DNA of 64,000 nucleotides from Spirochaetia bacterium (GCA_965203905.1 CBDBDQ010000005.1:7424001-7488000); one strand, 5' to 3'; shown: positions 1 through 64,000, counted from the stretch's first letter. Made by a program: numbers and translations. The notes: generated from the letters alone by a model not told the origin.

Positions 1-1144
1 TGTGACTCTCCTTGGGCTCCGGGTAGTCGAACTTCTTGTTCAGCTTGTAGCGGCCTACCCGCCCCAGGTCGTACCTGCGGGGCGAAAAGAACATGCTGTG
101 CAGGTCTTTTTCGGCGCTCTCGATGGTGATCGGCTCACCCGGCTTGATCACCGCGTAGACGCGCGCTATCGCCTCCTCCTTGGACAGCTCATCGCGTTCG
201 CTGTCATCCTTGATCAGCTTGATCTCTTCGCGTTCGAAGCAGTTCAGGATGATCTGACTGTGCAGCGACTGGGGATGATCGAGATCGATGATCTCGACCG
301 TGCGAATCCCCGAATGGAGCAGCTCCTCGACATCGTGGGGATGAATCTTCTCACCCGCCCGGTACAGCTTCTTCTGCACCTCGCCGTCGCTGCGGTACAC
401 CGCCTTGGAAAACACGCTGCCGATGAGAGCTTCCTTGGCTTCCCCCGAATCGTCGATGGTGATCGACTTGGTCTGATAGAACAGCTCGATGATGCGCTCC
501 CGGCTGTCGAACCCGAGGGCCCGCAGAAAGATCGTCGCCAGCAGCCGCTTCTTGCGATCTATCTTGGCGAATATCAGTTCGTTCTTCTGATCTACCTCGA
601 ACTCGAGCCAGGAGCCGCGATACGGAATGATACGAGAGGTGTATGCCCCCTTCTCATGCGAGAAGATGACCCCCGGGGAGCGATGGATCTGACTCACCAC
701 TACCCGTTCGGCACCGTTGATGATGAAGGTGCCGCGCCCGGTCATGAGCGGGATGTCGCCCATGTAGATCTCTTTCTGACGAATCTCCCCGGTGCCCCAG
801 AAAACCAGATTGATCTTTGCCTTGAGCGGGATGACGTAGGAAAGGCCCTTGTTCTTGCACTCCTGCTCGGTGAGCTTGATTCCGGATTCGTCGAGGTTGT
901 AGCCGACGTACTCCAGCACCATGTCCCCGTTGGGACTCTCGATCGGGAATATCTCCTGGAACACCTCCTCGAGTCCCTGGAGGGCAGGCTCCTGCCCGAC
1001 CGCCAGCACCAGCCGCTGCAGAAAGCGCTCGTAGGAGGAAAGCTGGATATCGACCAGGTTGGGCATGGCGATGACGTCGTCGCGTCCGCGCCCGAGAAAC
1101 GTGCGCGCAATGCGCGTCGCAGCCATCGTGCTCGCAACATTCAT
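1..1144 (-). CDS. rpoB: DNA-directed RNA polymerase subunit beta (5' part, runs off the window)
   Basis: Manual translation: MNVASTMAATRIARTFLGRGRDDVIAMPNLVDIQLSSYERFLQ...YMGDIPLMTGRGTFIINGAERVVVSQIHRSPGV. Lies downstream of rplL. Alternative ATG at 1126. Confidence 0.97.
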   Translation of the reverse strand, partial: MNVASTMAATRIARTFLGRGRDDVIAMPNLVDIQLSSYERFLQRLVLAVGQEPALQGLEEVFQEIFPIESPNGDMVLEYVGYNLDESGIKLTEQECKNKGLSYVIPLKAKINLVFWGTGEIRQKEIYMGDIPLMTGRGTFIINGAERVVVSQIHRSPGVIFSHEKGAYTSRIIPYRGSWLEFEVDQKNELIFAKIDRKKRLLATIFLRALGFDSRERIIELFYQTKSITIDDSGEAKEALIGSVFSKAVYRSDGEVQKKLYRAGEKIHPHDVEELLHSGIRTVEIIDLDHPQSLHSQIILNCFEREEIKLIKDDSERDELSKEEAIARVYAVIKPGEPITIESAEKDLHSMFFSPRRYDLGRVGRYKLNKKFDYPEPKESH

Positions 1145-1216
1145 CGTGCTTGTGTGACTCCTGGATATAGGTGTCCAGTGCCGCCGGTAACGACCTGCCG
1201 GTGAAGTGAGACACCA

Positions 1217-1271
1217 CAGCCGCAGTGCGGCTGCAACTGGGATACGGAGCCGGCGAAGGGGCATCGCCGGC
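1217..1271 (-). terminator. Two GC-rich hairpins in the rplL-rpoB spacer (possible attenuator or processing signals)
   Basis: CAGCCGCA-G-TGCGGCTG at 1217-1233 and GCCGGCGA-N7-TCGCCGGC at 1249-1271; no clear U-tract. Confidence 0.4.
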
Positions 1272-1296
1272 ACAGGTAGAAGCGCTTGGTAGCCGT

Positions 1297-1686
1297 TTAC
1301 TGGACCTCGACGGTGCCGCCGGCGGTCTCCAACTGGTCTTTCAGTTTTTCCGCTTCCTCCTTGGAAACAGCTTCCTTGATCGGTCTGTCCTGAGTCTCCA
1401 CGAGCTGCTTGGCCTCCTTGAGACCCAGGCCCGTGATTGCCCGCACTTCTTTGATGATGGGGATCTTCTTGCCGGCATCGAAGCCCTTCAGCAGCACCGT
1501 GAACTCGGTTTGCTCTTCCTCTTCCTCGGCGGCGTCGGCGCCGGCGGCGGGGGCAGCCGCTACTGCTACGGGAGCCGCGGCGCTCACCCCGAACTTGTCT
1601 TCGAACGCCTTCACCAGCTCCGAGACCTCAAGCACGCTCATGCTCGAAATCGCGTCGATTATCTGCTCAGTGGAAAGTGCAGCCAT
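1297..1686 (-). CDS. rplL: 50S ribosomal protein L7/L12
   Basis: [27 protein letters not shown]...[24 protein letters not shown] signature. Confidence 0.98.
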
Positions 1687-1722
1687 CTGTTGTCTCTCCT
1701 ATGTCTCCTTGTGAATTGGTGT

Positions 1723-2277
1723 CTAACCTGTTTCGTCTTGGTTCGCTTTCGTCTGTTCGGCCTTCTGGTCGGCGACCGCCTGCAGGACCCGTGCCACCCG
1801 TTCCACCGCTGCGCGCAGGACGTAGGCGAGACCGCGCACGGGGCCGTTCATGGCGCCCATCAGCAGCGCCAGGAGCTGGTCGCGGCTCGGCAGCCGTGAC
1901 AGCGCCACCACCTCCTGCGGGCCGATCGCCTTGCCGTCGACATATCCGCCCTTCACCTTGACCGGCGCGTTGCGACCGAAGTCCAGCAGCGCCTTGGAGA
2001 CCGCGGCCACGTCGTCGCGTACCAGTGCCAGCGCCGTGGGTCCGGTCAGGTACTCGTCGGTTCCCTCACGCCCCAGCTGTTGCAACGCAATCTTGGTATA
2101 CCGGTTCTTGACCACCGAGTAGCGCGCGCTGCTGGCGCGCAGCAGACCGCGCAACTCCGTAATCTGGCTGACCGACAGGCCGCGGAAGTCGGAGAAATAG
2201 ACATTCGGATACTCCTCCAGCGCCGCCTTCAGCGCCGCCACCTGGTCGATCTTGTACTGTTGCACGCCCTCAGCCAT
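1723..2277 (-). CDS. rplJ: 50S ribosomal protein L10
   Basis: [14 protein letters not shown]...VVKN...LTGPTALA...[12 protein letters not shown]; start taken at MAEGVQQYK, overlapping the rplA stop. Confidence 0.96.
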
Positions 2278-2956
2278 GGGCCACCGATTCCTGCTCCACC
2301 CTGATGCCGGGTCCCATGGTCGAGCTGACGGCCACGGAGGCGATGAATTCTCCCTTGAGGTCGGGCGGCCGGCGCTTGCCGATCTCGTCGAGGAGCGCGG
2401 AAACGTTCTCACCGACCGGCTCCGGGTCCATCGACGCCTTGCCGACCGCCATGTGCACCACGCCGGTCTTGTCGGCGCGGAACTCCACCCGCCCGCGCTT
2501 GAGCTCCGCGATCGCGGCGCTCAGATCATTGGTAACGGTACGCGTCTTCGGGTTGGGCATCAGCCCTCTGCGGCCGAGCACCGGTCCCAACCTGCCGACG
2601 TGGCGCATCATGTCCGGCGTGGCCACGGCCACGTCGAAGTCCAGCCAGCCGCCGCGGATCTTTTCGACCAGATCCTCCGCGCCGACGTGAGCGGCCCCGG
2701 CGGCCTGCGCCTCTTGCGCCTTCTCATCGCGGGCGAACACCAGGATCCGCTGCTCCGCCTGAAACCCGTGCGGCAGCACGGTGGTGTCACGCACCGTCTG
2801 GTTGCCCTTGATGTTGAGCTTGACATGGCACTCCACGGTCTCGTCGAAGTTCGCGGAAGAGTTGCTCTTGACCATGGCGAGGGCTTCCGCGAGGGGATAG
2901 CTGCGGGCGCGGTCCAGCCGCTCCGCGGCCGCCCGGTAGCGCTTGCTGCGTGGCAT
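2270..2956 (-). CDS. rplA: 50S ribosomal protein L1
   Basis: FDETVE...[12 protein letters not shown]...[15 protein letters not shown]...SSTMGPG. Confidence 0.98.
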
Positions 2957-2961
2957 CTGCT

Positions 2962-3393
2962 TCAGTCCTCCACCGTTACGCCCATGCTGCGGGCAGTGCC
3001 GGCTATCACCTTGGACGCCGCCTGCAGATCATTGGCGTTGAGATCCTGCATCTTGCGGGTCGCGATTTCCTCGAGCGCGGCACGACTGATGACGCCGACC
3101 TTGGTGCGGTTCGATTCCGGCGATCCCTTGTCGAGACCGATCGCCTTCTTGATCAGCACCGCGGCCGGCGGCGTCTTGATCTCGAAGCTGAAGGTACGGT
3201 CGGCGAAGACCGTAATCACGACCGGGACCGTCAGGCCCGGCTCCTCGCTCTTGGTGCGGTCGTTGAACTGCTGCACGAATTGCGGCGCGCTCACACCGTG
3301 TGGACCCAGTGCCGGTCCCACCGGCGGTGCCGGCGTCGCCTGCCCCGCGGGCACCTGCAACTTGATGACTGCGTTGACGCGTTTCTTGGCCAT
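2962..3393 (-). CDS. rplK: 50S ribosomal protein L11
   Basis: MAKK...[20 protein letters not shown]...IAGTARSMG. Confidence 0.98.
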
Positions 3394-3406
3394 GCTTGCT
3401 CCTGAC

Positions 3407-3961
3407 TTACACCTTCTCCACCTGGAGAAAGTCCAGCTCCACCGGCGTCGAGCGGCCAAAGATGCCCACCGACACCCGCAGCTTGCCCTTCTCCAGGTTG
3501 ACTTCCTCTACGGTACCGGTAAAGGAGTCGAACGGGCCGTCGACGATGCGCACCGACTCGCCGAGCGAGAAGGACTGCCGCGGCCGCATCATGCGATCGG
3601 TCTTGATGGCGCCCGACTTCTGCAGTATCGAACGCACCTCGTCACCGGAAATCGGCTGCGGCTTGCGGCCGGTCTGTGCTCCCACGAAGGCCGTCACTCC
3701 CTGAATCCGGCGGATCGAGGAGGTCAGCTCCTTCCAGCGCGCGTCGCCCAGATCCATCTCCAGGAGAATGTAGCCGGGCAGGAACTTCTTGGAGGTGACG
3801 CGCTTCTTGCCGTCCCTGACCTCGACCACCTCTTCCTGGGGCACCTTGACGTCGAACAGCTGCTCCTTGAACTCCTGGCTCTCCATGAGGCGAGTCAGGT
3901 GCTTCTGCACCTTGTTCTCGTAACCTGAATAGGTGTGAACTACGTACCAGCCTTTCGCCAT
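3407..3961 (-). CDS. nusG: Transcription termination/antitermination factor NusG
   Basis: [14 protein letters not shown]...PGYIL...KOW motif [11 protein letters not shown]...[12 protein letters not shown]. Confidence 0.98.
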
Positions 3962-4006
3962 TTCGTGCTCGTCGGGTTACCTCAACCTGCGTCGCGTACC
4001 GGTCTT

Positions 4007-4186
4007 CTAAAAGATGAAATCGATGGCCTGGAAGAAAACGAAGTCGACGATTCCCAGAGCCAGAGCGATCAGGGCGACCGATATCAGTACTATCCTGGTT
4101 GAGTTTCCAACCTCCTCACGACTCGGCCACGACACCTTGCGCAACTCGGCATAGCTCTCGCGAAAAAACTGAACGATGCGCTTCAC
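4007..4186 (-). CDS. secE: Preprotein translocase subunit SecE (59 aa, below the ORF-track cutoff)
   Basis: Manual translation from GTG: MKRIVQFFRESYAELRKVSWPSREEVGNSTRIVLISVALIALALGIVDFVFFQAIDFIF. ELRKVSWP motif; sits between tRNA-Trp and nusG. Confidence 0.95.
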   Translation of the reverse strand: MKRIVQFFRESYAELRKVSWPSREEVGNSTRIVLISVALIALALGIVDFVFFQAIDFIF

Positions 4187-4240
4187 AGCCCCTCACACGC
4201 TCGCATTTTTGCTTCCGCACCTACCTGCCGACAGGCGCTC

Positions 4241-4314
4241 CAGGCCAGGCAGGATTCGAACCTGCAACATCCGGTTTTGGAGACCGGCGCTCTGCCAATT
4301 GGAGCTACTGGCCT
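4241..4314 (-). tRNA. tRNA-Trp (CCA)
   Basis: AGGCCAG-TAGCTCCAATTGGCAGAGC-GCCGGT-CTCCAAA-ACCGG...GGTTCGAATCC...CTGGCCT-G cloverleaf; 3' CCA not encoded. Confidence 0.96.
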
Positions 4315-4459
4315 TTGCTGCTCCAGCCGCCCACCGTCAGCAGGCGCCGGACTACCACCCGCGGCGGACCAGCCCCGCGACGGACCGGTCGCCAGCGTAC
4401 ACCCGAGCCCGGTGCGTCCTGTCCCCGGCGCAACCAACGATCGCGCCGCCCGGGAGGCC

Positions 4460-4651
4460 CTACTTGACCCGGCCCTCCCGATGCCGCGCATGGGTGCGAC
4501 AACGCGGACAGTACTTCATCAGTTCCAGCTTTCCCTGCACCGTGCGGCGGTTCTTGGGAGTCGTGTAATTGCGCACACGGATTCCATTGGTTGCCTCGGA
4601 GCACGGCACACACTCCAACGACACCAACTCGACAACTTTCGCCTTGGCCAT
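4460..4651 (-). CDS. rpmG: 50S ribosomal protein L33 (CxxC...CxxC zinc-binding type)
   Basis: MAKAKVVELVSLECVPC...RNYTTPKNRR...KLELMKYCPRCRTH. Confidence 0.95.
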   Translation of the reverse strand: MAKAKVVELVSLECVPCSEATNGIRVRNYTTPKNRRTVQGKLELMKYCPRCRTHARHREGRVK

Positions 4652-4713
4652 CCTACGGAGATCTCCACCTCTTGTCGGAAGCGAGAATATAGACCCCTGA
4701 TCAAGAAAAGACA

Positions 4714-4786
4714 AGCCCCCGACCGGACTTGAACCGGTGACCCCCACCTTACCATGGTGGTGCTCTGCCAACTGAGCTACAGAGGC
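4714..4786 (-). tRNA. tRNA-Thr (GGT)
   Basis: GCCTCTG-TAGCTCAGTTGGCAGAGC-ACCACC-ATGGTAA-GGTGG...GGTTCAAGTCC...GGGGGC-T; CCA not encoded. Confidence 0.95.
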
Positions 4787-4900
4787 CGGACATACTCAGA
4801 AGCCACCGCAAGCGGACCGACCCAGCAGCGGATCAACCCGGCAGCGGATCAACGGCCCCTTCCCTCCAGGAGCGGCGCCGCATGGCTCCTCCAGTGAGGC

Positions 4901-4930
4901 AAGCTACTCAGCCTCCCACCGCCGTGTCAA
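4901..4930 (-). promoter_or_regulatory. Putative sigma70 promoter for tRNA-Thr/rpmG/secE/nusG
   Basis: TTGACA-N18-TAGCTT on the minus strand, overlapping the rsmD 3' end. Confidence 0.55.
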
Positions 4931-5492
4931 CGGTACCCCGGACAACACGTTCGAAGATGCACACCGCGGAACCGCCGTAGCGGCGGCGCTCGAGGCAGGC
5001 GAATCCCGGTGCGCCCGGCAGCGCCTCCTGAACCGGCAGGTGGAGCAGCACCAGGGCGCGGTCGCGCAGCAGGGCGCCGTCACCCAGCGCCGCCAGCAGT
5101 TCCGCCTTGTAGCGATAGCCAAACGGCGGATCGACGAAGGCCAGATCCCACCCGCCACCGGCGGCGCGACGCGCTCGGGCAAGGAAGCGTTCGCAGGGTG
5201 AGATGTGGATACGCACTGCCGCACTCACGAAGCTGGTGTTGCGCCGCAAGCAGGTGCGCTTGCGCGGGTCTCGCTCCACCAGTGTGACGCTGGCTGCTCC
5301 CCGCGACGCCGCCTCCACCGCCACGCTGCCGGAGCCGCTGAACAGGTCCAGGAAGTGCGCCCCCTCCATGACCACACCACGCGCCGCCAGCACGTTGAAC
5401 AGCGCCTCGCGCATCCGGTCGGTGGTCGGGCGCACCGGGGGCGGCGGGACCTCCAGGCGCCGGCCACGATAGCGGCCACCGGTAACGCGCAT
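4908..5492 (-). CDS. rsmD: 16S rRNA m2G966 methyltransferase RsmD
   Basis: MRVTGGRYRGRRL...RPTTDRMREALFN...LDLFSGSG...EAASRGA...DPPF. Confidence 0.95.
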   Translation of the reverse strand: MRVTGGRYRGRRLEVPPPPVRPTTDRMREALFNVLAARGVVMEGAHFLDLFSGSGSVAVEAASRGAASVTLVERDPRKRTCLRRNTSFVSAAVRIHISPCERFLARARRAAGGGWDLAFVDPPFGYRYKAELLAALGDGALLRDRALVLLHLPVQEALPGAPGFACLERRRYGGSAVCIFERVVRGTVDTAVGG

Positions 5493-5497
5493 GCCGG

Positions 5498-7567
5498 CTA
5501 ATCTCCCGCGCCGGCCGCGCGCGGCGTGCCGGGCGCGGCGCATGCGTTGCGGGCGTCGCGCCGCGCCTGCTGCGCAAGCGCCAGATCGCGTCCCAGGTCG
5601 GCCACCCGCAGCTCCGGCATACCGGCTTGCCGCAGGCCGAGCAGCTCGCCCGGTCCCCGCAGCGTCAAGTCGCGTTCGGCGATCTCGAAGCCGTCGGCGG
5701 ACTCCTTCAGCGCCCGCAGCCGCGCCGCCCCGGTGGCGGCCAGCGACGCCGAATAGAGGAGAAACGCGTAGCCCTGGCGAGGCCCTCGCCCGACGCGGCC
5801 GCGCAACTGGTGCAGGGTCGCCAGCCCGAACCGCTCGGCTCCCAGCACCACCATGCCGGAAGCGTTGCTCACGTCCACGCCTACCTCCACCACGGTGGTC
5901 GCCACCAGCACCGCCAGCTCACCATTGCGGAACGCCTCCATGGCGTCATGCTTCTGCTGCTCGGGCATGGCACCGTGGATCAGCCCCACGCCGAACTCCG
6001 GGAAGACCTCGGTGGTCAGCGTAGCGTGCAACGACACGGCGTCGGGAATCGGCGCGGGCGGCGCCCCGCCGTCATCCGGTGCCGGATCGGAGCCGCTGCC
6101 GTCGGCCGCCGGAGACTCCCCGATTCTGGGTGCGACGAAGTAAGCCTGCCCGCCGCCAGCCAGTTCCCGCCGCACCCGTGCCAACACCTCGGGCAGCCGA
6201 TCGCTGCGTGCCAGGTGGGTACGTACGGGGAGACGTCCGGGCGGCAACTGTCGAATCAGCGACAACTCCAGGTCGCCGTACACCGTCAGGGCGAGGGAAC
6301 GCGGGATCGGGGTCGCCGTCATGAGCAGGAGATCGGCTCCCGGGTTGCGCTCCAGCAGGTGGCGGCGCTGCGCTACGCCGAACCGGTGCTGCTCATCCAC
6401 GATCACCAGTCCCAGACGTCCGAACGCCACGTCACCCTGCAACAGTGCATGGGTGCCGACCAGGAGGTCGATTTGCCGGGCTCGCAGCGCGGCGAGCAAG
6501 TCCTGCCGCCCCGCGCGGCGCCCGCGGCTGGCGTCGGGAGCCGTGTTGCCCGTCAGCAGCGCCACGTTGATTCCGCAGGGAGCGAGCACGCCGGCGGCCG
6601 TTCGAGCGTGCTGCCGGGCGAGCAACTCGGTCGGGACGATCAGCGCCACCTGCTGCTGCGCCTCGATGACACAGGCGGCGGCCAGCAACGCTACCAGCGT
6701 CTTGCCACAGCCAACCTCCCCCTGCAGCAGGCGCGCGCCGGGCAGCGGCGCGCGCAGCCCGGCGGCGATCTCACGGCATACCGTCTCCTGGTCGCCGGTC
6801 AGCGCAAACGGCAGCCCGCGGAGCACCCGGTCGGACAACGCACCGGAAAAGTAGCGCGGCGCCCTTCGCGGCGGCTGCCGCCGGTGCAGAGCGAACTGCA
6901 GTTGCAGCAACTCGGCGTAGGCCACCGAGGTACGCGCGTGGCGCAGTGCCGCGCTATCGTCGGGGAAGTGCAGCGCTCGTATCGCGGCCGCCACCGGCAG
7001 CAGGCCGCGGCGTCTGCAGTAGCTGTCCCAGGGTGTCTCCAGCCCCTGCAGGCAGGTACACGCGGCGAGCATGGTCCGGCGCAGCAGCGCCGGGCGCACG
7101 CCCTCGGCAAGGGGGTAGACGGGTATGATGCGACCGAAGCTCGCCGCATCGGCGCCACGCTGCAGCTCGAACGTGCCCGCCTCCAGCGCCGTGCCGCGAC
7201 GTTCGAACACGGCCGCTACCGTGATCCGGGTACCGACCGGAAGGGAGCGGGCCAGAAACCGGCGGCCGAAACAGAGCAGCGCCGCGCTTGCCGGCTCCCC
7301 GGACTGCCCGGCGCCAAGCTCCAGCCGCAGGTGGCGGCCGCGCGGGCCAAACCAGCGGTGTGCCGTCACGGTCGCCTGCACCACTACCGGCCGCCCCGGC
7401 AGCACCGAGGACAGTGGTGTGAATCGGCTGCGATCCTCGTGGGCGCGTGGGAAGTGCTCCAGCAAGTCGCCCACCGTCGCCAAACCCAGACGCGCCAAGG
7501 CCCGCGCCGTGGCCGGGCCCACCCCCGGCAGGCTGGTCAACGGCGCGGTCAGGGTCGCCAGCAACAC
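5498..7567 (-). CDS. recG: ATP-dependent DNA helicase RecG
   Basis: RLLQGEVGCGKT, DEQHRFG, MTATPIPRSL, VVEVGVDV, LHQLRGRVGRG, DLTLRGPGE. Confidence 0.97.
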   Translation of the reverse strand: MLLATLTAPLTSLPGVGPATARALARLGLATVGDLLEHFPRAHEDRSRFTPLSSVLPGRPVVVQATVTAHRWFGPRGRHLRLELGAGQSGEPASAALLCFGRRFLARSLPVGTRITVAAVFERRGTALEAGTFELQRGADAASFGRIIPVYPLAEGVRPALLRRTMLAACTCLQGLETPWDSYCRRRGLLPVAAAIRALHFPDDSAALRHARTSVAYAELLQLQFALHRRQPPRRAPRYFSGALSDRVLRGLPFALTGDQETVCREIAAGLRAPLPGARLLQGEVGCGKTLVALLAAACVIEAQQQVALIVPTELLARQHARTAAGVLAPCGINVALLTGNTAPDASRGRRAGRQDLLAALRARQIDLLVGTHALLQGDVAFGRLGLVIVDEQHRFGVAQRRHLLERNPGADLLLMTATPIPRSLALTVYGDLELSLIRQLPPGRLPVRTHLARSDRLPEVLARVRRELAGGGQAYFVAPRIGESPAADGSGSDPAPDDGGAPPAPIPDAVSLHATLTTEVFPEFGVGLIHGAMPEQQKHDAMEAFRNGELAVLVATTVVEVGVDVSNASGMVVLGAERFGLATLHQLRGRVGRGPRQGYAFLLYSASLAATGAARLRALKESADGFEIAERDLTLRGPGELLGLRQAGMPELRVADLGRDLALAQQARRDARNACAAPGTPRAAGAGD

Positions 7568-7571
7568 CTCG

Positions 7572-8168
7572 CTAGGAGAGCGAGAACAGGTATCTCACCA
7601 GGAACTCGGTGACGACGCGTCCTACGATCCATATCCCGAACAGGATCACGATGGTGATCAGGAGATAGTTCGCCTCGCTGCCGTTCTCGCCCAGCGGGAT
7701 GTAGCGCGCCACGGTGCGCACGGGAGCCTGCGCCAGGGCATGCACCATGCGCGCCATCGGCGTGTCGGTGCGGCCGAGGAAACGCAGGGTCACGAAGCGC
7801 GCGACACAGGCCACCAGCAGCACCAGCACGATGATCGACGCCATGCGCCACGCGGCGAACACCGATACCCCCAGGAAGTAGCCGGCCGTGACCTGCTGCT
7901 GATTGGCCAACTGCCGGGTCATCTCGGAGGCCACCACCAGCACGAAGATGCCGGCCAGTGGGGTGAAGTCCATCCCGCCGGCACGCAGGAAGGTGAAGCG
8001 CTGGAAGAGCTGGAGGTAGGGGTCGGTAGCCTGGCGCAGGTAGCTGGTGAGGGTGTTTGCCGCCCCGCCCGGCGACACCCCGCGAAACCAGGACGCCATG
8101 ATGCGCAGCACGATCAGCAGCATGTAGGCGATCAGGGCTACGTTGATGACGCGAAAGAAATCCTGCAT
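7572..8168 (-). CDS. yggT: YggT family membrane protein
   Basis: R..ASWF...ATDPYL...MDFTPL motif; two hydrophobic repeats. Confidence 0.8.
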   Translation of the reverse strand: MQDFFRVINVALIAYMLLIVLRIMASWFRGVSPGGAANTLTSYLRQATDPYLQLFQRFTFLRAGGMDFTPLAGIFVLVVASEMTRQLANQQQVTAGYFLGVSVFAAWRMASIIVLVLLVACVARFVTLRFLGRTDTPMARMVHALAQAPVRTVARYIPLGENGSEANYLLITIVILFGIWIVGRVVTEFLVRYLFSLS

Positions 8169-8180
8169 GGTTTGCGGCCG

Positions 8181-9479
8181 CTAATCAGGCCCATCGGGAA
8201 GTATGCGATAGAAACGCGACTCGGAAAAGATACCGGGCGCGGTCCGGATGGCGTCGAGAGCGGCCCGTGCGCGCTGCTCGGCCACGGGGTCCACCAGCAC
8301 GTAGAGATCCGACGGTTGCTCGGGATCTTCCCACTTCTGGTGCACCGACTCGATGTTGATCCCGTGCTCGGCCAACAACCCCGTCACCTGGGCCCAGATG
8401 CCCGGTCGGTTCTCGGTGACGAAGTGGAAGTAGTAGCGGAACGTGAGCTGCTCCGAGGGAAACAGTTCGCGCGGTGCCGCCGCGGGCTCGGCCGCGGCAC
8501 CACCCGCCAGCAGGTCGGTCAGGTCGGCGGCCACCGACGACGCGGTCGGCTCGCCGCCGGCGCCGCGGCCGATGAGCACCGACGGCCCCTGGAAGTCGGA
8601 ATCGATGAGCACCGCGTTGAACTCGTTGCCCACGCCCGCCAGGGGATGGTGCTCGGCAACCAGGGCGGGGAACACCGCCACCGAGGTCAACCCGTCGATG
8701 ATCCGGCCCATCGCCACCAGCTTGAAGACGAACCCCGACATACCGGCGAAGGCTACGTCCTTCGCGGTCACACTCTCGATTCCGTCCCACATCGCGTCCC
8801 GGTAGCGACACCAGCCGCCGAACGCCAGGCTGCTGAGAATCGCCATCTTCTGCACCGCGTCGGTGCCGTCGACGTCCAGGGTAGGATCGGCTTCGGCGAA
8901 ACCGTGTTCCTGGGCCTCGGCCAGAGCCTCCGCAAACGACGCCCCGGCCTGCGTCATGCGCGTCAGGATGTAGTTGGTGGTGCCGTTGACGATGCCGGTG
9001 AGGCTGCGGATGCGGTTTGCACTCAGGCTCTCGCGAATCACCTTGATCACCGGGATGCCGCCGCATACCGACGCCTCGAAGCGAAGCTGCACGCCCTGGC
9101 GGTGGGCCAGCGCCAGCAGTTGGTCGCCGGACTCGGCGATCAACGCCTTGTTGGCGGTGATGACGTGCTTGCCGGCACGGATGGCGGCGGTTATGAGCTC
9201 GCGCGGCTGCTCCACGCCCCCCATCAGTTCCACGACCACGTCGACCGCGGGATCCGCCAGCACGTCGCGGTAACCCTGCACCAGCAAACCGGGGGGCACC
9301 GCGCGCGGCTTGTTCAGGTCGGACACACCGACGCGCACCAGCTCCACGCGCACGCCGAAGCGGCGCGTCCACACCTCGCCGTTGGACGCAATGAGGCGCG
9401 CGAAGGCCCCTCCCGCGGTTCCCAACCCCACCAGACCGATACCGATCCGGCGTACCGTACTGCTGCCTTGCTGACTCAT
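8181..9479 (-). CDS. hom: Homoserine dehydrogenase with C-terminal ACT domain
   Basis: GLGTAG, HVITANKA, FEASVCGGIP, GIVNGTTNYIL, GFAEADP, GRGAGGEPTASSV; ACT domain (NRPGIWAQV). ATGA overlap with dnaE. Confidence 0.95.
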   Translation of the reverse strand: MSQQGSSTVRRIGIGLVGLGTAGGAFARLIASNGEVWTRRFGVRVELVRVGVSDLNKPRAVPPGLLVQGYRDVLADPAVDVVVELMGGVEQPRELITAAIRAGKHVITANKALIAESGDQLLALAHRQGVQLRFEASVCGGIPVIKVIRESLSANRIRSLTGIVNGTTNYILTRMTQAGASFAEALAEAQEHGFAEADPTLDVDGTDAVQKMAILSSLAFGGWCRYRDAMWDGIESVTAKDVAFAGMSGFVFKLVAMGRIIDGLTSVAVFPALVAEHHPLAGVGNEFNAVLIDSDFQGPSVLIGRGAGGEPTASSVAADLTDLLAGGAAAEPAAAPRELFPSEQLTFRYYFHFVTENRPGIWAQVTGLLAEHGINIESVHQKWEDPEQPSDLYVLVDPVAEQRARAALDAIRTAPGIFSESRFYRILPDGPD

Positions 9480-12400
9480 TCGGTCCATGCCTCGCTCACC
9501 TGGGGCACGCGGCGCAGGCGGTCGATCGCCTCGGCGCCACCGTCGACGCGCAGAACCGGGTGAGCCCTGATTACTACCTCCCTGCGGGTATCCATGTAGT
9601 GAATGTACAACCTCAGATCGCCGCGGGTGTCGATACAGCGGTTATACAGGTCGGCGAGCTGCTCGTCGGTTGCCGCGGCGTTCACGCGCAAGTGCAGCGA
9701 CCGCGCGACGCGATCCGCCGCCTGCTGCGGCTCGCTGAGCGACTCCACCAGCAGCTTGGGATCACCGCGGCTGCGATCCACGGTACCGGCGGCGGCCACC
9801 ACCGCGCCGCTCTCCAGCAACGCGCGACTGGCGCTGAACGGGTCGGAGAATATCACCATCTCGGCGGAGCCGGAAGTGTCCTCCAGGCTGGCGAACGCCA
9901 TCTGGCGACCGGTGCGGGTCTGGATCTCGCGGATTTCCCCCACTACGCCGATCGCGGTCACCGTGGTCTCGCCCTTGGCGCCCACGCGGGCATAGGCGGC
10001 CAGCTCGGCGAGCCGCACCGCCGCCTTGCGCTCCATCAACGCGCGGTACTCGTCCAGGGGATGCCCGGAGAAGAACATGCCCAGCGCTTCCTTTTCCAGC
10101 CGCAGCCGTTCGCGCTGCGGCAACTCCTCCTGCGGCTCGAGGGCGAAGCGGCGCGGCAGGTCCTGGGTGTCGTCGAACAGCGACTGCTGGCCGTAGCGGC
10201 GGCTCTCCTTCTCCGCCGCTACCTCCTCCAGCAGCCGCTCCACGTTGGCCAGCAGGGTGGCGCGGTTGTGACCCTCGTGCAGCCCGTCGAAGGCGCCCAC
10301 CTGGATCAAGGTCTCCACCACCTTGCGGTTGACCTGCCCGAGCTCCACCCGTTCCAGAAAGTCGACGAGATCGCGATAGGCGCCACCCTCGGCACGCCGG
10401 GCGACGATCTCGGCCACCGCGCCGGCGCCCACGTTCTTGATTCCCTGCAGGCCGTAGACGATGCGGCCCTCCACCACCGAAAAGTCGCCCACCGACAGGT
10501 TGACGCTGGGCGGCGCCACCTCCAGGCCCAGGTCGCGCGCCTCGGCGATGTATTCGGCCAGCTTGTCGGTGTCGGCCATCTCGTTGGTCAGGTTGGCGGC
10601 CATGAACTCGGCCGGATAGTGCGCCTTGAGGTAGGCCGTCTGGAAGGAGAGCACCGAGTAGGCGGCGGCGTGCGGCTTGGGAAAGCCGTACTCCGCGAAC
10701 GGTGCCAGCATCTCGAACAGGCTGGCGGCCGTGTTCCTGGGGTGGCCCCTCTCCCGCGCCCCGGCGATGAACCGCTCCCGCTGCTCCTCCATCTCCTTGG
10801 GCTTCTTCTTGCCCATGGCGCGACGCAGGATGTCGGCCTGACCCAGCGAGTAACCGGCGACCACCTGGGCGATCTTCATCACCTGCTCCTGGTAGATGAT
10901 GACGCCGTAGGTCTCCTCCAGGATCGGCTCCAGCTCGGGCAGCGGGTAGCTGACCCGCGTCCGTCCGGCCTTGGCCTCGATGAACTGGTCCATGAACTGC
11001 ATCGGTCCGGGTCGGTACAGCGAAGTGAGCGCCATCAGGTCCTGGATCCGCTGTGGCCGCGCGCGGGTCAGCAGACTGCGCATGCCGGGACTCTCGAACT
11101 GGAACACGCAGGTGGCCTTGCCGGCGCCGAGCATCTCGTAGGTGGCCGCGTCGTCCTCCGCAATGGCTGCCAGGTCGAACGGCTCGCTGATTCCCTGCGC
11201 CGCCTGCCGGGCGCGGATCAGGCGCGCGGTGTTCTCGATCAGGGTGAGGGTCTTGAGGCCGAGGAAGTCCATCTTGACCAGGCCGCAGCCCTGCAGCACG
11301 TCCTCGCTCGTGTACTGGGTCGAGATCGCGCCGGTCCGCGTGTCACGGTACAGCGGCACGTAGTTGGTCAGCGCCTCACGCCCGATCACGATGCCGGCGG
11401 CGTGGGTGGAGGCATGGCGCGACAAGCCCTCCAGCTTCAGGCTGGTGTCGATCAGGTCGGCGTAGTTGCCGCCGCGCTGGCGCACCTCGCGCAGACCGCC
11501 CTCCTGCTTGAGGGCCACCTGCAGGCTGCTCTTCGGACCGGCCGGAACCAGCTTGGCGATGGCGTCCGCCTCCCCGTAGGGAATCTCCAGCACCCGTGCC
11601 ACGTCGCGGATCACCGCGCGCGCCTTCAAGGTCCCGAAGGTGATGATCTGGGCCACGCGCTCGGCACCGTACTTCCGCGCCACGTACGCGATCACCTCGC
11701 CGCGGCGCTCGTAGCAGAAGTCGATGTCGAAATCCGGCATCGACACCCGCTCCGGATTGAGGAAGCGCTCGAACACCAGCCCGTACCTGAACGGTTCGAT
11801 GTCGGTGATGCGCAGCGCGTAGGCCACCAGTGAAGCGGCCCCGGAGCCGCGCCCCGGGCCCACCGGCAGGTTGCGGTCGCGGGCGAACGAGATGAAGTCC
11901 CACACGATGAGGAAGTACCCGGCGTAGCCCATCTTCTCGATCACGCCCAGCTCGTAGTCGAGGCGCGCACGCAGCTCCGGGGTCACGGTGGCGTAGCGCC
12001 GCGCCAGCCCCTCGGCGGCGACCTGGCGCAGGTAGGTTTCCTGGGTATGCCCGGCGGGTACCTCGTAGTCCGGCAGCAGGGGGCCGGGCTGCGGGATCTC
12101 CAGCTGGCAGCGCTCGGCCACCTCGCGCGTGTTGCGCAACGCCTCGGGAACGCCGTCGAACAGGCGCTGCATCTCGACCTCGTCCTTGAAGTAGAACTCC
12201 TGGCTGTCGAAGCGCAGCCGGTCCGTGTCACTGAGCCGCTTGCCGGTACCGACGCAGATCAGCACGTCCTGGGCGTGGGCGTCGTCGCGTTCCGCGTAGT
12301 GCACGTCATTGGTCGCCACCAGCGGGATGCCGGTGCGCCGCCCGATCTCGATCAGCGTGCGGTTGAGCGTCTCCTGTTCCTGCAGCCCGTGGTCCTGCAG

Positions 12401-12940
12401 CTCCAGGTAGAAATGGCCGGCGCCGAACAGGTCGCGGTAACTCACGGCGAGGTCGGTGGCCTCGGCGACGCGCTGCTCCCTGATCAGCGCGGGAATCTTC
12501 GCCGACAGGCACCCCGAGAACCCGATCAGGCCCTCGGCGTAGGTCGCGAGCACTTCCTCGTCAATGCGCGGCCGGTAGTAGAACCCCTCCGTGTAGCCAA
12601 CGGAGGAGAGCTGCATCAGGTTGCGGTAGCCGGTCTCGTTGCGCGCCAGCAGGCCCATGTGGTAGTTGCGCTGCGCGGATCCGCCGCGAACGCCATTGCC
12701 CTGGCCCCGCTCGTGGCGCGAGCCGTGGCTGACGTAGCACTCCGAGCCGACCAGCGGCGTCACGCCGCGGGCCCGGCACGCCTCGTAGAACGTGACCGCC
12801 CCGAACATGGACCCGTGGTCGGTCAGCGCCAGGTGGCTCATGCCGCACGCCACCGCCTTGTTCACCAGGGTGTCGATGGAAGCGGCGCCGTCGAGCAGCG
12901 AGTAGTCGGAGTGTACGTGCAGGTGGACGAAGCCGGACAT
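9476..12940 (-). CDS. dnaE: DNA polymerase III alpha subunit
   Basis: FVHLHVHSDYSLLDGA (PHP domain), GPGRGSGA, SMPDFDIDF, KMDFLGL, clamp motif QQSLF. Confidence 0.98.
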   Translation of the reverse strand: MSGFVHLHVHSDYSLLDGAASIDTLVNKAVACGMSHLALTDHGSMFGAVTFYEACRARGVTPLVGSECYVSHGSRHERGQGNGVRGGSAQRNYHMGLLARNETGYRNLMQLSSVGYTEGFYYRPRIDEEVLATYAEGLIGFSGCLSAKIPALIREQRVAEATDLAVSYRDLFGAGHFYLELQDHGLQEQETLNRTLIEIGRRTGIPLVATNDVHYAERDDAHAQDVLICVGTGKRLSDTDRLRFDSQEFYFKDEVEMQRLFDGVPEALRNTREVAERCQLEIPQPGPLLPDYEVPAGHTQETYLRQVAAEGLARRYATVTPELRARLDYELGVIEKMGYAGYFLIVWDFISFARDRNLPVGPGRGSGAASLVAYALRITDIEPFRYGLVFERFLNPERVSMPDFDIDFCYERRGEVIAYVARKYGAERVAQIITFGTLKARAVIRDVARVLEIPYGEADAIAKLVPAGPKSSLQVALKQEGGLREVRQRGGNYADLIDTSLKLEGLSRHASTHAAGIVIGREALTNYVPLYRDTRTGAISTQYTSEDVLQGCGLVKMDFLGLKTLTLIENTARLIRARQAAQGISEPFDLAAIAEDDAATYEMLGAGKATCVFQFESPGMRSLLTRARPQRIQDLMALTSLYRPGPMQFMDQFIEAKAGRTRVSYPLPELEPILEETYGVIIYQEQVMKIAQVVAGYSLGQADILRRAMGKKKPKEMEEQRERFIAGARERGHPRNTAASLFEMLAPFAEYGFPKPHAAAYSVLSFQTAYLKAHYPAEFMAANLTNEMADTDKLAEYIAEARDLGLEVAPPSVNLSVGDFSVVEGRIVYGLQGIKNVGAGAVAEIVARRAEGGAYRDLVDFLERVELGQVNRKVVETLIQVGAFDGLHEGHNRATLLANVERLLEEVAAEKESRRYGQQSLFDDTQDLPRRFALEPQEELPQRERLRLEKEALGMFFSGHPLDEYRALMERKAAVRLAELAAYARVGAKGETTVTAIGVVGEIREIQTRTGRQMAFASLEDTSGSAEMVIFSDPFSASRALLESGAVVAAAGTVDRSRGDPKLLVESLSEPQQAADRVARSLHLRVNAAATDEQLADLYNRCIDTRGDLRLYIHYMDTRREVVIRAHPVLRVDGGAEAIDRLRRVPQVSEAWTE

Positions 12941-13016
12941 GGCCGTCGCCCGCACCTTAGTCCGGCAGTTTCCCCCGCGTCCAGTGACCCGAGGATGGAT
13001 TAGGATGGATGGGGCG

Positions 13017-14312
13017 CTACTCGCCGTCGCGGCGGTGGTGCGAACGCCCGGGGAGCTGCGCCCGGATGGCAGCCAGCTTGGCCGCCTCCACCGGGTCGGC
13101 GCGCACCCGCACCAGGTACTCCAGGAAGAACGCCAGCAGAATGGACAGCAGGAACACGATCAGGGTCCCCACGACGCAGATCAACGCCCGGCTCGGCCAG
13201 TGCTTTACTTCCGGTACTTCCACCGCCTCCAGCACCTGGAAGGTGCGGGAGGGATCGGTCTCCTCGATGCGCGCCAGCTCGTACTGCTCGCGCAGCAAGG
13301 CGTAGATCTGCTCCTGGATCTCGAGGTCGCGGCGCAGGTTGAGGTAGTCGGCGGCCACGCCCGGCAACTCGTCCTGCGGTATGGTCTGCGCCGAGAACGA
13401 ACGGAATCCGGTCTGCAGCTCGTCGAGCACCTGGCGCACGATGTCGATCTGGCTCTGGAGTTGCACCACCGACGGGTCGCTGGCGGGAAGCAGTTCGCGC
13501 AGGGACTGCATCTCCACCTCCTTGGACAGCAGCTCCCGCTTGTAGTCGGCGAGGAGTTGAGCCAACTCCAGGGACTGCTCCTGGATGTCGATGATCCCGT
13601 ACGCCCGGTGGAACGCCACCAGCCGGTCCTGTGCCGCCTGGCGGTCGGCGCCAACCACCGCCAACCGCTCCTCCAGGTGCTGCTTTTTCAGCACCACGGT
13701 TTCCATGGTCAGCGCATGGAACCGCTGCTCCAGGTGTTCGAGGATGCGCTCCAGCACGCGGGCCGCGAACTCGGCATCGGTCTCCTCGTAGGAGATCGCC
13801 AGCACCGCGGAATCCAGGTCGAACTCGTACGTCAGCGACCGCTCGGCCATGGCGCGGGCGCGGGTACGCGGGTTGTCGGTGAAGCCGTAGCGCGCCACGA
13901 AGTCGAACTCCTCGATGATCCGGTCGTGAATGGTTCGCCCGGCAAGCAACTCCTGGGCCAGGGCGGCGCTGCTCCCTCCCGCGCCGACCCCGCCCAGCAG
14001 CTCGCCCAGGGAGCCCGCCCGCTCCAGCGCGAGGTTCAGGGCCGACAGCCGCGACGACTCGCGCTCCAGGAGCAGCACCTTCGCCTGCGGCCGGTAGACA
14101 TCGGGAAGCAGATTCCAGGGGCTGGAAGGGGGCAGGTAGATCGTCAGCAGCACGTAGGCGAAGATCAACAGCGCGCCGCCGGTGGTACTGCCGACGATCA
14201 GTCGCCCGCGCCTGACCAGCACGCCGACCAGATCGAGCAGCGAGACGGTGTCGTCATGCTCCGCCGCGGGCGACGGCGCGTCAGGCACGGAAGGCATGGC
14301 GGATGGCGGCAC
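13017..14312 (-). CDS. Wzz/GumC-like polysaccharide chain-length (co-polymerase) protein
   Basis: DTVSLLDLVGVL followed by an N-terminal TM, a coiled-coil periplasmic region, QVLEAVEVPEVKHWPSRALI and a C-terminal TM. Start may be about 14298. Confidence 0.85.
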   Translation of the reverse strand: MPPSAMPSVPDAPSPAAEHDDTVSLLDLVGVLVRRGRLIVGSTTGGALLIFAYVLLTIYLPPSSPWNLLPDVYRPQAKVLLLERESSRLSALNLALERAGSLGELLGGVGAGGSSAALAQELLAGRTIHDRIIEEFDFVARYGFTDNPRTRARAMAERSLTYEFDLDSAVLAISYEETDAEFAARVLERILEHLEQRFHALTMETVVLKKQHLEERLAVVGADRQAAQDRLVAFHRAYGIIDIQEQSLELAQLLADYKRELLSKEVEMQSLRELLPASDPSVVQLQSQIDIVRQVLDELQTGFRSFSAQTIPQDELPGVAADYLNLRRDLEIQEQIYALLREQYELARIEETDPSRTFQVLEAVEVPEVKHWPSRALICVVGTLIVFLLSILLAFFLEYLVRVRADPVEAAKLAAIRAQLPGRSHHRRDGE

Positions 14313-14401
14313 GCTAACACTGTTTCGCCGCGCCGGGCAACTGAACGGGAGTCACCCGATTCACCCAAGCCAACGGTTTGACGCTACACTGCGGCCGCGC
14401 C

Positions 14402-16453
14402 ATGAGTACTGCCCGCAAGGCCCGGTATGCCGAGCTGGTCGCGCTGCTTCACCGCTACGACCACGACTACCATGTCCTGGCGCAGCCCGCGGTGAGTGAT
14501 CGGGATTACGACCGCCTGTTTGACGAGCTGCTACGTCTGGAGCGGGAACAGCCGGAGTTGCGGCAGCCCGACTCGCCCAGCGCCAGGGTGGGCTCCGACC
14601 TGAGCCTGGAGCTGCCCGAGGTCGCCCACACGGTGCCGGTTCTCAGCCTGGACAAGGCCTACACCGCCGCCGAGGTGCGCGCGTGGATGGAGAAGACCAG
14701 CGCTGCCGCCGGCCTGCCGCTGAGCTTCACGGTAGAGGAGAAGATCGACGGCTCCGCCATCGTCCTCTACTACGAGGAAGGCCGGCTGGTGCGCGCGGTT
14801 ACCCGCGGCAACGGCGTCGTGGGCAACGACGTCACGGCGAACGTACGCACCATCCGCACGGTACCGCTGCGCCTGCCGGAACCGCTCGAGGTCGCCGTGC
14901 GCGGGGAAATCTTCCTGCCTCTAAAAAAGTTTGCGCGGCTCAACGCGGACTCCGAGGTGACCTACGCCAACCCGCGCAACTTCGCCGCCGGCGCGGTACG
15001 GCGCGTGAAGAGCCGCGACGTGGCGGCCATTCCGCTCCGTCTGATAGCCTACGAGGGCACGTTCTCCACCGACCCGCCCGCCGATCACGCCACCGCGATG
15101 GATCGGCTGCAGGCGCTGGGCTTTCCCGTCAACCGCAGCAACCGGCTGCTGGTGCCGGCGGAGCTGCAGGAGGCGGAGCGGGGCCGCCATCCCGCCTGGA
15201 CAATGGCTTCCCTGGAGGAGCTGCCGGCGGTGTTGCGGGAGGCGGGCGAGCGGCGCGCCTCGCTGGACTACGAGATCGACGGCGTCGTGATCAAGGTCAA
15301 CGCGCTGGACGCGCGCACCGCCCTCGGGGTCACCGGACACCATCCGCGCTGGGCGCAGGCGTTCAAGTTCGACGCCCCGCAGGGGGAAACCACCGTGCAG
15401 GCGATCGGCGTGCAGGTGGGGCGCACCGGGCGTATCACCCCGGTGGCGCGGGTGGCGCCGGTGATGATCGCGGGCACGACCGTCGCCAACGTGACGCTGC
15501 ACAACCAGGACTACGTCGACACCCTGGAGCTCGCCCTCGGCGACCGGGTCACGGTGTCGAAGCGGGGCGACGTGATACCGGCGGTGGAGCGGGTGCTGGA
15601 CAAGAACGAGCAGGGCAACACCACCTGGCGGCTGCCCGACCGGTGCCCCACGTGCGACACGCCGCTGGAGCTGATCGGAGCGCATCACTTCTGTCCCAAC
15701 CAGCGCTGCCGGGACCAGGTGCGGGGCCGTATCCGCTTCTTCGCGGCGCGCGGGCAGATGGACATCGACCACCTCGGAACCGAGACCCTGGACCGGCTGA
15801 TCGACGCCGGCGTGCTCAAGGACGTGGACGACATCTTCAGCTTCGACGTGGAGCGCCTGCAGGAATGGGAGGGGTTCGGCGAGCGCAAGGTGGCGCTGCT
15901 CAAGGAGGGCATCGAACGCAGCCGGGGACGGCCCTTCCACACCGTGCTGCCTGCGCTGGGCATGCCGGAGATAGGGCCCAAGGTAACGGAGTTGCTGATC
16001 GAGGCCGGCTACTACGACATCGACCGCCTCCTGGAGGTGGCCAGGGCGGGCGACGCCGAGCGGCTGACCGCCATCGACGGAATCGGCGAAAAGACCGCAG
16101 CCGTCATCATCGCGCAGCTCACCGATGGCGCCAACCGGCGCCGCATCGGTGAGCTGCGCCTGGCCGGCCTGCGCTTCGCCGCCGACCCGCCGGCACCGCG
16201 GCCGGCGGGGGAGGACGCGGGACCGTTCAGCGGGCAGACCTGGTGCGTTACCGGCAGCTTCGCCCGGTTTCGCCCGCGCGATCTGGCGGCGCAGGCGATC
16301 AAGGAGCGGGGGGGACGGGTGACCGCGGGCGTCACCTCCCGCACCAGCCACCTGCTGGCCGGTCGCGCCGCCGGCGGCAAGCTGGCCAAGGCCGAGCGCC
16401 TCGGCGTCACGGTGGTATCCGAGGAGGAGTTCCTGCGCCTGCTGGAGGCCTAA
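14402..16453 (+). CDS. ligA: NAD-dependent DNA ligase
   Basis: EEKIDG, TRGNG..GNDVT, NPRN, QVGRTG, TLHN, GDVIP, C4 zinc finger, BRCT (CVTG...GGKLAKA). Confidence 0.98.
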   Translation: MSTARKARYAELVALLHRYDHDYHVLAQPAVSDRDYDRLFDELLRLEREQPELRQPDSPSARVGSDLSLELPEVAHTVPVLSLDKAYTAAEVRAWMEKTSAAAGLPLSFTVEEKIDGSAIVLYYEEGRLVRAVTRGNGVVGNDVTANVRTIRTVPLRLPEPLEVAVRGEIFLPLKKFARLNADSEVTYANPRNFAAGAVRRVKSRDVAAIPLRLIAYEGTFSTDPPADHATAMDRLQALGFPVNRSNRLLVPAELQEAERGRHPAWTMASLEELPAVLREAGERRASLDYEIDGVVIKVNALDARTALGVTGHHPRWAQAFKFDAPQGETTVQAIGVQVGRTGRITPVARVAPVMIAGTTVANVTLHNQDYVDTLELALGDRVTVSKRGDVIPAVERVLDKNEQGNTTWRLPDRCPTCDTPLELIGAHHFCPNQRCRDQVRGRIRFFAARGQMDIDHLGTETLDRLIDAGVLKDVDDIFSFDVERLQEWEGFGERKVALLKEGIERSRGRPFHTVLPALGMPEIGPKVTELLIEAGYYDIDRLLEVARAGDAERLTAIDGIGEKTAAVIIAQLTDGANRRRIGELRLAGLRFAADPPAPRPAGEDAGPFSGQTWCVTGSFARFRPRDLAAQAIKERGGRVTAGVTSRTSHLLAGRAAGGKLAKAERLGVTVVSEEEFLRLLEA

Positions 16454-16459
16454 CCCCGG

Positions 16460-17656
16460 CTAACTGCCCCCCGCGACGAGCTGGATCAGACCGCGGCGGC
16501 CGTTGATCAGCCACTCCGGGTCCCGTTGCGCCAGCTCCGCGGCCCGGTCCGGCGCGAGGCCGGTCTGGATCTCGCTCTTGAGCGTGCGCAGGATCAGTGC
16601 CGGCGCCGGCAGGTAGTCGACGATGGCGGCGGTATCCGCATGGTGCGGCCAGCGGCGGTCGGAGAGCAGGCGGCGGTAGTTCACGTCGCCCTTGAACAGC
16701 ACCAGGTCGGCCTGCGCCAGCGCGCCGGCGAGGTCGCGGGTCAGGTCGGGATAGTGGCGCGGTCCGTTCCAGAACCAGTGCGGCTGCACGCGCAGCCGCC
16801 CCTCCGCCAGGGCCCGGTCGAGGCGCCGCCCGATCGCCGCCGCCGGTGCGGGCTGCTCACGCAACAGCCCGAGCGTCGCGTGGACGTCGGCCGCGGTGGC
16901 GTCGGAGACGAAGAACGGCGCGTCCTTGACATGCAGCCGGACCTGGCGCGCAGCTCCGGCGAGCAGGTGGTCGACGAGCACCAGATCGCACGTCAGCTCG
17001 GCGCCGGCGTTGTCGGTGACGACATCCAGCCGGCGCGCTTCCCCCAGGCGCCGCTCGGCCGCGGCGGCGTGGTCGATGACCAGCTCGCCAGCTCCCGCCG
17101 CGGCGATCACCGTGCCCGCGCCGCCGCGGTCGATCTCGTAGTTGGACAGGTCCACCCGATTGCCCCACAGCGCGGAGCGCAGCAGCACCGGCAGCGGTGC
17201 GGCGGCGAGCGCGGCGGCCAGCGGCGGAGCACTGCGGTCCAGCTCGGCGGCCTTCAAGGCGGCGAACGGATCGCGCGCGTAGCCGGGAGCGGCCGGTTCG
17301 TAGTACCCGGTGGCGGTAAGCACCCGCAGGTAGAAACAGGCCTCCGCCTCATACCAGGGCAGGTCGAGCCACCCTGACCCCAGCAACGGCCGCAGCGCCT
17401 GCTGCCACGCCTGCCGCTCCCCGGGTATCAGCCGCGGCCCGCGGCCGCCGGCCCACGGATCGGTCAGCCGCCCGCTGCGAATCTCCTCTGCCAGGCGCCG
17501 CAACTCGGGTTCGCAGCCGGGCGCAAGCTCGCCGCTCGCGATCAGGTCGCCGATAATGGAATGCTTGCGCTGCACGATGGTGCGGCGCGCGAAGGAACCG
17601 GGGGTTCCGGTCCACAGCGGCGGCGGGACGGTCGGGGTGGTCGCGTCCGGTTTCAT
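16460..17656 (-). CDS. DUF89/ARMT1-like damage-control sugar-phosphate phosphatase
   Basis: LWGNRVDLS, DNAGAEL, K..PFFVSD, FKGDVNYRRLL, LRTLKSE motifs. Confidence 0.88.
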   Translation of the reverse strand: MKPDATTPTVPPPLWTGTPGSFARRTIVQRKHSIIGDLIASGELAPGCEPELRRLAEEIRSGRLTDPWAGGRGPRLIPGERQAWQQALRPLLGSGWLDLPWYEAEACFYLRVLTATGYYEPAAPGYARDPFAALKAAELDRSAPPLAAALAAAPLPVLLRSALWGNRVDLSNYEIDRGGAGTVIAAAGAGELVIDHAAAAERRLGEARRLDVVTDNAGAELTCDLVLVDHLLAGAARQVRLHVKDAPFFVSDATAADVHATLGLLREQPAPAAAIGRRLDRALAEGRLRVQPHWFWNGPRHYPDLTRDLAGALAQADLVLFKGDVNYRRLLSDRRWPHHADTAAIVDYLPAPALILRTLKSEIQTGLAPDRAAELAQRDPEWLINGRRGLIQLVAGGS

Positions 17657-17688
17657 CGCCGCGGGCAATCCGATAGGGTTACGCGGCC

Positions 17689-19086
17689 ATGACGACCTGG
17701 GAGGCGCCGGTGCTGGCGATCGATGTCGGCACCTCGGTAGTCAAGTGCGGCCTGGTGGCGGCGGACGGCTCGACCGCCGTAGCCGCGCAGCCCATCGCCG
17801 CGTCCGTTACGGCGGGCGGCGCTCACGAGGTGGATGCCGAGGAGTGGGTACGCGCCATCGCCCGCAGCGTGGCGACCCTGGGTGCTCCGAGTGCGCTGGC
17901 AGCGGTGGTGGTGACCGGCAACGGACCGACCGTCGTGGCGGCGGGAGCGGACGCGCGCCCGCTGCACCCGGCCATCACCTGGCTGGACCGGCGCAGCGGG
18001 CACGAGGCGCGGCTGATCGCGGAACGCACGGGCCGCCCGCAGGAGGCCGGCTTCTTCCTGTCCAAGATCTTCTGGGTATACCGTCACGCACCGCTACTGT
18101 ACCGGCAGACCCACGGCTTCGTCTCCGGCCCGGAATACGTGGAGCTGCGCCTTACCGGCCACTGGCACACCAACCTGCCGGCCCCGGAGTTCCGGCGCTT
18201 CTACTGGGACACCCGGCTGGTGGAGGAGCTGGGCATGGATCCCGCGAAGCTGCCGCCGTTCGTCGCCACCGGGACTCCGGTGGGCAGCACCGCGCGATCC
18301 GCAGGCGCCGAGTTCGGGATCCCGCAGGGGGTGCCGGTATACGCCGGGGCCCCCGATTTCGTCATGGCGCTGTTGGGCACCGGAACCGTGGCCGCGGGCG
18401 AGACCTGCAACCGCTCCGGCAGCTCGGACGGCGTCAACCACTGCACCGGGCAGGCGGTCCGCGACCCGCGCCTGCTGTGTCTGCCGCATGTCGTCGAGGG
18501 TCTGTTCAACGTGGGCGGCGTGATCTCCACCACCGGCAAGGCGCTGGAGTGGTTCGCGCAGCTGGTGCACGACGACGGGGAGCTGTTCCGGCGCGCGGCG
18601 CAGACGCCGGCGGGCGCCGGCGGGCTGCTGTTCCTGCCGTATCTCGCGGGCGAACGTACCCCGCTGTGGCGCGACGACGTCCGCGCGGTGTTCAGCGGCC
18701 TGGGCCTGGAGCACGGGCGCCTGGAACTGGCGCGGGCGGTGCTGGAAGGGGTGGGCTACGCGCTGCGCGACAGCGTCAGCCTGATCGAGGCACACGGCGG
18801 CCGGGTGGATGCCATCCGTCTCGCCGGTGCCCGCGGCGGCGCCCGCTGGCTCAATCAGGTCAAGGCGGACATCCTGGGACGGCGGCTGCTGGTTCCCGCG
18901 GTGTTGGACGCCGAGCTCATCGGCTGCGCCTGCGTCGCCTCCCAGGCTCTGGGAGTGGATCCCAGTCTTGCTGCCGCGGCCAGGCGCCTGGTGCGGGTGG
19001 TGGATACCGTCGTCCCGCGGACCGAGCACGCGGCACGTTACGAGGAGGGGTTCGCCCGCTACCGGCGGGAGCAGGCGCGGCTGTGA
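17689..19086 (+). CDS. FGGY-family carbohydrate kinase (xylulokinase-like)
   Basis: LAIDVGTSVVK, ITWLDRR, FLPYLAGERTP, RAVLEGV. Confidence 0.9.
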   Translation: MTTWEAPVLAIDVGTSVVKCGLVAADGSTAVAAQPIAASVTAGGAHEVDAEEWVRAIARSVATLGAPSALAAVVVTGNGPTVVAAGADARPLHPAITWLDRRSGHEARLIAERTGRPQEAGFFLSKIFWVYRHAPLLYRQTHGFVSGPEYVELRLTGHWHTNLPAPEFRRFYWDTRLVEELGMDPAKLPPFVATGTPVGSTARSAGAEFGIPQGVPVYAGAPDFVMALLGTGTVAAGETCNRSGSSDGVNHCTGQAVRDPRLLCLPHVVEGLFNVGGVISTTGKALEWFAQLVHDDGELFRRAAQTPAGAGGLLFLPYLAGERTPLWRDDVRAVFSGLGLEHGRLELARAVLEGVGYALRDSVSLIEAHGGRVDAIRLAGARGGARWLNQVKADILGRRLLVPAVLDAELIGCACVASQALGVDPSLAAAARRLVRVVDTVVPRTEHAARYEEGFARYRREQARL

Positions 19087-19180
19087 CGGGCCGCCGCCGG
19101 CGGCCGCAGGACGCGGCAGGCAGTTGCAGCCCGCTGTAGAACGGCGGCCGGCCGCGGCCGGGCGCAGCCGCCGGGCGCAG

Positions 19181-19774
19181 CTACCTGGTGCCGGGACCGA
19201 ACATGCTGCTCAATTCCTGCTTGACCTGCTGCAGCACGTTGCCGTAGCGGTCCTCCAGCAGCGCCATCTGCTGTCGCAGGAGCTGAACGTACTCCGGGTC
19301 GGTGGCGGGATCGATCCGTACCCGACTGCCGGTGCGGCGCGCCAGCTCCTCCTCCTTCTGCTGCAGGCGCGGGCCGTACTGGCGGTCGACGTTCTGCTTG
19401 AGCTGCTGGCGTTCCTGGAAGTACTCGGTAAAGAACTGCTCGAGCTGCTGGCTCATGATGCGCAGCCGGCGCTGGTCGCGGAGAATGGCGGAGAATCCCT
19501 CCATGGCGCGCCGATTGCGCTTGAGCCCGTACTCGTCGCTGGGCAGCGCCAGGTTGGAGCTGAGGGCTTCGAACACCCCTTCACTCACCCAGTTGCGCTC
19601 CTTGCCGGAGTGCTCCCGCACCTTGCGGGCCAGAGAGAATTCAGGATCGTTCAGGAACTGCGGTACCAGCTTCTTGCCGGCGGTGATGAAGCCGCTTGCC
19701 AGCAGGTTCTCGGGATCGGCCTGCACGTCCTTGGTGCGTTCCAGGGCGATCTCCAGGGACGACTTGATGCTCAT
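19181..19774 (-). CDS. Conserved helical hypothetical protein (DUF6657-like N-terminus IKSxLEIALE)
   Basis: Coding-like composition, AGGAG SD, coiled-coil character; the family assignment is from memory. Confidence 0.75.
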   Translation of the reverse strand: MSIKSSLEIALERTKDVQADPENLLASGFITAGKKLVPQFLNDPEFSLARKVREHSGKERNWVSEGVFEALSSNLALPSDEYGLKRNRRAMEGFSAILRDQRRLRIMSQQLEQFFTEYFQERQQLKQNVDRQYGPRLQQKEEELARRTGSRVRIDPATDPEYVQLLRQQMALLEDRYGNVLQQVKQELSSMFGPGTR

Positions 19775-19858
19775 GGGAACTCCTCACTCCGTCACGGCGG
19801 CGTCGATCCGGCAACCGCGGTTGCCCGGCCTGCCGCCGCCTGCTTCTCCACCCTGCCG

Positions 19859-20428
19859 CTACCCTATCGGCTCACTGCCACTCCCGCCAGGACCAGCACT
19901 ACCCGCCAGAACCAGGTCGACGGCCACGTCGTGGGCCGCGCGCGGCACCCGCTCCACCACCTGCTCCGGCATGCACACCCCGACCAGCAGGGCGGTCGCG
20001 CACCGGCGGCGAATCTCCACCAGTGTCCGGTCGTAATGGCCGCCGCCCCAGCCGAGGCGACCTCCGGCGGCGTCGAACGCCGCCCCCGGCACCAGCACCG
20101 CCGTCGCCGGCGGCAGTCGGTCCAACTCCAGCGACGGTGCCGTGGCCGGCGGCTCCGCCACCCCGCGGTAGCCGCTCCGTAACCCGGAAAGCGTCTGCAC
20201 CCGGTGGAAGCGAAGCTGCATGCCGGCGACTCGCGGCAACCAAACCGCCTTTTCGGCGGCGAAAGCCGCGGCCAGCACCGGCGCCGTGGCGGGCTCCCGG
20301 CCGGTAGCGGCGAACCCCAACAGCCAGTCCAGCCCGTGCCACTCCCGGCGCGCGGCAAGCGCCGCGAGCAACGCTCGGCCGGCGCCAACGAACCGATCCG
20401 CGGGGATTCGATGCAGGCGTTGCCGCAT
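19859..20428 (-). CDS. 5-formyltetrahydrofolate cyclo-ligase (YgfA/MTHFS)
   Basis: VLVPGAAFD..GGRLGWGGGHYDRTL...HDVAVD. First ATG at 20428, but homology extends to about 20460. Confidence 0.92.
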   Translation of the reverse strand: MRQRLHRIPADRFVGAGRALLAALAARREWHGLDWLLGFAATGREPATAPVLAAAFAAEKAVWLPRVAGMQLRFHRVQTLSGLRSGYRGVAEPPATAPSLELDRLPPATAVLVPGAAFDAAGGRLGWGGGHYDRTLVEIRRRCATALLVGVCMPEQVVERVPRAAHDVAVDLVLAGSAGPGGSGSEPIG

Positions 20429-20478
20429 CGACGCCCGCAGGGCGCGCTTCTCAGCGTCGATGCGGCAACCGGAAATTG

Positions 20479-20551
20479 TCGGGCTGGGCGGACTTGAACC
20501 GCCGACCCCACGCCCCCCAGACGTGTACGCTACCAACTGCGCCACAGCCCG
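20479..20551 (-). tRNA. tRNA-Pro (GGG)
   Basis: CGGGCTG-TGGCGCAGTTGGTAGCG-TACACGT-CTGGGGG-GCGTG...GGTTCAAGTCC...CAGCCCG-A; CCA not encoded. Confidence 0.95.
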
Positions 20552-20562
20552 ATTGCACCGCG

Positions 20563-20591
20563 AATGTAGCACCCGAGGTAGCGCCGGTCAA
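20563..20591 (-). promoter_or_regulatory. sigma70 promoter of tRNA-Pro
   Basis: TTGACC-N17-TACATT with a TGn extension, 11 nt upstream of the tRNA. Confidence 0.7.
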
Positions 20592-20660
20592 CGCAGCCGC
20601 GACCGAGTCGACTGTGGCTGCCAGCCAGCGCCACCTGAACCTCGGAGCGGCCGGGTCGCG

Positions 20661-21122
20661 TCATCGGTCGGCCTCGGGGGGCGGCAGAAACTCGCGGAAC
20701 TCGTACTCCACCCGGCCATCGTCGGCCACGGCCATGCTCGCGTGGCCGTGGCGCACCATCTCATCCAGGGTGCGCTCCGACTCCGCTATCGACAGGGGGC
20801 TGTCCAGGGCCACGATTGCGGCCGTGACCCGTCCGTGGTGGCCGCGCGCGATGCGCAGCACTTCCTTCTGCGGGTCCGGCAACGCCGGTTCCGCCGGACG
20901 CGGCCGGGCGCCCAACCGACGCAGCGACAGGAACGCCTGCACCGCCGGCAGCACCCCCGCGAAGGCGAGCGGGAAGATCCAGAACCAGCCGCCGTGAAAC
21001 AACAGCAGGGCGCCGAACACCGCACTGAAGGTGAGCCCGCTGGCGAGCTGGCCCTCCGCGTGCTTGCGCTTCTTTCGGCTGCGCTTGCCTGCGTGCTCCT
21101 CCGCGTCGTCTCGGGGCGCCAC
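20661..21122 (-). CDS. Hypothetical 2-TM membrane protein with C-terminal winged-helix-like domain
   Basis: 3' part of ORF 20661..21851. GTG start at 21122; two hydrophobic helices, then EVLRIARGHHGRVT...LDEMVRHGHA...VEYEFREF. Confidence 0.75.
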   Translation of the reverse strand: MAPRDDAEEHAGKRSRKKRKHAEGQLASGLTFSAVFGALLLFHGGWFWIFPLAFAGVLPAVQAFLSLRRLGARPRPAEPALPDPQKEVLRIARGHHGRVTAAIVALDSPLSIAESERTLDEMVRHGHASMAVADDGRVEYEFREFLPPPEADR

Positions 21123-21193
21123 GGCTATAGCATAATACGCCCGGTCGGGCGGCGACCATCGAGCCGCCGGGAGCTGGTCACGTGCTGAGGTCG

Positions 21194-22402
21194 CTACTCC
21201 GGTTGCCGGCTGAGTGCGCGCACCTGTTCGGGGAGCCCGTACAGGTTGATGAAGCCGCTGGCGTCGGCGTGGTCGTAGCTGCCGGCGGCGAACGAAGCCA
21301 GATCGTGCCGGTACAGGCCGTGCGGCGACTCCCGGCCGGTGACGGTGAGGTTCCCCTTGTACAGCGCCAGGGTGACCGACCCGGTCACCACCCGGCACAG
21401 CCGCTCGCAGAACGCTTCCAGGGCGCTCCGCAACGGGGTGAACCACTTGCCGTTGTACACCAGGGCGGCGTACCGCAACGCCAGCTCCTGCTTGGCGTGC
21501 AGGGCGTCGGCGTCCAGGTTCAACGCCTCCAGCTCGCGCAGCGCGGTCCACAGAATGGTACCACCCGGAGTCTCGTACACGCCGCGGCTCTTCATCCCGA
21601 CCAGCCTCGACTCCACCAGGTCGGCGCGGCCGATGGCGTTGGCGCCGCCGATCCGGTTCAGCTTCGCCAGCAGGTCCACCGGCTCCAGGCGCTCGCCATC
21701 GACCGCCACGGGCATGGCGGCTTCGAACCCGATCGTGACCTCGGTCTCGCGGTCGGGAGCTTCGCACGGTGCCACCGAGCGCTGGAACAGTGCCGCGCGC
21801 GGCCGAATGGCGGGATCTTCCAGGTCGCCGCCCTCGTGGCTTATGTGCCAAAGGTTGGCGTCACGCGAGTAGATGTTGCGACGCGAGATTCCACCCAGGT
21901 CGATGCCGTGGCTGGCGGCATAGTCGATCGCCTGCTCGCGCGAGCGGATCTCCCACAGGCGCCAGGGAGCGATCACCGTGAGGTGCGGAGCCAACGCCCG
22001 ATAGGTCATCTCGAAGCGTACCTGGTCGTTGCCCTTGCCGGTGCAGCCGTGGGCGACGGCGTCGGCGTCTTCCGCCAGTGCCACCGCCACCTGGTGCTTG
22101 GCCTGCAGCGGGCGCGCGATCGAGGTGCCCAGCAGGTACTTGCCCTCGTACACCGCGCCCGAGCGCAGCAGGGGGAACAGGTACTCGGTCACGAACTCGT
22201 GGCGCAGGTCTCGCAGCTGGAGCTTGCTGGCCCCCGAGGCCTTGGCGCGCTGCTCCAGACCGCTCAGGTCCTCCTCCTGGCCAACGTCGGCACAGTACGC
22301 CACCACTTCCGCGCCGGGATAACGCTCCTTCAACCACGGGATGATGATCGACGTATCCAGACCTCCCGAATAGGCCAGGACGATCTTGCGCACCGCCGCC
22401 AT
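21194..22402 (-). CDS. argG: Argininosuccinate synthase
   Basis: LAYSGGLDTS, YLLGTSIARP, HGCTGKGNDQVRFE, KSRGVYETPG. Confidence 0.98.
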   Translation of the reverse strand: MAAVRKIVLAYSGGLDTSIIIPWLKERYPGAEVVAYCADVGQEEDLSGLEQRAKASGASKLQLRDLRHEFVTEYLFPLLRSGAVYEGKYLLGTSIARPLQAKHQVAVALAEDADAVAHGCTGKGNDQVRFEMTYRALAPHLTVIAPWRLWEIRSREQAIDYAASHGIDLGGISRRNIYSRDANLWHISHEGGDLEDPAIRPRAALFQRSVAPCEAPDRETEVTIGFEAAMPVAVDGERLEPVDLLAKLNRIGGANAIGRADLVESRLVGMKSRGVYETPGGTILWTALRELEALNLDADALHAKQELALRYAALVYNGKWFTPLRSALEAFCERLCRVVTGSVTLALYKGNLTVTGRESPHGLYRHDLASFAAGSYDHADASGFINLYGLPEQVRALSRQPE

Positions 22403-22403
22403 G

Positions 22404-23630
22404 CTAAGCCCCGGCGAGCTTGCCGATCACCTCGGCGATGATCGCCAGCCCCTCATCGATCTCGGTTTCGCCGATGATCAGCGGCGGTGCCAGGCGCAGC
22501 ACGTCGTCACCGGAACGCAATGCCAACAGGCCCGCCTCGCGCAGGGCCGGCACCAGCTTGCCGATCGCGGGGGCGCCGTCGACCTCACCGGTCACGGTGA
22601 CGCCGGCGAGCAGGCCGGCACCCTTCACCGCGCCGAGCAGCGGGCTGCCGGCGGCGAGCCGCTGCAGCCCGGCGCTCAGATGACGCCCGCGGGCGGCGAC
22701 CGCGGCGGTGAACTCCGGCGCCGCCACGATGTCCCACACCAGGTTGCCGACGGCGCAGGTAACCGGGCCGCCACCGAAGGTGGTACCGTGGTCGCCGATG
22801 TGCAGCTCGGCGTTGATCGCCGCCGGTATCAGCGTCGCCGCCAGCGGCAGGCCGCCGCCCAGCGGCTTGGCCAGGGTGATCAGGTCCGGCTCCAGTCCCA
22901 CCAGGGAACTGGCGTACAGCTCGCCGGTGCGGCTCAGGCCGGTCTGCACCTCGTCCGCGATCAGCATGATCCGATGCCCGCGGCAGAGCTGGTTCAGGGT
23001 GGCGGCGAAGTCCCGGCTCATCAGGTCGAGGCCGCCCTCACCCTGCACCACTTCGACGATGACGGCGGCGAAGCTGTCGTCGAGCGCCGCGCGGGCGGCA
23101 TCCGCATCGCCGTAAGGCAGCGCCGTCACGCCGGGGATGAGCGGTGCGAACGGCTGCTGATACTTCTCGCTCGGCGTGCAGCTCAGCGCCCCCATGGTGC
23201 GGCCGTGAAAGCTGCCGCTGAAGCAGGCGATGCGATGCTTGTCCTCGTGGCCGCTGCGGTGCGCCAGCAAGCGTGCATACTTGAGCGCGGTCTCATTGGC
23301 CTCGGAGCCGCTGTTGGTGAACTGCACGTTGGCGATGCTCGCGCGCGGCGGAGCGGAAGCGATCAGCTTCTCCGCCAGCTCCAGGGCGGGCTCGGTGGCG
23401 TACAGGTTCGAGACGTGGACCAGCTTGCGCATCTGGGCGGCAGCCGCCGCGGCCAGGTCCTCACGCCCGTAGCCGAGCGCATTGACGGCGATGCCGGCGC
23501 CGAAGTCCAGGTAGGAGCGGCCCGCGACGTCCTGCACGCGGCAGCCCTGGCCGCGGTCGAGGACGAGCAGCTCCGGAGTAAAGACGCCGGGCATCGGGTG
23601 ATCGGTGACTAGCGCACCGTTGCGTTGCAT
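22404..23630 (-). CDS. argD: Acetylornithine aminotransferase
   Basis: YLDFGAGIAVNALG, NSGSEANE, FHGRT, DEVQTG, AKPLGGG, HGTTFGG; in the arg operon. Confidence 0.94.
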   Translation of the reverse strand: MQRNGALVTDHPMPGVFTPELLVLDRGQGCRVQDVAGRSYLDFGAGIAVNALGYGREDLAAAAAAQMRKLVHVSNLYATEPALELAEKLIASAPPRASIANVQFTNSGSEANETALKYARLLAHRSGHEDKHRIACFSGSFHGRTMGALSCTPSEKYQQPFAPLIPGVTALPYGDADAARAALDDSFAAVIVEVVQGEGGLDLMSRDFAATLNQLCRGHRIMLIADEVQTGLSRTGELYASSLVGLEPDLITLAKPLGGGLPLAATLIPAAINAELHIGDHGTTFGGGPVTCAVGNLVWDIVAAPEFTAAVAARGRHLSAGLQRLAAGSPLLGAVKGAGLLAGVTVTGEVDGAPAIGKLVPALREAGLLALRSGDDVLRLAPPLIIGETEIDEGLAIIAEVIGKLAGA

Positions 23631-24481
23631 GGTTGTGCCTCCCGTATCGATTGCTGTGTAGCTTGCTGTGCCGGTGGCGAGAGAATGGTGGTGCCGGCGG
23701 CGCCGGTCAACAGTGCGGTCAGATCGCCGGCGGCGGTGAAACTGCCGATCACGACCTGCCGCACCCCCTGCTCCAGGGCGTGCACCGCGGCTTCGAGCTT
23801 GGGGATCATGCCACCGCGAATCACGCCGGCGGCGACCTCGGCGGCCGCGCGCGGCGGCGTCAGGGTGGGCAGCACCGCACCGTCCTTGAGCACGCCCGGG
23901 ACATCGGAGAGGAACAGCAGGCGATCGGCCGCCAGGGCCGGGGCGATGCGCAGCGCCACGCTGTCGGCGTTGATGTTCACGGCGCGGCCCGGCGGCTCCA
24001 GGCTGGTGGGGGCCAGCACCGGCAGGTAGCCGTGGTTGAGCAACAGCCACAGGAGCCGCGTGTCGACCTCGGCCACGGTGGCGGTGTGGTTGGCGTCGGC
24101 GCCGGTGCCGGCCGCGGCGGCTGCCCGGGCGCCGGTGAAGATCGCGCCGTCGGAACCGCTGAGCCCCACCGCCGCCAGCCCGGCCGCGTGCAGCTCGCGC
24201 ACCAGGCGCTTGTTCACCGCGCCGCACAGCACCATGTCCACGTAGGGCATCTCGGCCGGCGAAGTCACCCGGATACCATCGCTGAACTGAGGCTCCAGGC
24301 CGACGCGGCGGGTCAGTGCGCTCACCTCGTTGCCGCCGCCGTGTACCAGCACCACCCGGGCGCCGGCCCTGGTCAGCGGTGTCAGCTCATGGATGAACGC
24401 CGTCAGCGCGCCGGCGGCTTCCGCTGCGGCCCCGCCCAACTTGATCACCAGCAGCTCACCCGCTGCGATGGCCGTGTTCAT
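23609..24481 (-). CDS. argB: Acetylglutamate kinase
   Basis: VIKLGG, VHGGG, GIRVT, NINAD, SDVPGVL, GGMIPK. Confidence 0.95.
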   Translation of the reverse strand: MNTAIAAGELLVIKLGGAAAEAAGALTAFIHELTPLTRAGARVVLVHGGGNEVSALTRRVGLEPQFSDGIRVTSPAEMPYVDMVLCGAVNKRLVRELHAAGLAAVGLSGSDGAIFTGARAAAAAGTGADANHTATVAEVDTRLLWLLLNHGYLPVLAPTSLEPPGRAVNINADSVALRIAPALAADRLLFLSDVPGVLKDGAVLPTLTPPRAAAEVAAGVIRGGMIPKLEAAVHALEQGVRQVVIGSFTAAGDLTALLTGAAGTTILSPPAQQATQQSIREAQPCNATVR

Positions 24482-25512
24482 TACGCCTCCGCGTGCAGCG
24501 GCAGACCGGCGGTCTCCGCGAAGCCGAAACGCAGGTTCATGTTCTGCACCGCCTGACCGGCCGCGCCCTTGACCAGGTTGTCGATTACCGAGAACAGCAC
24601 CAGTTGCCGGCCGCTGACCTGCCAGCCGATGTCGCAGCGGTTGGCGCCCCACACGTCGGCCGTGGCGGGGATGCGCCCGCCGGTGAGCTTCACGAACGGG
24701 ACCTCGCCGTAGACCTGTTCCAGGGTCTCCTCCACGGCGGCCTCCCGGGCGGGCTCGCGCAACGTGACGACGGTGGTGGCGGCCAGACCGCGCCGCATCG
24801 GCACCAGGTGGGGGGTGAACAGCAGGTCCAGATCCTCCGCCACGGCGCGCAGCTCGCTCACCATTTCGGGGTGATGGCGATGACTGCGCCCCGGCGCGTA
24901 CGCCGTCAGGCTCTCGCTGAGCTCGGTGAACAGGTACTCCTCGCTCACCTTGCGGCCGGCACCCGTGACCCCGCTCATGGCCGTGGCCACGACACTGCCG
25001 CACAGCAGGCCGGCCGCCGCAAGGGGCAGCACCGGCAGCAGCACCGCGGTGGGATAACAGCCCGGGTTGGCGATGATCCGGGCGCCGCCGATGGCGTCAC
25101 GGTGCCACTCGGAGAGTCCGTACGCCGCACCCGACAGCAGGTCGGGACGCGGCGGCGGCGAGCCGTACGCGGCGGCGAACAGGGCGTGGTCCTTGATGCG
25201 GAAGTCGGCGGCGAGATCGATCACCACGGCCGAGTCGAACCAGGGGGCGGCCCCGGCCGCGGAGGAGAGCGGCGGCAGACAGGAGAACACCACGTCCGCG
25301 GGCCGGTCGGCTGCAGCGGCCGCACTGCTCAGGCGACCGTCGCCCAGCTTGGGGGCGGCGGCCTCCGCGAATCCCGGCAGCGCCACGGCGATCGGCTCGC
25401 CCGCGCGCGAGCCGGACACCGGAACCACGGCGTCGACCTGCGGGTGCTCCAGCAGCAGGCGCAGCAGCAGCGAGCCGGCGTAACCGGTGGCGCCGAGGAT
25501 TACGGCAGTCAT
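24481..25512 (-). CDS. argC: N-acetyl-gamma-glutamyl-phosphate reductase
   Basis: GATGYAG, IANPGCYPT, SGVTGAG, IDNLVKGAAGQAVQNMN. Confidence 0.97.
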   Translation of the reverse strand: MTAVILGATGYAGSLLLRLLLEHPQVDAVVPVSGSRAGEPIAVALPGFAEAAAPKLGDGRLSSAAAAADRPADVVFSCLPPLSSAAGAAPWFDSAVVIDLAADFRIKDHALFAAAYGSPPPRPDLLSGAAYGLSEWHRDAIGGARIIANPGCYPTAVLLPVLPLAAAGLLCGSVVATAMSGVTGAGRKVSEEYLFTELSESLTAYAPGRSHRHHPEMVSELRAVAEDLDLLFTPHLVPMRRGLAATTVVTLREPAREAAVEETLEQVYGEVPFVKLTGGRIPATADVWGANRCDIGWQVSGRQLVLFSVIDNLVKGAAGQAVQNMNLRFGFAETAGLPLHAEA

Positions 25513-26027
25513 CGGAAGGTGCCCCCGATACCGGGGATGCGGCGCTGCAGAGCGCGCCTGGCGGCCGCGGGCGTGACCCCCTCGGCCAGCACGGCGAGTA
25601 TCGTATCGTCGCCGGCGACGGTCCCGATGATGCCGGTGACCTGCAGCTTGTCCAGGGCAAAGGCGACGCTGGCGGCGTGGCCCGGCAGGGTATGAACCAC
25701 CGCCAGGTTGCCGGAGAAGGCGATCGACCGATAGCCGTGCATGAATACCGACTGCAGGCTGACGTCGGAGCCGGACTGGTCCAACTGATCGCGGAAGGCG
25801 TAGGTGTAGCCGCCATGGCCGTCCGGCAACTTGCCCACCTTCAATACCTTCAGGTCCCGTGACAGGGTGGCCTGGGTGGTGCTGAACCCGCTCGCCGCCA
25901 GGCGCCGCAACAACTGCTCCTGGCTGCTGATCGTGCCGCCGGCAATCAGCTCGCGTATCGCGCGGCGCCGCTCGGAGGCGTCGTGGCGAGGCGCTCCGAG
26001 CGCGGCGGTGGTCGAATCCGTATTCAT
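25509..26027 (-). CDS. argR: Arginine repressor
   Basis: SQEQL...TQATLSRDL...TLPGHA...GTVAGDDTIL. Confidence 0.96.
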   Translation of the reverse strand: MNTDSTTAALGAPRHDASERRRAIRELIAGGTISSQEQLLRRLAASGFSTTQATLSRDLKVLKVGKLPDGHGGYTYAFRDQLDQSGSDVSLQSVFMHGYRSIAFSGNLAVVHTLPGHAASVAFALDKLQVTGIIGTVAGDDTILAVLAEGVTPAAARRALQRRIPGIGGTFR

Positions 26028-26048
26028 CGTTACGTATCTTTACTCAAT
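26011..26048 (-). promoter_or_regulatory. Tandem ARG boxes overlapping the argR promoter and start codon
   Basis: Cores TGAGT-aaag-ATACG (26033-26046) and TGAAT-acgg-ATTCG (26013-26026) versus consensus TGAAT-N4-ATTCA; the 18-mers are 2 bp apart. Promoter TTGACC-N17-TAAAGA. Confidence 0.75.
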
Positions 26049-26136
26049 GCCAGCGGATCGGTCAAGGTGCTGTGCGCGAGCGCCGGCCGGGCATGGCGCT
26101 GGCCGCGCGGCTGCCGCCATGCTAACCTGCCGACCC

Positions 26137-27282
26137 GTGGGCGACCCGAACAGCAACGCCGCCCCCGGCATCCTGCAGATCGCTCCCTACGTGCCGGGGC
26201 GTACCATTGACGAGGTGGCGCGGGAACTCGGGCTTACCGACATCATCAAGCTCGCATCCAATGAGAACCCGCTTGGCGTCAGCCCCAAGGCGGCGGCCGC
26301 CATGCGCGCCGTTGTCGGCCGCGCCCACCTCTATCCGGAGATCGACAACCCGCTGCTGCAGGCTGCGCTCGGTCGTGCCAACAGCGTGCCGCCGGAATGC
26401 GTGCTCACCGGCAACGGGGCGGATTCCATCCTCTACGCGGCGGCGCTCGCGTTCCTGCGCCCCGGCGACGAAGTGCTGATCCCGCAGATCACCTTCGACC
26501 TGTACCGCACGGTAGCGTTCACCAAGGGAGCCGTGGCGACGGAGGTTCCGATGCCGGAGCTCCAGCTCGCCGCGGAGGCGATCGTGGAGCGGGTCACGCC
26601 GCGCACCCGGATCGTGTTCATCTGCAATCCGAACAATCCGACCGGTGCGCTGTTTCCGCGTCCCGCCATGGAGCGGCTGCTGGCGGCACTGCCGGACCGG
26701 GTGGTGCTGGTCCACGACGAGGTGTACCGGGAGTTTGCCGACGGTGACGTGTTTCCCGACCTGGTGTCGCGGGTCAGCGCCGGGCAGGACAATCTGATCC
26801 TGGTGCGCAGCATGGCCAAGGCCTACGGCCTGGCCGGTGTGCGATTCGGGTACGGAATCATGGCCCCGGCCACCGCGGCGCTGCTGCACCGCGTCCGCCC
26901 GCCGTTCGACACCTCGATTCTGGCGCAGGCTGCGGCCCTGGGCGCACTCGACGATGGCGAGTTCCTGGAGCGCACGCTGGCGCTCAACCGGCGCGGCAAG
27001 CGCCAGCTCTACGCCGCATGCGCGCGTCTGGGCCTTCCGGCCGTACCCTCACACGCCAACTTCGTGCTGGTGGACGTGGGGCGAGACGCACGCGCCGTGG
27101 CTCAGGGGCTGTTGCAGCAGGGGGTAATCGTGCGCACCCCGCGGCATCCCGCCCTGGCCCGCTACGTGCGCGTGAGCATCGGTACGGACGCGCAGATGCG
27201 GCGCTTCATCGCCGCGCTCGAGCGAACGCTCCGCGACTCCAGCGGCGGCGCCGAGCGCACGGAACCCGCGCCGCCGCGGTAG
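26137..27282 (+). CDS. hisC: Histidinol-phosphate aminotransferase
   Basis: PYVPG, IIKLASNENPLG, GNG.D, CNPNNPTG, DEVY, RSMAKAYGLAGVRFGY; GTG start inferred. Confidence 0.93.
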   Translation: MGDPNSNAAPGILQIAPYVPGRTIDEVARELGLTDIIKLASNENPLGVSPKAAAAMRAVVGRAHLYPEIDNPLLQAALGRANSVPPECVLTGNGADSILYAAALAFLRPGDEVLIPQITFDLYRTVAFTKGAVATEVPMPELQLAAEAIVERVTPRTRIVFICNPNNPTGALFPRPAMERLLAALPDRVVLVHDEVYREFADGDVFPDLVSRVSAGQDNLILVRSMAKAYGLAGVRFGYGIMAPATAALLHRVRPPFDTSILAQAAALGALDDGEFLERTLALNRRGKRQLYAACARLGLPAVPSHANFVLVDVGRDARAVAQGLLQQGVIVRTPRHPALARYVRVSIGTDAQMRRFIAALERTLRDSSGGAERTEPAPPR

Positions 27283-27288
27283 CGAGCC

Positions 27289-27969
27289 ATGCTGCGGTTG
27301 GCCCTGCGCGGTCGCCACCGGGTGTCCGCCTGCGGCGCGCTGGCCGTCGCGCTGGCGCTGTTGGCGGCGTGCGAGACCAGCCCCCCGGAGCTGTACGAGC
27401 TGCAGTGGCTGCTGCTGGATTTCGACGACCGCGAGCTGGACCAACGCTACGAGAGCCTGAGCCTGTTCGTCCGCGCCGGCGACGCGGATGGAGCGGATGA
27501 TCTCGACGAGCTCTACCTGATCTTCGATGCCGGCGAACTGTTCTGGCGACTCACGGCGGCGACCTGGACCCGTACCGAGCACGAAGGTGCCACCTGGATC
27601 GGTTCCAGCACCATCAGCATGCCCGGCCAGGAGCCGTTTCCGCCTGGTGAGTATCGCCTGCTGCTGCTGGACCGCGGCGGCCAGCGCGACGCCACCCGTT
27701 TCGTGATCCCGGCCCAGCGCCGTCCAACCGCCGCACCGGAGGTTTCCGTGGACGGCCCGCGCCTCGAGGTCCACGGCGCCGCACCATACCAGGTTTGGGT
27801 GGCGGCCGCGGACGGCCTGGTCACGCCCCTGGAAGCTACCGGAACCGTCGACCTGGAGGAGCACTTCGACTACCGCGCCGGGGCGCGCTACCAGGTTTAC
27901 GTGTTCGGGCAGGCGGAGGGGGCTGACAAAGGGTTCCTCAGTGGCCCCTACCCGTGGCAGGCCCCCTGA
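27289..27969 (+). CDS. Hypothetical lipoprotein
   Basis: Signal peptide ending in lipobox LAAC; acidic, beta-rich mature part. Confidence 0.75.
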   Translation: MLRLALRGRHRVSACGALAVALALLAACETSPPELYELQWLLLDFDDRELDQRYESLSLFVRAGDADGADDLDELYLIFDAGELFWRLTAATWTRTEHEGATWIGSSTISMPGQEPFPPGEYRLLLLDRGGQRDATRFVIPAQRRPTAAPEVSVDGPRLEVHGAAPYQVWVAAADGLVTPLEATGTVDLEEHFDYRAGARYQVYVFGQAEGADKGFLSGPYPWQAP

Positions 27970-27976
27970 ACCCACA

Positions 27977-28049
27977 TGCCGCCGAGCAGAATCGAACTGC
28001 TGACACGAGGATTTTCAGTCCTCTGCTCTACCATCTGAGCTACAGCGGC
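27977..28049 (-). tRNA. tRNA-Phe (GAA)
   Basis: GCCGCTG-TAGCTCAGATGGTAGAGC-AGAGGA-CTGAAAA-TCCTC...GTTCGATTC...CGGCGGC-A; CCA not encoded. Confidence 0.96.
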
Positions 28050-28062
28050 CGGATGTCCGCAT

Positions 28063-28091
28063 AATCTACGGCGAGTGCCCCGAGGCGTCAA
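28063..28091 (-). promoter_or_regulatory. sigma70 promoter of tRNA-Phe
   Basis: TTGACG-N17-TAGATT. Confidence 0.7.
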
Positions 28092-28175
28092 TATCCAAGC
28101 TCGCCGGGGGCGGCGGCGCGACCCGCGCGCGGCGGTTGCCAAGGGAGGTCGTGATTGATAGCGTTGAGGGCCCGC

Positions 28176-29264
28176 ATGCCTGCCCATATCAGCCACCTGC
28201 TGTTTGCCGAGGATGTCCTGCGCGAGGCCGTCCCCGACGCGGAGAACCTGCTGCAGCGCGCCGGCAACCTGTTCCGGTTCGGGGCTCAGGGCCCGGACAT
28301 CTTCTACCACAACCAGCGCACCCGGCCCCTGGGTCTGCGCTACGGTTCGCTGATCCACCGGCACCGGTTCGGGCGCATGGTGGCCCACATGGCGCAGACG
28401 GCGGCCAACGCCGCGCGCCGTACCGGAACCCCGGACCTGCAGCAGGCTGCCTACCTGCTGGGTTTCGCCACCCACGCCGAGCTGGACCGCTTCGCCCATC
28501 CCTACATCATCTGTCGCGCCGGGTGGGTACGGGCGCAGGATCCGGCCAGCCAGCGGTACCGGCGCTGTCACGCGTTCCTGGAACGGCTCCTGGACGTGGT
28601 TGCGCTGCGTGCCGTGCGTTCCCAGGAGCTGCATCAGTTCGACTTCTTCTCGCAGATCTACTGTGGCGAGAGCCTGCCCTACTCCACCCTCAAGATGCTG
28701 GTCAAGGCGGTCACCGAGGTATATCCGAATGCCAGCTACAAGTCGCGCAACAGGCGGCGCATCGAAAATGCCTATGGCGACGCCATACGGTTCTACACCC
28801 TGACCGACCACCGCAATCCACTGCTGCGCACGCGTGCCCTGGAGCTCGACCGGCGCGAGGGTGCCCAGCACCGCCGGGGCGCGGTGTTCCACTTCCCCGA
28901 CGTCGGCCAGGAACTTGACCCGGCCAACCTGCAGCACCGGCCGTGGCCGCATCCCTGCTGTCCCGAGGTCAGCAGGGACGAGAGCTTCCTCGACCTGATG
29001 GCTGCGGCCCGGGCCGCTCTGGTACCTCGAATGAGCCGCCTGGCCACGATCCTGGGCCTGCGCCGCAGCGGGCCGGCCGTGCCCGAGGAGGGATTCGGAA
29101 GCGACGCCGGCGCGACCTTCGCGGAGTTGGCGGCCTCGTTCGGAGATCAGAGCCTGGGCGCAACCCGCGACGGCCGCACCTGCACACCGGTCCACGCCGA
29201 GCCATTGCCGCTGGCGGAGCTGTTGGAGGGGTTGCATCGTGAATCTGCCCGAGCCAGCTCGTGA
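28176..29264 (+). CDS. Zinc-dependent phospholipase C family protein
   Basis: MPAHISH, GAQGPDIFY, H, YLLGFATHAELDRFAHPYI, H..LE motifs. Confidence 0.85.
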   Translation: MPAHISHLLFAEDVLREAVPDAENLLQRAGNLFRFGAQGPDIFYHNQRTRPLGLRYGSLIHRHRFGRMVAHMAQTAANAARRTGTPDLQQAAYLLGFATHAELDRFAHPYIICRAGWVRAQDPASQRYRRCHAFLERLLDVVALRAVRSQELHQFDFFSQIYCGESLPYSTLKMLVKAVTEVYPNASYKSRNRRRIENAYGDAIRFYTLTDHRNPLLRTRALELDRREGAQHRRGAVFHFPDVGQELDPANLQHRPWPHPCCPEVSRDESFLDLMAAARAALVPRMSRLATILGLRRSGPAVPEEGFGSDAGATFAELAASFGDQSLGATRDGRTCTPVHAEPLPLAELLEGLHRESARASS

Positions 29265-29629
29265 GCGATGCAGCGACCCGCGGCTTCGTACGCGGCACGG
29301 CCCGCGACCGCGGCTTCGAGCACGTGGCGAAGTTCCTGCTCCTGCTCGGCGCCGACACCGCGGCGCGGGTCCTGTCCGGACTCACCGCTGCCGAGGTGAC
29401 GGGCATCGTCCGGGAAGTCGCCGCCATCGGCAGCGTCGAGCACCGTGAGGCATACCGGATCCTCGAGGAATTCGGCTACCGGATGGAGACCCGCGAACTG
29501 GATGCGCGCGGTGGTCTCGCCGCCGCCGACGCCATGCTGCGCGCCGCCTTCGGCGAGGAGAGTGCGCGGGCGTGGCGTACGCGACTGGCGGACGCCGCCG
29601 CGGACGGGGAGCAACGATCGCCGCAATGA
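29261..29629 (+). CDS. fliG: FliG N-terminal domain only (truncated FliG1-like protein)
   Basis: VAKFLLLLGADTAARVL...EVAAI...ILEEF...GGLAAADAMLRAAFGEE matches FliG_N; stops at 122 aa. Confidence 0.75.
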   Translation: MSDAATRGFVRGTARDRGFEHVAKFLLLLGADTAARVLSGLTAAEVTGIVREVAAIGSVEHREAYRILEEFGYRMETRELDARGGLAAADAMLRAAFGEESARAWRTRLADAAADGEQRSPQ

Positions 29630-29708
29630 CAAGAGAGAGGGAGCGAGGCATGGGTAAGTCGAACCGGAGCAGCGCCGACACCGCGCTGCCGCCGCCTGGG
29701 TGGCGAGC

Positions 29709-31025
29709 ATGGCGGAGGTAACCGACTGGCGGCGGGTGCCGATCGCCGAGCTGCCCCGGCACCTGGGGGAGCGGGTGGAGATTGCCGGCTGGCTCTACAA
29801 CATCCGCTCCAAGGGCAAGATTCACTTCCTGCAACTCCGCGATGGCAGCGGCCGCGTCCAGGGGGTCGCGGTCGGGGGCGAATGCGACCCTGGTTCGTTC
29901 GCCGCCATGGGCTCCCTCAAGCTGGAGGCCAGCCTGTTGGTGCGCGGCGAAGTGCGTGCCGACGCACGGGCACCGGGAGGCGTCGAGCTCGGAGTACAGG
30001 GGGCCACGGTGTGCCAGAACCCGACCACCGACTACCCGATCGCCAAGAAGGCGCACGGCATAGACTTCCTGCTGGAGCATCGTCACCTGTGGCTGCGGTC
30101 GGCACGCCAGGAAGCGATGCTGCGGGTGCGGAGCCGCACCGCCGCCAGCATGCGGCGCTTCTTCGAGCAACGCGGTTACACCCACGTCGACACTCCGATC
30201 CTGACCGGGGCCATCGGCGAGAGCGCCGGTGCGTTGTTCAGCCTGCCCTACTTCGACCTGGGAGATGCCTACCTCGCTCAGACCGGCCAGCTCTACCTCG
30301 AGGCCGCCTGCGCCGCCCTCGGTCGGGTGTACAACTTCGGCCCCACGTTCCGCGCCGAGAAGTCCAAGACGCGCCGCCACCTCACGGAGTTCTGGATGCT
30401 GGAGGCGGAAGTGGCGTTCATGGACCAACGCGGCAACCTGGAGCTGCAGGAACAGCTGGTCAGCACCGTCGTGGCGGATGTGGTTGCCGAGTGTGCGGCC
30501 GAGCTGGAGACGCTGGGACGCGACCTGGCCCCGTTGCGCGCGGTTGCCGTGCCGTTCCCACGGCTCGACTATGGTGCGGCGGTAGAGTTGCTGCGCGACG
30601 CCGGCAGCGGCATCGCCTGGGGCCAGGACCTGGGCGCCGAGGACGAGACCATCCTGTCGCAACGGTTCGAGCGCCCGCTGTTCGTGGTCAACTACCCGCG
30701 CGAGGTGAAGGCATTCTACATGAAGCGCAACCCCGCGGACCCACGCACCGTGCTGTGCGCCGACCTGCTGGCACCGGAGGGGTACGGTGAGATAATCGGC
30801 GGCTCCCAGCGCGAGGACGACCACGACCTGCTGGAGCAGCGAATCCGCGAAACCGGCCTGCCGCTGGAGACGTATCGCTGGTACCTCGATCTGCGGCGCT
30901 TCGGCAGCGTAGTGCACTCCGGCTTCGGCATCGGACTGGAGCGCACCGTCGCCTGGATCACCGGCACCGCCCACGTACGGGAGAGCGCACCCTTTCCGCG
31001 CACGCTGTCGCGCATCTACCCGTGA
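29709..31025 (+). CDS. asnS: Asparagine--tRNA ligase
   Basis: GWLYNIRSKGKIHFLQLRDGSG, HRHLWLRS, YLAQTGQLY, FRAEKSKTRRHLTEFWMLEAE, EIIGGSQRE, GFGIGLER. Confidence 0.97.
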   Translation: MAEVTDWRRVPIAELPRHLGERVEIAGWLYNIRSKGKIHFLQLRDGSGRVQGVAVGGECDPGSFAAMGSLKLEASLLVRGEVRADARAPGGVELGVQGATVCQNPTTDYPIAKKAHGIDFLLEHRHLWLRSARQEAMLRVRSRTAASMRRFFEQRGYTHVDTPILTGAIGESAGALFSLPYFDLGDAYLAQTGQLYLEAACAALGRVYNFGPTFRAEKSKTRRHLTEFWMLEAEVAFMDQRGNLELQEQLVSTVVADVVAECAAELETLGRDLAPLRAVAVPFPRLDYGAAVELLRDAGSGIAWGQDLGAEDETILSQRFERPLFVVNYPREVKAFYMKRNPADPRTVLCADLLAPEGYGEIIGGSQREDDHDLLEQRIRETGLPLETYRWYLDLRRFGSVVHSGFGIGLERTVAWITGTAHVRESAPFPRTLSRIYP

Positions 31026-31065
31026 CAACGGCGGCGCGGCACCGGGTTATACTACGGTCATTGCA

Positions 31066-31557
31066 ATGTTCTCGCTCGGAATAGCCTATCTGCTGTGGGC
31101 CATCGGCGGCTTCGGCACCCTCGGCCTGCACCGCTTCTACCTGCGCAAGCCCGGTACGGGGGTGCTCTGGCTGCTCACCGGCGGGGTGCTCTGGATCGGC
31201 GCCGTGGTGGACCTGTTCCGTCTTCCGCGACTGGTGGACGAAGCCAACGTGCTCGCCCGCCACCGCGACGAACTCGACGCGCCGCGATCCGCCACCTTCA
31301 CCCCGAGCGCGCCGCCGCAGGAGTCTCTGGAGCAGGCAATCCTGCGCGTCGCCAAGGAGAACGGGGGGCTGGTGTCTCCCAGTGCGGTTGCCACCAGCGG
31401 CAACTGGACCCTCGACGAGACCAAGTCATACCTGGACGGGATGGTGGACAAGGGACACGCCGAGTTGAGGCCCACCAGGAGCGGCACACCGAGCGTGGTG
31501 TACGTGATCCCGGATTTCCTCACCGACGGCACCCGCGGCCAGCTCGAGGATCTGTAA
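31066..31557 (+). CDS. TM2/NINE-domain membrane protein with C-terminal winged-helix-like domain
   Basis: AYLLW...GLHRFYLRKPGTGVLWLLTGG...D (TM2), then EQAILRVAKENGG...LDGMVDKGHA...VYVIPDF. Confidence 0.85.
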   Translation: MFSLGIAYLLWAIGGFGTLGLHRFYLRKPGTGVLWLLTGGVLWIGAVVDLFRLPRLVDEANVLARHRDELDAPRSATFTPSAPPQESLEQAILRVAKENGGLVSPSAVATSGNWTLDETKSYLDGMVDKGHAELRPTRSGTPSVVYVIPDFLTDGTRGQLEDL

Positions 31558-31571
31558 CTCAACGTAAACGG

Positions 31572-32192
31572 CTAGTCGACATGACCCTTGGTCGACATCG
31601 CGGCGCCGGAGGGGGCGTAGGCCGCGGCCAGGGCCCGGCCCAGCGCCTTGAACAGCGCCTCTACCATGTGGTGCGTGTTGACCCCGTGGCGAACGGTAGC
31701 GTGGAGGTTGATCCTGGCGTGCATCGCCACGGCCAGCAGAAACTCACGCACCAGAGCCACGTCGAACGTCCCCACCACGGGTTGCGGGTAGCGGGCGTCG
31801 TAGTGCAGGTAGGGCCGCCCACCGACGTCGATCACCACCTCGCTCAGCGCGTCGTCCATGGGTACCAGGGCGGCGCCGAAACGTTCCACCGCAGACCCGT
31901 TGCGCGCCGCGCGCAAGCAATCGCCCAGAACCAGGCCCACATCCTCCACCAGGTGGTGCGGGTCCACCCCCACGTCACCGCGCGCCTGCACCTGCAGGCC
32001 GAAGCGGCCGTGGAATGCCATTGCCTCCAGCATGTGGCTGAAGAATGGCACCGCGGTGTCGATACGGACGCTCCCGCGCCGATCCAACTCCACGGCCAGC
32101 GTGATCCGGGTCTCCTTGGTGTTGCGCTCCAGGCGTGCGCTGCGCTCCGGGCAAGCGCCGCGCGGCTCGCCGGCTACCTCGCTCTGTGCCAT
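31572..32192 (-). CDS. hisB: Imidazoleglycerol-phosphate dehydratase
   Basis: RNTKET, FFSHML, DPHHLVED, PMDD, NTHHMVEALFKA, STKG. Confidence 0.96.
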   Translation of the reverse strand: MAQSEVAGEPRGACPERSARLERNTKETRITLAVELDRRGSVRIDTAVPFFSHMLEAMAFHGRFGLQVQARGDVGVDPHHLVEDVGLVLGDCLRAARNGSAVERFGAALVPMDDALSEVVIDVGGRPYLHYDARYPQPVVGTFDVALVREFLLAVAMHARINLHATVRHGVNTHHMVEALFKALGRALAAAYAPSGAAMSTKGHVD

Positions 32193-32227
32193 CTCCTCCG
32201 CTGCTCCTTCCGTGGTTCGGGCGCCGG

Positions 32228-33001
32228 TCAGCCGACGCCCCCGTTGCCGGTGAGTCGTCCGACCACCGCCTCCACCTCCCGGTAGTGCACTTTATAATAC
32301 GCGGGGTTGGCGATCAGCCGGACGCGAATCGGTGCCAACTCCGCCACCACTACCAGGTCGTGGGCGGCCAAGGTGCGCCCGGTCTCCACGATATCGACGA
32401 TGAAGGGCGCCAGTCCCAACACCGGCGCCAGCTCCACCGAGCCACTGAGCCTGACCACCTCGACCGGAATCCCCCGGTCATGAAAGTAGGCACGCGCCTG
32501 AGCGGGGTACTTGGTCGCTACCTTGACCCCGCCGGGCCGGTCGTAGGCGGGGGGCGCGCCGCGCGTGGTCACCAGACACATGCGACTGGCCCCGAACGGC
32601 AGCGTCGCCAGGCGGTAGAAGCGGTGACGACTCTCGGCGATCAGGTCGTCGCCACAGATGCCCAGGCCCGCAATGCCGTGACCGACGTAGGTCGGCAGAT
32701 CGTGATTCTTCACCAACAGAAAGCGCAGGCGGTACACCTGCTGCACGGCACCGTCATCCAGCAGCGGCTGGTAGATATCGAAGAAATCGAGCACCGGTGT
32801 TTCCAGCGGCAGGTAGCCCCACCCGGTGAACAGCGAAAAGATGCGTCGCACCAGCTGGTGATGTACGTACGCGTCCTCCAGGTGCAGGCTCTCGGCGCCG
32901 CGCGGCAACTGCAAGCCGCGAGCGGTAGCCCGCGCACCGGCATGCGGCAGCGTGCCACCGTGGCGCGAAGCACCACTTGAGAATGCGGGGATTGCGATCA
33001 T
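32228..33001 (-). CDS. hisG: Chimeric HisZ(N-term)-HisG(short form, N-truncated) ATP phosphoribosyltransferase; possibly non-functional
   Basis: HisZ-like LPRG...WGYLPLETPVLDF...VYRL fused directly to HisG LRFLLVK..DLPTYV...VATKYP...GSVELAP..GLA..IVDIVETGRTL. Start uncertain. Confidence 0.85.
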   Translation of the reverse strand: MIAIPAFSSGASRHGGTLPHAGARATARGLQLPRGAESLHLEDAYVHHQLVRRIFSLFTGWGYLPLETPVLDFFDIYQPLLDDGAVQQVYRLRFLLVKNHDLPTYVGHGIAGLGICGDDLIAESRHRFYRLATLPFGASRMCLVTTRGAPPAYDRPGGVKVATKYPAQARAYFHDRGIPVEVVRLSGSVELAPVLGLAPFIVDIVETGRTLAAHDLVVVAELAPIRVRLIANPAYYKVHYREVEAVVGRLTGNGGVG

Positions 33002-33026
33002 GCGAGTTCGGGGGTGGCGCGCGGAT

Positions 33027-33536
33027 CTACCAGTGCTCGTATGCGACGATGTCGGAGAGCGACTTGCGGACTCGCGCAGGTGGTTCCTGGTCGGTGTACC
33101 CGAGCGCCAGCATGATCACCACGCGCATGGCGTGGGGAACACTGAGGAGGTCCTGGACCTCCTGCTCGTCGAACGTGGTCATGGCGCTCGAACCGATACC
33201 CTCATGGGTGGCCTGCAGCATCATGAAGGCGGTGGCAATGCTCAGATCCACCGGATGGGAGAGCTGACCATTCGGCATCCGATAATCGATATTCGTGGTA
33301 CAAATCGCTATGATGATCGGCGCCGTAGCGATTTGTTCTGCCCCGAACGCAGCATTTGCGAGCCGGTCACGGAGATTCGATCTGCTGACTACGATGAAGC
33401 GCCACTCCTGTCGATTCTTGGCCGACGGCGCCAGGCGCCCGGCGTGCAGAATACGCTCGAGAGGTTCGCGACCAATTTGACGTGGAAGGAAGCGCTTGGC
33501 ACTCCATCGTGCCGTTATCGCCGGAAGAATATCCAT
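33027..33536 (-). CDS. Nitroreductase family protein
   Basis: MDILPAITARWSAKRF...AGRLAPSAKNRQEWRFIVV...MMLQATHEGIGS...LGY. Confidence 0.93.
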   Translation of the reverse strand: MDILPAITARWSAKRFLPRQIGREPLERILHAGRLAPSAKNRQEWRFIVVSRSNLRDRLANAAFGAEQIATAPIIIAICTTNIDYRMPNGQLSHPVDLSIATAFMMLQATHEGIGSSAMTTFDEQEVQDLLSVPHAMRVVIMLALGYTDQEPPARVRKSLSDIVAYEHW

Positions 33537-33581
33537 GGTGCGCACGGTAAGAGTCGAGTCCCGGCAGCATAGTCTATCCGA

Positions 33582-35876
33582 ATGCGCTGTGCAATAACGC
33601 CACGGTGCGCCGGCGCCGCGGTCGTGGTCTGCATTCTGATAGCGCTGACGCAGACCCTCGGCGCACAGCAGGCGCCGCAATCCGGGGACGCCGCCTGGCA
33701 CGCTGCATTCGACCGCGACATGGAGTACCTGTCCGCGCTCAAGCCGCGTGCGGAGGGCGCCAGCGCCGAGTTCCACGCCGCCGAGTACATCCAGCGCCGT
33801 CTTGCCGCGATGGGGCTGGCGCCGCAGTTGCGCATTCTGAACGACCCCCTCTCCGCCACCGTCGAGGCGGTCGTCCCGGGGGCACTCCCCGACTCGCTGC
33901 TGGTAGCGGTGCCGCTGGCACCGCCGGCACCGGCGCCCGGCGACCCGATCGCCGCCTGGCGGCGGCTGGGCGAGCCCACGGTCTCCGGCATCGCGCCAGC
34001 CGTGGCGCTCGGCTTCGCGCGCAGCCTGGCCGGCGCCTCGCGGCCACCACCCGTCACGGTGCGCTTCCTGTTCCTCGGAGCGGAGCACGGCGCCGCCGAG
34101 CAGGGATACCCCGTGGGCAGCCGCAAGTTCCTGCAGGAGTTCCAGGTGGGGGCGCCGGTAGCGGTGCTGTACCTGGATCTGCGCGGCATTCCCAGCCACC
34201 TGGTACCCTACGCGGGCGGCGCCGGCATCGCGTCTCCGCCGTGGCTCTATGACCGGGTGGTGGCCGCGCTGCAGGCGGCCGGCAGCCCGCTGCGCCTGAC
34301 CCGCGCCAACACCATCCATCTGGTGCGCCTCGGCCTGACCCCCCGATCGCTGCTGGCGCCGTTCCACCAGGCCGGTCTTCCGGGGCTGCTGCTGGCCGGC
34401 CAGTATCGGCCCCTCGACGACGCCGAGAGCCTGTTGTGGCCCGGCCGCATGCAGGAGTTCCTGGTGTTGCTGCTGGCGTCGTTCGGCGACGGGGTACCGG
34501 ATGACTGGGGTCGCCACTACCTGCTGTTCAACCGGCCGCGGGCGCCGCTGATCGTTACCGAGCCCGACTACGTGAGAGCGCTGATCGTCGTCCTCGGCCT
34601 GGCGATCACCTACCTCTTCGCCGTGTCGTCCCGGCTGCGTTTCTTCCTGGCTCCGTTGTGGCGCGACCTGTGGCGCATACCGCTGCTGGCTGCGGTCACC
34701 TTCGCCGCGATCAGTGCCGGCACGGTGGCGGTCGGGCTGCTGCCGATGCTGCGGGGCACGCCTACGCTGTGGCACGAGGCACCGCTACTGTTCGTGACGT
34801 TGAAAGTGGCGGTGGCTCTCCTGGCGGCTGCTGTGCTGCGTTACCTGGCTGCCGCGCGTTGGCTCCCGCAGCCTCGACGGCAGCCGGTCGCCAGATTCCA
34901 CTGGGCAGCTGCCGTGGTGTTGCTGTTTGCCCTCGGTGCCGGCGCGGCGACGCTCAACATCGCGCTGGCCTTCCCGCTGGTGTGGGCTCTCATGTGCGCT
35001 CTGCTGGCCACCACCTCCGCCAACCCCTGGATCAGGCTGCTCTGGATTGTGCCGGCGCCGTTGTGGATCGTCGCGCCGGCGCGTGGGCTGCTTACGTTGC
35101 CCGCGCTTCCGTTCGTGGAGCTGGTGCTGTTCGCGTCACCCGGAATCGACCTGCTGGCGACCGCGGCGGTGATGCCGTTCTGGCTGCTCTGGCGCGCCGC
35201 GGCAGGCGGCCTGCGGCGGAGCCGGAGAAGGCGTCCGGGCTACGGCCGGCGAGTGGCACTGCACGCGTGGACTGCCACCCTGGCGGCACTGGTCGTCGCC
35301 GGAGGCGCCCACGCACTTACCATGAACCTGTACGGCGACGACGGCCTGCAGCCGCTCGCCGCCAGGGCTTCCATCGATCTCGACACCGGCCGCAGCAATC
35401 TGCACCTGTCGAGCCCGGGGCCGATCGGAGCCGTGACCGTGAACCTGGCCGGGGAAGAGCGGACCGTGACCACGCGCGAGCAGGTGTTCACCATACCCAT
35501 GGCTACGGTAACCGGGCTGATGACGTTCACCGAGCGTTCGGAGACCTACCGCGACCGCCACAGCGTGACGTTGGATCTGGCGCCGTTGGGTCAGCCCCGT
35601 GAACTGCGCCTTACCCTGGAGTCGGACGACGCCTTCGCACTGCTCGATGCCAGCCACCGGTACTGGAAGCTGGACCAGGGCAGGTACTGCCTGCTGGTAG
35701 GGCTGGGCCCGCCCAATCCGCTGCCGGTGCAGCTTACCGTACCCCGCGACCTGAAGCTGGTGCTGCGTTTCGACTGGGTGTATGACCAGCCGCCGGTGCC
35801 GATCACCGTGCGGGGGGACGACAGGATGGTGGTCACTTCCACCCGCGTGACCGGCTCCATTCCCATCTCGAGTTGA
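33582..35876 (+). CDS. Multi-TM membrane protein with a degenerate M28-peptidase-like extracytoplasmic domain
   Basis: Signal peptide; VRFLFLGAEHG...GSRKF and VLYLDL resemble the M28 core; about 8 hydrophobic segments; soluble C-terminal domain. Confidence 0.7.
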   Translation: MRCAITPRCAGAAVVVCILIALTQTLGAQQAPQSGDAAWHAAFDRDMEYLSALKPRAEGASAEFHAAEYIQRRLAAMGLAPQLRILNDPLSATVEAVVPGALPDSLLVAVPLAPPAPAPGDPIAAWRRLGEPTVSGIAPAVALGFARSLAGASRPPPVTVRFLFLGAEHGAAEQGYPVGSRKFLQEFQVGAPVAVLYLDLRGIPSHLVPYAGGAGIASPPWLYDRVVAALQAAGSPLRLTRANTIHLVRLGLTPRSLLAPFHQAGLPGLLLAGQYRPLDDAESLLWPGRMQEFLVLLLASFGDGVPDDWGRHYLLFNRPRAPLIVTEPDYVRALIVVLGLAITYLFAVSSRLRFFLAPLWRDLWRIPLLAAVTFAAISAGTVAVGLLPMLRGTPTLWHEAPLLFVTLKVAVALLAAAVLRYLAAARWLPQPRRQPVARFHWAAAVVLLFALGAGAATLNIALAFPLVWALMCALLATTSANPWIRLLWIVPAPLWIVAPARGLLTLPALPFVELVLFASPGIDLLATAAVMPFWLLWRAAAGGLRRSRRRRPGYGRRVALHAWTATLAALVVAGGAHALTMNLYGDDGLQPLAARASIDLDTGRSNLHLSSPGPIGAVTVNLAGEERTVTTREQVFTIPMATVTGLMTFTERSETYRDRHSVTLDLAPLGQPRELRLTLESDDAFALLDASHRYWKLDQGRYCLLVGLGPPNPLPVQLTVPRDLKLVLRFDWVYDQPPVPITVRGDDRMVVTSTRVTGSIPISS

Positions 35877-35878
35877 GC

Positions 35879-37108
35879 ATGACGCCGGCGGCGGCCATCC
35901 AGACGTTCCATCTCGACTTCGACGCGTTCTACGCGTCGGTAGAGCAGCGCGACAACCCGGAGCTGCGCGGCCGTCCGGTAGTGGTGGGGGCGGCCCCCGG
36001 CGGTCGCGGCGTCGTATCCGCGTGCTCCTATGAAGCGCGCGCCTTCGGCGTACACTCGGCGATGCCGGTGTCGGAGGCGGTGCGACGCTGTCCCGATGCG
36101 GTATTCCTGCCGGTACGCATGGCGCACTATGCTGCGGTGTCGCGGCAGGTCATGCGGCTGCTGGCTACATTCAGCCCCGTCGTGAGCCCCATCTCCATCG
36201 ACGAGGCGTTCATGGAGGTCGCGGGGCTGGAACGCCTGTGGGGGCCGCCGCAGGAGCTTGCGGAGCGGATTCGCCGCGCGGTGCGCGAGCGCTGGCAACT
36301 CACGATTTCCATCGGCGGCGCCGCCACCCGCTACTTCGCCAAGCTGGCTTCGGCGCGCAGCAAACCGGACGGTGTGTTGCTCGTGCCTCCGGGCAGCGAA
36401 CGCAGCTTCCTGGCCCGGCTCGAGGTGCGTGAACTGTGGGGCATCGGTGCAACGTCCGAACGGCGGCTGGCACGCCACGGCTTGACCAGGGTCGAGCAGC
36501 TCCTGCGGCTGGACCGGGCCACGGCCGCGGCGCTGGTAGGGGAGGGGCTGAGCCGCTACCTGCTCGCCATCTGCGCCGGCGACGATCCCGGACCGTTCGC
36601 GCCCCAACGGCGCAGCCACTCGTTGAGCAGCGAGACCACGTTTCCCGCGGATACCGCCGATCGCGTGGTACTTGAGCGCACCCTGCTGCGGCTGGCCCAT
36701 CGCCTCATGGAGCGCATGTTCGCCGGTGCGTGGGAGGCCAACACCGTGGTGCTCAAGGTACGCGACCACCGCTTTCGCACCAGCACGGTGCGGCGGAGTC
36801 TGAATCGCCCGGTGGCTTCCGCCCAGGAGACCTTCGAGGTGGCACGTCAGCTTCTGCAACAGCGCTGGGATGGGCGGCGGCCGCTGCGACTGCTCGGCAT
36901 CGGTTTCGCCCACGCGGCAAGGCACGAATACACTCAGGGAGAGCTGTTCGACTCGAAGGCGCAACGAATCCGCCAGGTGGAAGAGACGGTAGCCCGGCTC
37001 CGCACGGGCAGCCGGGGCCCCTCGATCACGAAGGCGAGTCTGCTCGGCACCCGCTCGCTGCGGCCCGGTGCCGGCGACGCGCGGCCTCCGGGCGCCATGC
37101 CGGAATAG
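35879..37108 (+). CDS. dinB: DNA polymerase IV
   Basis: HLDFDAFYASVE, SACSYEARAFGVHSAMP, SIDEAF, AKLAS...KPDG, clamp motif QGELF. Confidence 0.96.
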   Translation: MTPAAAIQTFHLDFDAFYASVEQRDNPELRGRPVVVGAAPGGRGVVSACSYEARAFGVHSAMPVSEAVRRCPDAVFLPVRMAHYAAVSRQVMRLLATFSPVVSPISIDEAFMEVAGLERLWGPPQELAERIRRAVRERWQLTISIGGAATRYFAKLASARSKPDGVLLVPPGSERSFLARLEVRELWGIGATSERRLARHGLTRVEQLLRLDRATAAALVGEGLSRYLLAICAGDDPGPFAPQRRSHSLSSETTFPADTADRVVLERTLLRLAHRLMERMFAGAWEANTVVLKVRDHRFRTSTVRRSLNRPVASAQETFEVARQLLQQRWDGRRPLRLLGIGFAHAARHEYTQGELFDSKAQRIRQVEETVARLRTGSRGPSITKASLLGTRSLRPGAGDARPPGAMPE

Positions 37109-37134
37109 CGCAGGGGGGTCGGCCCGGCAGAGAG

Positions 37135-37926
37135 CTAACCGCCTGCGCTGCGCACCTCGGAGATGTAGCTGCCGTCCATACCGTCGACCCTCTGCACCCA
37201 GGCGAGAAACTTCTCAGCTTCCACCCGACTGGCGTAGGGGCCAACCCGGACGCGGAAGAATACCGCGGCTCCGGAGGTGCGGGTGGTGACGCGGCTGACG
37301 ATGCCCTGGTCGCTGAGCCGCTGGCCGAGAGCGTCGGCGCGGCTGCGACTGGCGAAGCTTCCGACCTGTACCCAGAATTCGCGCAACGGCGCCGCCGGAG
37401 TGAGCTTCGCCAGCGGGGCCGCGCGCACGGTCGCCGGTCGGGTGGACGAGGCGGTCGTGGCGGACGCATCATCGCCGGCGGCCGGGGCCGCGGGGGTTCG
37501 GGCGCCGCTGGTGGGGATCGCCCGTACCGCCGGCGTCGTGGCGGGAGCGGCGGGGGCCTGCATATCCACCGTTACCCGGGGGATCGGCTGTCGCGCCGGG
37601 GCGGCCGCCGCCGCGTCATCCGCGGCGCCCGTGGGGCGGACCTCGGTGCCGGTCGTGGCGCCGTCAACCCCCTGACCGGTGAGGGTGCCCTGGTCAGCGC
37701 CCGCGAGCGCGCCTGCGCCAGGGGTGTCGCGCCCCTCCTGCATGGACACCGAGTGCGCGGCCACATACTGGAACGCCGCGCTCCCGTCCCGCATGCGCGG
37801 CAGTGCAAGGTCGTTGCGTGCGCTCGAGTCCACCGGACTCAACCAGTAGAGTCCCCCGGTCAGGACCACGACCAACAGGAGGCCGACTCCTCCCATCACC
37901 CACCAGAGTCGATTTCGTGAATCCAT
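37135..37926 (-). CDS. SPOR-domain membrane-anchored cell-division protein
   Basis: N-terminal TM, Ala/Pro/Thr-rich linker, FWVQVGSF...FRVRVGPY. Confidence 0.9.
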   Translation of the reverse strand: MDSRNRLWWVMGGVGLLLVVVLTGGLYWLSPVDSSARNDLALPRMRDGSAAFQYVAAHSVSMQEGRDTPGAGALAGADQGTLTGQGVDGATTGTEVRPTGAADDAAAAAPARQPIPRVTVDMQAPAAPATTPAVRAIPTSGARTPAAPAAGDDASATTASSTRPATVRAAPLAKLTPAAPLREFWVQVGSFASRSRADALGQRLSDQGIVSRVTTRTSGAAVFFRVRVGPYASRVEAEKFLAWVQRVDGMDGSYISEVRSAGG

Positions 37927-38030
37927 GTGGTACCCCCTGCCGCAGCATGGTTTCCGTACCCTTCAGTATCGACCCGGCGGCGGCGCTACTTGACAACGGG
38001 CGGTTGCCATCGCAGCCCCGAACACCCCGC

Positions 38031-39548
38031 TCAGCCGGCAGCAAACGCAGCGCTCAAGTGCTTCCGTTCGCCAACGGGGAATTCCACCCCGGTGAACAGG
38101 CGGAACTGCTCGTAGGCCTGGCCCAGCAGCATCTCCCCGCCGGTGACGACCTGGCAGCCGGCCTGTCGCGCACGCTGAATCAGCGGCGTGTTCGGGGGCG
38201 TATAGACGATGTCGTATACGATTTCGTGTCCGCCGAGCGGGACCGCGGCGATGGGATCGTGGGCCGCGCCGGCATGCATCCCGACACTGGTGGCCTGCAC
38301 GATCAGGTCGCAGTAGCGGGCGACCTGCCGCGGCAGATCGGCGGCGGACAGCGCGACGAACGCGGCACCCATCTCGGAGGCGAGACGCTGCGCCCGTTGC
38401 GGATTGCGGTTGGCGACGAGCACCTCCACTCCCGCTCCGCGCAGCGCCCACACGATCGCGCGGGCAGCACCACCGGCACCGACCACCGTGGCGCGACGCA
38501 CGCGCCCGGCCGCCAGCGCCGGCTGCAGTGGAGCCAGGAAGCCCGCGATGTCGGTGTTGTAGCCGGTCCATCCGCCCTGCTCCCATACCAGCGTATTGCA
38601 CGCACCCGCCCCGCGAACCGACGGGTCGGTCCGCGCCAGCAGGGACATCACCGTCTCCTTGTGGGGGATGGTCACCGACAGCCCACGGACCCCCAACGAC
38701 GGCGCCAGGCGCAGGAATTCGGCCGCCACGTCCACCCGGAACGGCACGTACACACCTGCAATCCCGACCGCGGCCAGACCCCGATTGTGCACCTCCGGCG
38801 ACCGGGAGTGGGCCACCGGGTTGCCGATGAGCCCGAATACCGGGGTATCCGCTCCCAGGGAGTGGAACCGGTAGCGGTGCTGCATGGTAAACGGATCGAG
38901 CTGTCCCGGTGCCGCATGGCTCAAACCCGCCGAACTGACCGAGGTAAAGGTCAACCAGGAACCGAGTCGCGCCGCCAGCAGCCGGCTCGGCAGGCCGTAG
39001 TCTCCCATGCCGAGAACGATGCGGGGCGCCGGCACGGCACGGGCGGCGGCCACGATGCGTCCCAGGTCGGCGACGCCGTGCGGCGTAACGGCCAGCTTGG
39101 GGATCTCCCGGGCACTGCGCGCCAACCCGCGCAGCAGCCCTTCCAGGTTGGCCGGCGTTGCCTCCAGATCGTGCAGCGAGCGAATCACCCGTGGGCCGCG
39201 CCGCGGAAGGGCTACCGCGCCGGTGGGAAGATCCGCCTCCAGGTCGAGGTAGCGGTAGGCGGCAGCCGCTGCCTTCCGCAGCAGCTTCCGACGCGTCGTT
39301 TCAGGTGCCGGCCAGCTCCCGCCGTCGCGGCGCCGGCGGATGGTACACAGCGCCGGCAGCGGACACTCCAGCGCGAAGCGCGCAATGCCCGCCCACTGCG
39401 ACGGGTGCAGCAGGTCCACCCGCAACTCGACCATGTCCACCAGGCCGTGGCAACGGCGCACCTGGGCCAGGTTCTCGGCCAACGTGGGTGCGGTCAGACA
39501 CAGGCACAGCAGCGGACGGTTCAGCAGCGGACGGTTCACAGATGGCAA
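38031..39548 (-). CDS. aroE: Bifunctional type I 3-dehydroquinate dehydratase / shikimate dehydrogenase (AroD-AroE)
   Basis: ELRVD, TIRR..DGG, SLHD, KLA, MG, APGQ (DHQase I); GNPVAHSRSP, SVTIPHK, NTD, GAGGAARA, YDIVY, QA..QF (SDH). Confidence 0.94.
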   Translation of the reverse strand: MPSVNRPLLNRPLLCLCLTAPTLAENLAQVRRCHGLVDMVELRVDLLHPSQWAGIARFALECPLPALCTIRRRRDGGSWPAPETTRRKLLRKAAAAAYRYLDLEADLPTGAVALPRRGPRVIRSLHDLEATPANLEGLLRGLARSAREIPKLAVTPHGVADLGRIVAAARAVPAPRIVLGMGDYGLPSRLLAARLGSWLTFTSVSSAGLSHAAPGQLDPFTMQHRYRFHSLGADTPVFGLIGNPVAHSRSPEVHNRGLAAVGIAGVYVPFRVDVAAEFLRLAPSLGVRGLSVTIPHKETVMSLLARTDPSVRGAGACNTLVWEQGGWTGYNTDIAGFLAPLQPALAAGRVRRATVVGAGGAARAIVWALRGAGVEVLVANRNPQRAQRLASEMGAAFVALSAADLPRQVARYCDLIVQATSVGMHAGAAHDPIAAVPLGGHEIVYDIVYTPPNTPLIQRARQAGCQVVTGGEMLLGQAYEQFRLFTGVEFPVGERKHLSAAFAAG

Positions 39549-39600
39549 GGTTATTGCGGAGCGGCACCTCGGACCGCGCGCGGCTTCCTAACGCGGCGTG

Positions 39601-40944
39601 CTACCGCTCGGCCGGCGGCTCAACGTCAACCTCCTTGGGAGGTATGTACAGCTGCCAACCGGGAAAGATCAGGTCCGGATCCTGGATCAGCTTGCGATTC
39701 CGGTGCCAGATCTTGGGCCATAGCCACGCGTTCCCGTAGATGAAGTCGTACTCGGCGATACGCCACAGGGACTCACGGCGCTCGGGAATCAGGCGCACGG
39801 TATAGGTAGTCATGACTGCCAGCGCGGCGTAGGCGTCGCCGTAGCGCTGGGCCCGCTGGAAGTAGCCGGCCGCACGCCGGTAGTCGCCGCCATTGCGCTC
39901 GGCCACGCCGAGCTGCCACAGCTCCTTGGCCCGTTGCAGCAGAGCATGTTGCGGCACCTGCTCGACAGCGGTGTCAGCCATGCTCGGCGGCGAGGCGGCG
40001 TCCTCGCTCAGGAAGCGGTCACCTTCCCACGGCACCGGATCGACCACGATCTCCTCATCCGTGATGATGGTCAGCAAGGAGGCACTCTCCAGCTCGCTCA
40101 TGACCACGTGCATCAGCTCGTCGACCCGCTCACGCGTCATTTCAGCGCCCATCTCGACATCGGCCGCCCTGAGTGCCGTCCGCCCCGCCTCCCGCGCCGC
40201 TCCGAAATCACGCTCCGCGTCGTCCAGCACGTAGTGTTCGAGCAGCGCCATCTTGCCCTTCTCGTACAGCTCGTTCATGCGGGCGACCTGCATCGCGTCG
40301 GCTTCGGCGGCGGTATCCAGCCGGTCCTGAAGCATCTCGGTGGCACGCTTCAGCTCCAGCACCCGCGCAAGTTGCGCGGCGACCGTATCACGCAGGTTCT
40401 GCATCCCACGGATCACGGCAGCGGCGGCATCGGAGCCATCGGCCAGCAGACCGCTGTCGAACAGCTCCTTGACGCGTGCCACCTCGGCTTCCACGTCGGC
40501 GTACTCTTCAGGAGTGAAGCGATCGACCTGGTTGTCCTTGAGCTCCTGTACCAGGAGATCCATCGTCAGAACGAGCTGTCGGCGTGCCAGCCCCAACGAG
40601 TTCCGATAGGCCTCGTCGGCCTTGAGCCGGGCACGGGTAGCCGCGGCACCGGCACCCTCGGGATCGCTGCTCTGCAGCCGCTCGCCTTCCTCCAGGGCAG
40701 TGCGTGCCTCCCCGAGGACGAACGGATCGTAAGTCTCCGCGCCCGCCTCCGCGGCACGCGCGATCGCTACCCGCGCCTGCCGCAACGCCTCGACCACGGC
40801 TACCGTCTGGCCGCCGTCGGCGGTCTCGGACGGAACCGCCAGCAACTCGTCCGGGGAAGGCTCGGGGGTAGTCCTGCAGTACACGAGCGCCAGCGCGAAC
40901 AGAACTGCGGCTACCAGCCTGGCGCCCCTCAATCGATCCCCCAA
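39601..40944 (-). CDS. Helical-repeat lipoprotein with C-terminal LysM-like domain
   Basis: Signal peptide with Cys (ALVYC), alpha-helical repeats, YTV...SLWRIA...YGNAWLWPKIW..N...IQDPDLIFPGW. Confidence 0.85.
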   Translation of the reverse strand: MGDRLRGARLVAAVLFALALVYCRTTPEPSPDELLAVPSETADGGQTVAVVEALRQARVAIARAAEAGAETYDPFVLGEARTALEEGERLQSSDPEGAGAAATRARLKADEAYRNSLGLARRQLVLTMDLLVQELKDNQVDRFTPEEYADVEAEVARVKELFDSGLLADGSDAAAAVIRGMQNLRDTVAAQLARVLELKRATEMLQDRLDTAAEADAMQVARMNELYEKGKMALLEHYVLDDAERDFGAAREAGRTALRAADVEMGAEMTRERVDELMHVVMSELESASLLTIITDEEIVVDPVPWEGDRFLSEDAASPPSMADTAVEQVPQHALLQRAKELWQLGVAERNGGDYRRAAGYFQRAQRYGDAYAALAVMTTYTVRLIPERRESLWRIAEYDFIYGNAWLWPKIWHRNRKLIQDPDLIFPGWQLYIPPKEVDVEPPAER

Positions 40945-40966
40945 TGCAAGCTACTCGCTACGCGCG

Positions 40967-42082
<1,116 letters not shown>

Positions 42083-42142
42083 ATTCTTGCCCCTCGCTCC
42101 GGCCACGCTGAAGCGTGCCTGACTATCCCATAGTATGCGCTC

Positions 42143-42171
42143 ACAGTAACGCAGCGGCGCCAAAGTGTCAA
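42143..42171 (-). promoter_or_regulatory. sigma70 promoter of the ABC ATPase
   Basis: TTGACA-N17-TACTGT. Confidence 0.6.
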
Positions 42172-42199
42172 ACGGCCTGTGCCCGCGCCGCACTGCGGG

Positions 42200-43453
42200 T
42201 TACGGTATGTCGACGCTGCGGCGCCAGCGGCTGAGCGCCTCCGCCAGGCCGGGCTGTCGGCCGTCCGCCGGAGCCCCGGCGGCTACCGCGGCGCGCAGCC
42301 ATGGTCGCACCACCTGCTCCTTCGCCTCACCCCAGTAGACCGGCGCCGGTGGCGGCAGCCGCAGCAGGTCGGCAGCGGGCAGGCGCCCGATCAGGAACCC
42401 GTGGGTGCGCGGCAGAATACGCTCGCTGACCTCGCGCAGCACGGGAAACCCACCGGCCAGACCGAAGCCGCGCAAGCGCTTGAACGCGGCGGTGTCCAGC
42501 AACCGCGCCTGGACCTCCGGCTGGTATATCCAGCTCAGGAACAGGCGCGCTCCGGCGGCGTTGCCACCCGCCACGGGAATGGCGAATGACGAGTAGCCTT
42601 CCAGCACCGGAATGCCGCCCTCCAGCGCCAGCCAGCGAAAGTCGAGCAGCTCCCGCTTCGGCTCCGGGAGCAGGGCGAAGCTGGCGATATCGCTCAGATA
42701 CATGCGCACCCGTCCTTCCAGCACCAGTTGATACAGCGGGCGATGAAAGTAGGTGTCGGTGAACTCCCGGTCGCTGGCGATGCCGCCGTGACTGCTGCGA
42801 ATCCAGTCGCGGGCGGCTGCCGCCGCTTGCGCCACCGCAGCGGCGTCGATGTTCACGTGGCCGTCGGCGGTGGCGGCGAAGCCGGCGCCGAAGGACTGTG
42901 CGAGGTAGTAGACCAGGTCGACGTCCCACAGCGGTGAGAAGCCGACGCGAGTGACGCGCTCCGGCGTACCGGTGACGTACTCCTCACCAAGGCGGCGCAG
43001 TTCCTCCGCGGTCAGCACGAACTGGTCGATCGCGGGCGGTGCCGCCGCACGTGCGAACACGACCACCGGCAGATTGAAGGCAAACGGCAGGGTAACCCGC
43101 CGGGCGTCGGCCTGGTCCGCCGCCTCCAGCCCCGGAAAGAACGAGGCGTCCGCCACCTGGTCCTGCAGACCTCGATCCAGGGGCAGCAGCAGGCGCTGCA
43201 GCTCCGGACTTGCGAGCCAGGACCCGAACACCAGATCGGGAGCCTCGGCGCCGCGCAGCAACGCCTGTGCCGGCTGCGCCACGTAAGTCAACTCCACCTT
43301 CACCGGCCCCGCCGCCGCATTGAAGGTCTCTACGTAGGCGGCCAGCTCCGCGCGGTCGCTCCACAGCTCGACGATGGGCTGCATCCGGTCGCAGGCGCCC
43401 GCCGCCAGCAGCAGCGCCGCCCACAGGGCTCCGTGGAGGCGTAGCGGGCGCAC
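42200..43453 (-). CDS. Putative extracellular solute-binding lipoprotein
   Basis: GTG start; lipobox AGAC; SBP-family-1-like segments (ETFNA...VELTY, APDL, LPFAFNLP, ARLFLSW...EVQ). Confidence 0.75.
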   Translation of the reverse strand: MRPLRLHGALWAALLLAAGACDRMQPIVELWSDRAELAAYVETFNAAAGPVKVELTYVAQPAQALLRGAEAPDLVFGSWLASPELQRLLLPLDRGLQDQVADASFFPGLEAADQADARRVTLPFAFNLPVVVFARAAAPPAIDQFVLTAEELRRLGEEYVTGTPERVTRVGFSPLWDVDLVYYLAQSFGAGFAATADGHVNIDAAAVAQAAAAARDWIRSSHGGIASDREFTDTYFHRPLYQLVLEGRVRMYLSDIASFALLPEPKRELLDFRWLALEGGIPVLEGYSSFAIPVAGGNAAGARLFLSWIYQPEVQARLLDTAAFKRLRGFGLAGGFPVLREVSERILPRTHGFLIGRLPAADLLRLPPPAPVYWGEAKEQVVRPWLRAAVAAGAPADGRQPGLAEALSRWRRSVDIP

Positions 43454-43460
43454 CCGCCGC

Positions 43461-44759
43461 TCAGCTTCCCGCGAGCCCCTGCGCGGCGGCGTAGATCTCG
43501 GCAAACAGCGCCTCCAGGTCGTCATGCGCCACGGTGGAAAACGCCACCCGCAGGTAGTCGTCGCCCACCGAAATGGTGCCGACGCCACGCTCGCGCAACA
43601 GCTTGCGCCGCAGCGTCTCCGCCTTGCCGTCCGCCACCCGCAGGGTGAGGAAGTACCCGGAGTTGAACGGCAGCGGCTGCAGCGGACCAGCGGCGCCCGA
43701 GCGGGCGGCGAGAATCTCCCGCACGCGCCGGTAGCGCACCGCGATCGCCTCCAGGTTGGCGGCACGGTCGGCATGGTAGGTGCCGGTCTGCATCCCGCGC
43801 AGCAGCAGGCTCTGGGTCAACATGCCGGAGCTGGACACCGACGAGCGCACGGCCCCCATCAGCTTCTGCTCCAGCGCGGTGTAGTGGGAAGCACTCAGAC
43901 CGCGCGCCGCCAGCGTGAGGAACCCGAGGCGAAAGCCCCACACGTAGTTTTCCTTCGTGGCGCCGTCCACCTTGACCGCGAGCAGCCCCTCGTGGGCCTG
44001 GTTGAGACGGGCGAACAGCGACTCGTGGCAGCTCTCGGCTTCGTAGAACAGGCCGAAGTAGGCGTCGTCGCAGATCACCACCAGCAGCACCCCACGCGCG
44101 GCGGTTTCTCGCAACGCGTCCGCCAGGGCCGCCATCTCGGCGTCGTTCGGGGTGTAACCGGTCGGGTTGTTGGGGAAGTTGAGGAGCAGGACCACCTTGT
44201 CTCCGGCGGGTGTCCGCTCCAGCGCCGCGGCCACAGCGGCTACGTTGAAGCCTCCCTCCGGGGTAAAGAAGGGAACCGTCTCGAGCTGCGCCTGACGCCG
44301 TTCCTCCATCACCAGGCGGTAGTTGCCCCAAAACAGATCCGGCACCACGACGCGGTCGCCACGCTCCACCAGCAGGTCGGCGGCTATGGTGATGCCGTGG
44401 GTGAGCCCGGCGGTCACCAGGGGCAGTGAGACCGGCCCCTGCAGGCTCGGGTTCTTCTCCTGCATCTCCCGCAGCCAGGCCCGCCGCAGGTCCGGCAGGC
44501 CCGCGGTCGGGGCATAGGCAAAGATCGCCGCGGGATCGAGCTCCGGTATCAAGGCTCGGATACCGTCGAGATAGAGCGGCGTGGCACCGTCGGTGGCGAT
44601 GCCCACCGTGGCATTGAAGCGATGCGCGTGCTGCGTCGCCTCGGCAGTCTGCGCCACCACTCCGCGCGGGAAGTAGAGACGGCGTCCGAAGTCGGACAGC
44701 AGGCGCGGCACAGCGGTGGCGGCGAGCGTACGGTTGAGATCCTCGGCAATGGGGTTCAT
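43461..44759 (-). CDS. Class I/II PLP aminotransferase (aspartate aminotransferase-like)
   Basis: YAPTAG, WGNY, LNFPNNPTGY, DDAY, KVDGATKE..WGFRLG. Confidence 0.93.
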   Translation of the reverse strand: MNPIAEDLNRTLAATAVPRLLSDFGRRLYFPRGVVAQTAEATQHAHRFNATVGIATDGATPLYLDGIRALIPELDPAAIFAYAPTAGLPDLRRAWLREMQEKNPSLQGPVSLPLVTAGLTHGITIAADLLVERGDRVVVPDLFWGNYRLVMEERRQAQLETVPFFTPEGGFNVAAVAAALERTPAGDKVVLLLNFPNNPTGYTPNDAEMAALADALRETAARGVLLVVICDDAYFGLFYEAESCHESLFARLNQAHEGLLAVKVDGATKENYVWGFRLGFLTLAARGLSASHYTALEQKLMGAVRSSVSSSGMLTQSLLLRGMQTGTYHADRAANLEAIAVRYRRVREILAARSGAAGPLQPLPFNSGYFLTLRVADGKAETLRRKLLRERGVGTISVGDDYLRVAFSTVAHDDLEALFAEIYAAAQGLAGS

Positions 44760-44790
44760 TACGCTGACTGTTGGCGGAATGGCGGGACGT

Positions 44791-44828
44791 TTGTCAACGC
44801 CATCCAATCCAAGCTACATTTCGGTATT
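44791..44828 (+). promoter_or_regulatory. Promoter of the NifA-like gene overlapped by a candidate autoregulatory site
   Basis: TTGTCA-N18-TACATT; GCTAC-atttcg-GTATT at 44813-44828 covers the -10 box. Confidence 0.5.
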
Positions 44829-44830
44829 GA

Positions 44831-46387
44831 ATGTCCTCTGCCGTCTCTCCCGCCGAGGTCCGTAGCGAGGTAAGCGAGCTCAGCCTGCTGTTCGAGATCA
44901 GCCGCATCCTCGACTCCAGCCTCAACCTGCGCGACGTGGTGCACCCGGTGCTGGAGGCTCTGGGGCGACACATGGGGATCCGTCTGGGAGTGCTGACCCT
45001 GCTGAACCGGGCCACCGAGCGCATCTCCATCGAAGCCGCGTTCGGACTGTCGGAGAGCCAGCAGCGGCGCGGCCGGTACAAGATCGGCGAAGGGATTACC
45101 GGCGGCGTGGTGCAGTCCGGCGCCCCCGCCATCGTGCCCAAGATCGCGGACGAGCCGGCCATGGTGCATCGTACCGGTGCCGCCAGCAATCCGGATCTTG
45201 CCGAGCTCTCCTTCATCTGCGTGCCAATCAAGTCGGGCAATTCAGTAATCGGCTCGCTCGGCACCGACAAGCTGTTCCCGCCGGAGGCGCAGTTCGACGA
45301 GGACGTGCGCCTGCTCTCGATCATCGCCTCCATGATCTCGCAGGCGGTCAAGCTGCGGCAGGCTGCGCAGGAGGAACGGCGCCGTCTGTTGGAGGAGAAC
45401 GACCGCCTGCAGGAGGAACTGAAGGATCGGTTCCGGCCCCAGAACCTGGTCGGTAACTCGGAAGGCATGAACAGCGTGTTCCGCCTGGTGGCGCAGGTGT
45501 CCCGCAGCGACGCCACGGTGCTGGTGCGCGGCGAGACCGGCACGGGCAAGGACCTGGTGGCCCACGCGATCCACTACAACAGCGCCCGCGCCACCAAGCC
45601 GTTCATCAAGGTGAACTGCGCCGCGTTGCCGGAATCGGTGATCGAGAGCGAGCTGTTCGGGCATGAGCGCGGCGCGTTCACCGGCGCCGTGGCGACGCGC
45701 AAGGGACGTTTCGAGCTGGCCCACGGCGGGACCCTGTTTCTGGACGAGATCGGCGACCTGTCCTCGGCCACCCAGGTAAAACTGCTGCGGGTGCTCCAGG
45801 AAGGTGAGTTCGAGCGCGTCGGCGGCAACACCACCCAGCGCAGCGACGTCCGCGTCATCGCCGCCACCAACCGCAACCTCGAGGAACTGATCGAGCGGGA
45901 GGAGTTCCGGGCCGACCTCTACTACCGGCTCAACGTATTCCCGATCCACATCCCGCCGCTGCGCGAACGCAAGACCGACCTGCTGCTGCTGGCGGACCAC
46001 TTCGTCGCCAGGTACGGCCGCGAAAACCACAAGGACATCAAGCGCATCACGACCCCCGCGATCGACATGCTGATGAGCTACCACTGGCCCGGTAACGTGC
46101 GCGAACTGGAAAACTGCATCGAGCGGGCAGTGCTGCTGAGCAACGACGAGGTGATTCACGGCCACCACCTGCCGCCGACCCTGCAGACCGCGGACGCGAG
46201 CGGCACCACGCCCAGCGGCAGCCTGCAGGGCACCATCAACGCGATCGAGCGCGAGTTGATCCAGGACGCCCTCAAGTGGGCCAAGGGGAACATGGCGCGC
46301 GCCGCACGGTCGCTGCAGATCAGCGAGCGCATCATGGGCCTGCGGGTGCGCAAGTTCCGAATCGATCCCACCACCTACAAGAGCTGA
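44831..46387 (+). CDS. NifA-type sigma54 enhancer-binding protein (GAF-AAA+-HTH)
   Basis: GAF (YKIGEGITG, SFICVPIK), GETGTGKD, ESELFGHERGAFTGA, LFLDEIG, WPGNVREL, Fis-type HTH; no receiver domain. Confidence 0.95.
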   Translation: MSSAVSPAEVRSEVSELSLLFEISRILDSSLNLRDVVHPVLEALGRHMGIRLGVLTLLNRATERISIEAAFGLSESQQRRGRYKIGEGITGGVVQSGAPAIVPKIADEPAMVHRTGAASNPDLAELSFICVPIKSGNSVIGSLGTDKLFPPEAQFDEDVRLLSIIASMISQAVKLRQAAQEERRRLLEENDRLQEELKDRFRPQNLVGNSEGMNSVFRLVAQVSRSDATVLVRGETGTGKDLVAHAIHYNSARATKPFIKVNCAALPESVIESELFGHERGAFTGAVATRKGRFELAHGGTLFLDEIGDLSSATQVKLLRVLQEGEFERVGGNTTQRSDVRVIAATNRNLEELIEREEFRADLYYRLNVFPIHIPPLRERKTDLLLLADHFVARYGRENHKDIKRITTPAIDMLMSYHWPGNVRELENCIERAVLLSNDEVIHGHHLPPTLQTADASGTTPSGSLQGTINAIERELIQDALKWAKGNMARAARSLQISERIMGLRVRKFRIDPTTYKS

Positions 46388-46414
46388 CTCAGCGCGATCA
46401 CTCCGAGAGAGATC

Positions 46415-46461
46415 CCGACATGCCCGTAGGTGCTGACCCTGCCTTCCTACGCCCACGTAGG
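46415..46461. promoter_or_regulatory. Paired upstream activator sites for amtB-glnK
   Basis: CCGAC-N6-GTAGG (46415-46430) and perfect CCTAC-N6-GTAGG (46446-46461), 31 bp apart. Confidence 0.7.
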
Positions 46462-46515
46462 CTCTTCGAAGCCATCCCAGAGAGTTACTGAGGAGTCCTC
46501 GTACCTGGTTGTCCT

Positions 46516-46531
46516 TGGCACGGAACTTGCT
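46516..46531 (+). promoter_or_regulatory. sigma54 -24/-12 promoter of amtB-glnK
   Basis: TGGCAC-GGAAC-TTGCT matches the consensus TGGCAC-N5-TTGCW. Confidence 0.9.
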
Positions 46532-46576
46532 TAAGGATTGACATCACACAAATCCGTGTCAAGGAGGACTTGGAGA

Positions 46577-47923
46577 GTGCGACGTTTCCTGATAACAGCC
46601 GGAGCGCTGTTGGTGTTCGGCGCCGTCTACGGCTTCGCCGACTCGAATTCGAACGCTGTGGCAATCGACACCGTGTGGACCTTGATGGCCGCGGTGCTGG
46701 TGTTCCTGATGCAGGCGGGCTTCGCCATGCTGGAGACCGGATTCACCCGTGCCAAGAATGCCGCCAACATCATGATGAAGAACCTGATGGACTTCTCCAT
46801 CGGCACGCTGGCGTTCTGGGCGATCGGCTTCGGAATCATGTTCGGGGCGGACGCCGCGGGGCTGTTCGGCTCCAGCAAGTTCTTCCTGGCCGGGGCCGTG
46901 GTGGACGATGCGTTCTCCGACTTCACCTTCTGGGTATTCCAGGTGATGTTCGCCGCCACTGCCGCAACCATCGTCTCCGGTGCGGTGGCGGAACGCACCC
47001 AGTTCAAGGCCTACCTGGTCTACTCGGTGTTCATCAGCGGGCTGATCTATCCGGTGGTGGGGCATTGGATCTGGGGCGGCGGCTGGCTCAGCAACCTGGG
47101 GCCCAACGGCGTCATGGACTTCGCCGGCTCCACCGTGGTGCACTCGGTCGGCGGCTGGGCCGGTCTCGCTGGAGCCATGGTGCTGGGAGCCCGCGAGGGC
47201 AAGTACGTCAAGAACGGTGCCAACGGCCGGAGCGGCAAGGTCTTGGTCAACGCCATTCAGGGGCATAACATGCCGTTGGCCGCGCTCGGCGTGTTCCTGC
47301 TCTGGTTCGGATGGTTCGGCTTCAACGCCGGCAGCACCGTGGCCGGTACCGATCTGTCCATTGCGGCCATCGCCGTCACCACCAACCTGGCGGCCGCGTC
47401 GGGAGTGGTCGGCGCGCTGATCGTGGCCTGGATCATCTCCGGCAAGCCCGACCCCACCTTTGCCCTGAACGGCGCCATCGCCGGGCTGGTAGCCATCACC
47501 GCCGGCTGCGCCAACCTGTCGCCGGGCAGCGCCGTCATCGTCGGCTTCCTGGGCGGTGTGCTGGTGGTGTTGTCGGTGCAGTTCATAGACCGGGTGCTGC
47601 ACGTGGACGATCCGGTGGGCGCCATCTCCGCCCACGGCGTGGTCGGTGCCTGGGGCACCATCGCCGTCGGCCTGTTCGCGCAGGAAAAGTTCGGCGGCGT
47701 CAACGGCCTGTTCTTCGGCGGCGGTTTCGGCCAGTTGGGCGTGCAGATCGTCGGCGTGCTGGCGGTGTTCGCGTGGACCTTCGTCACTTCTCTGGTATTG
47801 TTCAAGCTGATCAAGGCCACCGTCGGCCTGCGGGTCAGCCGCAACGAGGAGCTGCGCGGGCTTGACATCGAGGAGCACGGCACCGAGGCGTACACCGATT
47901 TCGAGGTGTACACGACCCGCTAG
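46577..47923 (+). CDS. amtB: Ammonium transporter
   Basis: [54 protein letters not shown]; AAGGAGG SD before the GTG. Confidence 0.97.
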
Positions 47924-47936
47924 AGGAGAGGACTCA

Positions 47937-48278
47937 ATGAAGCTCATTATCGCCTACGTTCAGCCGCACAAGCTGAACGACGTAAAGCAGGAGTTGTTCA
48001 AGGAGGAGGTCGGCAAGATGTCGGTAACCAACGCCTTGGGCTGCGGCCAACAGATGGGTTACACCGAGACCTATCGCGGTGTCCAGATCGAGGTAAACCT
48101 GCTCAAGAAGGTGCGTATGGAGATCGCCGTCAACGACGAATTCCTGGAACGTACCATCGACGCCATCGTGCGCGGTGCCCGCACCGGTGAGATCGGCGAC
48201 GGCAAGATCTTCGTGGTCGAGCTCAATCAGTGTATCCGCATCCGCTCCGGTGAAGTGGGCAAGGTGGCTATCGGCTGA
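47937..48278 (+). CDS. glnK: PII nitrogen regulatory protein (GlnK-type)
   Basis: MKLIIAY..P.KL..VK...YRG...[12 protein letters not shown]...RIRSGE; directly after amtB. Confidence 0.96.
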
Positions 48279-48313
48279 TCCCCGCGCGGCAGGAGCCGAC
48301 TCCGTTTTTCTCG

Positions 48314-48356
48314 ACCCCGACTCGGTGGCGCCGGAGCCATCGGGTCGGGGTTTCTT
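48314..48356 (+). terminator. Rho-independent terminator between convergent glnK and glnE
   Basis: ACCCCGACTCGGTGGC...GCCATCGGGTCGGGGT stem followed by TTCTT; a small GGAG/CTCC hairpin with GTTTTT lies just upstream. Confidence 0.75.
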
Positions 48357-48366
48357 GCGCCCGTCG

Positions 48367-51300
48367 TCAGCGGCCGGCCTCGGTCACGTAGCGCAGATAG
48401 GTGGCACGTACCCGCGCGGTTACGGTCGCCAGCAGGTCATTGAACGCCGACACCGAGGCGCCGGCGCCCATCATGCGCCGCGCCAGCGCCGCCAGGGCGG
48501 CGTCGGAGCTGGGCAGTACGTGCACCTGACGGTCCTCGAACACCTGCAGAGAGTGCTCCAGGCGACGCAGAAACAGGTAGTCCTCCCGCAACTGCGCGGC
48601 GCTGCCGGCGCCGAGCACACCCGCCCGCTGCAGGCCCTCGAGCGCCGCGACGGTGCTGCCGCACACCAACTCCGGATGCTGCACCAGGTGCTGCAGTTGC
48701 AACCCCTGAACCAGGAACTCGAGGTCGCGTATGCCGCCGGCACCCGACTTGATGTCGCGGCCCTGGTTGAGTCGGCGCTGAGCCTGACCGGCAACGGCCA
48801 GATTGCGCAGGCGCTCGATGGTGGCGAAGGCGCGCGCGCCGCGCCCGTCCGGATCGCTCCCGAGCCGGGCGAACGCGGCACGCGCGCGCTGCAACAGGGC
48901 CTGACCGACCGCCCGATTGCCCGCGACCGGGCGCATGCGCAACAGCGCCTGCACCTCCCAGTCGTTGGCCGGCCCCGCGTAGTAGGCGGCCAGAGAGCTG
49001 AGTGACTGTGCCAGCTCCCCGGAGCTGCCGTAGGGACGCAGACGCCAATCGACCCGGTACGCGGCCATCTCGCCACGGTGCGCCGCCAGCGTCGTCCCCA
49101 GGGTGCGGGCCAGCTCCGTGACGCCGTGCGCCAGCTCCGTGCTCCTCGCGGGCGCGAGGCCGCGATCGTCGTACAGGGCCACCAGGTCGATGTCGGAGCT
49201 GTAGTTCAGCTCCTCCGCTCCCAGCTTGCCGTAGGCCAGAATGCACACCCGCTCGCGCAGCTCGGGCCGCTCCGCGGCCAGATCGCGTACCGCCACGTGT
49301 ATGAACGCCTCGGCGACCACGGACAGCTCCCGCATCACGTCGGTGACGGGGGCCTGCAGGCAGTAGTCCCGAATCGCGATCCGCAGGATCTCGCGCCGCC
49401 GCAGGATGCGTAGCCGCGGCCGCCAGAATCGGCGCCCGCCCAACTCCTTCACCACGTCCTGCAGCCGGCGCCGCCGGCGCAGTCGCTCCGGTTCGGTAAC
49501 CCAGTCGAACAGCTCCGGACTGCGCACCAGGGCATCCGCCAGGAATTGACTGGTGGCGAAGATCCGAATCAACAGCTCCAGACGCGTCGGCTGCCGCATC
49601 AGGGTACGGAAGTGGTGGCCCGGCTCGTCCAGTGCGGCGACGTAGCGTTCCCAGTTGTTGAGAGCGCGGTCGGGATCGGACTGGTGCGCCAGTTCGTCAC
49701 CGGCGAGCACGGCCAGACGGGCGAACTCCATGCGGTCGGGCGCGCGGGAGGCCAGGCGCACCACATTGGCCGCCGCCCGTTGCGGATGGGCGAAGCCCAG
49801 CCGGCTCAGGACGCGGGCCGCGCCGCCGGCGTCGGCACCGTCATCGGTCGGGCTCAAAACCAGGTCGGCGACGCCGGTAATGCTGCCGGAGCCCAGGGAG
49901 CCGTGGCCGAGGTGGGTGTCGATGAAGCCGCGCACGGCAGCGCGGCGGGTCTCCAACTCCAGGTGCAGCCGCTGCGCCGGAGTCAGCCCCGACGCTCCCC
50001 GGTACGCCATGCGCCGCGCCAGGTGGCCGTACTCTACCGCGCCCGGTTCCGGCAGGTAGAGGTCGAGGGCGGACCCGCGCAGGATACGCAACGCGTTGAT
50101 CAGGCGGCGGTAGAAGTCGTATGCGGCGCCCACCTGCTCCGCCTCCAGCTGCGCCAGAATCCCGGCCTGCGCCAACTCCTCGAGGGCCCGGTGTACGCTG
50201 GGAGTGCGCAACGCCGCCCGGTCCGTACCGTAGCGAACCTGCAGCATCTGCACCGCGTACTCCACGTCCACCAGGGCACCGGGACTGAACTTGGCGTTCA
50301 GGCGGCTCTCGGCGTCGTATTCTTCTACCTGGCGGCGGCGCATCCGGTGCACCTCGTCCAGCGGTATGGCACCGGTGCGGTAGACGAACTCGTCGCGCAG
50401 CCGTTCCAGGCGCGCGCCGAGCTCCCGGTCGCCCGCCACGGCGCGCAGCCGGATCAGCGCCAGCCGTTCGTAGGCCAGCGCTTCGCCGCCGGGGCCGTAG
50501 TAGCGGGCGAAACTCTCCAGGCTCACGGCACGCGGGCCGGCCGCCCCGTACGGCCGCAGGCGCAGGTCGACCTCGAAGATCCCGGCCCGCTTGGCACTGA
50601 TGCGGTTGACCGTTTCCTGCACCAGGCGCCCGTAGTACTCGCCGTTGCCGATCTGCTGCGGGCCGGTGGTGGTCCCGTGGTCGCCGTACACGAACATCAA
50701 CTCGATGTCGGAGGCGTAGCCCAGGGCGCTGCCGCCCATCTTGCCGAGTCCCACCACCGCCAGCCGGGTATCGATGCCGCCCAGGGTCCGCGGTATTCCG
50801 AACTGCGGGCGCAGCGCGTCCGCGGCCAACCCCAGCGCGGCGGCAACCACACACTCGGCCAGCCGGGTCAGGCGCGCGGCGAGCTGCGGCACACCCCCCT
50901 CGCGACTGAGCACGTGCTCCAGGTCGATCAGGAACGCCTCCCGATCCTTGAACGCGTTGAGCGCGGCCACCCGGTCGGCCGCGGTGGGCGCCGCCGCCAC
51001 CGCCTCCCGCAGCCGTTGCCCCACGGTGGCGTCGTCACTGAAGCGGTGCCGTTGCTCCGGTTCCAACATCGGCAACAGGGTTTCGAACTGCTGGCGAATG
51101 AAGTCCTCCCACAGGTAGTCGCTGGTGCCGAGGAGCAGTGCCAGCTCACCCATGATGCGGGGGTCGGCCAGCAGATCGAGGAGACGTCCCTCCTCCGGCA
51201 GCCCGAGGATCTGCTCCGTAAGCTGTTCGAAGCGCAGCAACGCCGCGGAGGGGTCGGGCGCCAGGCCCACGAAGTAGGCGAACTGCTTGGTGAGCAGCAC

Positions 51301-52254
51301 CGAGAGCTTGATCTGATTCAACAGCGTGGGATTGGCGATCGCCGCGCCCGCACGATCCACCACATCCACCACGTCCTCTACCCGTCCCGACTCGGTCGTG
51401 ATCCGTACGCGCTGGATGGACACGTCGCGCAACGCCAGCGCGGCACTGAAGCTGTACAGGAACAGCGGCGTATCCTGAGACACGATGCGCATGCGCGTGA
51501 CGGCGCCGCCGTCGGCGGCCACGACGTTGGAAACTTCGATCTGCACCGGATACAGCGCGGGCGATGTGGGCCAGTGGCGCCGGATGGTCTCCGCCACCAT
51601 TTCGCTCACCCGGCGCCGCGCCGCCTCCGGTGCGCTCCGTTCCAGGTCGCCCGCCACCTCCAGCAGGCGCTGCTCCAGCTGCTGGCGCCACGCCTCCACG
51701 CTCAGGGCACCGGCCTCGGCGGAAACGCGCCGGCCGCGGAAGCGGTCGACGATCATCCGCCGCGGTTGCGGCGCTTGCCGCAGGGTACGGCTTCGCCCGC
51801 GCCGCCGGAGGCGGTCGGCGGCCGCGCGCGAGGTGGCTCGCCGCGATGCCCGTGCGGTCGCGCCTGCCGCAGCATGAGAACCTTCATCGACGCTGCGGGA
51901 CTCGCTGCCGTAGGTGAACGCGGTCCCGGAGTCGATGGCGAATCCGCAGGCACCGAGCACGCCGGTGATGAGAGAGAACATGCCCGCGTGGTCGGCGGCG
52001 AGAATCGTGCACGACAGCGCCTCCGCATCGCCGGCGCCTGCCGCGACCGAGCCGGTCTCCGCGGCGGCGGCCGCCAGCACCACCGCCAGCGGCCGGCGGC
52101 CGTCCAGCCGGCTGATCTCGCGGATGTGCGCCACCACCTCGGGCAGGGAGAACTCAGCGTAGTACTCGTCTCCCAGCCGTGCCAGGTGCGCGTCGATGAA
52201 CGGTTCGTCGACTCCGTCGAGCTGCCTGGCGAGCACCTCACGCCGCGGCTTCAT
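48367..52254 (-). CDS. glnE: Glutamine synthetase adenylyltransferase/deadenylylase with N-terminal GlnD-like ACT domains
   Basis: Two nucleotidyltransferase domains (GKMGGSALGYASDIE...VDLRLRPYG; GKLGAEELNYSSDID...VDWRLRPYG) preceded by two ACT-like units. Confidence 0.93.
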   Translation of the reverse strand: MKPRREVLARQLDGVDEPFIDAHLARLGDEYYAEFSLPEVVAHIREISRLDGRRPLAVVLAAAAAETGSVAAGAGDAEALSCTILAADHAGMFSLITGVLGACGFAIDSGTAFTYGSESRSVDEGSHAAAGATARASRRATSRAAADRLRRRGRSRTLRQAPQPRRMIVDRFRGRRVSAEAGALSVEAWRQQLEQRLLEVAGDLERSAPEAARRRVSEMVAETIRRHWPTSPALYPVQIEVSNVVAADGGAVTRMRIVSQDTPLFLYSFSAALALRDVSIQRVRITTESGRVEDVVDVVDRAGAAIANPTLLNQIKLSVLLTKQFAYFVGLAPDPSAALLRFEQLTEQILGLPEEGRLLDLLADPRIMGELALLLGTSDYLWEDFIRQQFETLLPMLEPEQRHRFSDDATVGQRLREAVAAAPTAADRVAALNAFKDREAFLIDLEHVLSREGGVPQLAARLTRLAECVVAAALGLAADALRPQFGIPRTLGGIDTRLAVVGLGKMGGSALGYASDIELMFVYGDHGTTTGPQQIGNGEYYGRLVQETVNRISAKRAGIFEVDLRLRPYGAAGPRAVSLESFARYYGPGGEALAYERLALIRLRAVAGDRELGARLERLRDEFVYRTGAIPLDEVHRMRRRQVEEYDAESRLNAKFSPGALVDVEYAVQMLQVRYGTDRAALRTPSVHRALEELAQAGILAQLEAEQVGAAYDFYRRLINALRILRGSALDLYLPEPGAVEYGHLARRMAYRGASGLTPAQRLHLELETRRAAVRGFIDTHLGHGSLGSGSITGVADLVLSPTDDGADAGGAARVLSRLGFAHPQRAAANVVRLASRAPDRMEFARLAVLAGDELAHQSDPDRALNNWERYVAALDEPGHHFRTLMRQPTRLELLIRIFATSQFLADALVRSPELFDWVTEPERLRRRRRLQDVVKELGGRRFWRPRLRILRRREILRIAIRDYCLQAPVTDVMRELSVVAEAFIHVAVRDLAAERPELRERVCILAYGKLGAEELNYSSDIDLVALYDDRGLAPARSTELAHGVTELARTLGTTLAAHRGEMAAYRVDWRLRPYGSSGELAQSLSSLAAYYAGPANDWEVQALLRMRPVAGNRAVGQALLQRARAAFARLGSDPDGRGARAFATIERLRNLAVAGQAQRRLNQGRDIKSGAGGIRDLEFLVQGLQLQHLVQHPELVCGSTVAALEGLQRAGVLGAGSAAQLREDYLFLRRLEHSLQVFEDRQVHVLPSSDAALAALARRMMGAGASVSAFNDLLATVTARVRATYLRYVTEAGR

Positions 52255-52309
52255 CGGTACCTTCAGGGTACGCGAACCGGACCCGCGGAGTCACCTTGTC
52301 GCGAAAACG

Positions 52310-52377
52310 CCAGGAGCCATGCCGCCGCAACGACATGGCTCCTGCTGAGACGCTCTTGCCTGCTGCTTCAGCAGCAG
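52310..52377 (-). terminator. Hairpins between glnA and glnE
   Basis: CAGGAGCCATG-N12-CATGGCTCCTG (52310-52343) and CTGCTGC-TTCA-GCAGCAG (52360-52377). Confidence 0.55.
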
Positions 52378-52389
52378 CGCACCGTCACC

Positions 52390-53811
52390 TCAGATGTCGT
52401 AGTACAGGGCGAACTCCCACGGGTGCGGGCGCAGGTCGAGGGCGGTAACCTCGTTCTCCATCTTGTAGTCGATCCAGGTCTCGAGCACGTCCTCGGTGAA
52501 CACGTCCCCCTTGAGCAGGAACTCATGGTCGTCACGCAGCGCTTCCAGCGCCTCCCGTAGCGAACCGGGGGTGGTTCGGACCTTGGCCAGCTCCTCCGGC
52601 GGCAGATCGTAGAGGTCACGGTCCAGCGGCTCGCCGGGATGGATCTTGTTGGTGATGCCGTCGATCGCCGCCATCACCATGGCCGCGAACCCGAGATAGG
52701 GATTGCAGGATGGATCGGGACAGCGGAACTCGACGCGCTTCGCCTTGGGTGAGGTGGAGTACATGGGAATGCGCACGGCGGCGCTGCGGTTGCGGCGCGA
52801 GTAGGCCAGGTTGACCGGTGCCTCGAAGCCCGGCACCAGCCGCTTGAAGCTGTTGGTCGTGGGATTGGTGAAGCCGATGATCGCGGCCGCGTGGGTGAGC
52901 AGTCCGCCAATGGCGTACAGTGCCATCTCCGACAGCCCTGCGTAACCGTCGCCGGCAAACAGGTTGTTGTCACCCTTCCAGAACGACATGTGGACGTGCA
53001 TGCCGCTGCCGTTGTCCTCGAACAGCGGCTTGGGCATGAAGGTGGCGGTTTTGTTGTAGCGGCGCGCGGTGTTCTTCACCACGTACTTGTACTTGAGCAT
53101 GTTGTCGGCCATGGTCACCAGGGGCGCGAAGCGCATGTCGATCTCGCCCTGGCCGCCGGTGGCTACCTCGTGATGCTGCGCCTCGATGAGAACGCCCATG
53201 TCCTCCAGCGTCATCATCATCTCGCTGCGCAGGTCCTGCAGGCTGTCGGTCGGCGGCACCGGGAAGTAGCCTTCCTTGTAGCGCGGCTTGTAGGCCAGGT
53301 TGGGGTTCTCTTCACGCCCGGAGTTCCAGCGCCCCTCCTCCGAGTCGATGTGATAGTAGCCCTCGTGCTCGTTCTGGTCGAAGCGCACGTCGTCGAAGAT
53401 GAAGAATTCCGCCTCCGGCCCGAAAAAGGCGATGTCGGCGAGGCCGGAGGAACTGAGGTAGGCCTCGGCCTTGCGTGCGATGTTGCGCGGGTCACGGGTG
53501 TAGTCCTCTCCGGTCATCGGATCCGAGATGTTGCAGATCATGACCAGCGTCTTGCGGGCCAGGAACGGGTCGATGAAGCCGGTCTCCGGAATCGGCTTGA
53601 CCAGCATGTCGGACTCATTGATCGACTGCCAGCCGCGGATGCTGGAACCGTCGAAGCCGAGGCCGCCCTCGAAATCGTCCTCCGACAGCTCGCGGGCGGG
53701 AATCGAGAAATGCTGCCACAGACCGGGGAAGTCCATGAAGCGCAGGTCGATGACCTCGATCGTTTCCTCGGCGATCAGCTTCATCACATCACCAGGTGTC
53801 TTGAGATTCAC
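52390..53811 (-). CDS. glnA: Glutamine synthetase type I (adenylylatable)
   Basis: [43 protein letters not shown], adenylylation loop DLYDLPPEE. Confidence 0.98.
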
Positions 53812-53861
53812 TGTTTCCTCCTCATGAATCGCGCGCTAGCGCACTACGTCACCCAAGTATT

Positions 53862-53877
53862 AGCAAGATCCATACCA
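53862..53877 (-). promoter_or_regulatory. sigma54 -24/-12 promoter of glnA-glnE
   Basis: Minus strand TGGTAT-GGATC-TTGCT, with correct GG-N10-GC spacing. Confidence 0.85.
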
Positions 53878-53919
53878 TGGCTCGAAACCACTCGATACTG
53901 CCTGCATCGCACGCGGAGA

Positions 53920-53967
53920 GCTACATGTATGTAGGGCACCGCGCCAGGATTCCTACCAAATGGTTCG
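53920..53967. promoter_or_regulatory. Paired upstream activator sites for glnA
   Basis: GCTAC-N6-GTAGG (53920-53935) and CCTAC-N6-GTTCG (53952-53967), 32 bp apart. Confidence 0.7.
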
Positions 53968-54015
53968 ATTCTCGATTCGTTGATCGCCGAGCCAGGGGCG
54001 TGCTATACAACCGAC

Positions 54016-54441
54016 GTGGCAAGTCTATCGAGAACCCTGGCCCTGATCAAACCCGACGCCTTCGACCGCCGCCTAACCGGCAAGCTCATCGACGCCGCCC
54101 TGGAAGCCGGCCTCGCCATCGTGTCCGTAAAGAGCGTCAAACTCAACCGCGCCCAGGCCGAGGCGTTCTACGCGGTGCATCGCGAGCGGCCCTTCTTCTC
54201 GTCGCTGGTCGAATTCATGACCTCGGGCACCACGGTGGCCATGGTCCTGGAGGGAGCGGACGCGGTTGCCCTCTGGCGCCGGGCCATGGGCGCCACCGAC
54301 CCCGCCGACGCGGCGGAGGGCACCATCCGCCGCCGCTTCGCGGAGTCGATAGAACGCAACTGCTGCCACGGCTCAGACTCCGACGCCAACGCCGCCATCG
54401 AAATAGGCTGCTTCTTCAGCGGCGAGGAACTGCTCAGATAG
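54016..54441 (+). CDS. ndk: Nucleoside diphosphate kinase
   Basis: RTLALIKPDA, FYAVH.ERPFF, GATDP..A..GTIR, N..HGSDS. Confidence 0.97.
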   Translation: MASLSRTLALIKPDAFDRRLTGKLIDAALEAGLAIVSVKSVKLNRAQAEAFYAVHRERPFFSSLVEFMTSGTTVAMVLEGADAVALWRRAMGATDPADAAEGTIRRRFAESIERNCCHGSDSDANAAIEIGCFFSGEELLR

Positions 54442-54453
54442 CCTGCGGCGGCA

Positions 54454-55338
54454 TCAGACCGCGGACGATGCCGCCGGTACCGCGGTGGCGCGTTGGGCCA
54501 GCACGAAGCCGGTGAGGGCTTGCAGGGCGCGGCGCGACTCGCTCGCGGAGAAGCGGTCCAGGATGGTTCCGGCCAGGCGCGCGTGCTCGCCGGCACGCTG
54601 CACCAGCGCCAGCTCCGTGGCGAGGGCGTCCTGATCCATCTGGTCGTCCATCAACTGGAAGGCCAGTCCGAATTGCAGCCCGAACTCGCCGGCGGCGGCG
54701 ACCTGCGGCTCGGAGCCGCCCCCGACCAGCGCACCTGAAGCGCAGCACGCGGACATCAACGCGGCGGTCTTGCTGCGGATGATGGCGAGGTAGTCGTCCA
54801 CGGTAATCTCCAGGTGATAGCGCTTGATGCCGTGCTGGAAGATCTCCCCCTGGCTCATGCTCTTGGTCACCGCGCAGTACAACTGCACCAGGCGCAGCCG
54901 TTGCTCGGCGGGCAACGGCAGCTCGGCGATCAGACTGAAGAACTGGGCGTACAACACGTCGCCCACCAGCACCGCGATGCTGGTCCCGAATTCGCGATAT
55001 ATCGCGGCGCGGGCGCGGCGCACGACGGCATGGTCGATGATGTCATCGTGAATCAGCGACGCCGCGTGCACCAGCTCCGCCGCCACCGCCATGGTAACCA
55101 GCGGCGAGCCGGGGACGCGCGTGACATCGGCGCCGCCGACCGCACGGCCGCTGAACAGCACCAGCGCGGGGCGCAGCAGCTTGCCCCGCATGGCACTGAG
55201 CGAGGTGACTATCTCCCTGAGGTAGGCGTGGCGCTCGACCAGCTTCTCGTGGTTCTCCGCGAGTGACCGGATCTGCAGCTCTAGCTCGGCCTCGACCAGC
55301 CTCAGGTCCGCCGCGATCGGCCCGTAGATCTGCTCCAG
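54454..55338 (-). CDS. Polyprenyl diphosphate synthase (start uncertain; CTG at 55338 proposed)
   Basis: GKLLRP, ELVHAASLIHDDIID..RR, GD, GE..Q, KTA, FQLMDDQMD; homology runs upstream of the first ATG (55191). Confidence 0.9.
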   Translation of the reverse strand: MEQIYGPIAADLRLVEAELELQIRSLAENHEKLVERHAYLREIVTSLSAMRGKLLRPALVLFSGRAVGGADVTRVPGSPLVTMAVAAELVHAASLIHDDIIDHAVVRRARAAIYREFGTSIAVLVGDVLYAQFFSLIAELPLPAEQRLRLVQLYCAVTKSMSQGEIFQHGIKRYHLEITVDDYLAIIRSKTAALMSACCASGALVGGGSEPQVAAAGEFGLQFGLAFQLMDDQMDQDALATELALVQRAGEHARLAGTILDRFSASESRRALQALTGFVLAQRATAVPAASSAV

Positions 55339-55371
55339 CGATGGGGGGCTGCAGGGACGAACGACAGACTC

Positions 55372-56592
55372 CTAAAATTCGTCGTAACGGATCATCTCGG
55401 GTTCGACGCCGAGGTCGTAGAGCATCTTCTGCACCGCGGTCAGCATCAGCGGCGGACCGCACAGGTAGTACTCGATGTCCTCCGGCGCCTCCTGCTTGCC
55501 CAGGTACTCGTCCAGCACCACCTGGTGGATGAAGCCCACCGGACCGTCCCAGTTGTCTTCGGGCAGCGGCTCCGAAAGCGCAATGTGGAAGGAGAAATTG
55601 GGAAACTTCTCCTCGATGTCGCGGAAGTGATCCTCGTAGAAGATCTCGCGCTTGGAGCGCGCGCCGTACCAGTAGGAGACCTTGCGCCCGGTCTGCAAGG
55701 TCTGGAACAGGTGGAATATGTGCGCGCGCAACGGCGCCATGCCGGCACCGCCGCCGATGTACACCATCTCGCGCTCGGTCTCCTGGATGAAGAACTCGCC
55801 ATAGGGCCCGGAGATGGTCACCACGTCGCCCGGTTTGCGGGCATACACGTAGGATGATGCGAGGCCTGGCTGTACCTCCATACCGCGCGGCGGGGTCGCG
55901 ATGCGCACGTTGAGCATCACGATGTTGCCCTCGGCCGGATGGTTGGCCATCGAGTAGGCGCGCTGGATCGGCATCGTGTTCTTGGCGTTGAGCGAGAACA
56001 GATTCATTCGCTGCCAGTCTTCGAGGTACTCCTCCTCGATCTGGATGTCCTTGGAAAAGTCGATCTCGTAGGGCGGCACCTCGATCTGGATGTAACCGCC
56101 GGAACGGTGATTGAGCTCCTCGCCCTCGGGCATGCGCAGCACGAACTCGCGGATGAAGGTGGCGACGCTGTCGTTGGAGATCACCTCGCACTGCCACTTG
56201 TTGATCGAGAACACCTCGTCCGGGACCTGCACCTGCATGTCGTCGCGCACCTTGACCTGGCACGACAGCCGCCAGTTCTCCTTGGCGTCGCGGAAGTTGA
56301 TGTGCTGCTGCTCGGTCGGCAGGATGTCGCCGCCGCCGTCCAGCACCTGGCAGCGGCACACGCCGCAGGTACCGCCGCCGCCGCACGCCGACGGCAGCAT
56401 GACCCCGTTGCTCGACAGGGTATTGAGCAGAGTGCCCCCGGCGTCGGTCTCGATCGCGCCTTCCTCGTCGCCGTTGATCGTGATCTTGATCTTGCGCTGC
56501 GGGCGCAGCCGCGCCTCGGCCGCCAGCAGGGCGACCGTGAGCAATCCGATCACTACGGGGAATACGATAATGCTTCCGAATACCTGCAACAT
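55372..56592 (-). CDS. nqrF: Na+-translocating NADH:quinone oxidoreductase subunit F
   Basis: SACGGGGTCGVC, RLSCQ, RAYSMAN, GGGAGMAP, YLCGPP. Confidence 0.97.
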   Translation of the reverse strand: MLQVFGSIIVFPVVIGLLTVALLAAEARLRPQRKIKITINGDEEGAIETDAGGTLLNTLSSNGVMLPSACGGGGTCGVCRCQVLDGGGDILPTEQQHINFRDAKENWRLSCQVKVRDDMQVQVPDEVFSINKWQCEVISNDSVATFIREFVLRMPEGEELNHRSGGYIQIEVPPYEIDFSKDIQIEEEYLEDWQRMNLFSLNAKNTMPIQRAYSMANHPAEGNIVMLNVRIATPPRGMEVQPGLASSYVYARKPGDVVTISGPYGEFFIQETEREMVYIGGGAGMAPLRAHIFHLFQTLQTGRKVSYWYGARSKREIFYEDHFRDIEEKFPNFSFHIALSEPLPEDNWDGPVGFIHQVVLDEYLGKQEAPEDIEYYLCGPPLMLTAVQKMLYDLGVEPEMIRYDEF

Positions 56593-56604
56593 CTTCGCTG
56601 CTCC

Positions 56605-57216
56605 CTACAGTTGAATGCCGGAAAACGCCATGAAGCCGATCGACATGAGTCCGGTGAGCAGCATCGTCATCCCCAGGCCGCGCAACGCCGGCGGCACGTT
56701 GGAATAGCGGATCTTCTCGCGAATCGAAGCCAACGCGATGATGGCCAGGGCCCAGCCTACTCCCGACGACAGCCCGAACACCACCGACTCGCCGAAGTTG
56801 TAGCTGCGCTCCACCATGAACAGTGAACCTCCCAGGATCGAACAGTTCACCGTGATCAAGGGCAGGTAGATGCCGAGCGCGTGGTACAGGCCGCTGGAGG
56901 TCTTCTCGATCACCATCTCCACCAGTTGCACCATGGCCGCGATCACGGCGATGAAGGCGATGAAGTTGAGGAAGCTCAGGTCCACTTCCTGCATCGCCGG
57001 GCTGACCCAGGCCAGGCTGCCCGCCTTGAGCAGGTACTCGTGCACCACCCAGTTGATCGGCATGGTGATGCCGAGCACGAAGATCACGGCGAAGCCGAGG
57101 CCGATGGCGGTCTTGACCTGCTTCGACACCGCCAGGAACGAGCACATCCCGAGGAAGAAGGCCAGCAGGATGTTCTCGACGAAAATCGCCTTGAGCGCCA
57201 GGTTGATCAGTGCCAT
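56605..57216 (-). CDS. nqrE: Na+-NQR subunit E
   Basis: [23 protein letters not shown]. Confidence 0.96.
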
Positions 57217-57219
57217 CGC

Positions 57220-57894
57220 CTAAGCCTCCTCGGTGTAGCCGCTCATGCGGCGCTGGGCCCAGATCAAAAGGCCCATCAGGATGAACGCCCCGGGGGCGAG
57301 CACCATCAATCCGTTGTCCACGTAACCGGCGTCGTACAACCCCTGCGGGATCACCTGCACTCCGTAGATCTTGCCACTTCCGAACAACTCTCTGCAGAAT
57401 CCGACAGCGAGGATCACCAGGGCGTAACCGACGCCGTTGCCCAGGGCGTCCAGCACGCTGGGCCACGGCTTGTTGCCCATCGCGAACGCCTCCAGCCGGC
57501 CCATGATGATGCAGTTGGTGATGATCAGGGCCACGAACACCGAGAGCTGGCGCGACACGTCGAAGGCGTACGCCTTGAGCACCTGGTCCACCAGCACCAC
57601 CAGCGATGCCACCACGGTCATCTGCACGATGATGCGCACGTTGTTGGGAATCAGCTTGCGCATCAACGAGATGATCAGGTTGGCCGACACCAGCACGAAG
57701 ACCACCGCGATGCCCATCACCAGCGACGGCTTGACCTGAGTGGTCACCGCCAACGCCGAGCAGATGCCGAGCACCTGGATGGTGATCGGGTTGTTCTCCG
57801 ACAGCGGATCCCTGAGCACCGTCCGGTTCTGCGGTGAGAACAGGGGCTCCCGTTCCTTGACCGGTGCCTGGGTTTGTACCTGGGGTTCTGCCAT
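57220..57894 (-). CDS. nqrD: Na+-NQR subunit D
   Basis: NPITIQVLGICSALAVT, LIITNCIIMGR. Confidence 0.96.
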   Translation of the reverse strand: MAEPQVQTQAPVKEREPLFSPQNRTVLRDPLSENNPITIQVLGICSALAVTTQVKPSLVMGIAVVFVLVSANLIISLMRKLIPNNVRIIVQMTVVASLVVLVDQVLKAYAFDVSRQLSVFVALIITNCIIMGRLEAFAMGNKPWPSVLDALGNGVGYALVILAVGFCRELFGSGKIYGVQVIPQGLYDAGYVDNGLMVLAPGAFILMGLLIWAQRRMSGYTEEA

Positions 57895-57913
57895 GAGCTT
57901 GCCTCTCCCTCTC

Positions 57914-58660
57914 CTATCTCGCCTGGGTCTCGGCCCGTACGCGTGTGATGTAGGGCGCGTAGATTGCCAGTTTTTCCTGCAGCAGGTTGGTCACACCGCG
58001 GCCGGTTATGCTGGCGCCGCTGATGCCGTCCACCGCGTAGGTGTGATCGGCGGCGTTGGAGAATACGTCCGCCACCTTGCCCTTGACGACCTGGATCGAA
58101 CGCAGCGCACTGCCGTCGAAGATGCGCTTGCCCACGAAGTTGTCCTGAAACCAGGCCTGTTCGATCTCAGCGCCGAGTCCGGCGGTCTCGCCGTGCTTGT
58201 AGAAGGTGATGCCTTTCACGGTGTCCAGATCGTCCTCCAGCGCCAGGTAGCCGTACAGGGTGGACCACAGCCCCTGGCCGTACACGGGGATGGCGTAGAC
58301 GCTTGCCTTGCCCCCCTCGGTGACCACGAATACCGGCAGTCGCCAAGCGGCCGGGTCGGGGTTCTCCAGCTCTTCCTCCAGGTCCACCCCGTCCGCGCTG
58401 GAGCCGGGAATCACCTTGCCCTCGTGATCCACCAGGAAACTCTCCACCGAGTCGTCGTAGAGCTGGTTGATCTCCTCCGGCTCCAGCTTCTGTTCGCGCT
58501 CCATCAGGCCGACCGCCTTGAGGATGTTCTCGCGTATGTTGCGCTGCTCGTTGGCCTGCTGCGGCTCGCGCAACGAGGTGGCGGCGAAGGAGAGCACGAA
58601 GCCCCAGAACACCGTGATGATCAGCACGAACACCACCGAATAAACTTTGCTGCGATTCAT
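57914..58660 (-). CDS. nqrC: Na+-NQR subunit C
   Basis: N-terminal TM, G.GLW, HGET.GLG, VDGISGASIT. Confidence 0.95.
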   Translation of the reverse strand: MNRSKVYSVVFVLIITVFWGFVLSFAATSLREPQQANEQRNIRENILKAVGLMEREQKLEPEEINQLYDDSVESFLVDHEGKVIPGSSADGVDLEEELENPDPAAWRLPVFVVTEGGKASVYAIPVYGQGLWSTLYGYLALEDDLDTVKGITFYKHGETAGLGAEIEQAWFQDNFVGKRIFDGSALRSIQVVKGKVADVFSNAADHTYAVDGISGASITGRGVTNLLQEKLAIYAPYITRVRAETQAR

Positions 58661-58670
58661 GGCCTTACGC

Positions 58671-59897
58671 TCACTCCGCCACCGGCGCGCCGGCCGGCGT
58701 CGCAACCGGCGCCCGCGCCAGCCGTTTCTTGACGTTGCTGCGCACCACGAAGTGGTCGATCAGCGGGGCGAACATGTTCATGAACAGTATCGCCAGCATC
58801 ACCCCTTCGGGAAACGCCGGGTTGATGATCCGAACCAGGATCGACAGGACGCCGACCAGGAACCCGTAGATCCACTTGCCCATGTCCGTGGCGGCCGCGG
58901 AGACGGGATCGGTGGCCATGTAGGCGAGGCCGAAGGCGAACCCGCCCAGGGTCAGGTGGTAGTGGATCGGCAGTGCCAGGAAGTGGCCCGGGTGGGGCGC
59001 TGCGAGATTGAGGACCGCGGCCATCACCACGCCGCCGATCAGCATCGACAGCATGATGCGCCAGCTCCCTACCCCGGTGATCAGGAGCAGGCCGATACCG
59101 AGCAGAATGGCCAGCGTCGAGGTTTCGCCGATACTGCCGGGGATGAGGCCGATGAAGGAGTTCCACCAGGTTACTCCCTGAGCGGCGAGGACATCGACGA
59201 TCGGCGCCTCGGCCCCCTCCGCGACCACGGCCAGCGGGCTGGCCGACGAATAACCGTCCAGCGCTACCCAGACCCGGTCGCCGGAGATCTGTGCCGGGTA
59301 GGCGAAGAACAGGAAGGCCCGCACCACCAGCGCCGGATTGAAGATGTTCATGCCGGTGCCGCCGAAGATTTCCTTGCCGATGATCACCCCGAAGGTGGTG
59401 GCCACCGCGAGCTGCCACCAGGGGATGGTGGGCGGCACGATCAGCGCGATCAGGAAGCCGGATACCAGAAAGCCCTCGCTCACCTCGTGGCGGCGGATCA
59501 CCGCGAACAGGAACTCCCAGCCCAGCCCCACGGCGTAGGTGACGATCAGGATCGGCAGGAAGCGAATCAGCCCCTGCACCACGGCCTGGATCAAAGTGAA
59601 GTCGACCCCCATGGCGCATGCCTCGGCGCCCGCCGCCATGCATTCCGCCAGCAGGCGCTGGTAGCCGATGTTGAAGATGCCCACCAGGGTGGGGGGAATG
59701 AGGGCGAAGATCACGGTCACCATCATCCGCTTGGAGTCGAAGTCGTCGCGGATGTGAGCGCCCGCCCGGGTACGGTTGGGCAGCACGAAGGCGAGGGTCG
59801 CGAAGGCGTCGTACGCCGGGTACAGGCGCTCCAGCTTGCCTCCCTTCTCGAACAGCGGTTCGACCCGCTCTAACAGCCCCTTCAGCAACTGCTGCAC
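58671..59897 (-). CDS. nqrB: Na+-NQR subunit B
   Basis: HIRD..D.KRMM, KEIFGGTG.N..NPAL, PGSIGETS, MATDPVS. Confidence 0.96.
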   Translation of the reverse strand: MQQLLKGLLERVEPLFEKGGKLERLYPAYDAFATLAFVLPNRTRAGAHIRDDFDSKRMMVTVIFALIPPTLVGIFNIGYQRLLAECMAAGAEACAMGVDFTLIQAVVQGLIRFLPILIVTYAVGLGWEFLFAVIRRHEVSEGFLVSGFLIALIVPPTIPWWQLAVATTFGVIIGKEIFGGTGMNIFNPALVVRAFLFFAYPAQISGDRVWVALDGYSSASPLAVVAEGAEAPIVDVLAAQGVTWWNSFIGLIPGSIGETSTLAILLGIGLLLITGVGSWRIMLSMLIGGVVMAAVLNLAAPHPGHFLALPIHYHLTLGGFAFGLAYMATDPVSAAATDMGKWIYGFLVGVLSILVRIINPAFPEGVMLAILFMNMFAPLIDHFVVRSNVKKRLARAPVATPAGAPVAE

Positions 59898-59933
59898 GTT
59901 ATCCTGCTCCTGTGGCCACGGCCAGCACTCCGG

Positions 59934-61280
59934 CTACGTTTCGCGCTCGATGAAATCGAGGCCGCGGCGGGTAATCTCCTGCCACTCGATCTTCGAAGGG
60001 CAGATGTACTCGCAGAGGGCAATGTCCTCCTCCGCGATCTCGTGAATGCCCAGTCCCTCCATCTCGGGGATGTCTTCGGCGAGGATGCTCTTCATCAGGA
60101 ACTCCGGGTACAGGTCCATCGGCAGCACGTCGCGATAGATCCCGGTGGCGATGAAGGCGCGTTCGCCGCCGTGCAGCCCGGTGTGCTTGTGCACCGGCCG
60201 CGACGGCGCCAGCCAGGAGGAGAGGAAGGTGCGTGAGCGGCTGCCGGCCTTGAACCCCGGCAGCACCCAGCCCATGAGTTCCGGTTCCACCACCTCCGGC
60301 AGCAGGGTGAGCGAGCTGTCGAAGAATCCGAGGAAGCCTGCCGGTGTAATCTGCCTCCCGGTAAGGGGGTTTCCCGAGATGTAACGGGTCGTGGCCGGGT
60401 CCGCCACGTCACCGGTGAGCACGTCTACCTGGGCCCCGTGCACGGTACGCAGGTAGCGCGGGCGCGGCGCCGAGGAGCCGGCCAGCGCGACCGTCACCTG
60501 CGGATCGAGGGTGCCGGTGGCGAACAGTGCGCCGATCATCAGCACCCCCTTGAGGGGACAGGTCCAGACCACGTCGTAGCGCCCGGCGATGGGTGCGAGG
60601 TGATGGATGTGGACGCCGACGTTGCCGGCGGGATGGGGGCCGGCGAAGGTGTGCACCTGAACGTTGGCCGGCGCCAGGTCGGGCAGCGCCGGACCCTCGG
60701 GAGCGACGCCCACGTGCACGGTGCCGGGGGTGAGGGCGGCCAGGGCCGCGATGCCAGCGGCGAAGTGATCCTCGCGGCCGGCCAGCAGCCGCTCCGGCTG
60801 CGCCGCCAGCGGCGCGCTGTCCATGACCGAAACGAAGATGTCGCGCGGCACGTTCTCGGGGCTCGCCAGGCGTGCCAGCGGGCGCTGCACCAGGAACGGA
60901 AACAGTCCGGAGCGCAACAGTGCGGTGAGCACCTCTTCGCGCCCGGCGCCGGGACTGGGCACTGCGAACGACTCGGCGCCGGCGTCGCCGTCGGTGCGGA
61001 TCACCACCTCCTGGATGGCGCGCCGGGCGCCGCGGTTCACGTTCACCACCATGCCGCTGGCGGGCGCGGTGAACTGCACCGTCGGGAAGGTCTTGTCGTG
61101 AAAGATGGGGGTGCCGAGCTTGACGCTGGCGCCTTCCTCCACGTCCATGCGGGCGATCAGGCCATGGAAGTCGCTCGGCTTGACCGCCACCGACGCCGGT
61201 GCCGGTGCGTCCTCCAGTTCCTGGTCGGGCACACCCTCGAGCGGAATGTCGTAGCCGCGCTTCAGCTTAATCGTTGCCAT
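59934..61280 (-). CDS. nqrA: Na+-NQR subunit A
   Basis: IKLKRGYDIPL.G, GPHPAGNVG, HGGERA, EEDIALC.Y.CPSK. Confidence 0.96.
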   Translation of the reverse strand: MATIKLKRGYDIPLEGVPDQELEDAPAPASVAVKPSDFHGLIARMDVEEGASVKLGTPIFHDKTFPTVQFTAPASGMVVNVNRGARRAIQEVVIRTDGDAGAESFAVPSPGAGREEVLTALLRSGLFPFLVQRPLARLASPENVPRDIFVSVMDSAPLAAQPERLLAGREDHFAAGIAALAALTPGTVHVGVAPEGPALPDLAPANVQVHTFAGPHPAGNVGVHIHHLAPIAGRYDVVWTCPLKGVLMIGALFATGTLDPQVTVALAGSSAPRPRYLRTVHGAQVDVLTGDVADPATTRYISGNPLTGRQITPAGFLGFFDSSLTLLPEVVEPELMGWVLPGFKAGSRSRTFLSSWLAPSRPVHKHTGLHGGERAFIATGIYRDVLPMDLYPEFLMKSILAEDIPEMEGLGIHEIAEEDIALCEYICPSKIEWQEITRRGLDFIERET

Positions 61281-61477
61281 TCGGTCTCTCACTCCGGCTC
61301 AGCCGGACGCTGATTCCGCCGTCTGCCGCCCGCACCATCAGCATGCCCCGAGGAGCGCGTGTCGAGAACTCTGCTTGTCGGCGCATGTTGATCAACTTCA
61401 CACGGGTGGTCGACGTTCGACGGGGTTAGCGGTGGATCGTTCCGGCGGCATCTGCGCGCCACATCCCACTGCTGGTT

Positions 61478-61508
61478 AATATATAGGGAATAACGTCGGC
61501 GTGTGCAA
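61478..61508 (-). promoter_or_regulatory. Putative sigma70 promoter of the nqr operon
   Basis: TTGCAC-N17-TATATATT, an AT-rich island in GC-rich DNA. Confidence 0.55.
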
Positions 61509-61574
61509 CCGCCCCTCAGCCCGGAAACGCCGGAATGCCGGAACCAGCGGCTCCGCGCGTCCGGAGGGGCAGGA

Positions 61575-62552
61575 TCAAGCCCGCAGGTGGCCGGCGAGGC
61601 GTTGGACGGCCGCGTCGATCGCCGCCCTTCCCGGCATCGAGGGCTGGGCGCCCGCGTGCTGCACCGAGAGCGCGGCGGCGGCCGTGGCGCGCTGCAGGGC
61701 CGCGTCGGTGGCGGCGCCGGCGGCCAGCGCGGCAGCGAACACACCGCAGAAGCAGTCACCGGCACCGACGGTATCGACCGGGGTTACCGGCAACGCCGGC
61801 TGCCGGTGCAGCTCGGCGGTACCGCCGACGCCGCGGCGTGCCCACAGGCAGCCCTCCGCCCCCAGGGTAACGATCAGGTTGCGCACCGTCCCGTTGGCGC
61901 CCACCAGGGCGCGGGCGGCGGCGGCGATCTCCTGCGGGCCGGCGATCGGCTGCCGCTCGGCGCGCAGCGACGCCAGCTCCAGCTCGTTGACCAGCACGAA
62001 CTCCGCGGCCGAGAGCACGTCCGGCGGCGGAACGGCGGCGGGAGCCGGCGCCAGGTTCCACACCACCCGGGCGCCCGCCGCGTGCCACCTGCGGGCGCAG
62101 GCGAAGGTGGTCGCGGGAGCGATCTCGTTCTGCAGCAGCAGCACTGCCGATGCCGCCCGCGGCGGCGCCACCCGCTCGGCGCCGAACTGCTGATTGGCGC
62201 CGGGTGCCACCACGATCTGATTCTCACCGTGCGCGTCGACCACGATGAGCGCGACTCCCGAGGGATATTCGGGCAGGGTCAGGAGGCCGCCGGCGGCCAC
62301 CCCCGCCTGCTCCAGGCTGGCGCGGCCGGCGCGGCCGAAGGCGTCGTCCCCCACCGCGCCGTAGAACGCGGTGCGCGCCCCGGCACGGGCGGCGGCCACC
62401 GCCTGGTTGGCCCCCTTGCCGCCGGCAAACTGGGAGAAACGCTCGCCGAACAGCGTCTCGCCGCCGGTCGGCAGCCGTTCCACGTAGACCACCAGATCCG
62501 TGTTGATCGATCCCACCACGTAGACACCGGTGGGAGCGCCGCCACCTCTCAC
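61575..62552 (-). CDS. rbsK: Ribokinase (PfkB family)
   Basis: VVGSINTD, GGKGANQAVAAAR, GENQI...GAN, QNEI, VNE.E, DTVGAGDCF. Confidence 0.93.
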   Translation of the reverse strand: MRGGGAPTGVYVVGSINTDLVVYVERLPTGGETLFGERFSQFAGGKGANQAVAAARAGARTAFYGAVGDDAFGRAGRASLEQAGVAAGGLLTLPEYPSGVALIVVDAHGENQIVVAPGANQQFGAERVAPPRAASAVLLLQNEIAPATTFACARRWHAAGARVVWNLAPAPAAVPPPDVLSAAEFVLVNELELASLRAERQPIAGPQEIAAAARALVGANGTVRNLIVTLGAEGCLWARRGVGGTAELHRQPALPVTPVDTVGAGDCFCGVFAAALAAGAATDAALQRATAAAALSVQHAGAQPSMPGRAAIDAAVQRLAGHLRA

Positions 62553-63499
62553 GCCGGCGGCTCCACGCGCAGGTCGTCCTTTTCGCCGTGATAGCGGGTT
62601 ACGATCGCTCCCGGTGCCACGTCACGGGTCACCCAGGCGTTGGCGCCGATGATCGCGCCGCGGCCGAGCCGGGTGCGGCCGAGGATGGTGGCACCGGAGT
62701 AGATGATGACGTCGTCCTCGACGATCGGGTGCCGTGGCACACCCTTGATCGGCTGGCCGTGGGCGTCCAGGGGAAAGCTCTTGGCGCCGAGCGTGGCGCC
62801 CTGGTAGATACGTACGTTGCGGCCGATCTCGCAGGTCTCGCCAACTACCACCCCGGTGCCGTGATCGATGAAGAAGCTCTCGCCGATGGCGGCTCCCGGG
62901 TGGATGTCGATGCCGGTGGTGCCGTGGGCATGCTCGGACATGATGCGGGGAATCAGGGGGATATCGAGCAGATACAGCTCATGGGCAATGCGATGCTGGA
63001 TGATCGCCTGGACCCCGGGGTAGCTGAAGATCACCTCGTCGCGGCTGAGCGCCGCCGGATCGCCGTTGTAGGCGGCCTCCACGTCGAGCAGCACCAGCCG
63101 CTGCAACTCCGGCAGCCGCGCCAGCAGGCGGTTGGTGGCGGCGGCGGAGCGCTCCTCGTTGCGGTGGCGCAGGTGCTCGGGGGTGCCGGCGCCGTCACGG
63201 TCCTGCCAGTGGGCGAACACCAGCCCGCGCAGGATCTGCTCCTGCAGGTGGCGCAGCTTCTCCTCCAGGATGGCGCCGATGTGAAAGCTGAGTCCCTCGG
63301 TCATCTGCACCAGGCCGAAATAGCCGGGAAACAGGGCCGAGCGCAGCCCCTCCAGCACGTCGATCAGCACCGGACGCGAGGGCGGCTCGAAGCCGACGCC
63401 GGCGGCGCGGCGCGCGCTCACCGACGGACTGGCGCAGAGTCGGTCCACGATGTCGCCTATGGAGACGTTCGCGCACCTTGCCTGACCGGCCCCTGCCAT
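62549..63499 (-). CDS. cysE: Serine O-acetyltransferase (CysE/EpsC type)
   Basis: GDPAA, SYPG, HRIAH, TGIDIHPGA.IG..FFIDHGTG, RHP; ATG at 63499 chosen from promoter spacing. Confidence 0.94.
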   Translation of the reverse strand: MAGAGQARCANVSIGDIVDRLCASPSVSARRAAGVGFEPPSRPVLIDVLEGLRSALFPGYFGLVQMTEGLSFHIGAILEEKLRHLQEQILRGLVFAHWQDRDGAGTPEHLRHRNEERSAAATNRLLARLPELQRLVLLDVEAAYNGDPAALSRDEVIFSYPGVQAIIQHRIAHELYLLDIPLIPRIMSEHAHGTTGIDIHPGAAIGESFFIDHGTGVVVGETCEIGRNVRIYQGATLGAKSFPLDAHGQPIKGVPRHPIVEDDVIIYSGATILGRTRLGRGAIIGANAWVTRDVAPGAIVTRYHGEKDDLRVEPPA

Positions 63500-63582
63500 G
63501 CCGGCTGTTGTAGACGAGCACCCGCCGGCGGTCAAGCGGGGGCGGAGATTGGAGGTGGAGATGGATGAGATGGTCGCACGGC

Positions 63583-63613
63583 GATGCGTGATGCTTGATG
63601 CTGGACATCACGC
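63583..63613. promoter_or_regulatory. Candidate TA operator
   Basis: GCGTGATG-N12-CATCACGC inverted repeat; GATGC repeated at 7-bp period (63583, 63590, 63597). Confidence 0.6.
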
Positions 63614-63640
63614 CCGTCTCCCTGGCACGCTGCTGGTCCG

Positions 63641-63865
63641 ATGAGGACCACCCTGAACATCTCCCCCGAAGCGATGGCAAAGGTGCGTCAGCTCGCTCGG
63701 CAGCGGGCCAAGCCTCTGGGCGACATCGTGTCGGAGCTTGTCCTGCAGGCAACGCAGCCGCAGCAGGCACCGGCGGTCAGGAACGGGGTGCCGCTGTTTC
63801 CCGCGCAGCCGGGCGAGCCTCCCGACCTGGCGCTGACCAATCGGTTGCGGGACGCCGAGCCGTGA
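63641..63865 (+). CDS. vapB: VapB-type ribbon-helix-helix antitoxin
   Basis: MRTTLNI......VRQLA......LG.IVSELV...RNGVPLF; GTGA overlap with a PIN gene. Confidence 0.85.
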   Translation: MRTTLNISPEAMAKVRQLARQRAKPLGDIVSELVLQATQPQQAPAVRNGVPLFPAQPGEPPDLALTNRLRDAEP

Positions 63866-64000
63866 GCTACCTGTTGGATGTCAACTTTCTGGTCACGCTG
63901 TTCGATCCCCGGCACGTCAATCATGAACGCGCTCACACCTGGTTCGCCGCGCACGCCGTGCAGCGCTGGGCGACCTGCTCGATCACCGAGAGTGGCTGCG
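63862..64000 (+). CDS. vapC: VapC PIN-domain toxin (5' part, runs off the window)
   Basis: Manual translation: MSYLLDVNFLVTLFDPRHVNHERAHTWF...WATCSITESG. Confidence 0.9.
   Translation, partial: MSYLLDVNFLVTLFDPRHVNHERAHTWFAAHAVQRWATCSITESGC

Follow-up and report, generated by a model that had tools for sequence, protein, structure and literature searches.

A putative GlnD-free nitrogen-control locus in a spirochaete, with a permuted GlnE that carries a GlnD-type ACT pair

The GlnE protein of E. coli, whose substrate is glutamine synthetase (GS), consists of two homologous nucleotidyltransferase domains, first the deadenylylating-type (AR) and then the adenylylating-type (AT) domain. PF03710 and PF08335 occur twice in it, and the active-site motifs are ELNFSSDIDL and ELGYSSDLDL. 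It receives its signals via PII and PII-UMP plus glutamine. GlnD has a pair of ACT domains at its C terminus, and this part is needed for the glutamine response (Zhang 2010, cited in the available part of PMC11190351). The same part of that source describes the Chlamydomonas alpha-amylase AMA2. This eukaryotic enzyme of starch metabolism has one N-terminal GlnD-like ACT domain and is activated directly by glutamine; GlnE is not among the ACT fusion partners listed there.

On the transcriptional side, NtrC carries an N-terminal receiver domain which is phosphorylated by NtrB, and NifA, with a GAF-AAA+-HTH architecture, acts on nif genes in diazotrophs. The binding site of NifA is TGT-N10-ACA, and in A. 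vinelandii its GAF domain binds 2-oxoglutarate. More generally, the GAF domain of NifA proteins interacts either with PII or with 2-oxoglutarate (in part from the available sections of PMC3854208). In Leptospira, EbpA (about 700 aa, two GAF domains) is a receiver-less GAF, AAA+ and HTH protein that works with sigma-54; EbpA-RpoN activates amtB and is required under nitrogen limitation (available part of PMC12655853). The control of amtB by a GAF activator is already published for Leptospira, which belongs to the same phylum as the organism studied here.

The locus described here lies in a 64-kb stretch of DNA (the window) from a free-living member of the Spirochaetota with an 8-Mb genome (98.7% complete). 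Judging from its sequence, it may well be the core of a nitrogen-control circuit without GlnD, made up of a GAF activator, a GlnE with ACT domains (ACT-GlnE) and a GlnK with Ile51; we put the probability of this reading at roughly 0.55. The features are listed in Table 1.

Table 1. Features of the locus (positions counted from the first letter of the window)
Feature	Position	Strand	Evidence
Sigma-54 activator, 518 aa, NifA-like	44831..46387	+	Pfam, TIGR01817
Putative amtB upstream activator site: CCGAC-N6-GTAGG 46415-46430 and CCTAC-N6-GTAGG 46446-46461	46415..46461	+	
Sigma-54 (-24/-12) promoter of amtB-glnK, TGGCAC-N5-TTGCT = TGGCACGGAACTTGCT	46516..46531	+	
amtB, ammonium transporter	46577..47923	+	PF00909 5.9e-129; TIGR00836 459.7 bits
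glnK-type PII, 113 aa	47937..48278	+	PF00543 82.6 bits
glnE, 1295 aa, whole gene	48367..52254	-	
glnE 871-1295 and stop codon, AR-type domain, motif GKLGAEELNYSSDIDL	48367..49644	-	
glnE 341-870, AT-type nucleotidyltransferase domain, motif GKMGGSALGYASDIEL	49645..51234	-	
glnE 1-340, GlnD-type sensor module	51235..52254	-	hhalign, NCBIfam, AF2
glnA-glnE spacer, terminator-like hairpin	52255..52389	-	
glnA, type I glutamine synthetase	52390..53811	-	TIGR00653 655 bits
Sigma-54 promoter of glnA, TGGTAT-N5-TTGCT = TGGTATGGATCTTGCT	53862..53877	-	
Putative glnA upstream activator site: CGAAC-N6-GTAGG 53952-53967 and CCTAC-N6-GTAGC 53920-53935	53920..53967	-	

The activator is composed of a GAF domain (residues ~31-173), an AAA+ domain with the GAFTGA motif (206-373), a lid and a Fis-type HTH (471-509). 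Pfam found no receiver domain in it, in contrast to NtrC. With the NifA model TIGR01817 it scores 540 bits, above the cut-off of 528.85, whereas the NtrC model TIGR01818 reaches 355 bits on the AAA+ part only (cut-off 558.6). It nevertheless differs from NifA in its setting: no nifH was found in the genome (best TIGR01287 score 29.6 bits, cut-off 394), the predicted targets are assimilation genes, and the window promoters carry CCTAC-N6-GTAGG instead of the NifA site. Unlike EbpA it has one GAF domain. The GAF of the EbpA-type proteins (family f20, ~710 aa) is only ~30% identical to it, 74 of the 75 genomes of this family have GlnD whereas the present one does not, and the two f20 genomes examined (G049 and G363) contain a Tyr51-PII and no GlnE. 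The activator gene adjoins amtB-glnK in its own genome, in the close relatives (L007-L010) and in eight sampled genomes (G030, G094, G208, G332, G380, G210, G295, G273). Homologues are common; some occur in genomes that have GlnD, and some close to NifI-like PII pairs.

Both operons are preceded by a sigma-54 promoter. The two are the only matches to TGGYAY-N5-TTGCW in the window (0.09 expected; two or more in 0 of 100 shuffles). Upstream of each lies a pair of palindromes with a centre spacing of 31 bp (amtB) or 32 bp (glnA), the weaker site coming first in each pair. CTAC-N6-GTAG occurs three times in the window against 0.19 expected (at least three in 0 of 100 shuffles), upstream of amtB (46447-46460), upstream of glnA (53921-53934) and at 35929; the last match is within a coding region and is regarded as chance. 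Promoter and palindrome pair are kept in five of five aligned genomes for amtB, and promoter and sites in four of four for the glnA region. The two-site layout, with 30 bp spacing, was also found before the amtB genes of G030 and G094, both of which have an activator with 62-65% identity. At the other loci with the window's domain order of GlnE (L047-L054, L057-L060), the promoter pattern matched nothing upstream of amtB or glnA.

In a scan of the whole genome, 117 promoter-like matches were obtained. Five of them have a strict palindrome (7 of 8 positions) within 260 bp upstream, compared with about 1.4 expected from the density of 0.046 palindrome sites per kb. Four of these five lie ahead of genes for nitrogen assimilation, namely amtB, glnA, the gene of a urea-type binding protein (PF13433) accompanied by ABC permeases, and an operon of an MFS transporter and a NIR_SIR nitrite reductase; the fifth precedes a gene for a secreted protein of unknown family. 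Each of the five is headed by the double palindrome (CCTAC-N6-GTAGG, 31-32 bp apart) and a sigma-54 promoter. Going by these sites, the five targets most likely form an Ntr-like regulon under the adjacent NifA-like GAF activator. We infer the pairing of activator and palindromes from adjacency. Besides this activator the genome encodes six more of the sigma-54 type, one of them apparently frameshifted, and a single rpoN.

Could one of these others drive the nitrogen promoters? In that case a receiver-type two-component activator would be the regulator and the GAF protein a relic of NifA or a narrow local regulator. The genome does contain receiver-AAA+-HTH activators, and one of them follows a soluble PAS histidine kinase of 401 aa, which is of NtrB-like size and aligns to NtrB positions 7-347 of 349. 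Yet this kinase scores 264.7 bits with AtoS and 104.8 with NtrB (cut-off 240), the top NtrB score in the genome, and its partner 522 with AtoC and 454 with NtrC (453.7, the top NtrC score; cut-off 558.6), so that neither an NtrB nor an NtrC equivalog was found. The pair is located downstream of holB amid cell-envelope genes, and no nitrogen gene lies next to any other activator in this genome. The GAF activator, on the other hand, sits beside amtB-glnK in genomes of several families, where the palindrome layout is kept. We therefore consider control by a two-component activator very unlikely.

GlnD was not found in the genome either; the sole match to TIGR01693 is the ACT region of GlnE, with 21.9 bits (cut-off 519). 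The genome has one PII gene, which begins 14 bases past amtB. The amtB reading frame opens at 46538, and GTG 46577 is the likely start because of the promoter position and the ribosome-binding site AAGGAGGA. In the T-loop of PII, Tyr46-Arg47-Gly48 is kept, and the ungapped alignment places Ile51 where E. coli GlnK has Tyr51. Among the PII genes fetched, Tyr51 is kept in 5 of 36 from GlnD-less genomes versus 23 of 24 from GlnD-positive ones.

The components proposed in the first-pass annotation thus held up. Pfam agreed with a receiver-less GAF-AAA+-HTH activator, Pfam and NCBIfam with an amtB-glnK pair, and the alignment with a GlnK lacking Tyr51. The sigma-54 promoters claimed for both operons, enriched and conserved in relatives, and the paired palindrome said to be shared by them, enriched over shuffles, were recovered as well. 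The genome-wide searches for glnD, ntrB/ntrC and nifH came out in its favour; an intact GlnD and a Tyr51 PII elsewhere in the genome, which it had named together with ntrBC as contrary evidence, were both absent.

The GlnE of the window has its domains in a permuted order, namely ACT pair, AT-type, AR-type, i. e. the reverse of the AR-AT order in E. coli with a 340-residue module ahead. Residues 341-870 correspond to the C-terminal half in all three GlnE equivalog profiles, and PDB 3k7d, the AT domain of E. coli, matches 340-722. Residues 871-1295 correspond to the N-terminal half in all three profiles, match PDB 1v4a, and reach 134.8 bits with the AR half of E. coli GlnE as compared with 89.4 with the AT half. 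In both halves a GlnE-type nucleotidyltransferase domain is followed by a helical GlnD_UR_UTase domain (PF03710 and PF08335), and counterparts of the E. coli motifs are recognisable, SDIDL (D-x-D) in the AR-type and SDIEL in the AT-type domain. The latter is thus D-x-E where canonical GlnE has D-x-D; Glu may substitute for Asp in this metal-binding motif (G-x-G...D-x-D).

The module ahead of these domains consists of a helical lead and two ACT domains (ACT1 ~79-176, ACT2 ~238-329). Profile-profile comparison (hhalign) of residues 1-340 with GlnD C-termini gave 99.4% probability (E 1.6e-21, 236 columns), the likeness running from the helical lead through ACT1 and ACT2, and GlnD models were the only NCBIfam matches of the ACT part. 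On whole ACT-GlnE, TIGR01693 scores 40.8 bits in the ACT region only (cut-off 519.4), and neither an HD domain nor the GlnD nucleotidyltransferase was detected by Pfam or TIGR01693. An AlphaFold2 model of the ACT part (pLDDT 85.1, pTM 0.83) has two ACT folds, so that the GlnD-type ACT domains first annotated on GlnE are backed by profile and model alike. In the model these tandem folds resemble amino-acid-binding regulatory domains; the best VIA-align match is to the regulatory ACTs of aspartate kinase (3l76_B, Z 11.6, rmsd 4.0, 163 aligned), followed by CASTOR (Z 7.9) and threonine deaminase (Z 7.9). Unlike in GlnD, the pair is N-terminal or internal and joined to GlnE-type catalytic domains, and ACT1 has a long disordered basic insert (115-166). 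AMA2 differs in having one ACT domain instead of a pair.

As in E. coli, the enzyme is accompanied by a GS with the adenylylation tyrosine. The adjoining glnA is the one type I GS gene found in the genome; its product is 55% identical to E. coli GlnA, and the adenylylation loop is kept (DLYDLPPEE versus NLYDLPPEE in E. coli). The order ndk, glnA-glnE, glnK-amtB-activator, aminotransferase is conserved in four of four close relatives. The spacer between glnA and glnE contains a terminator-like hairpin (CAGGAGCCATG, 12 bases, CATGGCTCCTG, then GCGTTTTC), although it is missing from the output of the consensus terminator scan. The gene pair annotated as an operon is confirmed, but because of the hairpin a single transcript is only putative.

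ACT-GlnE occurs in two forms: type A with the window's order, and a sister form, type B, with the order AR, ACT pair, AT, found in other spirochaetes. In 26 of 27 long ACT-GlnE reading frames read by a motif script, including the split gene of G119, the ACT pair stands directly before the AT-type domain with D-x-E; in the remaining one, G051, the AT motif was not matched. The assignment of the ACT-adjacent domain to the AT half is ambiguous in one type-B protein, that of G216, where the best stretch falls on the AR half in all three models. In the comparison of the ACT-adjacent domain with E. coli GlnE, the two halves give a near tie (121.3 vs 117.4 bits). In the phylum sample, full-length GlnD is present in none of the 14 type-A genomes, whereas type B occurs together with full-length GlnD and a Tyr51-PII in 8 of 16. 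This indicates that the ACT fusion is not simply a GlnD replacement and needs no loss of GlnD.

We infer by analogy that glutamine would be the ligand of the ACT pair. Alternatively, the pair could sense another metabolite or amino acid, or serve for dimerisation or docking to GS or PII. GlnE would then be governed chiefly by unmodified GlnK together with 2-oxoglutarate, or would not be regulated at all. ACT pairs take many ligands, the top structural matches sense Thr/Lys, Arg or Ile, and the coexistence of type B with GlnD and Tyr51-PII in half of its genomes would also suit such a role. We nonetheless find this unlikely: the module is GlnD-like over its full length including the helical lead, nothing but GlnD models matched it in NCBIfam, its place before the AT-type domain is fixed in both architectures, and ACT-GlnE exists in four genomes without a detected PII gene (G032, 98% complete; G119, 95%; G088, 75%; G097, 84%).

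A second GlnE of canonical AR-AT order is encoded in the genome (C5:6.17 Mb) and in two of three close relatives, and it could do part or all of the GS regulation. Along its whole length it scores above an equivalog cut-off (819 vs 724 bits, profile positions 19-981 of 986). ACT-GlnE stays below all three GlnE cut-offs (484.9 vs 625, 423.2 vs 487, 350.2 vs 724) and has the D-x-E motif, as one might expect if the canonical copy were the physiological adenylyltransferase and ACT-GlnE had diverged towards another substrate or a single activity. This seems quite improbable to us. The gene for ACT-GlnE follows glnA directly, both here and in many of the genomes sampled, and only one type I GS gene was found in this genome. 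No GlnE other than ACT-GlnE was found in any of the 14 type-A and 16 type-B genomes of the sample or in the relative G403, so that any modification of GS there must be due to it.

Hence the first-pass view of a module that works without NtrBC and PII uridylylation stands in part. The classical components are missing, full-length GlnD is absent from the sampled type-A genomes, Tyr51 is scarce where GlnD is lacking, synteny extends to all four relatives and the activator lies beside amtB-glnK in each of them. Against it, a canonical GlnE is present, type B coexists with GlnD, and the activator also occurs in GlnD-positive genomes.

In the proposed circuit, the transcriptional part of which is drawn from sites and synteny and the enzymatic part from homology and architecture, the nitrogen signal would enter through the GAF domain, the likely routes being binding of 2-oxoglutarate or of unmodified GlnK. 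The activator would bind inverted repeats of 16 bp (consensus CCTAC-N6-GTAGG) that come in pairs, with 30-32 bp from centre to centre, at a distance of ~55-150 bp ahead of the sigma-54 promoters, and would switch on the Ntr-like regulon; glnE would be expressed by read-through from glnA or from its own promoter. The rearranged GlnE would modify the adenylylation tyrosine of GS, its ACT pair binding glutamine and turning the enzyme towards adenylylation, so that the sensing done by GlnD and PII-UMP in enterobacteria would sit in GlnE itself. GlnK, having Ile51, cannot be uridylylated at position 51 and presumably gates AmtB by direct sensing of 2-oxoglutarate, ATP and ADP, as in other GlnD-less organisms.

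What is new here is the permuted ACT-GlnE architecture and the double-palindrome sigma-54 regulon. A wider interpretation, to which we give somewhat less than an even chance as a whole, is that ACT pair and AT-type domain constitute a self-contained unit, a mosaic of the GlnD sensor and the GlnE catalytic domain, which adenylylates GS under the control of glutamine and needs neither PII nor GlnD for it. The AR domain would be placed on either side of this unit, giving two circularly permuted architectures with one well-supported branch between them, or possibly be absent, and the family would span several phyla. If so, ACT-GlnE together with the GAF activator would make up a complete nitrogen-control circuit with no protein-modification cascade and sometimes with no PII.

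The circuit predicted to control nitrogen assimilation in this spirochaete is Ntr-like in its working but assembled from different parts. Its genome (G000) comprises 8.0 Mb in 5 contigs, with a completeness of 98.7%, a contamination of 7.9% and 66% GC in the main contig. The gene order ndk / glnA-glnE / glnK-amtB-activator / aminotransferase is conserved in 4/4 close relatives. In one of them (locus L009) the contig ends inside glnE, so that glnA and ndk lie outside what could be seen; in another (L010) a 3.3-kb insert separates glnA from glnE. The aminotransferase is transcribed divergently from the activator, with start codons 23 bases apart, and because this arrangement is kept in 4/4 close relatives the enzyme may be part of the nitrogen module. 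GlnA shares 55% identity with its E. coli counterpart and retains the tyrosine of the adenylylation loop. The PII protein indeed lacks Tyr51, as the first-pass annotation had read it: an ungapped alignment to E. coli GlnK places Ile at that position.

Features of the nitrogen-control circuit and related loci (plain numbers are window positions; G000:C5, main contig; L, extracted locus)
Feature	Position	Strand	Remark
PRK08637-family aminotransferase	43461-44807	-	
Sigma-54 activator, GAF + AAA+ + HTH	44831-46387	+	
amtB ORF	46538-47923	+	predicted regulon member
PII, 113 aa	47937-48278	+	
glnE, 1295 aa	48367-52254	-	
glnA 3' region	52255-52389	-	two hairpins
glnA	52390-53811	-	predicted regulon member
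ndk	53980-54441	+	
Urea-type ABC transporter (PF13433 binding protein, two permeases, ATPase)			predicted regulon member
MFS transporter + NIR_SIR nitrite reductase + flavodoxin-type reductase operon			predicted regulon member; two sites 30 bp apart
Secreted acidic protein, 460 aa, no Pfam family	L079:1067-2449 = G000:C5:2078866-2080248		predicted regulon member; upstream of trpE
holB + soluble PAS kinase + receiver-AAA+-HTH activator	L082:2731-6847 = G000:C5:4156730-4160846		overlapping stop/start codons
Soluble PAS histidine kinase, 401 aa	L082:4287-5492		directly ahead of most NtrC-like activator
Sigma-54 activator in two frames	L087:5087-6275 = G000:C5:2064086-2065274		
Type III-like glutamine synthetase	L149:2284-5254 = G000:C5:5290283-5293253		
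Second, canonical AR-AT GlnE	about G000:C5:6170668-6174231 (L148:4669-8232)		far from any glutamine synthetase gene

Contigs from three metatranscriptome runs (5-13% of the sampled words present) partly cover the activator, amtB, glnE and glnA. They are short and 95-99% alike to the window and so derive from relatives; DNA carry-over is possible, and they carry no transcript-end or operon information. The second of the two hairpins in the glnA 3' region is followed by GCGTTTTC. It could act as an attenuating terminator ahead of glnE. A 3'-UTR small RNA might also arise from this region, comparable to the GlnZ annotated behind glnA in E. coli. A consensus terminator scan of positions 44500-54200 gave no signal exceeding shuffles.

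Whole-genome searches establish that the classical parts are absent, as had been proposed from the window. The only TIGR01693 matches, sought for GlnD, were the ACT region of GlnE itself (21.9 bits against a cut-off of 519) and an HD-type fragment with 19.6 bits. No nifH was found in the genome, which has a single PII gene and a single rpoN. None of its seven sigma-54 activators reaches the NtrC cut-off, and the best NtrB match scores 104.8 bits against a cut-off of 240. For the six activators other than that of the window the best models are AtoC-type, and their adjoining kinases are best matched by AtoS or ZraS. The best NtrB match is a 401-aa PAS kinase that spans NtrB positions 7-347 of 349 and reaches 264.7 bits with AtoS; it follows holB, amid murG, cvpA and wecA-like genes. 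In 38 further genomes no protein exceeded the NtrB equivalog cut-off (best 141 bits). Kinases of this kind are also what resembles NtrB most closely in many of the spirochaetes sampled, and the holB-linked kinase/activator pair may correspond to the Rrp2-type pair of Borrelia.

Three further observations concern the same genome. One sigma-54 activator has its receiver and AAA+ domains in different overlapping frames, with no HTH in the ORF read, and may be a frameshift or pseudogene. A type III-like glutamine synthetase (TIGR03105, 531 bits; cut-off 469.6) lies behind a GltB-domain protein. There are also three additional amtB paralogues without a linked PII gene.

The GlnD-type ACT domains attributed to GlnE were recovered: residues 1-340, searched alone, match GlnD models only. 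Aligned with the C-termini of E. coli GlnD and four spirochaete GlnD proteins, this ACT module gave a probability of 99.4% (E 1.6e-21, 236 columns); Pfam is poorly sensitive for these domains (PF01842, E 0.095). An AlphaFold2 model built from 26 sequences (pLDDT 85.1, pTM 0.83) contains two ACT folds. Its top VIA-align hit comes from Synechocystis aspartate kinase, in the ACT regulatory region (Z 11.6, rmsd 4.0, 163 aligned). The regulatory domains of CASTOR and threonine deaminase come next with a Z of 7.9, in a range classed as common by the tool. Foldseek against the PDB returned nothing at E <= 0.001; its top rows were the large glutamate dehydrogenase of M. smegmatis and ACT-like domains (E 3e-3 to 7e-2).

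The catalytic domains of this GlnE stand in reversed order. In 3/3 GlnE profiles residues 341-870 align with the C-terminal, adenylylating (AT) half and residues 871-1295 with the N-terminal, deadenylylating (AR) half, and PDB matches concur. Scores against E. coli GlnE place the second domain clearly with AR (134.8 vs 89.4 bits), and the first is a near tie (121.3 vs 117.4 bits). The assignment is settled by short motifs: GK.GG..LGYASD.E. in the ACT-adjacent domain (E. coli AT counterpart GKLGGWELGYSSDLDL) and GKLG..ELNYSSDIDL in the other (E. coli AR counterpart GKLGGGELNFSSDIDL). The proposed role of the ACT pair, by analogy with GlnD, is to bind glutamine and to gate the neighboring AT-type domain. 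E. coli ATase also responds directly to glutamine, and actinobacterial GlnE is not known to depend on PII. In the literature searched, which did not extend to subscription journals, we found no description of an ACT-fused or permuted GlnE; domain databases may list the architecture. Among the papers listed, the one of relevance was work on Chlamydomonas amylase (PMC11190351).

The ACT module is present in 33 of the 401 genomes sampled from the phylum and in 22 of 153 genera, G000 included. The loci of the other 32 genomes were classified by architecture. Fourteen are of type A (ACT pair, AT, AR; 1243-1303 aa) like the GlnE of the window, and 15 are of type B (AR, ACT pair, AT; 1166-1317 aa, one of 1602 aa). 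One further type B is split over two ORFs (G119), and two loci (G068, G057) are interrupted by contig ends. For four of the 15 type-B proteins (G186, G067, G033, G045) only the HMMER-scored search detected the ACT part, which blastp at >=45 bits missed. The N-terminal domain of type B aligned with the AR half in both proteins tested (G032, G216); the C-terminal domain aligned with the AT half in G032, and in G216 its best stretch lay on the AR half. The motifs agree with the architecture in all type-B proteins. In a midpoint-rooted tree of the 26 ACT modules of alignment A2, which holds a subset of the type-B genomes, one branch with support 100/99 separates 18 type-A from 8 type-B rows.

Searched against 1.84 billion representatives, the ACT-module profile matched 301 clusters at E <= 1e-30, 1810 at E <= 1e-10 and 4910 at E <= 1e-3. 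Among the best 150 clusters, to which motif classification was limited, 42 are type A and 8 type B; 38 have the ACT pair and AT motif without an AR motif (488-1164 aa), fragments being indistinguishable from true short forms; 39 show the ACT part alone, and 23, several of them type-B-looking, are unclassified. All AT motifs matched in this set end in E. ESM Atlas leads from one homologue (P0048) are of two kinds: long GlnE clusters, most commonly from Chloroflexota, Thermodesulfobacteriota and Planctomycetota, and proteins of 729-795 aa from Nitrospirota and Chloroflexota.

Full-length GlnD (E <= 1e-70) occurs in 0/14 type-A genomes and in 8/16 type-B genomes (G132, G139, G186, G206, G216, G281, G289, G077); the close relatives G401-G403 lack it too. 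PII was detected in 31 of the 35 genomes tested; at E <= 1e-8 no PII gene was found in the type-B genomes G032, G119, G088 and G097 (completeness 98, 95, 75 and 84%). In the 60 PII proteins examined out of 90 matches listed, Tyr51 is present in 23 of 24 from GlnD-positive genomes, the one exception being NifI-like, and in 5 of 36 from GlnD-less genomes. Within the window-like PII clade, ten type-A genomes have T, T, I, M, I, I, V, M, L and I at position 51, and two have Y.

ACT-GlnE is the sole GlnE in 14/14 type-A and 16/16 type-B genomes, G000 being the exception. Its second, canonical GlnE (NF010706, 819 bits, cut-off 724, profile positions 19-981 of 986) is shared with G401 and G402 and absent from G403 and 30 sampled ACT-GlnE genomes; it may be a lineage-specific acquisition.

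The sigma-54 promoters reported for both operons were confirmed, with exactly two matches to TGGYAY-N5-TTGCW in 64 kb (0.09 expected). The shared palindrome CTAC-N6-GTAG likewise reappeared, with three matches in the window (0.19 expected), of which two precede amtB and glnA; the third, at 35929, lies within a coding region and was treated as chance. In upstream alignments of the close relatives only the promoter and the double site form conserved blocks, the latter reading C(C/T)GAC-N6-GTAGG, 15-16 bases, CCTAC-N6-GTAG(G/C). In two other genomes (G030, G094), whose activators adjoin amtB-glnK and are 62-65% identical to that of the window, a sigma-54 promoter is preceded by two sites with a spacing of 30 bp. 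The activator probably binds these double sites.

A genome-wide scan gave 117 promoter-like matches, of which five have the strict palindrome <=260 bp upstream (about 1.4 expected); these define the predicted regulon (table). The loose pattern was found near 11 sigma-54-like promoters against about 10 expected, i.e. without enrichment, and the strict one was used alone. The gene for the very acidic 460-aa protein lies, behind a long leader, about 600 bases downstream of a sigma-54 promoter that has a perfect CCTAC-N6-GTAGG. The product is possibly a nitrogen-regulated outer-membrane or surface protein.

Homologues of the activator's GAF domain occur in 236 of 401 genomes. Single-GAF proteins of about 520 aa are found in many families, GlnD-positive ones included; family f20 is limited to forms of about 710 aa, with 30% identity to the window GAF domain. 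In A. vinelandii NifA the GAF domain binds 2-oxoglutarate, and the GAF domain of the activator is probably the reader of nitrogen status here. A complex prediction of this domain (7-row alignment) with GlnK (17 rows) scored 0.00, below the mark, and neither supports nor opposes contact. In Leptospira, EbpA, which has two GAF domains, activates amtB together with RpoN and is required under nitrogen limitation (PMC12655853, citing PMC5244314 and PMC6174002 as the primary papers). Among the matches listed, subscription journals being outside the search, there was no literature on NifA, amtB, glnK or sigma-54 control in Spirochaeta.

Two related arrangements were seen in other spirochaetes. NifI1/NifI2-like PII pairs occur in G030 (L089, L090), G051 (L101, L102), G241, G077 and G206, and in the last three an activator homologue at a distance of 2-5 kb points to true NifA genes of diazotrophic spirochaetes. 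In family f40 (L063, L067, L068, L069, L074, L075) a sigma-54 activator gene is divergent from glnA and stands beside a type-B glnE. Its product measures about 697 aa, has an extended N-terminus and is 36-38% identical to the activator of the window; in L068 and L069 a separate sigma-54 promoter serves glnA, placed in AT-rich sequence that lacks the CCTAC palindrome.

The textbook cascade of GlnD, PII, NtrBC and GlnE is largely a proteobacterial solution, and little is understood of how the adenylylation of glutamine synthetase is governed in organisms without GlnD. A GlnE that carries its own GlnD-type sensor is a concrete, testable answer to this question. The two permuted architectures illustrate clearly how domains can be rearranged around a sensor-catalyst unit that is itself conserved, and the binding site together with the predicted regulon gives a first map of nitrogen control for non-leptospiral spirochaetes.

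Follow-up and report, generated by a model that had tools for sequence, protein, structure and literature searches.

The window, by which we mean the whole 64,000-nucleotide stretch analyzed from a 7.8-Mb Spirochaetia bacterium contig (GCA_965203905.1 CBDBDQ010000005.1:7424001-7488000), contains on its minus strand, at 48367-52254, a gene, P0001, encoding 1295 amino acids plus stop. It lies in an open frame of 1307 codons, and its ATG start is consistent with the N termini of 54 aligned homologues. Pfam finds two stretches each of PF03710 (1.4e-92) and PF08335 (2.6e-36), and on its sequence, P0001 is a GlnE-family protein of a distinct, ACT-bearing subfamily. From its N terminus, it comprises two ACT domains, a half of the adenylyltransferase (AT) lineage, and a half of adenylyl-removing (AR) type.

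Upstream on the same strand, and ending 135 bp before the GlnE start, is glnA (52390-53811; 473 amino acids; PF00120 at 1.3e-133 and PF03951), which encodes a type I glutamine synthetase (GS). This GlnA keeps the adenylylation-loop tyrosine, E. coli Y398 in precursor numbering, which is invariant in all four sequences aligned. Convergent with glnA-glnE on the plus strand are the ammonium transporter gene amtB (46538-47923; PF00909 at 5.9e-129) and, downstream of it, a glnK-like PII gene (47937-48278; PF00543 at 2.9e-23). The latter is the only PF00543 match in the genome and so the sole PII gene. A transcriptional activator with GAF, sigma-54 AAA+, and HTH_8 domains (PF13185, PF00158 at 1.1e-73, and PF02954) is encoded at 44831-46387, also on the plus strand. 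A scan of 47800-54100 gave three terminator-like sites, all inside genes and none of them separating glnA from glnE, and no sigma-70 promoter-like site. Two sigma-54-like elements can be tentatively proposed. One, TGGCACGGAACTTGCT (46516-46531, plus strand), stands directly before amtB and is the sole match without a mismatch in the window. The other, a -24/-12 element with two mismatches, TGGTATGGATCTTGCT (53862-53877, minus strand), lies 51 to 66 nucleotides upstream of the glnA start; it is put forward for its position, because the whole window holds 33 matches to this pattern versus 28 expected. Genome G150 has the same glnA-glnE/glnK-amtB arrangement, and genome G100 has glnA-HK-glnE; glnA is within reach at only three of six permuted loci.

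The first-pass annotation had placed this protein at 48367-51300. That interval holds both nucleotidyltransferase halves, but the reading frame extends to 52254, and the first 326 residues, which carry the ACT pair, lie beyond the interval. All eight motif strings it quoted occur in the translation of 48367-52254 (minus strand): in the first half LGKMGGSALGYASDIELMF (residues 503 to 521; 50692-50748), FEVDLRLRP (560 to 568), AKFSPGALVDVEY (654 to 666), and RRLINALRIL (716 to 725), and in the second half GKLGAEELNYSSDIDL (1009 to 1024; 49183-49230), YRVDWRLRP (1066 to 1074), IKSGAGGIRDLEF (1168 to 1180), and FLRRLEHSLQVFEDRQVHVLP (1228 to 1248). The DxE that it reported in the AT-like half is D516-I-E518 (50701-50709), and the AR-type half has DxD at D1021-I-D1023 (49186-49194). 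Its family markers also held among 29 canonical GlnEs. The N-half markers ELN[YFL]SSDIDL, GGIR[DE]xEF, and LRxxE[HN]xLQ...Q[TV][HQ]xLP are present in 26 of the 29 N-terminal halves, the other three being degenerate, and in the motif table of these proteins, proteobacterial-type C-terminal halves typically carry ELG[YF]xSDLD and YE[VIA]D.

Residues 1 to 326 (51277-52254, minus strand) consist of N-terminal helices followed by a predicted GlnD-type tandem ACT pair. NCBIfam GlnD models match this region through their C-terminal ACT part, TIGR01693 with positions 616-842 of 850 (aligned to residues 16-316) and PRK05092 with positions 676-777 of 940. We compared an AF2 model of the region (pLDDT 84, pTM 0.81) with known structures using VIA-align. 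Tandem-ACT proteins aligned with Z scores of 11.8, 10.0, and 8.0, of which the first belongs to the tandem ACT of aspartate kinase (3l76_B; 165 residues aligned; rmsd 4.3) and the second to the regulatory domain of threonine deaminase, and single ACT domains aligned on each copy (Z 7.4 to 9.8). ACT1 (about residues 55 to 205; 51640-52092, minus strand) has modeled strands and helices at 56-62, 79-87, 92-102, 105-114, and 167-176. It resembles the ACT-like domain of GL3 (9c7n_B; Z 9.8; 82 of 85 residues aligned over model residues 48-202) and the RelA ACT (Z 7.4; 76-202), and it is split by a disordered Arg/Ala/Ser-rich insert at residues 117-165 (51760-51906), with pLDDT below 50 at 122-160. 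ACT2 (about residues 235 to 325; 51280-51552, minus strand) is directly N-terminal to the AT-lineage half and resembles the ACT domains of PGDH (Z 7.8 to 8.0; model residues 243-325) and of Rel (Z 7.6; 252-325). As modeled, P0001 contains two copies of the beta-alpha-beta-beta-alpha-beta ferredoxin-like ACT fold. No Pfam ACT model matched P0001 itself at E<=0.01 or reached its gathering threshold. Among 12 permuted relatives scanned, PF01842 ACT appeared at the ACT2 position in three (26.2 to 26.6 bits; cutoff 27), one of which also matched PF13291 ACT_4 (18.7 bits) and another PF13740 ACT_6 (16.6 bits), and PF24931 ACT-like appeared in one further relative (18.2 bits). PF24931 was also found in four of six scanned relatives with the order AR-ACT-ACT-AT (17.8 to 26.4 bits).

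The two catalytic units, residues 327-780 and 853-1288, are the two full envelopes of a custom half-domain HMM. The first (49915-51276, minus strand), a nucleotidyltransferase with its helical PF08335 part, carries GKMGGSALGYASD516-I-E518, FEVD563LRLRP, and KFSPGALVDVEY. The second (48391-49698, minus strand) carries GKLGAEELNYSSD1021-I-D1023, YRVD1069WRLRP, GAGGIRDLEF, and LRRLEHSLQVFEDRQVHVLP. The linker between these envelopes, residues 781-852 (49699-49914, minus strand), is rich in Gly, Ser, Asp, and Ala and poorly conserved in the 54-member family alignment. The catalytic carboxylates D516/E518/D563 and D1021/D1023/D1069 are all present, and G-x-G...D-x-[DE], the third Asp, and RLRP are found in both units and conserved in at least 90% of 54 relatives.

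By profiles, profile-profile scores, and phylogeny, the sequence of the C-terminal half is unambiguously of AR type. It best matches the N-terminal half in all three NCBIfam GlnE models (positions 12-485 of 1010, 73-439 of 946, and 118-466 of 986), and PDB 1v4a, the N-terminal domain of E. coli GlnE, matches residues 1065-1261 with 90.8 bits. In hhalign, permuted C halves score 704 against canonical AR versus 531 against canonical AT. HMMs built from canonical proteins only called the second half AR type in all 115 full-length relatives (70 AR-AR, 45 AT-AR); for the 73 proteins classed AT-AR over both relative sets, the median AR margin was 48 bits.

The first unit, in turn, best matches the C-terminal half in each of the same three models (521-916 of 946, 569-979 of 1010, and 547-932 of 986). 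In trees of 96 half-domains, including those of 29 canonical GlnEs, one branch splits canonical C halves and permuted first halves from canonical N halves and permuted second halves; its support in separate runs was SH-aLRT 97, SH-aLRT 94.8, and UFBoot 97 with SH-aLRT 94.9. The first-pass annotation had proposed such a tree as a check on its order ACT-ACT-AT-AR and had named grouping of the first half with canonical N halves as incompatible with that order. This unpermuted grouping was rejected in an AU test under LG+G4 (dlnL 131, p-AU 4.3e-7), and the order that the annotation proposed is supported by the three models, the trees, and the AU test. Within the tree, the permuted first half pairs as sister with the C half of the AR-ACT-ACT-AT proteins (support 100/100). 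GYASD[IL]E, K[FY]SxGxLxDxEY, and RxLINxLRxxRGxAxDL are common to all 19 ACT-linked AT halves examined, and the AR signatures (the R in [YF]RxD, the R in GGIR, and EHxLQ...QxHxLP) are absent from the first half. An earlier tree was thinly sampled, its proteobacterial-type references being only E. coli and the host genome's own canonical GlnE. It placed E. coli-type AT halves beside permuted C halves on long branches (SH-aLRT 90), a grouping that was gone after 20 canonical proteins were added. All 19 of the ACT-linked AT halves inspected retain DxE, as do at least 90% of 54 members of the family. From these sequences, conserved DxE is a hallmark of AT halves linked to ACT domains and no defect, and it fits the Pol-beta-type motif.

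Raw similarity leaves the first half undecided between AT and AR. With E. coli halves as phmmer queries, AT scores 117.3 bits against the first half of P0001 versus 112.6 for AR, and for several relatives AR scores higher; we discarded this classifier because the AR query often equals or beats the AT query. The canonical-only HMMs give 214 for AT versus 203 for AR in P0001, and across the 115 full-length relatives AR exceeds AT in 70 and AT exceeds AR in 45, by tiny margins. Permuted first halves score 437 against canonical AT versus 422 against canonical AR in hhalign, only one to eight diagnostic columns are usable, and the states of these columns are mixed. The AF2 model of the first unit (pLDDT 83.8) ties between 1v4a (Z 38.5) and 3k7d (Z 37.6), the latter being the C-terminal adenylylation domain. 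The HMM preference for AR in 70 of 115, the structural tie, and the mixed columns would fit a different reading, with neither an AT orthologue nor a true permutation, in which the protein has two AR-like copies, the first of them diverged (ACT-ACT-AR'-AR), or begins its catalytic part with an undifferentiated GlnE unit. We consider this quite improbable. In the hhalign calibration, undoubted AT halves from different lineages themselves gave margins of only +8 and -5, and the canonical-half HMMs were dropped as classifiers of the first half after calibration on such halves. Because these scores have no power between AT lineages, the objection drawn from similarity falls, although AT identity gains no added support from its fall. 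Against an AR-like origin, AR halves of different lineages do recognize each other (604 versus 416 in hhalign), and the AR-type halves of permuted and AR-ACT-ACT-AT proteins reach 704 and 673 against canonical AR, whereas the first half reaches only 422. The first half also lacks the three AR signatures and groups with all 29 canonical C halves, with the alternative rejected by the AU test, and in AR-ACT-ACT-AT proteins it holds the canonical AT place, after AR. AT identity of the first half is supported by its phylogeny and by its being orthologous to the C half of AR-ACT-ACT-AT proteins.

P0001 belongs to a large family, and its architecture is for this reason lineage wide rather than a local rearrangement. 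The AT-AR order is common to 119 of the 120 best relatives of P0001, and a search with the ACT region recovered 376 representatives at 50% identity with E<=1e-3, 190 of them at E<=1e-10. The same architecture occurs in five other genomes of the phylum sample. Of 80 metagenome loci, 57 are permuted, three with a frame break and 54 uninterrupted (four of these end at a contig edge); 13 hold closed stand-alone ACT-ACT-AT ORFs, three of which adjoin a separate AR gene; five are AR-ACT-ACT-AT; and five have no assigned architecture. All 68 rows of permuted proteins fall in one clade (100). By source names, the family covers Desulfobacterales and other "Deltaproteobacteria," Spirochaetes, Anaerolineae/Chloroflexi, Syntrophales, and Thermoanaerobaculia. 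The sister order, seen as A-[269-314 aa]-X, is shared by 118 of 120 relatives of the AR-ACT-ACT-AT protein L021. Such proteins (e.g., L021 and P0389-P0508) come from Anaerolineae, Chloroflexi, Syntrophales, Thermoanaerobaculia, and Spirochaetes MAGs, where they are named only "glutamine synthetase adenylyltransferase" or "hypothetical protein." Since the AR-type half of P0001 is at the C terminus, behind ACT-ACT-AT, the protein reads as a circular permutation of this sister form, and on sequence grounds we regard a permuted GlnE architecture as very probable. The permutation may have arisen when the AR module split off an AR-ACT-ACT-AT ancestor and was fused again at the 3' end; tandem duplication with trimming would be another route. 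In the best tree, the AR halves of the two forms do not group as sisters, but sisterhood is not rejected (dlnL 1.37, p-AU 0.45). Among relatives, the AR module is also found as a separate neighboring gene or is missing, and the side of ACT-AT on which AR is joined would not be critical for function.

P0001 resembles E. coli ATase, the canonical GlnE, in that a PF03710 nucleotidyltransferase with a PF08335 helical domain occurs in two homologous copies; the catalytic motifs are the same, the model of the first unit aligns with both solved structures at the Z scores given above, and a GS keeping the adenylylation tyrosine is encoded beside it. It differs in that the unit order is reversed, with the AT-lineage unit first and AR last, a 326-residue ACT-ACT module stands at the N terminus, the AT-lineage unit has DxE instead of DxD, and the genome lacks GlnD and has a PII without Tyr51. 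P0001 scores below all three NCBIfam GlnE equivalog cutoffs (NF010707, 484.9 versus 625; NF008292, 423.2 versus 487; NF010706, 350.2 versus 724). AR-ACT-ACT-AT proteins share with it the ACT pair directly before the same DxE-type AT half, in one clade (100/100) and with common signatures, as well as an intact AR-type half, and glnA is adjacent or near in two of seven of their loci examined. In these proteins, however, AR is N-terminal, as in the canonical order, and GlnD is still present in three of 12 sampled genomes. GlnD itself likewise combines tandem ACT domains, a PF08335 helical domain, and a nucleotidyltransferase of the same superfamily. Unlike GlnD, P0001 has no HD domain among its Pfam matches, its nucleotidyltransferase units are GlnE type, and its ACT pair is N-terminal rather than C-terminal to the catalytic unit; against TIGR01693, it scores 40.8 bits versus a cutoff of 519.4, only the ACT region matches, and the NT-HD-ACT-ACT arrangement is not seen. 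The AMPylation domain of Legionella DrrA/SidM (6yx5) has a GlnE-like nucleotidyltransferase fold (Z 20.9, 299 residues aligned) but is a single unit with 10% identity, a Rab target, and no ACT domain, and is a fold relative only.

The GS adenylylation cascade of GlnD, PII, GlnE, and GS is a textbook case of signal integration, in which canonical GlnE is controlled by the GlnD-to-PII-UMP relay and the ACT domains of E. coli GlnD are held to mediate the glutamine response. We found no GlnD in the host genome (completeness 98.7%), where the best TIGR01693 match is the ACT region of P0001 (21.9 bits) and the only PF08335 proteins are the two GlnEs. Position 51 of its PII is Ile, not Tyr, in an alignment with E. 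coli GlnB, and Tyr51 is also absent from the PII of G150. In counts that cover related genomes, not independent contrasts, full-length GlnD was found in none of six genomes with a permuted gene, three of 12 with AR-ACT-ACT-AT, and seven of eight with a two-unit canonical GlnE. The host genome encodes a second, canonical AR-AT GlnE but only a single GS with an adenylylation loop, and with two GlnEs for one adenylylatable GS, P0001 could have a different target. In the five other sampled genomes with a permuted gene, that gene is the sole GlnE-family gene, with two PF03710 matches, both in one ORF.

Taken together, these features lead us to favor, with some reserve, an overall explanation in which P0001 is a bifunctional, ACT-bearing enzyme that adenylylates and deadenylylates the GS of the adjacent gene; GS as its target is, judged from the gene neighborhood, probable. 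The ACT-linked DxE half might instead have another target or chemistry, such as PII, and P0001 might stand in for the missing GlnD without modifying GS. The genome has PII and no GlnD, the ACT pair is GlnD-like, the PII gene adjoins in convergent orientation both here and in G150, a canonical GlnE is already present for the single adenylylatable GS, and the AT-lineage half is strongly divergent. This alternative is nevertheless unlikely, since Tyr51, where PII is canonically modified, is missing in both the window and G150, glnA with its tyrosine kept is directly upstream and co-oriented, and the permuted gene is the only GlnE-family gene in five other sampled genomes, where one adjoining GlnA keeps the tyrosine. 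A catalytically dead regulatory half, which would make the enzyme unidirectional, is less probable again, and marginally less probable than the AR-like copy discussed above. In the family at large, some halves have lost G-K, DxD, and RLRP (N-terminal in L016, L018, and L019; C-terminal in P0226 and P0237), and stand-alone ACT-ACT-AT proteins occur, but in P0001 GxG...D-x-[DE], RLRP, and the third Asp are intact in both halves, as they are in at least 90% of 54 members. An assembly or gene-calling artifact, such as two fused genes or a misjoined contig, is hardly credible. We found nothing in its support; the 1307-codon open frame lies on a 7.8-Mb contig, and the recurrence of the architecture in five other genomes, 119 of 120 best relatives, and 54 uninterrupted metagenome loci refutes it.

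For the bifunctional, GS-directed enzyme that we favor, the ACT pair would bind glutamine or another amino acid that reports nitrogen status, and the ligand would shift the AT/AR balance on the adjacent GlnA. Such a switch would replace the GlnD-to-PII-UMP relay of canonical GlnE. A 2026 preprint (10.64898/2026.09.02.748916) maps the glutamine-responsive site of canonical GlnE to its central-plus-AT part, and the ACT pair of P0001 occupies the same position. Whether the pair is itself a direct glutamine sensor is close to an even call, and we lean slightly against. A broader proposal, which we hold more tentatively still, is that ACT-bearing GlnE is a self-contained glutamine switch replacing the whole relay, with the AR half as a freely movable cassette found N-terminally, C-terminally, as a separate gene, or not at all. 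The AT half of GlnE would have gained the sensor of GlnD, and lineages would then have dispensed with GlnD and with Tyr51 of PII. If the AR half is freely movable, AT and AR would be controlled reciprocally whatever the order in which they are joined, and such control may operate in trans.

We found no earlier description of an ACT-bearing or permuted GlnE in the literature searched, whose coverage stopped short of subscription journals; a HEPN survey (PMC3710099) pairs GlnE with circular permutation, but in a sense unrelated to domain order. Current genome annotation calls these ACT-bearing proteins plain GlnE. The glutamine-sensing site of GlnE is still being mapped, and here a large family has a predicted ligand-binding ACT pair at that position. 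Because ACT-bearing GlnEs occur in two circularly permuted forms and as split genes, they offer a direct experimental handle on glutamine binding by the ACT pair, on AT/AR toggling, and on the need for a given order of the halves. With ACT domains ahead of its AT half, P0001 may sense nitrogen status directly, and the ACT-bearing GlnE family points to a shortened, GlnD-free cascade in many bacteria.

The GlnE-family gene next to glnA reads as a single frame of 1,295 codons on the reverse strand (48367..52254), and we call its product P0001. The first-pass annotation had recognized a GlnE here in the order ACT-ACT-AT-AR, where AT is the adenylylating and AR the adenylyl-removing half and the canonical order is AR-AT. 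Its coordinates ended at 51300, short of the full ORF, and all eight motif strings that it quoted were found in the translation where it had placed them. The contig that carries the gene is 7.8 Mb long, and the genome is 98.7% complete. Pfam found two GlnE nucleotidyltransferase domains (PF03710, 1.4e-92) and two PF08335 helical domains, and our own half-domain HMM delimited the two units at residues 327 to 780 and 853 to 1288.

Immediately upstream of this gene and in the same orientation comes glnA, after a 135-bp gap in which a terminator scan found no terminator-like site; the glnA product keeps the adenylylation-loop tyrosine in an alignment to E. coli GlnA. amtB and a PII gene converge with the glnA-glnE pair, and a GAF/sigma-54 activator gene (44831-46387) lies further upstream beyond amtB/PII. 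Near that activator gene, sigma-54-type -24/-12 elements precede amtB (46516-46531, forward strand, a perfect match) and glnA (53862-53877, reverse strand, two mismatches); such matches number 33 window-wide against 28 expected, which is not above chance. By fold, motifs, and context, P0001 is a GlnE. It departs from the defining domain order of canonical GlnE, its scores fall short of the three curated equivalog cut-offs, and it has a sensor module not present in canonical GlnE. Among the openly accessible papers searched, none describes a GlnE that is permuted or bears ACT domains.

In five NCBIfam GlnD models, the N-terminal 326 residues matched nothing but the ACT-ACT region at the C terminus (positions 616 to 842 of 850 in TIGR01693). 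An AlphaFold2 model of residues 1 to 330, built from 54 homologues (pLDDT 84, pTM 0.81), contains a disordered insert at about residues 117 to 165. In Foldseek searches its top matches were ACT-containing proteins, with weak E-values from 3.5e-4. By VIA-align, the model matched the tandem ACT region of Synechocystis aspartate kinase (Z 11.8, 165 residues aligned, rmsd 4.3) and the threonine deaminase regulatory domain (Z 10.0); a single ACT-like domain aligned to residues 48 to 202 (Z 9.8) and the PGDH and Rel ACT domains to residues 243 to 325 (Z 7.6 to 8.0). The Pfam ACT models had no match in P0001 and stayed just below threshold in its relatives (26.2 to 26.6 bits versus 27). From the GlnD matches and the modeled fold, we accept a predicted tandem ACT pair of the GlnD type, with ACT1 at about residues 55 to 205 and ACT2 at about 235 to 325, both encoded on the reverse strand. 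The insert (window 51760-51906, reverse strand) is rich in Arg, Ala, and Ser, lies between ACT1 strands, and varies across the family alignment.

To assign the catalytic halves, we cut P0001 in three and scanned each piece against NCBIfam. Residues 331 to 800 fell on the C-terminal half of all three canonical GlnE equivalogs (521-916/946, 569-979/1010, and 547-932/986) and residues 801 to 1295 on the N-terminal half (73-439/946, 12-485/1010, and 118-466/986). We then built trees of 96 units of about 440 residues, delimited by the half-domain HMM, from 48 proteins: 12 permuted, 7 AR-ACT-ACT-AT, and 29 canonical (7 from the phylum sample, 7 from the lineage of the window genome's canonical GlnE, and 15 named Gamma- and Betaproteobacteria and Desulfobacterales). 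Under LG+C20+F+G4 (PMSF) in IQ-TREE, one branch (SH-aLRT 97) split the units into 48 and 48, with the 29 canonical C halves, the 12 permuted first halves, and the 7 AR-ACT-ACT-AT C halves on the AT side. Support for this branch was 94.8 under LG+G4 and, in a careful tree search, UFBoot 97 and SH-aLRT 94.9. An initial tree that included just two proteobacterial-type references had placed their AT halves beside the permuted C halves (SH-aLRT 90), a misplacement that disappeared with denser sampling. Profile placement and trees thus bear out the order in the first-pass annotation, which had proposed comparing the split halves with canonical ones: the first halves group with canonical C halves, and a tree constrained to place them with the canonical N halves is worse by 131 log-likelihood units (p-AU 4.3e-7).

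On similarity scores, the first half does not stand out as AT. Its AT and AR scores were 117.3 and 112.6 by phmmer with the E. coli halves, 214 and 203 with canonical-only HMMs, and, for permuted first halves, 437 and 422 by hhalign; its predicted fold gave Z 37.6 against 3k7d, titled as the E. coli GlnE C-terminal adenylylation domain, and 38.5 against 1v4a, the N-terminal domain. With canonical-only HMMs, AR exceeded AT for the first half in 70 of 115 full-length relatives, and diagnostic AR/AT columns were too few for use. An hhalign calibration accounts for the near ties: genuine AT halves from two lineages are no closer to each other than AT is to AR (+8 and -5), and AR halves are strongly conserved between lineages (604 versus 416). 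The permuted second half is AR-type by wide margins (hhalign 704 versus 531; median HMM margin 48 bits). Certainly, then, the C-terminal half is AR-type and the first half is not. Phylogeny, the three curated profiles, and orthology with the AR-ACT-ACT-AT C half point to AT for the first half.

Among 151 sampled genomes of the phylum, 38 had a PF03710 match. Six carry the permuted gene (the window genome, G100, G051, G150, G030, and G094), 12 encode proteins of about 1,180 to 1,320 aa with AR, an insert of about 300 aa, and a second unit, and 8 encode a two-unit canonical GlnE. The remaining 12 were left unclassed: G076, G086, G103, and G146 each show a single strong match, G017, G057, G068, and G140 are fragmentary, and in G008, G049, G081, and G107 a sub-threshold match sits in the GlnD gene. 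G150 repeats the window's arrangement, with glnA-glnE facing glnK-amtB; in G100 the order is glnA, hybrid histidine kinase, glnE; and no glnA was seen at the fetched loci of G051, G030, and G094. About 1.5 kb from the permuted gene of G051 lies a cNMP-binding/CBS/DUF294 nucleotidyltransferase gene (L007:8073-9944, reverse strand), which likewise joins a sensor to a nucleotidyltransferase of the same superfamily.

By phmmer, P0001 residues 8 to 757 align to positions 432 to 1153 of the insert-bearing proteins and residues 948 to 1262 to positions 73 to 385. Because the insert also matches the GlnD ACT region, these proteins are AR-ACT-ACT-AT, and P0001 is a circular permutation of them. The ACT-linked catalytic halves of both architectures form one clade (100/100), and all 19 have GYASD[IL]E, K[FY][ST]xGxLx[DE]xEY, and RxLINxLRxxRGxAxDL. 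The DxE first noticed in the AT-like domain of P0001 is thus a subfamily hallmark, kept in at least 90% of 54 aligned members. In one AR-ACT-ACT-AT locus (L112, G119:C18:36500-43500) the gene is in two ORFs (2037-4577 and 4608-5849), broken in the N-terminal helical part of AT; a frameshift, a sequencing error, or decay into a pseudogene could account for this.

With HMMs X and A built from the tree set, which show architecture and do not independently test half identity, the permuted order X-A occurred in 119 of the 120 best database relatives of P0001 (P0069 has X only), and A-[269-314 aa]-X in 118 of the 120 best relatives of L021, an AR-ACT-ACT-AT example. The ACT region alone retrieved 376 representatives at 50% identity at E<=1e-3 and 190 at E<=1e-10. 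Sources name the proteins of both architectures GlnE or hypothetical, nothing else, and come from 'Deltaproteobacteria', Desulfobacterales, Spirochaetales/Spirochaetia, Pseudomonadota, Anaerolineae/Chloroflexi, Syntrophales, and Thermoanaerobaculia MAGs.

Eighteen representatives of 725 to 811 aa consist of ACT-ACT and one complete unit, ending within about 30 residues of it. Seventeen of these, used as queries, led to 80 metagenome loci: 54 permuted and uninterrupted (4 of them truncated at a contig end), 3 permuted but with the frame broken (L126, L174, and L176), 13 closed stand-alone ACT-ACT-AT ORFs, 5 fused AR-ACT-ACT-AT, and 5 outside any class owing to contig ends. No AR unit was found in the available sequence around 10 of the 13 stand-alone ORFs (for L123, L129, L143, L156, and L196, within 2 to 4 kb). 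A separate AR gene adjoins the other three, upstream on the same strand and overlapping in L189 (1011-2663 and 2624-4915) and divergent in L179 and L186. We rooted a tree of 105 ACT-linked halves with 8 canonical AT halves; the 68 permuted rows all fell in one clade (SH-aLRT 100) that also includes 8 stand-alone and 4 contig-end-limited rows; fused AR-ACT-ACT-AT, split, and two stand-alone forms lie outside, in an unresolved base. This topology fits a permuted fusion that arose once, with some descendants later losing AR. Going by the canonical order, AR would have preceded the rest in the ancestor, either fused to it or encoded by a gene of its own. AR halves of the two architectures were not sisters in the best tree, but sisterhood was not rejected (p-AU 0.45).

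The window genome encodes a second GlnE of about 975 aa (G000:C5 ~6171300-6174230, forward strand; L005:8305-11229). It is canonical AR-AT with both motif sets largely intact, groups with proteobacterial-type GlnEs in the half-domain tree, and has at least 120 close relatives (56 to 91% identity). Two relatives of it, P0226 and P0237, have degenerate AT units (SALELVF/SPLELLL, RLRP lost) and, from these motifs, would be AR-only variants. Canonical-length GlnEs of G021, G047, and G005 (L016, L018, and L019; frames of 993 to 1,021 aa) have lost the G-K, DxD, RLRP, and GGIR motifs of AR and are presumably AT-only enzymes; GlnD is present in G005 and G047 and absent in G021.

Only one glutamine synthetase of the window genome has an adenylylation loop; a second GS-like gene (L110:1150-2556, G000:C5 ~5291850-5293250; 468 aa, PF00120 294.9 bits) has no NLYDLP-type loop. 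Two GlnEs for one adenylylatable synthetase, in a genome without GlnD, are unaccounted for, and this keeps alive the alternative that the ACT-linked enzyme there acts on a target other than GlnA. The permuted gene is the sole GlnE in the other five genomes that carry it.

Searches of this 98.7% complete genome with TIGR01693 and PF08335 found no GlnD gene; the best TIGR01693 match was the ACT region of P0001 itself (21.9 bits), and PF08335 matched the two GlnE genes only. In the product of its single PII gene (47937-48278, forward strand, adjacent to amtB), Ile takes the place of Tyr51; in the PII encoded next to the permuted GlnE of G150 (L008:9034-9372), Glu does. Full-length GlnD occurs in 0 of 6 permuted-gene genomes (95 to 100% complete), in 3 of 12 AR-ACT-ACT-AT genomes (G132, G139, and G077; the others are 75 to 98% complete), and in 7 of 8 two-unit canonical genomes (exception, G021), counts from related genomes that describe a pattern and are not a statistical test.

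In canonical GlnE, a preprint maps the glutamine-responsive site to the central-plus-AT part (10.64898/2026.09.02.748916); P0001 has its ACT pair at that position. P0001 has the permuted ACT-ACT-AT-AR architecture, and the best explanation, in which we infer ligand, target, and direction of control, is that the ACT pair would sense glutamine and directly set the AT/AR balance on GlnA, bypassing GlnD and PII-UMP.
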